24,000 nucleotides of DNA from Geminicoccaceae bacterium (GCA_050485385.1 JBJHBG010000005.1:5920-29919); one strand, 5' to 3'. Positions 1 through 24,000 are shown, counted from the first letter of the stretch. The notes: generated by a model not told the origin, from the sequence alone. Numbers and translations: made by a program.

Positions 1-5
1 CGGCC

Positions 6-1010
6 TTACCCGGCGGTGAGCAGGTCGCGGTAGCGTTCGGCGAGTTCGGCGGTGGCGCGGGCCGACGCCATGGCCGTCTCCTCGCCGGCGATGCTGATGA
101 ACTCGGCCGGCAGCCCGGTCGCCGTCATGCGCTCGGTGAACTCCGGATCCTCCAGCACCTGCACCATGGTGGAGCGGATGACTTCCATCTCCTCCGGGAA
201 GTCGGCGATGGTCTGGCCGTGGATCGCCCAGGAGCGAGCGGAGGTGAGCGACGGCACGTCGACGCCGAGCGCCGCATTGGCCGAGGGCGCGTTGTTGGAG
301 CGCTCCGGCAACGGGTTCTCGTCGAGGAACACGCAAAGCGTGCGCACCTGCTCGCCGAGCGTCAGCACGATCCCCATGGGCAGGGCGCAGGCGTCGACCT
401 CGCCGGTGATCGCCGCCATGGCCGAGGGGTTGCCGCCGCCATAGGGGATCAGGTTGAACTGCGCGCCGGTCGCCTCGCCCAGCGACAGGGTGCAGATCGA
501 GGCCGGGTGGGGCAGACGGCTCTTCGAGATGTTCACCGTGCGCTGCCGGCCGGTCTCGACGAGTTGCTCGATGCTCTGGATCGGTGAGTTGGCGCCGGTG
601 AAGATGCACATCGGCTCTTCGACGAACTGCTGGATGTAGACGAAGTCCTCGCCGACCCTGATATGCGGGGCCTGCAACGTCAGCATCAGCACCTCGGGGC
701 CGATATAGGTGTTGAGCAGATGGTGGGGGTCGGGCTCGACCCGCTGCAGATAGTGCTCGTAGCCGACCTGCCCGGCGGCGCCGGGGAAGAAGCCGAACTC
801 GAAGTTGGTATCGAGATACTTCTGCCAGACTTGGCAGAAGATGCGGGCGTCGCGGTCGGCGCCGCCGCCCTCGCCGGTCGGCGTGGTGATCGACATGTTC
901 CGCGCGGGAAAGGTGTTGCCGAACGCGCCGCGCGCGAACGGCAGGCCGGCGAGCCCGAGGGCGCCGGCGGCGGCGAAGGTGCGCCTGGACAGGGGAAGGC
1001 TGCGGGTCAT
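6..1010 (-). CDS. tctC: TTT periplasmic substrate-binding protein, TctC/Bug family (paralog 1)
   Basis: Complete 334-aa ORF with its TAA stop at 6-8. The N-terminus MTRSLPLSRRTFAAAGALGLAGLPFARG looks like an export (Tat/Sec-like) signal. The body has the Bug/TctC pattern (FCQVWQKYL..FEFGFFPGAAGQVGY; FNLIPYGGGNPSAMAAITGEVDA). A GGGAG RBS lies about 7 nt upstream of the ATG at 1010-1008. It is clearly paralogous to the next gene. Confidence 0.85.
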   Translation of the reverse strand: MTRSLPLSRRTFAAAGALGLAGLPFARGAFGNTFPARNMSITTPTGEGGGADRDARIFCQVWQKYLDTNFEFGFFPGAAGQVGYEHYLQRVEPDPHHLLNTYIGPEVLMLTLQAPHIRVGEDFVYIQQFVEEPMCIFTGANSPIQSIEQLVETGRQRTVNISKSRLPHPASICTLSLGEATGAQFNLIPYGGGNPSAMAAITGEVDACALPMGIVLTLGEQVRTLCVFLDENPLPERSNNAPSANAALGVDVPSLTSARSWAIHGQTIADFPEEMEVIRSTMVQVLEDPEFTERMTATGLPAEFISIAGEETAMASARATAELAERYRDLLTAG

Positions 1011-1038
1011 GGTTCGCTCCCTACGTCGTTGGTACTTG

Positions 1039-1077
1039 CCGACGGTCCGGCGCAGGCAGCCCGCGCCGGACCGTCGG
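1039..1077 (-). other. Intercistronic perfect stem-loop (15-bp stem, 9-nt loop) between the two tctC paralogs
   Basis: 1039-1053 CCGACGGTCCGGCGC is the exact reverse complement of 1063-1077 GCGCCGGACCGTCGG. The hairpin starts 12 nt after the upstream gene's stop codon (1090-1092) on the - strand. No U-tract follows, so I cannot decide between a terminator and an mRNA-stabilising or processing hairpin. Confidence 0.6.
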
Positions 1078-1089
1078 AGGATCGTTGGG

Positions 1090-2106
1090 TCAGGCGGTGA
1101 TCAGGTCGCGGTACTGGTTGGCGAGGTCGATCGTCTGGCGAACGATCCGCATCGCCTGTTCCTCACCCTGAAACGACACCGCCTCGAACGGCACGCCGCT
1201 ACGCGCGTAGACCTCTTCCAGTTCGGGATCCTCGAACACCTTCGGTAAGGTCTCTTCGATGACCGCGCGCACGTCGGCGTCGTTCTCCCAGACCTCGGTG
1301 TGGATCGCGAGACCGGTGTTGTGCTCCAGTTCCGGAAGATCGAGCCCGAACACTTCGTTGGCGGTCGGCGGATTGCCCATCTGCGGATTCAGCGCCGCAT
1401 CGTACTTGAACGTGCAGAGCACCCGAAGCTGGTCGCCGAGTTGGATCGCCTGGTTGGCGGTGGTGGCGGCGGCGTCGACCTCGCCCGTGATCGCCGCCAT
1501 GGTCGTCGGGTTGCCGCCGGCGAAGGGGATCAGATTGAAGCTGGCGCCCAACTCGTCGGCGAGGGCGAGCGCGCCGATGGTAGCCGGATGCGGCAGGCGG
1601 CTGGTCGAGACGCTGATGGTCCGCCGGCGCCCTTCCTCGACCAGATCCTCGATGGTCTGGAAGGGGCTGTCCCGGCCGACGAAGATCACCATCGGCACGC
1701 CGCCGGTGCTGGCGATGTACGTGATGTCCTCCGGAATGCGGTAGTTCGGCCGCTGGGTGACGTACATGATCACCTCCGGGCCGATGTTGCCGAACAGGAG
1801 GTTGTGGCCGTCCCGCTCCTTCCGGTGGACGTAGACCTCGTAGCCCGCTTGACCGGCGGCACCCGGATAGAATTCGAACTCGAACTCGACGCCCAGTTGC
1901 TTGCGCCACACCTGGGTAAAGTTGCGGGCGTGGTTCTCGACGCCGCCGCCGACGTTGGTCGGGCAGACGATGGTGATGTTGCGCGACGGGTAGCTCCGGG
2001 CGAACGCCGGCCGGATGATCGACGGCGCGAACACACCGGCGCCGAGCGCCGCGGTGCCCTTCACCAGCGACCGCCGCGACACCCCACCCCCGAGGATTCG
2101 GGTCAT
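1090..2106 (-). CDS. tctC: TTT periplasmic substrate-binding protein, TctC/Bug family (paralog 2)
   Basis: The track ORF 1090-2379 is trimmed to the internal ATG at 2106-2104. That start gives MTRILGGGVSRRSLVKGTAALGAGVFAPSIIRPAFA, a twin-arginine-like signal, and is preceded by a GGGAGG RBS. The resulting 338 aa is typical for TctC. It shares the motifs of paralog 1 (FTQVWRKQL..FEFEFYPGAAGQAGY; FNLIPFAGGNPTTMAAITGEVDA). Confidence 0.85.
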   Translation of the reverse strand: MTRILGGGVSRRSLVKGTAALGAGVFAPSIIRPAFARSYPSRNITIVCPTNVGGGVENHARNFTQVWRKQLGVEFEFEFYPGAAGQAGYEVYVHRKERDGHNLLFGNIGPEVIMYVTQRPNYRIPEDITYIASTGGVPMVIFVGRDSPFQTIEDLVEEGRRRTISVSTSRLPHPATIGALALADELGASFNLIPFAGGNPTTMAAITGEVDAAATTANQAIQLGDQLRVLCTFKYDAALNPQMGNPPTANEVFGLDLPELEHNTGLAIHTEVWENDADVRAVIEETLPKVFEDPELEEVYARSGVPFEAVSFQGEEQAMRIVRQTIDLANQYRDLITA

Positions 2107-2240
2107 GCTTGCCTCCCTGATCGTGTCCGCCGGTGGGTCGTTCGGCTCGGCCGGCAGACGTTGGCCTCTCCCTTGGCTTCGGTGCTTGCCATCGACCGGG
2201 TCGGTGGTGCCCGGCGACAGCGAGACGGTCGCATTGGAAA

Positions 2241-2284
2241 AATCGATATTCCGATGCGCCCAAAGCAGTTCTCGACAATATCGC
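2241..2284. promoter_or_regulatory. AT-rich patch with inverted heptamers CGATATT / AATATCG upstream of tctC paralog 2; candidate operator
   Basis: CGATATT at 2244-2250 and its reverse complement AATATCG at 2277-2283 are 26 nt apart. They lie in the 205-bp gap between the GntR stop (2312) and the tctC start (2106). The 9-mer ATCGATATT (2242-2250) recurs at 3082-3090 in the divergent promoter region. Confidence 0.3.
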
Positions 2285-2311
2285 GCGTGCGTCACGAATG
2301 CAACGCCGCGG

Positions 2312-2995
2312 TCATCCGGCCGCCACGGCTGCGCCGAGCGACGGCCGGAGGAACCGTCCGGTACGCGTGTAGTGGGCAATCAGGAGGGCCGCCGCCGCGT
2401 CGGCGTTGCGGTCGAGCGTCGCTTCCATGATGGCGCGATGCTCGTTGGTGACGTCGCGGCTGGGATGAGCGGCGAGGCCGGCGAGGCGGCGATAGCGGAT
2501 ATTCTGGTCGTAGAGCTGGTCGCAGTAGCGCAGCAGGATCGACGAACCGCAGGCAGCGATCAGCGCCGCGTGGAAGGATTTGTGATGCACCTCCCAGTCG
2601 GGGTTCTCGACGAAGCGGTCGGGCGACTGCGAACGGGGCGCCCTGGACAGGCGATAGAACGCCAGCACGATGCGCTCCTCCCACTCGGTCCCGCCATGGG
2701 CGATCGATTCGCGCAGGGCCCGTTCCTCCAGCCAGCAGCGGGTACGCAACAGCTCCTCGAACTCGCCCTCGCTGACGTCCACCACGCGAAAGCCACGCTG
2801 ATCGGCGCGTTCGACGAGGCCGTCGGCAACCAGCAGCGTCAGCGCCTCGCGGATCGGCCCCGCACCGATACCGTAGCGGTCGCGCAGCTCCTCGACCTTC
2901 AGCTTGCGTGCGGGTGGCAGGACGCCGGACAGGATGTCGGCGCGAAAGCGCGCATAGGCCTGACTGGTCAACGATCCGTTCGCTTCGACCAGCAT
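2312..2995 (-). CDS. GntR-family transcriptional regulator with an FCD (FadR C-terminal type) ligand domain
   Basis: The start is trimmed to the ATG at 2995-2993 (MLVEANGSLTSQAYARFRADILSG..), giving 227 aa. The N-terminal winged HTH (KLKVEELRDRYGIGAGPIREALTLLVADGLVE) is the GntR signature. The helical C-terminal half has the His/Asp-rich pattern typical of FCD domains. The TGA stop is at 2312-2314. Confidence 0.85.
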   Translation of the reverse strand: MLVEANGSLTSQAYARFRADILSGVLPPARKLKVEELRDRYGIGAGPIREALTLLVADGLVERADQRGFRVVDVSEGEFEELLRTRCWLEERALRESIAHGGTEWEERIVLAFYRLSRAPRSQSPDRFVENPDWEVHHKSFHAALIAACGSSILLRYCDQLYDQNIRYRRLAGLAAHPSRDVTNEHRAIMEATLDRNADAAAALLIAHYTRTGRFLRPSLGAAVAAG

Positions 2996-3063
2996 GGTTC
3001 CACCCTTTCCGATTCGGCGTCGCCGGTGCACGGGTACAGTGATGGTTCTCATAGCTTCCGCGT

Positions 3064-3093
3064 TTGACACCTGTCAATTTTATCGATATTTCC
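3064..3093 (+). promoter_or_regulatory. Candidate sigma70-type promoter (TTGACA-N17-TATTTC) overlapping a perfect inverted repeat TTGACA-CC-TGTCAA and an ATCGATATT motif
   Basis: TTGACA is at 3064-3069 and TGTCAA at 3072-3077; these are exact reverse complements. TATTTC at 3087-3092 follows the TTGACA after a 17-nt spacer. TATCGATA at 3081-3088 is an 8-bp palindrome. The site lies in the divergent gap between the GntR start (2995) and the FAH start (3127). No transcript data are available. Confidence 0.4.
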
Positions 3094-3126
3094 GTGCTAA
3101 CGATCAGAAAAACGAGGATATGGCAC

Positions 3127-4011
3127 GTGCGGCTGATGGCTTTCGCCACCGATCACGGCAACGGTCTTGCGGCCCTCGTCGACGACGAGGCCGTCGATCT
3201 CGCCAAGCTGGGCAACGGTGCCCCCGCTACTCTGGAGGGGCTGTTCGCCTTGGCGCCGTCCGACCGCGAGCGGTTGGCGGCGGCCGTGGCGGCAGCGCCG
3301 GCCGCCTCGCGCATGACCGTGGCGAACCTGCGCCCGGCGCTGCCCGTCGCCCGACCGGGCAAGATCCTGTGCATGGGGCTGAACTATGCCGAGCACGCCA
3401 AGGAGGGCGGCAACGCGGTCCCCTCCTATCCGGCACTGTTCATGCGCGGCCTGACGAGCCTCCTGCCGGCGGAGGCGCCGGTCGTGCGGCCGGCCTGCTC
3501 CGAGCAGCTCGACTACGAGGCGGAGCTGATGGTCGTGGTGGGCCGCACCGCCCGCCACGTGGCCGAGGCCGACGCGCTCGATCACGTTTTCGGCTACACG
3601 CTGTTCAACGACGTGTCGGTTCGCGACTACCAGCGCCGCAGCGCGCAGTGGACGCCGGGCAAGAACTTCGACGCCACCGGCCCGGTCGGCCCTGTGGTCG
3701 TCACCACGGACGAGCTGCCGCCGGGTGCGGCGGGCCTCCGCATCCAAAGCCGGCTCAACGGCGAGGTCATGCAGGACGGCAACACCGACGACATGATCTT
3801 TCCGGTCGCCCGCATGATCGCGATCCTCTCGGAGTTCACCACCCTGGAGCCGGGCGACCTGATCGCCACCGGCACGCCCTCGGGCGTCGGCCACGCACGC
3901 CGCCCGCCGGTCTGGATGAAGCCCGGCGACGTGGTCGAGATCGAGATCGAGGGCCTCGGCGTGCTGCGCAACCCGATCGTCGCCGAAGCGACCGCCGCGA
4001 GCGCAGCCTGA
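3127..4011 (+). CDS. Fumarylacetoacetate hydrolase (FAH) family protein (2-keto-4-pentenoate hydratase / diketo-acid hydrolase type)
   Basis: I chose the GTG start at 3127 (VRLMAFATDHGNG..) because a GAGGA RBS sits at 3114-3118. An ATG at 3136 is the alternative. FAH-fold motifs are present: GKILCMGLNYAEHAKE, LDYEAELMVVVG, FGYTLFNDVSVRD, WTPGKNFD and GDLIATGTPSGVG. Confidence 0.85.
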   Translation: MRLMAFATDHGNGLAALVDDEAVDLAKLGNGAPATLEGLFALAPSDRERLAAAVAAAPAASRMTVANLRPALPVARPGKILCMGLNYAEHAKEGGNAVPSYPALFMRGLTSLLPAEAPVVRPACSEQLDYEAELMVVVGRTARHVAEADALDHVFGYTLFNDVSVRDYQRRSAQWTPGKNFDATGPVGPVVVTTDELPPGAAGLRIQSRLNGEVMQDGNTDDMIFPVARMIAILSEFTTLEPGDLIATGTPSGVGHARRPPVWMKPGDVVEIEIEGLGVLRNPIVAEATAASAA

Positions 4012-4047
4012 GCGTAACTTTTGACCTTAACTGCGAGGACCAAGGCG

Positions 4048-5034
<987 letters not shown>

Positions 5035-5096
5035 CCCCAACGGGCGCTGGCTGCCATGCCGGCCTTGCCCCAACCGAATCAGGGAGGCCAACCCCC

Positions 5097-6029
5097 ATGC
5101 CCCAAGGCAGCTACACCGCCCCCGACGTGGAGGTGAAGAGCGAGGAGTACGTCGCCAAGAAGGGCGACGTCGACCTCTACGTCTTCCGCAAATTCGCGCC
5201 GGCCGTCGCGCGGCGCGGCGTTCTGGTCCTCGTCCACGGCTCGTCCGTCTCGGCGCGCACCTCCTACGACCTCGATGCCGGCGATCTCGGCGAATACTCG
5301 GTCATGAACGTCTTCGCCCGCTGGGGCTGGGACGTCTGGACGATGGACCACGAGGGCTACGGCCGTTCCAGCCGCACGCCCGGCTTCTCCTACATCAAGG
5401 ACGGCGTGGAGGACCTGCGCGCCGCCATGCCCATCGTCGAGGAGCAGACCGGCCAGACCACTTATGCCTTCTTCGGCACCTCCTCCGGCGCGATTCGTGC
5501 CGGGGCCTTCTGCAACGCCTGTCCGGAGCGGGTCGAGCGGCTGGTGGTGTCGGCCTTCCCCTGGACCGGCAAGGACGCACCGTCCCTGATCAAGCGGCGG
5601 CAGCGTCTCGACGAATGGCAGGCGACCAACCGTCGTCAAGTCGATGCCGACTACTACAAGCAGATGCTCACCCGCGACATCGTCGGCCTCACCGAGCCGC
5701 AAATGGGCGAGATCGTCGCTGCCAACGAGCTGAAGAACGGCGGCGACAGCGTGCCGAACGGCACCTACGTCGACATGTGCATCAACCTGCCGCTGGTCGA
5801 CCCCGAGACGATCACCTGCCCGGTCTTGATGATTCGGGCGGAGCACGACGGCATCACGACCGACGAGGACAACGCCGCCTTCTATGCTCGGCTGCCGACC
5901 AAGGACAAGCACTTCGTCATGATGTCGGGCCAAGCCCACAACATCACCTTCGGCGTGAATCGCCACCGGTTCTGGTACGCCTTGCGTTCGTTCCTGGAGT
6001 TTCCGGCCAGGGTCGATAATTTGCAGTGA
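5097..6029 (+). CDS. Alpha/beta-fold hydrolase (substrate unknown)
   Basis: 310-aa ORF with a GGGAGG RBS upstream of the ATG at 5097. It has an HG oxyanion-type motif (LVLVHGSS), a nucleophile elbow G-x-S-x-G (FGTSSGA), a late acidic residue (RAEHDG) and a His (GQAHN), in the order expected for a Ser-Asp-His triad. Confidence 0.8.
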   Translation: MPQGSYTAPDVEVKSEEYVAKKGDVDLYVFRKFAPAVARRGVLVLVHGSSVSARTSYDLDAGDLGEYSVMNVFARWGWDVWTMDHEGYGRSSRTPGFSYIKDGVEDLRAAMPIVEEQTGQTTYAFFGTSSGAIRAGAFCNACPERVERLVVSAFPWTGKDAPSLIKRRQRLDEWQATNRRQVDADYYKQMLTRDIVGLTEPQMGEIVAANELKNGGDSVPNGTYVDMCINLPLVDPETITCPVLMIRAEHDGITTDEDNAAFYARLPTKDKHFVMMSGQAHNITFGVNRHRFWYALRSFLEFPARVDNLQ

Positions 6030-6034
6030 CGGAA

Positions 6035-6066
6035 GGGCGGCATTCGGCGCGGTGCGGATGCCGCCC
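6035..6066 (+). other. Stem-loop (9-bp perfect stem, 14-nt loop) just after the hydrolase stop codon
   Basis: GGGCGGCAT at 6035-6043 pairs with ATGCCGCCC at 6058-6066. No U-tract follows. It could be an attenuator or a stabiliser between the hydrolase gene and tctB. Confidence 0.4.
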
Positions 6067-6167
6067 ACAGCGAGGCCGGCGTCCAGAATCCGGCCCGCAT
6101 CAGGGAGGGAAGCAAGCGTGACGCAGCACCGATCCGCGCCAAGTGTGGCCTGCGCCGGGAGCCGGCG

Positions 6168-6683
6168 ATGGCGGTGAACGACGGCGGCGACGCCGCGCGG
6201 CCAAAGCGCCCGCTCGGCCAGGACCTGGTCATCCCACTCGGCGGGGCCGCCTTCGCGGTCTACTACCTGGGGACCGTTTGGGAACTGCCCTGGCAGGCGT
6301 CGTCGACCGGCATCGCGATCATCTCGGCGATGGCGGTGCTCCTGCTGCTCCTCTTCTTTCGCTTCGCCCGCGAGCTGATCCGGGGCGAGGCCGATCTGCG
6401 CTTCGGCGACCTCGTCCATCCCTACCCGGTCTTCGCCCGGCGCGTCGGCGTGCTCCTGCTCGCGCTCGCCTTCATCTATACGATGGCCTATCTCGGCTTC
6501 ACCATCGGCCTGTTCGTGTTCCTCATGCTCGGCTTCGTCCTGCTGTCGGGCTTCGCACATTTGCGCCAGGGCCTGGTGATCGCCGTGCTGGTCTCCATCG
6601 GCGGCTATCTCCTCTTCATCCTCTTCGTTCGCGCGCGCTTCCCTTTGGGGCCGTTCGAGCGGTTCGTCGCGTCGTTCTGGTAG
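6168..6683 (+). CDS. tctB: TTT small membrane subunit, TctB family
   Basis: 171-aa hydrophobic protein with about 4 predicted TM stretches. It sits immediately upstream of tctA, and its TAG stop at 6681-6683 is 12 nt before the tctA ATG. A GGGAG RBS lies 6 nt upstream of the ATG at 6168. Size and position are typical of TctB. Confidence 0.8.
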   Translation: MAVNDGGDAARPKRPLGQDLVIPLGGAAFAVYYLGTVWELPWQASSTGIAIISAMAVLLLLLFFRFARELIRGEADLRFGDLVHPYPVFARRVGVLLLALAFIYTMAYLGFTIGLFVFLMLGFVLLSGFAHLRQGLVIAVLVSIGGYLLFILFVRARFPLGPFERFVASFW

Positions 6684-6695
6684 GCGGAGATCACG

Positions 6696-8207
6696 ATGGG
6701 CTGGGACACGGCGCTCTTCTTGGACCTCTTCGTCCGCTCCCTGTCGTTCTGGTGGGTGATCATCCCGGCGGTGCTGCTCGGCACCGTCGTCGGGGCCGTC
6801 CCCGGCTTCAGCGCGGCCAACACCATCATCATCCTGCTGCCGCTGACCCTCGCCATGGACGTCGAGGCCGCGCTCATCTTCATGATGGCGCTCTACTGCG
6901 CGAGCCAACTCGGCAACGGCATCCCGGCCATCCTCGTCAACATACCGGGGACGGGAGGGGCGGCGGCGACCACCCTCGACGGCTACCCGATGGCGAAGAA
7001 CGGCGAGGGCCAGTACGCGCTGGTCGTCTGCTTCGTCGCGTCCGTGATCGGCGGCCTGATCGGCACCGTTCTGGTGATCGCAGCGCTACCCTGGCTCGCC
7101 CAGGTCGGCTACGTGCTGCACAGCGTCGAGATGGTGGTGATCATGCTGTTCGGCCTGACGCTGATCGCCGCGATCGCCGCCCAGGACATGCTGAAGGGCC
7201 TCTTCGCCGGCATGCTCGGTCTGTTGATCGGCGCCATCGGCACGGACCACGTCTATTCGACGCCGCGCGCCACCTTCGGCTTCATCGAACTCTACGACGG
7301 CGTGCCGCTGGTGCCGGCGCTGATCGGCCTGTTCGCCGTGTCGGAAGCCTTCGTCATGATCGAGCGCTACCGCATCGTCTCCAAGGAGGGCGAGCAGAAG
7401 GCGCGGCACGGCGGTTGGGGCGAGACCATCGGCTACGTCTTCGTTTCGCTCAAGCGGTGGTGGCTCATCACGTGGTCCGCGGTGATCGGCGTGGTGATCG
7501 GCATCATTCCGGGGGCAGGAGCCAGCATCGCCTCGTTCGTCGCCTACCAGCAGGCACGCACCTATTCGCGCGAGCCCAACCGCTTCGGCCATGGCCACCC
7601 CGACGGTGTCGCGGCACCCGAAGCCGCCAACAACGGTGTCACTTCGGGCACGCTCGTGCCGCTGATGGCGATCGGCGTGCCGGGCGGTGCGACCGCCGCG
7701 ATCATGATGATCGTGCTCCAGTACCACGGCGTGACACTAGGGCCGCGGCTGTTCGTCGATCGGCCGGAGTTGGCCTATGGCGTGTTCATCGCCATGTTCG
7801 TCGCCTACGTCTTCATGATCTTCTTGATCCTGCCGCTGGCCCGCTACATGGCGCGGGTCACCCTGGTGCCGACGCATTTCCTGGTGCCGCTGATCATCGG
7901 TTTCACCACGGTCGGCGCCTTCGCGCCACGCGGGTACCTGTTCGACATGGTGCTGGCGCTCGCCTTCGGCGTGCTCGGCTACGTCGCCCGCAAGACCGGT
8001 TACCACGTCACCGCCATCCTGATCGGCATCATCCTCGGCCCCTTGATGGAGCAGTACATGATGCGCGCGCTCAGGATCGCGCAGGGTGACTTCACCGTGT
8101 TCTTCAGCTCGAACATCGGCAACGTGCTCTGGGTAGCGCTCGTGTTCTCGCTGGTGCTGCCCTACTGGCGCGAGCGCCGTCGCCGGGCGCTCGCCCCGGC
8201 CGAGTAG
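6696..8207 (+). CDS. tctA: TTT large permease subunit, TctA family
   Basis: 503-aa polytopic membrane protein with TctA-type motifs: GTVVGAVPGFSAANTIIILLPLT, GIIPGAGASIASFVAY and GIGVPGGATAAIMM. A GGAGA RBS sits at 6686-6690. Confidence 0.9.
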   Translation: MGWDTALFLDLFVRSLSFWWVIIPAVLLGTVVGAVPGFSAANTIIILLPLTLAMDVEAALIFMMALYCASQLGNGIPAILVNIPGTGGAAATTLDGYPMAKNGEGQYALVVCFVASVIGGLIGTVLVIAALPWLAQVGYVLHSVEMVVIMLFGLTLIAAIAAQDMLKGLFAGMLGLLIGAIGTDHVYSTPRATFGFIELYDGVPLVPALIGLFAVSEAFVMIERYRIVSKEGEQKARHGGWGETIGYVFVSLKRWWLITWSAVIGVVIGIIPGAGASIASFVAYQQARTYSREPNRFGHGHPDGVAAPEAANNGVTSGTLVPLMAIGVPGGATAAIMMIVLQYHGVTLGPRLFVDRPELAYGVFIAMFVAYVFMIFLILPLARYMARVTLVPTHFLVPLIIGFTTVGAFAPRGYLFDMVLALAFGVLGYVARKTGYHVTAILIGIILGPLMEQYMMRALRIAQGDFTVFFSSNIGNVLWVALVFSLVLPYWRERRRRALAPAE

Positions 8208-8237
8208 GCCCCTCCACCAACGCGCAGCGACTGCCAT

Positions 8238-8285
8238 GCCCCGGCGCCGTCCTAACCCCTGAACGGGGCTGGATGGCGCCGGGGC
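8238..8285 (+). terminator. GC-rich hairpin downstream of tctA (possible intrinsic terminator without a clear U-tract)
   Basis: GCCCCGGCGCC at 8238-8248 pairs with GGCGCCGGGGC at 8275-8285, giving an 11-bp stem. The loop contains a small inner CCCC/GGGG hairpin. It starts 31 nt after the tctA stop. The downstream sequence TTGCTGCG is only weakly T-rich. Confidence 0.35.
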
Positions 8286-8334
8286 TTGCTGCGTTGGCGT
8301 GCACCCGCGCCAAGCGCGCCCCGCCCGGCTTCGT

Positions 8335-8518
8335 TCAGATTTGCTGATCCTCTGAATAAAATTGCTTTAAACGTTGCTGTAAATTCTTCTTCAATAAGCG
8401 GCGTGATTCAAACAATATATAAACCAATTGAAAGCGAAAACTGTTGTCGCCTTAGGCGTTTATACTTAACAAGCCTTTATACCGCAAGGGTGGCCAATGC
8501 CACCGAGAGGAGAAGGCA
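8335..8518 (+). promoter_or_regulatory. Anomalously AT-rich leader/promoter region upstream of the rpfF-like gene
   Basis: I counted 43 G+C in the 120 nt from 8341 to 8460, about 36%, against GC-rich surroundings. It contains:
- TTGCT three times (8341, 8362, 8374)
- an inverted repeat TTCAGA (8334-8339) / TCTGAA (8351-8356)
- a direct repeat TTTATAC (8459-8465 and 8476-8482)
- a hairpin GGTGGC-CAAT-GCCACC (8489-8504) just before the RBS GAGAGGAGAAGG (8505-8516)
I could not place a convincing -35/-10 pair. Confidence 0.5.
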
Positions 8519-9478
8519 ATGTCGACGTTTCAGGCCAAGCGCGATGCTATCGCCCTACCGTTGAACGACAACCTCGCAGCTAGCCGTATCGGTGAGATCA
8601 CGGGGCGCGGCGTCCTGTTTCCGCAAGAGCCGGCCGAGTTCGATTTCCGCAGCTACGACTTCCACCATTTGGCGCTCGACTACGAGGCGGAGATCGGGGC
8701 GCTGTGGATGCGGTTCACGCACCCGGGCCGACCCTGTTTCACGCCGGGGCTGCTCGGCGAGATGCACGAGTTGGAGCGGCGGCTCAGCGGTGCCTCCGCC
8801 ATGGGCGCGCTGCCGGCCAACCTGCACTACCTCGTCCGCGCCTCGTCGCGGCCGGGCGTGTGGTGCTACGGCGGCGACCTCGCGCGGTTCGTCGAACTCA
8901 TCCGCACGGGCGACGAGATCGGGCTGCGGGCCTATGCCCATCGCTGCGTCGACCTGCTGTACCGCAACTACCGCAGCTTCGATCTGCCGATCACGACCAT
9001 CGGTCTGGTGCAGGGCGACGCCCTCGGCGGCGGGTTCGAGTCGCTCCTGTCGGACGACCTCATCATCGCCGAGCGCGGCGTGCGTATGGGCCTGCCCGAG
9101 ATCCTGTTCAATCTCTTCCCGGGTATGGGCGCCTACAGCTTCCTCGCCAGGAAGCTCGGCTCGGCCGCGGCCAAGCGGATGATCACCTCGGGCGAACTCT
9201 ACACCGCCGAGGCGCTGCACGAGATGGGCGTGGTCGACGTGCTGGCCGAACCCGGCTGCGGCGAGGAGGCGTTGCGCACCTATGCGCGCAAGCACGCCCG
9301 GCGGCGGCGGACCAACGAGGTGCTGCGCGACGTCGACCGGCGCTGCCTGCCCGTGACCCACGAGGAGCTGATCGACGTCACCGAGCTGTGGATCGAGCGG
9401 GCGCTCGAGCTGGATCCGCAGGACTTGCGGAAGATGGAACGGCTGGCGCAGAGCCAGGCCCGTCAGGGGCTCCACTGA
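8519..9478 (+). CDS. rpfF: Crotonase-fold DSF-synthase-like protein (RpfF family enoyl-CoA hydratase/thioesterase homolog)
   Basis: 319 aa. Sequence blocks match my recollection of X. campestris RpfF:
- WCYGGDLARFVELIRTGD (cf. FNLGGDLALFCQLIREGD)
- GLVQGDALGGGFESLLSDDLIIAERGVRMGLPEILFNLFPGMGAYSF (cf. ALVQGNALGGGFEAALSCHTIIAEEGVMMGLPEVLFDLFPGMGAYSF)
- C-terminal LRKMERLAQSQAR (cf. LRTMDRLVRAQSR)
Two Glu residues lie 20 positions apart (E174 at nt 9038-9040, E194 at nt 9098-9100), like the RpfF catalytic pair. A strong RBS is present. Confidence 0.85.
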   Translation: MSTFQAKRDAIALPLNDNLAASRIGEITGRGVLFPQEPAEFDFRSYDFHHLALDYEAEIGALWMRFTHPGRPCFTPGLLGEMHELERRLSGASAMGALPANLHYLVRASSRPGVWCYGGDLARFVELIRTGDEIGLRAYAHRCVDLLYRNYRSFDLPITTIGLVQGDALGGGFESLLSDDLIIAERGVRMGLPEILFNLFPGMGAYSFLARKLGSAAAKRMITSGELYTAEALHEMGVVDVLAEPGCGEEALRTYARKHARRRRTNEVLRDVDRRCLPVTHEELIDVTELWIERALELDPQDLRKMERLAQSQARQGLH

Positions 9479-11852
9479 CGGCATGCCGCGACTGGAAGAC
9501 GCGCAGCGCCTTGGCCGTGGCGGCGAAGCTCTGGCGAACCTCGCGGGCGATGGCGGCGGCCTCGCGGGCCAATGCCGCATCGCCCAGCGCCTTGGCGTCG
9601 AGGCAGCGGGCGAAGACGGCGGTGGCACCCAGATGGGTGGCGGCGCTGCGCAGCGCATGGGCGGCGTCGCGGAAGGCGCCGACGTCGCCCGTGACGGCCG
9701 CTGCGTCGAGCTGGTCCAGGAGCGCTTCGCCGTCGACGATGAAGTTCTCGATCACCGAGGCGACGAAGCCGTCGTCGTCGTCGAGGCCGACCAGCATCTC
9801 CAGCCGGCGCCGGTCGAGGGCCACCTCGACGGCCGCCGGCTCGCCCGCCGCTTCGGGCAGCGTCGTCAGCCGGTCCAACTCGGCCAGGAGGCGCCAGCCC
9901 TCGACCGGCTTGGTCAGATAGGCATCGAAGCCGGCGTCGGCCGCCGTGCCGCGGACCGCGGGTGTGGCGTCGGCGCTGAGCGCCAGGAGGCGTGGCCGGT
10001 CCGGCCGTTCGCGCAAGGCCCGCGCCACGTCCAGCCCGCCGCGCACCGGCATGTTGAGATCGAGCACGGCGACGTCGAAGCGCTGTGCCGCGATCCGCTC
10101 CAACGCCTCGGACCCGTCCTCCACCAGCACCACCCGATGGCCGACGCGGCGCAGCAGCCGCTCCACCACCTGCTGGTTCACCCGGTTGTCGTCGGCGACC
10201 AGCACGTCGAGTGACCGATCGGTGCCGCGCACCCGCTGCCCGCTCTCGTCGACGGGCAGCGGGTCGGCGGTGAGCAGGGCGGCACGGATCACTCGGCGAA
10301 GCGACGCCGGCTCGGGCGTGGGCTCCAGGACGGCGAGCGCATCCGCCACGTCGGTGCAGCCGAGCACGACGAGGTCGCGGCCCACGCGCCGCTGCGGCGG
10401 CGCCGCTCCAGCGCCCTCCAGCCAGAGGTCGACGACATGGGCCGCGGGGGTCGACTGCCCCTCGCCCGCCGCAGGCAGCCAGGGTACGCCCAGCCGGTTC
10501 AACAGCGCGCGCTGCTCGGCACTCGGCGTGCCATGCACGACGACGGCACCGGCGGCCGGCGTCTCGTCGCCCTCGGCCGGTGCCACCGGCAGGGTCACCA
10601 CGAAGCGGCTGCCGCCCGACGGCGCTTCCTCGAGCACCACCGAGCCGCCGGCGTTCTCGGCGAGCCGCTTGACGATGGCGAGCCCCAGGCCGGAGCCGCC
10701 ATAGCGCCGCGTGATGCCGTCGTCGGCCTGGGTGAAGCTCTCGAACACCCGCTTGCGGGCTTCTTCGGGAATGCCGACGCCGGTGTCCTCGACGACGAGT
10801 TGGAGCCGGTCGCTGCCGCCGGCTCCGTCGGCGCGGCGGATCGTCAACGTGACGCTGCCGCGCTCGGTGAACTTCAGCGCATTGGCGACGAGGTTGACGA
10901 GGATTTGGTACACGGCGCGGCGCGGGCCTTCGACGTGCGGCGGCAGCGTCGGATCGATCCGCAAGCGCAGGGCGAGGCCCTTGCGCCGGGCCTCGTGGTC
11001 GAGCAGGTCGCGCACGTCCTGGGCTAGGCCATGCACGTCGAAGGGCGTCGGAGGCAGGCGATCCGCGCCGGCTTCGATCCGGGCAATGTCGAGCACGTCC
11101 TCGATCAGGTTCAACAGCCCGTGCCCGGCGCCGTGGATGGTGCGCGCCATCTCCCGCTGGTCGGCGCGCAGCGGCGTGCCGCGCAACAGCTCGGTCATGC
11201 CGAGGATCGCGTGCAGCGGCGTGCGCAACTCGTGGCTCATGGTGGCAAGAAAGCGGCTCTTCGCTTGGCTGGAGGCTTCCGCCCGCCGGCGCGCGTCGTG
11301 CAATTGGGTCAGCAGCCTGAGGCAGTAGGCCGGGATCAGAATCAGCGCCAGGACGAGGCCGACGTTGAAGGCGCCGAGGCTCCGCCAGAAGGGACTGAAG
11401 GCGATCAGGAGCGTGAACAGGGTGGTCGAGATCAGGGCGGAGCCGATGAGGTAGCCGCGGCCGTAGCGAAAACCGTGGCCGAGCGTCACCCACAGGAGCA
11501 GCGGGTAGAGGAGGGCCGTGGACGGTCCGCCGACCGCCATGCCGATGACGATGCCGGCGTGGTCCACCAGCATGGAGGCGCTGCGCCTGGATTTGTGGAC
11601 GCGTGGGTCGGCCACGATCCAGGCGAAATGGGCGAGCGACACGGCGAAGACGACGAGTGCCAGCTGCAAGGGGCTCGGCACCCACCAGGTCGGATGGGCG
11701 GCGGGCATCGGACCCAAAAGCGCGTAGACCACCAGTGCGCCGACGATGACGATGCGGACCAGGGCCTGCTCGTGCTCGGTGTCGCCGCGCGCGGAAAGCC
11801 GGTCCACCAGGGCGGCGAAGAGCCGCCGCAGCCGGTGGAGCGGCGCCGTCAT
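9378..11852 (-). CDS. Hybrid sensor histidine kinase with RpfC-like architecture (polytopic membrane sensor - HisKA - HATPase_c - REC - HPt)
   Basis: The track ORF 9378-12479 is trimmed to the ATG at 11852-11850. That ATG overlaps the upstream gene's TGA (11851-11849) as ATGA. The product is 824 aa.
- aa 25-185: 5-6 hydrophobic helices with no periplasmic domain
- H-box: SRFLATMSHELRTPLHAILG (His207)
- G-boxes: VEDTGVGIPEE and YGGSGLGLAIVKRL
- REC: LVADDNRVNQ..VAVLDLNMP..YLTKPV (Asp598)
- HPt: FRDAAHALRSAATHLGA (His732). Confidence 0.9.
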   Translation of the reverse strand: MTAPLHRLRRLFAALVDRLSARGDTEHEQALVRIVIVGALVVYALLGPMPAAHPTWWVPSPLQLALVVFAVSLAHFAWIVADPRVHKSRRSASMLVDHAGIVIGMAVGGPSTALLYPLLLWVTLGHGFRYGRGYLIGSALISTTLFTLLIAFSPFWRSLGAFNVGLVLALILIPAYCLRLLTQLHDARRRAEASSQAKSRFLATMSHELRTPLHAILGMTELLRGTPLRADQREMARTIHGAGHGLLNLIEDVLDIARIEAGADRLPPTPFDVHGLAQDVRDLLDHEARRKGLALRLRIDPTLPPHVEGPRRAVYQILVNLVANALKFTERGSVTLTIRRADGAGGSDRLQLVVEDTGVGIPEEARKRVFESFTQADDGITRRYGGSGLGLAIVKRLAENAGGSVVLEEAPSGGSRFVVTLPVAPAEGDETPAAGAVVVHGTPSAEQRALLNRLGVPWLPAAGEGQSTPAAHVVDLWLEGAGAAPPQRRVGRDLVVLGCTDVADALAVLEPTPEPASLRRVIRAALLTADPLPVDESGQRVRGTDRSLDVLVADDNRVNQQVVERLLRRVGHRVVLVEDGSEALERIAAQRFDVAVLDLNMPVRGGLDVARALRERPDRPRLLALSADATPAVRGTAADAGFDAYLTKPVEGWRLLAELDRLTTLPEAAGEPAAVEVALDRRRLEMLVGLDDDDGFVASVIENFIVDGEALLDQLDAAAVTGDVGAFRDAAHALRSAATHLGATAVFARCLDAKALGDAALAREAAAIAREVRQSFAATAKALRVFQSRHAVSGAPDGPGSAPAVPSSASPADPARAPARSTAR

Positions 11853-14032
11853 CGCCGGGTCGGCAGCGCGATGACAGGGGCCGAGGGCCGGCCGTCGAGG
11901 AAGCGGGCCTCGAACGCGTCCGCCGGTACCGGCGGGCTGAAGATGAGACCTTGCACGGCGTCGCAGCCCATGTCCTCGAGCAGGGCCAGCTGATCGGCGG
12001 TCTCGACCCCCTCGGCGACGACGCTCAAGTCCAGCTTGTGGCAGAGCTGCACGATGCCTTCGACGATCGAGCGGTCGCTCTTGCTGGTCGGTAGGTTGTG
12101 GATGAAGCTCTGGTCGATCTTCAGCTTGCTGACCGGCAGCCGGCGTACGTAGGAGAGCGAGGAGTACCCAGTGCCGAAGTCGTCGAGCGAGAGCCCGACG
12201 CCGAGTTCGTGGAGGCGCTTCAGGCTGTCGAGTGCCGTGTCGGCCTGGTCGATGACCGAGCTCTCGGTCAGCTCGATTTCCACCTTGGTCGGATCGACGC
12301 CGGTGGCCAGGAGGAGGCGTTCCACGGCGTCGTCGAGACCGGGCGCTCGGAACTGGGTCGGCGAAATGTTGATCGCGAGGCGGGTGTCGTAGCCGTTGTC
12401 GTGCCATCCCTTCAACGTAACCAGGGCCTTGCGCATGACGAGGTTGGAGAGCGAGGCGATGAGCCCCAACTCCTCGCACAGCGCGATGAACTCGCCGGGC
12501 ATGACCAGGCCGCGCTTCGGGTGCTGCCAGCGGACGAGCACCTCGGCGCCGAGCAGGTGACGGTGGCCGAGGCCGATCTGCGGCTGGTAGTGCAGGACGA
12601 ACTGCTCGCGGGCGAGCGCGTCCCGCAGATCGCTCTCCATGGTGACCAGCCGCGAGGCCGAGACGTTCATGTCCTGGGCGTAGAACCGATAGTCGTCACG
12701 GCCCGCGGTCTTCGCCCGGTACATGGCAAGCTCGGCCTTGCGGGTGATCTGGTCGGCATTGCGGCCGTCGCGCGGGATCATGGCGATGCCGAAGCTGGCG
12801 CCGGAATGGGTCTCGCGGCCGCGGATCATGAACGGCTCGGCAAAGGTCTCGCGCAGCCGGCCGACCAGTTCGACCACGTCGTCGACGCGGCGCAGATCGG
12901 TGGCGAGGATGGCGAACTCGTCGCCGCCGAGCCGGGCGAGGGTATCGCCCTGGCGAAGGCAACGGGCAAGGCGTTGGGCCACGGCGAGCAGTAACTCGTC
13001 GCCGAAGCTGTGGCCGAAGACGTCGTTGACGCTCTTGAAGCGATCGAGGTCGAGCAGGACGAAGGCCGAGATGTCGCCCGTGCGGCGGCTGCGCGCACCC
13101 TCCTGCTGCAACCGGTCCATCAGCCGGTCGCGGTTGACCAGCCCGGTCAGACGATCGCGATGGCGGGCCTCTTGAAGCTGCCGTTCGGCGCGGCGGATGT
13201 CGGTGACGTCGAGACCGACGCTGATCACTTCCGTCACCTGCCCGGCCGCGTCGAAGATCGGCGAGCGCGTGCTCAAGAGCAGCCGCTCGCCCGCCATCGG
13301 CGTGCGCACGTCCTGCTCGCTCGCCGGCAGGGGCTGGGCGGTGTCGAATACCTTGGCGTTGAGCAGGCTCTCCTGATCGCCGCTGCCGCCGGCCATCACC
13401 TCCGCCGCGTGCTGGCCCACGGCGGCATCGCCGAACAGCCGACGCCAGTTCTGGTTGGCGAGCGTGATGCGCCCGTCGCGGTCGGTCGCATGCACCGTTG
13501 CCGGAAGCTGGTCGAGCAGGTGGAACCACTGCGCCTGCAACGCCGCCGTGCGCGAGCGGTCGAGCTGGAGGGTGGCCTCGAGGCTGCGCGCGCGCTCCTC
13601 CAAGAGCTTCTGCTGGCGTCGCAGCGTCAACAGGTTGCGGGCGCGGGCGCGGAACTCCAGGTGGTCGACGGGGCTGAGCAGGAAGTCGGTGGCGCCGGCT
13701 TCCAGCGCACGGTAGCAGTAGTCTCGGTCCTCGTAGACCGTTATGACCACGATCGGCGTCTCGTCGCCCCCCGGCAGGGCACGGAACGCGGCGATGAAGG
13801 CAGCCCCGTCCATATGCGGCATCTTGTAGTCGGTGATGACGAGGTCCGGGATCGTAGTCTGCGCCGCCCGCAGGGCCTCGAGCGGATCGCCGAAGGCTTC
13901 CACGTGCAGGCCCTCCTCCACCGACGCCGCGAGGCGGGTGAGGATGTTGCGGTTCGTGATCCGGTCGTCGAGGACGAAGACGCGGGACACGTTCGCTGCG
14001 GAGGTCGGGGCGTCGGCGCCGTCGGTAGCCAC
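11849..14032 (-). CDS. Response-regulator c-di-GMP enzyme: REC-PAS-GGDEF-EAL
   Basis: 727 aa with a GTG start at 14032-14030.
- REC: VFVLDDR..LVITDYKMP (Asp68)
- PAS-like segment at about aa 165-285
- GGDEF domain with an intact RLGGDEF (aa 367-373) and an RxxD I-site (RQGD, aa 360-363) exactly 5 residues upstream
- EAL domain with EVL (aa 497-499), EIELTE, DDFGTGYSSL, KIDQSF, EGVE and QG
Both catalytic domains therefore look competent. Confidence 0.9.
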   Translation of the reverse strand: MATDGADAPTSAANVSRVFVLDDRITNRNILTRLAASVEEGLHVEAFGDPLEALRAAQTTIPDLVITDYKMPHMDGAAFIAAFRALPGGDETPIVVITVYEDRDYCYRALEAGATDFLLSPVDHLEFRARARNLLTLRRQQKLLEERARSLEATLQLDRSRTAALQAQWFHLLDQLPATVHATDRDGRITLANQNWRRLFGDAAVGQHAAEVMAGGSGDQESLLNAKVFDTAQPLPASEQDVRTPMAGERLLLSTRSPIFDAAGQVTEVISVGLDVTDIRRAERQLQEARHRDRLTGLVNRDRLMDRLQQEGARSRRTGDISAFVLLDLDRFKSVNDVFGHSFGDELLLAVAQRLARCLRQGDTLARLGGDEFAILATDLRRVDDVVELVGRLRETFAEPFMIRGRETHSGASFGIAMIPRDGRNADQITRKAELAMYRAKTAGRDDYRFYAQDMNVSASRLVTMESDLRDALAREQFVLHYQPQIGLGHRHLLGAEVLVRWQHPKRGLVMPGEFIALCEELGLIASLSNLVMRKALVTLKGWHDNGYDTRLAINISPTQFRAPGLDDAVERLLLATGVDPTKVEIELTESSVIDQADTALDSLKRLHELGVGLSLDDFGTGYSSLSYVRRLPVSKLKIDQSFIHNLPTSKSDRSIVEGIVQLCHKLDLSVVAEGVETADQLALLEDMGCDAVQGLIFSPPVPADAFEARFLDGRPSAPVIALPTRR

Positions 14033-14166
14033 TACCGCTCTCGTTGCAAAATTTCGGAAAATTGTCGGTCAATACAACATAAACGCGAACGCCCTGGGAA
14101 AAAAGCGCGAATTCCGCGAGTTGGCCTCCGGCTGGCGCACGCCGAGGTACTGCTTGGCGGGGGCGG
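14033..14166. promoter_or_regulatory. Divergent intergenic region between the GGDEF-EAL/kinase operon and the Nudix gene
   Basis: A 134-bp gap, relatively AT-rich at 14041-14110 (TTGCAAAATTTCGGAAAATTGTCGGTCAATACAACATAAAC). It contains a near-palindrome CGCGAATTCCGCG (14107-14119). I cannot assign exact promoters. Confidence 0.4.
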
Positions 14167-14598
14167 ATGAGCGCGCCGCCGCCAAGGCGGCCGAGTATCG
14201 GTGTGGGCGCTGTCGTCTGGCATGGACCCTGCGTCCTCTTGATCCGTCGTGGCAAACCGCCCCGGCTGGGCGAATGGAGCCTGCCGGGTGGGCATCAGGA
14301 ATGGGGCGAAACCGTTGAGGAAGCGTTACGCCGCGAGGTGATCGAGGAGACCGGGCTCGTGCTGGGCCCGTTGCGGCTCGTCGAGGTGGTCGATCTGATC
14401 GAGCGCGACGCCGACGGGGCGACGCAGCGCCACTTCACGCTGCTCGACTACACCGCCGCCGCAATCGGCGGCACCCTTGCCGCCGGTAGCGACGCCGCGG
14501 CCGCGGCCTGGTTCGAGCCGGACGAACTCGAGCGGTTGCCGTTGTGGTCGCGCACGCGCGACGTGATCGGCCGAGCCCGCCTGCTCGTCCCGGTCTGA
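14167..14598 (+). CDS. Nudix hydrolase
   Basis: 143 aa. The Nudix box GX5EX7REUXEEXGU is recognisable in GGHQEWGETVEEALRREVIEETGL. Confidence 0.8.
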   Translation: MSAPPPRRPSIGVGAVVWHGPCVLLIRRGKPPRLGEWSLPGGHQEWGETVEEALRREVIEETGLVLGPLRLVEVVDLIERDADGATQRHFTLLDYTAAAIGGTLAAGSDAAAAAWFEPDELERLPLWSRTRDVIGRARLLVPV

Positions 14599-14609
14599 TC
14601 GGGCGGGGC

Positions 14610-15047
14610 TCAGCGTTCGCCGGTGCCGTTGTCGGGGTTGACCAGGGCGCGCGCCAAGCTGCACAACGCCTCCTGGTGCTTGCGGTTGGGGATCGCTGCG
14701 AAGTTGCGCGCGAGTTCCAGCAACATGCGCTGTTGCGGCAGCAACTCCGGCTTACGTCCCTCGCCGTCCTGCTGCACCACGTCGTCGTAGAAGTAGGCGA
14801 TGTCGACGCCGAGTGCCTGGGCGATCTGGTAGAGCCGTCCGGCCGAGATGCGATTGATGCCGGTCTCGTACTTGTGCGCCTGCTGATAGGTCACGCCGAT
14901 CAGCTCGGCCAGTTGCTGTTGGGTCAGGCCGAGCATGATGCGACGCTGCCGGATGCGCAGGCTGACGTAGCGGTCGACGTCGACGGCCCGCCCGCGACCG
15001 CCGCCGGACGGCGGAATTTCAACCTCGGCACGAACACTGCCCGTCAT
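14610..15047 (-). CDS. XRE-family HTH transcriptional regulator (PraR/PhrR-like small alphaproteobacterial type)
   Basis: 145 aa with a GGAGAG RBS upstream of the ATG at 15047-15045. The HTH_3 core is IRQRRIMLGLTQQQLAELIGVTYQQAHKYETGINRISAGRLYQIAQALGV. A helical C-terminal tail (LLELARNFAAIPNRKHQEALCSLARAL) resembles the tail I remember in PraR/PhrR-type regulators. Confidence 0.8.
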   Translation of the reverse strand: MTGSVRAEVEIPPSGGGRGRAVDVDRYVSLRIRQRRIMLGLTQQQLAELIGVTYQQAHKYETGINRISAGRLYQIAQALGVDIAYFYDDVVQQDGEGRKPELLPQQRMLLELARNFAAIPNRKHQEALCSLARALVNPDNGTGER

Positions 15048-15164
15048 AAGGCTCTCCGCAAAGCGCAGGTCGAATGGGTTTTCACTAACTTTCGCTAAAA
15101 TACCATCTTCTCCCGGTCCGCCTAGCGGTTTTTTCGCGGCGCAGGACAGGGCGCGGCGGATGGA

Positions 15165-17528
15165 TCAACGCGCGGTAGAGGCCGGCACCAACCGCAGCGT
15201 GCTCCGCGGCCGTGTCGGCGGCGCCATCGGCACATCCTCGCCGCGATGCCAGAGCCGGGTCAGATCGTCGTAGTGCGGCGAGAGTGGATGGCCGACCTGA
15301 CCGGAGGCGGCGACGAACCGCGACGCCGCCATGTTGCCGAGGTCGACGATCAGCCGCAGGCCCGGGCCGTGCTCGCTCGGAAACAGCGGCGGCGCTGCGG
15401 CCGGGCGGTAGGCGTGTGCGGCTAGAGCCGTGCCGTCGCCGCCGACGCCGAGGCGGCGGTCGACGAAACGGCCGAGCGGACCCAGCCGGCCGAGGGGCTC
15501 GTGCATCATGATCGTCGGATGCTGCCGTGCCCACATCCAAGCCTCGCCCTCGGAACCGAGGGCCGAAGCGAGGCGGTCGAGCGCGTCCTCGAGGGCGCGG
15601 CCGAGGATGGTCGGGCAGTCCTCGACGACGGCGGTGCGAATGTCGTTGCACCAAATCTGCCGCTCGCCGAGGGCGCGCGCGACGAAGCCCGCCCGTTGGC
15701 CGCGATAGGCGTCGAACAGCGGTCCCAACTCGTCCTTGTAGAGGTGCTCGGCGAGCACGTCGTACCACATGGCGAAGACCGTCGGCTCGCGGGCCTCCGG
15801 CCGGGCGACGCGGTCCCAGGCGGCGAGCCGGTCGCGCCAGGCGAGGGCGTCCGGCCGTTCGGTCGCCGCTTCCAGCATCGCCGGCAACAGGCTGGCCGCC
15901 AGCCCCGAGCGCAGGTCCTGCTGCATGGCGCGGAAGCTGGCGACGTCGTGCGGCCCTCGGTCGAGCAGATCGACGATCCGCTCCATGCGGAACGGCTCGT
16001 CCCAGCGGTGGCCGAGGCGATGCGGGAAATCAGCGTCGACCAGTGCGTTGTTGGCGTTGGCGAGCCAGCCAGCGGGCGGATCGACGGCACGCGGCAGCTC
16101 GGCATGGGGGACGGTTGCCATCCATTCCCCGCCCGCCTGCCAACCGGGCGTCGGTAGGGTGCCGTCGCCGTTCGCCCGGATCGGCACGCTGCCGGCCGCG
16201 ACCATGCCGATGCGGCCGTCGACGTCGGCGTAGAAGACGTTCTGCTGCGGGTCGGCGAACGCCTTCAGGGCGGCATCGAAGCTCGGCCAGTCGTGGGCTC
16301 GGGCGAGGCGGACCCCGGCTTCGACCGGTGCGCTCGCGGGATCGAGTGCGGTCCAGCGCAGCGCCAGCGTGCGGCCGTCCCCGGCGAACGTCCGCGCGCC
16401 GGCTGCGAGGTCGGAGATCAAGGGACCGTTCACGCTCCAACGGACGGTGAACGTCTCGTCCGGGCAGAACCGGCAGCGGATCGTGGTCGTGTCGACGCGC
16501 AACGGCGCCAGCACGCCCGTGGGCGTGCGGGTGGCGTCGCCGACCACCTCCTCGATGACGAGATCCTGCACGTCGCTGCCGGTGTTGGTCATGCCCCAGG
16601 CGATGCGGTCGGTGCGGCCGAGCACGAACACCGGCAGCCCCGGCAGCGTGGCGCCGACGACACGGGCCTCGGGCGTGGCCAACCCCGCGAGGTACCAGGC
16701 GCCCGGCAGGCTCTGGCCCAGATGCGGGTCGTTGGCGAGGAGTGGCGCGCCGCTCGTGGTGTGGCGGCCGTCGACTACCCAGGCGTTGGAGCCGAGACCC
16801 GAGGGCGGCGCCGGCGGCAGGGCTTGGGCGAGGCCGTCGAGGTCGAGCGTCCGTGCCGCCTCGCGCAGCGTCCCGAGCGTGGTGGGCGCCGTCGCCGGAT
16901 AGCCCGGAAAGAGGTCGTCGAGCCGGTCGTGCGGCAGGTGCTGGGCGAGGCGCGCGCGCAACAGCTCGTCGGGCCAGCCGGTCGCGAGGTCGAGCGCCTT
17001 GAGCTTGCTCCACACCACCGCATCCACAGCGGTCCAAGGCTCGGGCCGGTGCCAGAGGAGCCAGAACTCCGGCGGCAGCGGCCGGCCGTCGGTCAGGAGG
17101 AACGCGTTGATGCCGGCGACGTAGGCGTCGACCTGATCGCGGGCTTCGATGGACAGCGCATCCAGGCTCGCCGCCGCCAGCTCGTGCAGGCGCAGCAGCC
17201 GCACATAGCGATCGAGCGGCAGGGCGGCGGCGCCGAAGACCTCGGCGAGGCGCCCCTGGCCGATGCGGCGGCGCAGCTCGAGCTGCCAGAGGCGGTCCTG
17301 GGCATGCACCCAGCCGAGGACGAACGCACCGTCACGAAGGCTCGCCGCCTGGACGTAGGGGATGGCCCAGCCGTCGCGGTCGACCGTGGCGGGGGCATGC
17401 AGGCCGGGGACGACGACCTCGCCCGCATGGCGGGGCAGCGAGGCGAGGAGCAGCCAGCCGAGGGCGATCGTCCCGGCCAGTCCCAGCGTCAGTCCACCGC
17501 CGGCCAGCCGGCAGGCCCATCGCCTCAT
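15165..17528 (-). CDS. Penicillin acylase family (S45) Ntn-hydrolase; candidate acyl-homoserine-lactone / fatty-acyl amide acylase
   Basis: The start is trimmed to the ATG at 17528-17526 (MRRWACRLAGGGLTLGLAGTIALGWLLLASLP, a signal or anchor) with a GGGGAG RBS, giving 787 aa. The autoprocessing and nucleophile motif G-SNAW (GLGSNAWVVDGRHTTSGAPLLANDPHL; Ser codon at 16790-16788) is diagnostic of the family. Confidence 0.9.
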   Translation of the reverse strand: MRRWACRLAGGGLTLGLAGTIALGWLLLASLPRHAGEVVVPGLHAPATVDRDGWAIPYVQAASLRDGAFVLGWVHAQDRLWQLELRRRIGQGRLAEVFGAAALPLDRYVRLLRLHELAAASLDALSIEARDQVDAYVAGINAFLLTDGRPLPPEFWLLWHRPEPWTAVDAVVWSKLKALDLATGWPDELLRARLAQHLPHDRLDDLFPGYPATAPTTLGTLREAARTLDLDGLAQALPPAPPSGLGSNAWVVDGRHTTSGAPLLANDPHLGQSLPGAWYLAGLATPEARVVGATLPGLPVFVLGRTDRIAWGMTNTGSDVQDLVIEEVVGDATRTPTGVLAPLRVDTTTIRCRFCPDETFTVRWSVNGPLISDLAAGARTFAGDGRTLALRWTALDPASAPVEAGVRLARAHDWPSFDAALKAFADPQQNVFYADVDGRIGMVAAGSVPIRANGDGTLPTPGWQAGGEWMATVPHAELPRAVDPPAGWLANANNALVDADFPHRLGHRWDEPFRMERIVDLLDRGPHDVASFRAMQQDLRSGLAASLLPAMLEAATERPDALAWRDRLAAWDRVARPEAREPTVFAMWYDVLAEHLYKDELGPLFDAYRGQRAGFVARALGERQIWCNDIRTAVVEDCPTILGRALEDALDRLASALGSEGEAWMWARQHPTIMMHEPLGRLGPLGRFVDRRLGVGGDGTALAAHAYRPAAAPPLFPSEHGPGLRLIVDLGNMAASRFVAASGQVGHPLSPHYDDLTRLWHRGEDVPMAPPTRPRSTLRLVPASTAR

Positions 17529-17694
17529 CCGTCGCTCCCCGCGTGCTTCGCTGGGGAGGTGACAGGTGTGGACGGCGCCGGCGATGGGCCGAAAGTCGGC
17601 TTGTGGTCGATGCAACTTATGGTTAATGAAGGCCGATTGTCCGCCGGGCAGCGCGCACCCGGCCCTTTCCCGTGCGCACCAGGATCTACGAGAT
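17529..17694. promoter_or_regulatory. Divergent intergenic region between the acylase and adhesin genes
   Basis: A 166-bp gap with a local AT-rich patch (CAACTTATGGTTAATGAAGGCCGATTG, about 17612-17638). Promoter positions are not resolvable from sequence alone. Confidence 0.3.
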
Positions 17695-20600
17695 ATGGCC
17701 AGCTCCGCATCCGCCGTGCTGTTGGATCGCGCATCGCGCGATTACGCGCCCGCGCGCGCGACGCGGCCGGCGGAACGCGCGGCACCGCGCGCGGAGCGTT
17801 CGCTCGGCCGCGGTGAAACCCTGGCGATGGGCGGCCCGCTCACGGCCGCCTTCATCGGTCTGTTGCTGTTGCGCACCGACGAGGCGGCGGCGACCCCAGC
17901 CACGGTCGAGGGCGACGGCGCCGAGAGCGGCCGCCCGCACGCCGACCTGCCGTCCGCGCGCGACGCCGACAGTGCCATGGCGTCGCCGGCCGCGTCGCCC
18001 GGTGAGAGCGTCGTGCTGACGGCGGCCGACGGCGCCGATGCGGGCGACTTCGCGGCGCCCACCGGCGGCGGCTTCGGTGCCGAGACGACGGTGGTGGAGC
18101 CGACGACCTTGCCGAGCACGCTGACCGTGCTGGGGCCGGACGGGCAGCCGGTCGGTCTCGACACGGTGCTGTTCGCGGGCGGCGGTATCGAGCTGACCAT
18201 GGGCGATCTGGTCGGCATGGGCTTCCTTTTGCCGGACACGGAGCCGCTGCCCGACCTCCTGGAGCCGCCGCTCAACCCGACGGGCGTGTTCATCGACGCG
18301 CGCAACACCGGGTCGCTCGAGTTGGTAGGCACCGCGGCCGACGATGTCATCATCGGCAACGACCACGGCAACGTGATCCACGCCGGCGCCGGTGACGACT
18401 GGATCAGCACCGGCGGCGGCAACAACGTCGTCCATCTCGTGGCGGGCAACAATCAGGTCTTCGGCGGCGCCGGCAACGACACGATCCACGGCGGTGCCGG
18501 CAACGACACGGTGTTCGCAGGGGCTGGCGACGACGTCATCCACGGCGGCGCCGGCTTCAACACCCTGCATGGCGAGCAGGGCGATGACACCTACGTGATC
18601 GACGCCAGCCTGGCCGCGCTCGACAGCATCGTCGACCGCCACGGCTTCAACACGCTTCAGGTCGCCAACGCGACGCGGGACGACCTGCGCTTCGCCTACG
18701 ACCCAGCCTCGCAGACGCTCGCCATGTGGGTCGGCGACGGCCCCGGCGGCCTGCGCGCGGTGATCACGCAGTACGACCTGGTCGACTCGCAGTTCCGCCT
18801 CGTCGTCGACGGCGAGGCCGTGCGCATTCCCGACGTCGCCCTGGGGCCGCTCAACCACGCCCCCATCGTGCGCGCCGAACTCGGCGGTCTCGCCACCCTG
18901 GAAGGGCAGGCCTTCGCCGTCGTGGTGCCGATCGAGGACATCGATCCGGGCGAGGTCTTGACCTTCTCCGCCACACTCGGAGACGGCTCGGCGCTGCCCG
19001 CCTGGCTCACCCTGGATACGGCCACGGGCCAGTTGGCGGGCACGGCGGGCGCGGGCGACGTCGGTGTCTACGAGGTGCGCGTGGTCGCCACGGACAGCTT
19101 CGGCCTCTCGGCCGAGACCACCTTCACCCTCGACGTGGCGGCGGCACCGCCCGGCGGCGGCACCGATCCGCACCTGATCCTCGGCACGCCGGGCGCCGAC
19201 GTGCTCTACGGCACCGCGGCCGACAACACGATCTTCGGCTTCGGCGGCGACGACGTGATCTACGCGGTCGCCGGCAACAACGAGATCCACACCGGTTCCG
19301 GCAACAACACCGTCTACGGCGGCACCGGCAACGACACCATCTTCGGCGGCGCCGGCAACGACACGATCGAGACCGGCGGCGGCAACAACTACGTCTCGGC
19401 CGGCGGCGGCTTCAACCAGATCACCGGTGGGGCCGGCAACGACACCTACCACGTCGACTTTGCCGTGGTGGGCATCGACCGCATCGTCGATCAGGGCGGC
19501 AGCAACGTGCTGCTGCTCGACAACGTCGCCTTCGCCGACATCGACTGGGTGATCATCGACTGGTCGACGGTGCCGGGGGCCGACGCCACCGGCTTCGAGG
19601 TGCAGGGCTGGGTCGGCGGCAGCGCCCGTTTCGTGCTGGCGGACTTCGACCCTTCCCAGACCTCCTACAGCGTCCGCATCGGCGACGACACCTACGGCAT
19701 CCCGGGGCTGAACCAGGCGCCGCAGGTGGTGGGCGCGATGCCGAACGTCAGCATCGGCGTCGGCGGTGCCCTCGGCCTCGCCGTGCCGGCCGGCCTGTTC
19801 GTCGACCGCGACGCGGGCGACACCCTCACCATCGACGCCAGCGGCCTGCCCGACTGGATGGGCTTCGACGGTACCGGCTTCACCGGCCAGCCGGGCATCA
19901 CCGACCTCGGCGCCTACGAGGTCACGCTCACGGCGACCGACCCCGCGGGCCTCGCGGCCAGCACCAGCTTCACCGTGCAGGTGGTGGGCGAGAACCGGCC
20001 GCCGGTGGCGGGCGAAGCGCCGACGCTGCCCGAGGCGGTGCCGGGCGAGGCCTTTTCGTACATCCTGCCGGCGAGCCTGTTCGTCGATCCCGACTTCGGC
20101 GACGCGCTCACCTGGACGGTGGTCCAGGCCGACGGCTCGCCGCTGCCCGACTGGCTCACCTTCGACCCTGCGACGCGGACACTGAGCGGCACGCCCGACG
20201 CGGCCGGCCCGCTGGCGTTGAAGGCCGTCGCGACCGACCTTGCCGGCGCCAGCGCGGAGGTGGCGCTGACGCTGCCGGTCACGGTTCCCAACGCGCCGCC
20301 GGAGCCGGGGGCACCGCTGCCCGACCTCGGCGCGACGGCGGGCGAGGCCTGGACCGCGACCTTGCCGGCGGGCGCCTTCGTCGACCCGGACGGCGACGCC
20401 CTGACCTTCACCGCCACGGTGAACGGCGTGCCGGTCGCTGCCGTCGACTGGTTGCAGATCGACGAAGCGACCGGTGCCTTGAGCGGCACGCCCCCGGTGC
20501 CGGGCGCCTATCTGGTCGAGGTGGTGGCGATCGACGTCCACGGTGCGGCGAGTGCGCCCGTGGGCTTCACCCTGGCGGTGGCGCCGGCATCGCTGCCCGA

Positions 20601-22446
20601 CAACCAGCCGCCGGAGGTCGTCGGCGCCCTGCCGGATCTGGACATCGGCGTCGGCGGCACGCTCGGCGTGACCGTGCCGGCGGGTCTGTTCACCGACCCG
20701 GACCTCGCCGCGGGCGACGCCCTCACCATCCAGGCTTCGGGCCTGCCCGCGTGGATGAGCTTCGACGGCACGCGCTTCGCGGGCCAGCCCGGCATCGCCG
20801 ATCTCGGCAGCTACGAGGTGACGCTGACCGCGACCGACACGGGCGGGCTCAGCGCGAGCACGGCCTTCACCGTCGAGGTGACCGGCGAGAACCGGCCGCC
20901 CGTGGCCGGCGAGGCGCCGACGCTGCCCGAGGCGGTGGCCGGCCAGCCCTTCGTCTACGTCCTGCCGGCGAGCCTGTTCGTCGATCCCGACTTCGGCGAC
21001 ACCTTGAGCTGGAGCGTCGTCCAGGCCGACGGCGCGCCGCTGCCCGACTGGCTCCAGTTCGACGCTGCGACCCGGACGCTTTCCGGCACGCCCGACGCCA
21101 GTGGGCCGCTGGCGCTGAAGGCGGTCGCCACCGACCTCGGCGGGGCCAGCGCCGAGGTGGGCCTGAGCCTGGAGGTCTCGGCCCCACCCCCGGTCAACCA
21201 GCCGCCGGTGGCCGACCCGGACACCGTCCTGCCGGCGGCGACGGCCGGTGCGGCGTGGAGCCTCGACCTCGGCACCGTCTTCTCCGATCCGGACGGCGAC
21301 CCCTTGAGCTACGCGGTGACCCTCGACGGCGTGCCGGTATCTGCGGTGCCGTGGCTCACGCTCGGCGCCGATGGCATCCTGAGCGGCACGCCGCCGGACG
21401 CGGCCGCGCACGTGCTGGCGGTGACGGCCGACGACGGCCGGGGCGGGACGGTCGGGGCGAGCTTCGATTTCGGCGTGGCGCCGGCCCCGCCGCCGGCGTG
21501 GGAGCCGCCGGCCTTCGATCCGTTCGTGCCGCTGCCGCTCAACGCCGACGGCTCGATCTCGTCCCAGTCGGTTCCCCAGCCCAACCAGTTCGTTCAGCCG
21601 ACCAATGCCGGCGGCCGCATCTTCTACCAGCCGGGCGTCGCCTATTGGGAGGTGCCAGGCTTCTCGGCGGCCGAGTACACCCAATCGCCGCTGGAGCTGG
21701 TGCGCGACAACGTCATGCTCACGAGCAGCTTCAAGGCGGCCCTGTTCGGCAACGACAACAACAACTTCTTCGTCGGCAATGCCGGCGACAACTTCCTTTA
21801 CGGCGGCGGCGGCAACGACACGCTGATCGGCGGCGCCGGCCACGACATTCTGGTCGGCGGCAGCGGCAACAACGTCCTCTACGGCGGCAACGGCAACGAC
21901 GTCTACCGCATCGGGCTCTACGAGGACGGCGAAGCGTTCGATACGATCTACGACCACGCGGGCTTCAACGCGCTCCAGTTCGAGGGCGTGGAGATGAGCC
22001 AGCTCGCCTTCGGGATGTCCGGGGCGGACGCGGTGATCGCGGTCGAGGGTGCGACCCGGGTGCGCATCGTCGACTATGCCGACGGCACGTTCGAGGTACG
22101 GGCGGGCGACAGTTCGGCATCGCTCGACGACCTCTTGGCGGGCGTGCTCCAGGCGCAGGCGCAGCTGGCGGCGGAGCCCTTGGCCGAGGTCATGATGGAC
22201 GACGTGCTGGCCGGTTTCGTCACGACCGCCGCGGCCGTCGACGAGGGCGGACTGGACGACGTGCTCGCCGGCTACCACGAGGGCGAGATGCCGCCCGAGC
22301 CGGAGGCGTTGGGGATCCAGACGGTCGCGGAGGCGTCGCTCGGCCAGGGCTATCTCTTCCCCGACCAGATGATCGCGACGGGCGAGGAGGCGGCCTCGGG
22401 CATCGCCTCGAAGCCGCTCGATCCGCACGACCCGCACTACGGTTGA
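17695..22446 (+). CDS. Giant secreted/surface protein with RTX (hemolysin-type Ca-binding) repeat blocks and seven cadherin-like (dystroglycan/He_PIG-type) Ig domains; putative adhesin
   Basis: The frame is open from 17566. I prefer the ATG at 17695 because AGGA lies 10 nt upstream; an ATG at 17827 is the alternative.
- GGxGxDxUx nonapeptide blocks at about 18331-18600, 19183-19455 and 21745-21906 (e.g. GGAGNDTIHGGAGNDTVFAGAGDDVIHGG)
- One cadherin-like domain at about 18853-19137, then six more at 19711-21480, with recurring motifs LP.WL.FD..T..LSGTP and Y.V.V.ATD
- No N-terminal cleavable signal is obvious
- An acidic, low-complexity C-terminus, consistent with but not proof of type I secretion. 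Confidence 0.85.
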   Translation: MASSASAVLLDRASRDYAPARATRPAERAAPRAERSLGRGETLAMGGPLTAAFIGLLLLRTDEAAATPATVEGDGAESGRPHADLPSARDADSAMASPAASPGESVVLTAADGADAGDFAAPTGGGFGAETTVVEPTTLPSTLTVLGPDGQPVGLDTVLFAGGGIELTMGDLVGMGFLLPDTEPLPDLLEPPLNPTGVFIDARNTGSLELVGTAADDVIIGNDHGNVIHAGAGDDWISTGGGNNVVHLVAGNNQVFGGAGNDTIHGGAGNDTVFAGAGDDVIHGGAGFNTLHGEQGDDTYVIDASLAALDSIVDRHGFNTLQVANATRDDLRFAYDPASQTLAMWVGDGPGGLRAVITQYDLVDSQFRLVVDGEAVRIPDVALGPLNHAPIVRAELGGLATLEGQAFAVVVPIEDIDPGEVLTFSATLGDGSALPAWLTLDTATGQLAGTAGAGDVGVYEVRVVATDSFGLSAETTFTLDVAAAPPGGGTDPHLILGTPGADVLYGTAADNTIFGFGGDDVIYAVAGNNEIHTGSGNNTVYGGTGNDTIFGGAGNDTIETGGGNNYVSAGGGFNQITGGAGNDTYHVDFAVVGIDRIVDQGGSNVLLLDNVAFADIDWVIIDWSTVPGADATGFEVQGWVGGSARFVLADFDPSQTSYSVRIGDDTYGIPGLNQAPQVVGAMPNVSIGVGGALGLAVPAGLFVDRDAGDTLTIDASGLPDWMGFDGTGFTGQPGITDLGAYEVTLTATDPAGLAASTSFTVQVVGENRPPVAGEAPTLPEAVPGEAFSYILPASLFVDPDFGDALTWTVVQADGSPLPDWLTFDPATRTLSGTPDAAGPLALKAVATDLAGASAEVALTLPVTVPNAPPEPGAPLPDLGATAGEAWTATLPAGAFVDPDGDALTFTATVNGVPVAAVDWLQIDEATGALSGTPPVPGAYLVEVVAIDVHGAASAPVGFTLAVAPASLPDNQPPEVVGALPDLDIGVGGTLGVTVPAGLFTDPDLAAGDALTIQASGLPAWMSFDGTRFAGQPGIADLGSYEVTLTATDTGGLSASTAFTVEVTGENRPPVAGEAPTLPEAVAGQPFVYVLPASLFVDPDFGDTLSWSVVQADGAPLPDWLQFDAATRTLSGTPDASGPLALKAVATDLGGASAEVGLSLEVSAPPPVNQPPVADPDTVLPAATAGAAWSLDLGTVFSDPDGDPLSYAVTLDGVPVSAVPWLTLGADGILSGTPPDAAAHVLAVTADDGRGGTVGASFDFGVAPAPPPAWEPPAFDPFVPLPLNADGSISSQSVPQPNQFVQPTNAGGRIFYQPGVAYWEVPGFSAAEYTQSPLELVRDNVMLTSSFKAALFGNDNNNFFVGNAGDNFLYGGGGNDTLIGGAGHDILVGGSGNNVLYGGNGNDVYRIGLYEDGEAFDTIYDHAGFNALQFEGVEMSQLAFGMSGADAVIAVEGATRVRIVDYADGTFEVRAGDSSASLDDLLAGVLQAQAQLAAEPLAEVMMDDVLAGFVTTAAAVDEGGLDDVLAGYHEGEMPPEPEALGIQTVAEASLGQGYLFPDQMIATGEEAASGIASKPLDPHDPHYG
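19711..21480 (+). repeat. Tandem duplication of an 891-bp (297-codon) three-domain module inside the adhesin gene
   Basis: Copy 1 spans 19711-20601 (NQAPQVVGAMPNVSIGVGG...) and copy 2 runs from 20602 to about 21480 (NQPPEVVGALPDLDIGVGG...). The middle domain is nearly identical at the protein level (ENRPPVAGEAPTLPEAV.G..F.Y.LPASLFVDPDFGD.L.W.VVQADG.PLPDWL.FD.ATRTLSGTPDA.GPLALKAVATDL.GASAEV). DNA identity is also visibly high, e.g. 19988-20050 against 20885-20947. Confidence 0.8.
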
Positions 22447-22525
22447 GGGGGCCGCCCGCCGCCTTGTTCGACGCCGGGCACTTCTCTATACCGGCGGCTC
22501 ACGCGAGACGACGGCGGGACGCCCC

Positions 22526-23383
22526 TTGACCCTCGATGCCGACATCATCCGCTTGGGTTTGCCCAAGGGCCGCATGCAGGACGCCGTGCTGGCGCTGATG
22601 CAGGACGCCGGCATTCGGCTCACCTTCGGGCGCCGCGGCTACCGGCCGACCCTCTCGCTCGAGGGCTTCGACGCCAAGCTCTTGAAGCCGCAGAACGTCG
22701 CCGAGATGCTGCACGTCGGCTCGCGCGACCTCGGCTTCGCCGGCGCCGACTGGGTGGCCGAGCTGGAACTCGATCTCGTCGAATTGCTCGACACGCGGCT
22801 CGATCCGGTCCGCATCGTCGCCGCCGCCGAGCCGCGCTTCGATGCCAAGGCCGGACCCTTCCGCGTCGCCACCGAATACCGCACGCTGACCCGGCGCTGG
22901 CTCGACGCCGCCGGCTTCGACGGCCGCATCGTCCGCGCCTACGGCGCGACCGAGGTGTTCCCGCCGGAGGACGCCGACTGCATCGTCGACAACACGGCCA
23001 CCGGCGAGACGCTGCGCGCCAACGGCCTCCACATCTTCGCCGAACTCCTGCGCTCCTCTACTCGGCTCTATGCCTCGCACGCTGCCTTGGACAACCCCGT
23101 GAAGCGGCGCGGCATCGAGCACTTCACGCTCTTGGTGCGTTCGGTCCTGGAAGCGCGCGGCCGGGTGATGATCGAGGCCAACGTGCCGCCGGACAAGCTG
23201 GAGGCCGTGGTCGCGGTCCTGCCCGGCATGGGCGAGCCGACGGTCGCGTCCTTGGCCCACGGCGCCGGCTTCGCGGTCAAGGCCGCGGTCAAGCGCGCCG
23301 AGCTGCCGCTGTTGATCCCGAAGATCAAGGAAGCCGGCGGTTCCGACATCGTGGTGTTCCAGCTCGCCCAGATCGTGCCATGA
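22526..23383 (+). CDS. hisG: ATP phosphoribosyltransferase, long form
   Basis: 285 aa. The N-terminus has IRLGLPKGRMQD. The C-terminal roughly 80 aa (VMIEANVP..LEAVVAVLPGMGEPTVASL..FAVKAAV..IPKIKEAGGSDIVVFQL) looks like the HisG regulatory domain. The only in-frame start before the conserved N-terminus is TTG at 22526, so the start codon is uncertain. The stop overlaps the hisB ATG as ATGA. Confidence 0.75.
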   Translation: MTLDADIIRLGLPKGRMQDAVLALMQDAGIRLTFGRRGYRPTLSLEGFDAKLLKPQNVAEMLHVGSRDLGFAGADWVAELELDLVELLDTRLDPVRIVAAAEPRFDAKAGPFRVATEYRTLTRRWLDAAGFDGRIVRAYGATEVFPPEDADCIVDNTATGETLRANGLHIFAELLRSSTRLYASHAALDNPVKRRGIEHFTLLVRSVLEARGRVMIEANVPPDKLEAVVAVLPGMGEPTVASLAHGAGFAVKAAVKRAELPLLIPKIKEAGGSDIVVFQLAQIVP

Positions 23384-24000
23384 ACGACCGTGCCATGACC
23401 GAAAGCTTCGATGCCCCCCGCACCGCCGTGGTGGAGCGCGAGACCGGCGAGACGCGCGTCGCCGTCTCGCTCGACCTCGACGGCACCGGGCGCGGCGAGA
23501 TCGATACCGGCATCGGCTTTCTCGACCACATGCTGCACGCGTTCGTGAAGCACGCGCGCTTCGACCTGGAGTTGCGCGCCGAAGGCGACCTCGAGGTCGA
23601 CGATCACCACACCGCCGAGGACGTGGCCTTGGTGCTCGGCCAAGCGCTCGGCGAGGCCCTCGGCGACCGCCGCGGCATCGTGCGCTTCGGCCACGCCTAC
23701 GCTCCGCTCGACGAGGCGCTCGCCCGCGTCGTCGTCGACCTCTCCGGCCGCCCCTTCGCGCGGGTGAAGCTCGGCTTCCGCCGCGAGACCATCGGCCAGA
23801 TCGCGACCGAGAACCTGACCCACGTCTTCGTCTCGCTCGCCATGGCCGCGCGCATGGCCTTGCACGTCGACGTGCTGGACGGCGAGAACGACCACCACCG
23901 CGCCGAGGCGGCGTTCAAGGCCCTGGCCCTCGCCTTGCGGCAGGCCGTTGCCGAGACCGGCACGGGCGACGTTCCCAGCACCAAGGGCACGCTGGCGTGA
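23380..24000 (+). CDS. hisB: Imidazoleglycerol-phosphate dehydratase
   Basis: 206 aa, complete, with its TGA stop at 23998-24000. Classical IGPD motifs are present: RETGETRV, DTGIGFLDHMLHAF, DDHHTAEDVALVLGQAL and ENDHHRAEAAFKALA. Confidence 0.9.
   Translation: MNDRAMTESFDAPRTAVVERETGETRVAVSLDLDGTGRGEIDTGIGFLDHMLHAFVKHARFDLELRAEGDLEVDDHHTAEDVALVLGQALGEALGDRRGIVRFGHAYAPLDEALARVVVDLSGRPFARVKLGFRRETIGQIATENLTHVFVSLAMAARMALHVDVLDGENDHHRAEAAFKALALALRQAVAETGTGDVPSTKGTLA

Follow-up and report, generated by a model that had tools for sequence, protein, structure and literature searches.

A probable rpf-type quorum-sensing locus of an alphaproteobacterium with a REC-PAS-GGDEF-EAL regulator

The three genes between positions 8519 and 14032 of the window (the whole stretch of DNA analysed, 24,000 nucleotides) probably make up a quorum-sensing locus of the rpf type (DSF family) in an alphaproteobacterium, most likely a member of the Geminicoccaceae, with a phosphorelay leading to a GGDEF-EAL regulator. 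In the proposed pathway, an RpfF-clade crotonase would convert an acyl carrier intermediate into a cis-2-unsaturated fatty acid. The sensor of this signal would be the short N-terminal segment together with the membrane bundle of an RpfC-type kinase; the kinase would autophosphorylate at His207 and pass the phosphoryl group by way of Asp598 and the HPt residue His732 to receiver Asp68 of the co-translated REC-PAS-GGDEF-EAL protein. This protein would stand in for RpfG and shift cellular cyclic-di-GMP. The most likely effect would be that the EAL phosphodiesterase is switched on at high signal, possibly against a basal GGDEF cyclase.

The original prediction had placed three genes here, and both the ORF map and public gene calls made independently on this contig (319, 824, and 727 aa) agree with it. 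The locus is laid out as follows.

8208..8518, plus strand: intergenic region 5' of the synthase gene (ORF map)
8334-8362, within 8208..8518, plus strand: sigma-70-like site, a candidate by consensus match only
8519..9478, plus strand: RpfF-clade crotonase, putative DSF-family (cis-2-enoic acid) synthase, 319 aa
9378..11852, minus strand: RpfC-type hybrid sensor histidine kinase, 824 aa (Pfam)
11849..14032, minus strand: REC-PAS-GGDEF-EAL response regulator, 727 aa, first of two operon genes (Pfam)
11849..11852, minus strand: ATGA overlap of the regulator stop codon and the kinase start codon, translational coupling (sequence)
14033..14166, minus strand: AT-richer region 5' of the regulator-kinase operon, presumed promoter (sequence)

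The crotonase and kinase genes converge and overlap at their 3' ends by 101 nt (9378-9478). The predicted ATGA coupling was seen at 11849-11852, and the same 4-nt overlap recurs in nine related loci and in locus L082. A NUDIX gene diverges from the regulator-kinase operon across 14033..14166. The consensus promoter scan of 8100-14300 returned one sigma-70-like site (8334-8362), against 0.2 expected; since it called none in 14033..14166, the promoter there is a presumed one. No fatty-acid metabolism genes were found in the window, and no HD-GYP signature was found in any of its frames or in any GGDEF-EAL locus. The convergent synthase had been read as a departure from the rpf gene order. However, rpfF convergent to an rpfGHC operon is the canonical Xanthomonas order (PMC4504480), so the window has the canonical arrangement, and the kinase, adjoining the crotonase convergently and lying 3' of its regulator gene, is placed as RpfC is.

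The product of the plus-strand gene has a crotonase fold, as Pfam ECH_1 (67.6 bits) and ECH_2 (38.2 bits) both exceeded their cut-offs. It passed NCBIfam NF006452 (PRK08788) with 333.6 bits against a cut-off of 177, this being the sister model without an assigned function, and stayed below the RpfF equivalog NF053515 (199.3 bits, cut-off 550). Against the PDB, the matches were 7zq7 (4.7e-53), Xanthomonas campestris (Xcc) RpfF 3m6m (2.6e-49), Cronobacter RpfF 6dgn (1.5e-48), and Bcam0581 5fus (1.9e-48). The best non-RpfF match was FadB (3e-13), with 5wyb, which we take to be DspI, at 4.5e-12. The comparison with RpfF, Bcam0581, DspI, and hydratases that had been proposed thus falls far closer to the RpfF side (1e-48 to 1e-53 versus 3e-13). 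The catalytic residues were located on the gene.

9038..9100, plus strand: codons for the catalytic glutamate pair, E174 (GGGFE) at 9038-9040 and E194 (GLPE) at 9098-9100

In the alignment to 3m6m, E174 and E194 correspond to RpfF E141 and E161, and the pair is kept in all 84 aligned crotonase family members. Homologues carry the JGI label "DSF synthase". By these matches and the retained glutamates, the crotonase belongs to the RpfF clade, as predicted, and is a putative DSF synthase. Signal production by the alphaproteobacterial crotonase clade is a prediction from sequence.

The kinase was assigned HisKA (197-262), HATPase (312-424), REC (550-658), and Hpt (700-773) domains by Pfam, behind a membrane-embedded input.

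11766..11789, minus strand: sensor motif R22-G-D-T-E-H-E-Q29, directly before the first transmembrane helix
11298..11765, minus strand: membrane-embedded input, about aa 30-185, about five hydrophobic helices with short loops (Kyte-Doolittle)
11067..11264, minus strand: HisKA domain, 76.3 bits, phospho-acceptor His207 (11232-11234) in SHELRTP (Pfam)
10581..10919, minus strand: HATPase_c catalytic domain, 100.4 bits (Pfam)
9879..10205, minus strand: internal receiver, 79.8 bits, Asp598 (10059-10061) and canonical Lys648 (Pfam Response_reg)
9534..9755, minus strand: HPt domain, His732 (9657-9659) in HALRSAATHLGA (Pfam Hpt, marginal)

The Hpt match scored 24.1 bits, just below the cut-off of 24.6 (E = 4.3e-5), with His732 present, and precomputed Hpt matches were found on most kinase homologues. 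Pfam matched nothing in residues 1-190, where short loops join hydrophobic segments and a periplasmic domain is absent; hydropathy peaks are centred near residues 40, 69, 100-108, 145, and 170, and the helix count, read from a Kyte-Doolittle profile, is approximate. Among stand-alone receivers in the PDB, the kinase REC matched that of RpfC best (3m6m_D, 3.9e-18), and homologues at 54-58% identity carry the JGI name "sensor histidine kinase RpfC". The RGDTEHEQ segment (22-29) matches R15-A-D17-S18-E19-H-A-Q22 of Xcc RpfC, with R22, D24, T25, E26, and Q29 at the positions of R15, D17, S18, E19, and Q22, which are essential for DSF binding, S18T being functional (PMC5391125); the comparison used the RpfC residues as quoted in that paper rather than a full-length alignment. 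The motif RxD[ST]EHEQ occurs in 118 of 120 database homologues, and the kinases from the fetched loci also align over it. In that alignment, about half of the Alphaproteobacteria-type kinases have Met at the Q22-equivalent position, so ligand specificity may vary within the family. The original prediction had called the kinase RpfC-like from its domain order and the missing periplasmic domain; because the mapped DSF-binding residues are also kept, the identification rests on more than domain order. On these features the kinase is of the RpfC type, and DSF binding is predicted.

The regulator has Pfam domains REC (18-130, Response_reg, 73.7 bits), PAS (168-280, PAS_4, 41.9 bits), GGDEF (291-446, 152 bits), and EAL (468-701, 251.9 bits), and the Pfam scan returned neither HD nor HD_5. 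The partner is thus REC-PAS-GGDEF-EAL and not HD-GYP, as had been proposed.

13643..13981, minus strand: RpfG-type receiver; D21/D22, phospho-acceptor D68 (13829-13831), and T98 kept
13193..13531, minus strand: PAS domain (Pfam PAS_4)
12695..13162, minus strand: GGDEF domain; GGDEF motif at 12914-12928, RxxD I-site at 12944-12955 (Pfam)
11930..12631, minus strand: EAL domain; E497-V-L, N, ExxE, DDFGTGYSS, K, EGVE, and QG intact (Pfam)

The closest solved relatives of the whole protein are MorA, MucR, and DosP, and its homologues have only generic database names, never RpfG. By tblastn, the receiver is 41-50% identical to those of REC-HD-GYP partners and 24-35% identical to the kinases' own REC domains. 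This homology with the HD-GYP partners makes an RpfG-type regulator with a swapped output domain the best description of the protein. In place of the usual conserved Lys there is Ser120 (13673-13675), and LSP, with Ser at this site, was found in 119 of 120 homologues; therefore, receiver switching may be atypical. The PAS profile search against the PDB gave generic PAS matches (MmoS at 2.5e-13, BvgS, FixL), and this domain may add a second input. The cyclase, I-site, and phosphodiesterase motifs, described earlier as apparently intact, could all be located: GGDEF (369-373) and RQGD (360-363) are complete, and the EAL motif reads EVL.

For the survey of the arrangement, 80 loci from species-level genomes were selected solely by similarity to the crotonase profile. 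The kinase was present in 68 of the 80, convergent and within 1.5 kb in 65. In the surveyed loci, the gene 5' of the kinase always begins with the same receiver domain. This receiver is fused to HD-GYP, as in canonical RpfG, in gamma-, beta-, and zetaproteobacterial loci, and to PAS-GGDEF-EAL in 35 of the 80, all alphaproteobacterial where classified. Pfam confirmed the output types, the two were mutually exclusive across the surveyed loci, and the synthases group by partner type in a neighbour-joining tree. Every REC-PAS-X partner has Ser at the receiver Lys site and every partner of this Ser class has a PAS domain, whereas the HD-GYP partners have Lys or Arg. The three-gene arrangement is conserved and not due to chance. 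Because it is conserved across alphaproteobacterial loci, the locus is no isolated chimera, and the label "chimeric" does not hold for an arrangement found in 35 of 80 sampled genomes whose synthases cluster by partner type. The locus is a conserved lineage with a swapped output domain, vertically maintained.

A 2015 review of DSF signalling names RpfC/RpfG and RpfR as the only core perception routes (PMC4504480). The wiring had been thought undescribed, and our targeted full-text literature searches likewise returned no description of a DSF locus with a REC-PAS-GGDEF-EAL output; the GGDEF-EAL variant is common in Alphaproteobacteria, and no paper describing it was found. The window resembles the Xanthomonas campestris system in its RpfF-clade synthase with both catalytic Glu residues, in a kinase that joins a short N-terminal sensor and a membrane bundle to HisKA, HATPase, REC, and HPt and keeps the DSF-binding residues, in a synthase gene that converges with a single operon in which the regulator gene directly precedes the kinase gene, and in a regulator with a homologous receiver first and a cyclic-di-GMP-degrading domain last. 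It differs from it in a PAS-GGDEF-EAL output instead of HD-GYP, which brings an extra sensory domain and in principle the ability to synthesise cyclic-di-GMP as well, and in the receiver Ser. In addition, the synthase is about 40% identical to RpfF and below the equivalog cut-off, no rpfB adjoins the locus, and there is no rpfH in the window, although the Inquilinus relatives have rpfH-like genes.

The Methylophaga, Methylobacillus, Leptospirillum, and Thiobacillus rpfF-rpfC-rpfG loci belong to the same locus family, being found with the same crotonase profile, sharing the kinase sensor motif, and having regulator receivers 41-50% identical to that of the window. However, their output is HD-GYP, their receivers have Lys or Arg, and in the neighbour-joining tree their synthases do not fall within the alphaproteobacterial clade. 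The Burkholderia cenocepacia and Cronobacter RpfF-RpfR systems share the synthase clade (1.9e-48 to Bcam0581) and a PAS-GGDEF-EAL output protein encoded convergently to the synthase. Nevertheless, RpfR is a soluble one-component receptor without a receiver, which has an N-terminal RpfF-interaction domain and binds the fatty acid through its PAS with no need of a kinase, whereas in the window synthase and regulator are separated by an RpfC-type kinase. The regulator was also considered as an RpfR-type receptor, a link that the original prediction had implied, and this was rejected: Response_reg (18-130) occupies the place of the RpfF-interaction domain, and the RpfR PAS (6dgg, E = 1.2e-3) was near the bottom among the 60 matches listed, below many unrelated PAS domains, so that the window PAS is not specifically RpfR-like.

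The sign of the output was weighed on the partner motifs. All 36 aligned partners keep the EAL catalytic residues, and all 120 database homologues have ExLxRW (EVL in 11 of these), whereas the GGDEF motif is degenerate in 8 of the 36 partners (intact in 28) and in 19 of the 120 homologues (intact in 96, unscorable in 5). Since the EAL motifs are invariant and GGDEF is sometimes degenerate, the core output is likely to be phosphodiesterase activity. It is possible, though doubtful, that the same wiring has an output of opposite sign or a bifunctional one; receiver phosphorylation would then turn on the GGDEF cyclase or switch the protein between cyclase and phosphodiesterase, and high signal would raise cyclic-di-GMP. 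Because GGDEF motif and RxxD I-site are both intact in the window, net synthesis or bifunctional behaviour is possible, and an I-site in this state suggests that a working cyclase has stayed subject to product inhibition; the intact GGDEF motifs counted above point the same way. Against this stand the degenerate GGDEF copies beside an EAL that never degenerates, an I-site kept in only 47 of the 96 GGDEF-intact homologues, and the nature of the two known DSF outputs: RpfG, whose HD-GYP is the domain replaced here, and RpfR, by its net activity, both act as phosphodiesterases (PMC4504480).

Two further readings change the role of the proteins themselves. It is improbable that the crotonase-kinase pair serves no cell-to-cell signalling, with the crotonase in a metabolic or membrane-lipid role and the kinase monitoring free fatty acids or membrane state, its own or foreign, without density logic. 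The missed RpfF equivalog cut-off and the fit to a functionally unnamed model are consistent with this, the literature searches gave no experimental work on the crotonase clade, and the title of PMC8659556 states an effect of Xanthomonas RpfF on membrane integrity as well. However, 68 of the 80 loci, from several proteobacterial classes, pair the crotonase with an RpfC-type sensor, the window lacks fatty-acid metabolism genes, and both the Glu pair specific to RpfF dehydratase/thioesterase chemistry and the RpfC DSF-binding residues are kept. We regard it as very improbable that the phosphorelay has a target other than the GGDEF-EAL protein, with the receiver of this protein a pseudo-receiver, the kinase signalling to a regulator elsewhere in the genome, and the PAS driving the enzyme, possibly by direct fatty-acid binding as in RpfR. 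The Ser-for-Lys exchange in every REC-PAS-X partner, the PAS that always accompanies it, and the sensing of DSF through PAS domains by RpfR and RpfS (PMC4504480) would fit. Yet the acidic pocket is conserved, as are Asp68 and Thr98, and the receiver shares homology with its counterpart in the HD-GYP partners. The regulator gene is translationally coupled to the kinase gene and always lies next to it, and the PAS has no specific similarity to that of RpfR.

Other alphaproteobacterial loci, for example L030, L032, L052, and L053, have the synthase, the kinase, the REC(Ser)-PAS half, and the operon position in common with the window; however, a second histidine kinase core replaces GGDEF-EAL. From these REC-PAS-HisKA-HATPase partners, the signal would pass on by phosphorylation and not by cyclic-di-GMP.

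The ORF map recovered the three genes of the original prediction exactly where it had placed them, and separate public gene calls on the same contig gave the identical three products:

8519-9478, plus strand: synthase ORF, 319 aa, with Pfam ECH_1
9378-11852, minus strand: kinase ORF, 824 aa, with Pfam HisKA, HATPase_c, Response_reg and Hpt
11849-14032, minus strand: regulator ORF, 727 aa, with Pfam Response_reg, PAS, GGDEF and EAL

The stop of the 727-aa gene overlaps the start of the 824-aa gene in the sequence ATGA, and the 824-aa ORF begins at an ATG internal to a longer open frame. The synthase and kinase converge with a 101-nt overlap of their 3' ends (9378-9478), on which the independent public gene calls agree; in related loci, the ORF-extraction coordinates range from a 22-nt overlap to more than 1 kb of separation, mostly with gaps below 150 nt. 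The roughly 50 C-terminal residues of the kinase beyond HPt are of low complexity and may be mere read-through up to the first stop codon. Upstream of the synthase, the promoter and terminator scan flagged a single weak promoter-like site; for the regulator-kinase operon it was uninformative. The gene order had been claimed to differ from rpfFCG; however, a synthase, a convergent kinase and a regulator upstream of the kinase constitute the canonical order described in the review of Ryan et al. 2015 (PMC4504480). This part of the earlier interpretation falls, whereas the RpfF-like, RpfC-like and REC-PAS-GGDEF-EAL identities stand.

For the synthase, we compared the crotonase with all solved structures. 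The RpfF-family 7zq7, Xanthomonas (Xcc) RpfF 3m6m, Cronobacter RpfF 6dgn and Burkholderia Bcam0581 5fus were matched with E-values of 1e-48 to 1e-53, whereas the next-best match was FadB at 3e-13; 5wyb, which we take to be DspI, was matched at 4.5e-12. In the alignment to 3m6m, with a 16-residue tag subtracted from its numbering, the GGGFE and GLPE motifs align with the RpfF catalytic glutamates E141 and E161. The window residues are E174 and E194, and all 84 aligned relatives keep both. The predicted RpfF likeness was thus borne out by the structure matches and by both catalytic glutamates. The crotonase matched the NCBIfam model NF006452, which carries no functional name, at 333.6 bits (cut-off 177). 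The strict RpfF equivalog was rejected, with 199 bits against an NCBIfam cut-off of 550; because this cut-off was missed, we place the synthase in the RpfF clade without naming it RpfF proper. Its nearest named relatives are from Geminicoccaceae (84% identity), and many homologues carry the JGI label 'DSF synthase', for diffusible signal factor.

The kinase gave no Pfam hit in residues 1-190, which comprise about five hydrophobic segments with short loops. Directly before the first helix lies the segment R22-G-D-T-E-H-E-Q29. Cai et al. 2017 (PMC5391125) showed DSF binding to the N-terminal sensor of Xcc RpfC, which is 22 residues long; within its R15-A16-D17-S18-E19-H20-A21-Q22, residues R15, D17, S18, E19 and Q22 are essential, and the S18T substitution is functional. 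For the comparison with Xcc RpfC, we used the residues quoted in that article and the RpfC REC chain in 3m6m. All five essential residues are present in the window kinase, with Thr at the Ser position, and the motif RxD[ST]EHEQ was found in 118 of 120 database homologues. It also aligns in the kinases of related loci, among them those with an HD-GYP partner. In the PDB, the kinase REC had its best stand-alone receiver match in the RpfC REC (3.9e-18), and the residues for a His-Asp-His relay are present as His207, Asp598 and His732. Together with the RpfC domain order, in which Hpt fell just below the Pfam cut-off (24.1 versus 24.6 bits), the sensor residues and the REC match agree with the predicted RpfC type. 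Kinase homologues at 54-58% identity are named 'sensor histidine kinase RpfC' by JGI.

The sensor motif occurs in two classes among the kinases of the related loci (L001-L080). The first, RxD[ST]EHEQ followed by [IV]R, is found in the window, in Geminicoccaceae and in HD-GYP-linked loci; the second, RPD[ST]EHEM followed by NR, is found in Hyphomicrobiales, Acetobacteraceae and Inquilinus. The second class has Met where RpfC has the essential Q22 and may therefore differ in ligand or in mode of binding.

The regulator was confirmed as a REC-PAS-GGDEF-EAL protein, not an HD-GYP one, by its four Pfam domains and its intact motifs. The GGDEF motif (369-373) and the RxxD I-site (360-363) are intact, as are all EAL catalytic motifs, with EVL replacing EAL; an EVL motif is compatible with activity, as in VieA. 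The closest solved relatives of the GGDEF-EAL module are MorA, MucR and DosP. The receiver retains D21/D22, D68 and T98, and position 120 (13673-13675) is Ser, where receivers almost always have Lys. All REC-PAS-X partners and 119 of 120 homologues share this Lys-to-Ser change, whereas homologous receivers fused to HD-GYP kept Lys or Arg, so that Ser and the PAS domain go together. An RpfR-like receptor was also considered and rejected: the receiver stands in place of the RpfF-interaction domain, and the PAS lacks specific similarity to the RpfR PAS. The profile search with the PAS returned only generic PAS relatives (RpfR PAS, E = 1.2e-3), and no specific RpfR PAS similarity emerged from the single-sequence search either. 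A canonical RpfG was sought nearby, but the window and all GGDEF-EAL loci were free of HD-GYP signatures.

We carried out the comparative survey with a profile built from 35 crotonase homologues, scanned over one genome per species, which resulted in 80 loci selected on the crotonase alone. Partner genes were located by tblastn with the window proteins and by ORF extraction. A kinase with a homologous input domain was present in 68 of the 80 loci, and in 65 it was convergent to the crotonase and at most 1.5 kb from it; seven of the 12 kinase-less loci ended less than 6 kb downstream of the crotonase. Upstream of the kinase lies a gene that starts with a receiver homologous to that of the window regulator. 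By tblastn, the window receiver is 41-50% identical to the HD-GYP partners and 51-76% to the GGDEF-EAL partners, and only 24-35% to the kinases' own REC. The outputs that follow the receiver are listed below.

Output domains following the receiver in partner genes of the crotonase-selected loci
HD-GYP: 12 loci; Methylophaga, Methylobacillus, Sideroxydans, Thioalkalivibrio, Zetaproteobacteria
PAS-GGDEF-EAL: 35 loci; Geminicoccaceae, Acetobacteraceae, Inquilinus, Pseudovibrio, Rhizobium, Microvirga, Bosea, Pinisolibacter, Agaricicola, Breoghania, Propylenella, others
PAS-HisKA-HATPase: 7 loci (L030, L032, L045, L052, L053, L063, L065); other Alphaproteobacteria
PAS-HisKA_2: 2 loci (L018, L046); Skermanella

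The PAS-GGDEF-EAL form was the commonest, in 35 of the 80 nearest species-level genomes, and alphaproteobacterial in every classified record. The three-gene arrangement is kept, and the contigs of close relatives (66-84% identity) also carry kinase and regulator homologues. The three genes are passed on as a unit. For some genera of the HD-GYP group, rpfF-rpfG-rpfC clusters had been cited before (PMC4504480). The Alphaproteobacteria with HisKA-type outputs, and Roseomonas aerilata (L020), have the synthase, the kinase and the REC(Ser)-PAS front half in common with the window. In R. aerilata nothing follows the PAS, and in Skermanella the HisKA_2 partner gene lies on the opposite side of the synthase.

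The crotonase phylogeny was a distance-based, midpoint-rooted neighbour-joining tree, indicative only, in which the synthases cluster according to partner type. The alphaproteobacterial clade and the HD-GYP-linked clades are distinct, and neither includes the RpfF of Xcc or of Cronobacter.

In Inquilinus limosus (L027:13722-15714; also L002), the kinase gene and the REC-PAS-GGDEF-EAL gene are separated by two tandem ORFs of 301 and 276 aa. Both combine an RpfC-type input (R-x-DSEHEM plus a membrane bundle) with a degenerate HisKA stub and lack an ATPase domain; they are reminiscent of Xanthomonas rpfH, the gene for an RpfC-input-like protein within rpfGHC. L002 (NZ_VCCH02000095.1) is titled 'Mycobacterium sp. 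KBS0706'; its collinearity with and close similarity to the I. limosus locus suggest a mislabelled or contaminated assembly.

Judged by sequence, all domains and key residues for synthesis, perception and a four-step phosphorelay are present. The signal would be a cis-2-enoic acid, and the HPt domain would phosphorylate Asp68 of the partner, which in turn would alter cyclic-di-GMP turnover. For the direction of output, we favour activation of the EAL phosphodiesterase, because the EAL is invariant, the GGDEF is sometimes degenerate, the I-site is not always kept, and both the replaced HD-GYP and RpfR are phosphodiesterases (PMC4504480). All 36 partners keep the EAL catalytic residues, and all 120 homologues keep ExLxRW. 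Degenerate GGDEF motifs occur in 8 of 36 partners and 19 of 120 homologues (5 more being unscorable), and among the 96 GGDEF-intact homologues the I-site survives in only 47. Since the window regulator keeps its GGDEF and I-site, a bifunctional switch is possible there.

A more elaborate reading would merge the RpfC/RpfG and RpfR modes in a widespread alphaproteobacterial DSF system. Perception would have two layers: at the membrane, the RpfC-type kinase would sense the fatty acid, and inside the cell, the same or a related lipid would be bound by the PAS of the REC(Ser)-PAS-GGDEF-EAL regulator. Cyclic-di-GMP would then be set by this single bifunctional enzyme, which combines the phosphorelay with the direct ligand input, and the receiver Lys-to-Ser change would be an adaptation to this dual control. 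We regard this reading as improbable.

The locus is best described as an alphaproteobacterial rpf cluster with an RpfG-type regulator in which PAS-GGDEF-EAL replaces HD-GYP. The 2015 review gives only RpfC/RpfG(HD-GYP) and RpfR as core routes of DSF perception (PMC4504480). The locus would stand for a third, conserved DSF output architecture, with RpfC feeding a REC-PAS-GGDEF-EAL regulator. In the open full-text literature that we searched, we found neither an RpfC partner with GGDEF-EAL nor a characterised alphaproteobacterial Rpf system. Automated labels already cover the RpfF and RpfC homologues, so the new element is the conserved output swap and its wide distribution. Public sources name the regulator homologues only as GGDEF/EAL/PAS proteins, never RpfG; with this generic labelling, the system is split up across current annotations.

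The quorum sensing usually ascribed to Alphaproteobacteria relies on acyl-homoserine lactones, and to our knowledge the fatty-acid type has not been studied in them. If functional, the system would extend fatty-acid quorum sensing into this class. It would also be a natural experiment in output-domain swapping on a fixed sensor and receiver, because HD-GYP, GGDEF-EAL and histidine-kinase cores are all found on one receiver type. Genomes with the GGDEF-EAL form include cultivable Alphaproteobacteria, namely Inquilinus limosus (a cystic-fibrosis isolate), Pseudovibrio (sponge-associated), Microvirga, Bosea, Rhizobium and Plastoroseomonas. All three genes occur together in the cultivable Inquilinus limosus DSM 16000, Pseudovibrio denitrificans JCM 12308, Microvirga brassicacearum and Plastoroseomonas hellenica.

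Other genes of the window are as follows:

6-8207, upstream of the locus: genes for two TctC-like receptors, an aldo/keto reductase, an alpha/beta hydrolase, a possible TctB, and TctA
14167-14598, plus strand: NUDIX gene, adjoining the locus
14610-15047, minus strand: XRE-type HTH gene, adjoining the locus
15165-17615, minus strand: penicillin-amidase (Ntn-hydrolase) family gene, adjoining the locus
17566-22446, plus strand: probable secreted adhesin, 1626 aa, with seven He_PIG Ig-like repeats, RTX calcium-binding repeats and Big_9

TctC, TctB and TctA are components of a tripartite tricarboxylate transporter, and in relatives the 6-8207 genes are not conserved beside the locus. Synteny of the amidase, XRE and NUDIX genes with the locus is restricted to Geminicoccaceae-type relatives (L001, L006, L014, L042, L082), and we treat the amidase gene as lineage synteny rather than a system component. 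A quorum-quenching role was considered for it; the PvdQ model scored 30 bits against a cut-off of 950, leaving an acyl-homoserine-lactone acylase unsupported. Adhesins of the RTX/Ig-like-repeat type are often controlled by cyclic-di-GMP. In the related locus L082, type I secretion ABC and HlyD genes lie upstream of the rpf-like genes.
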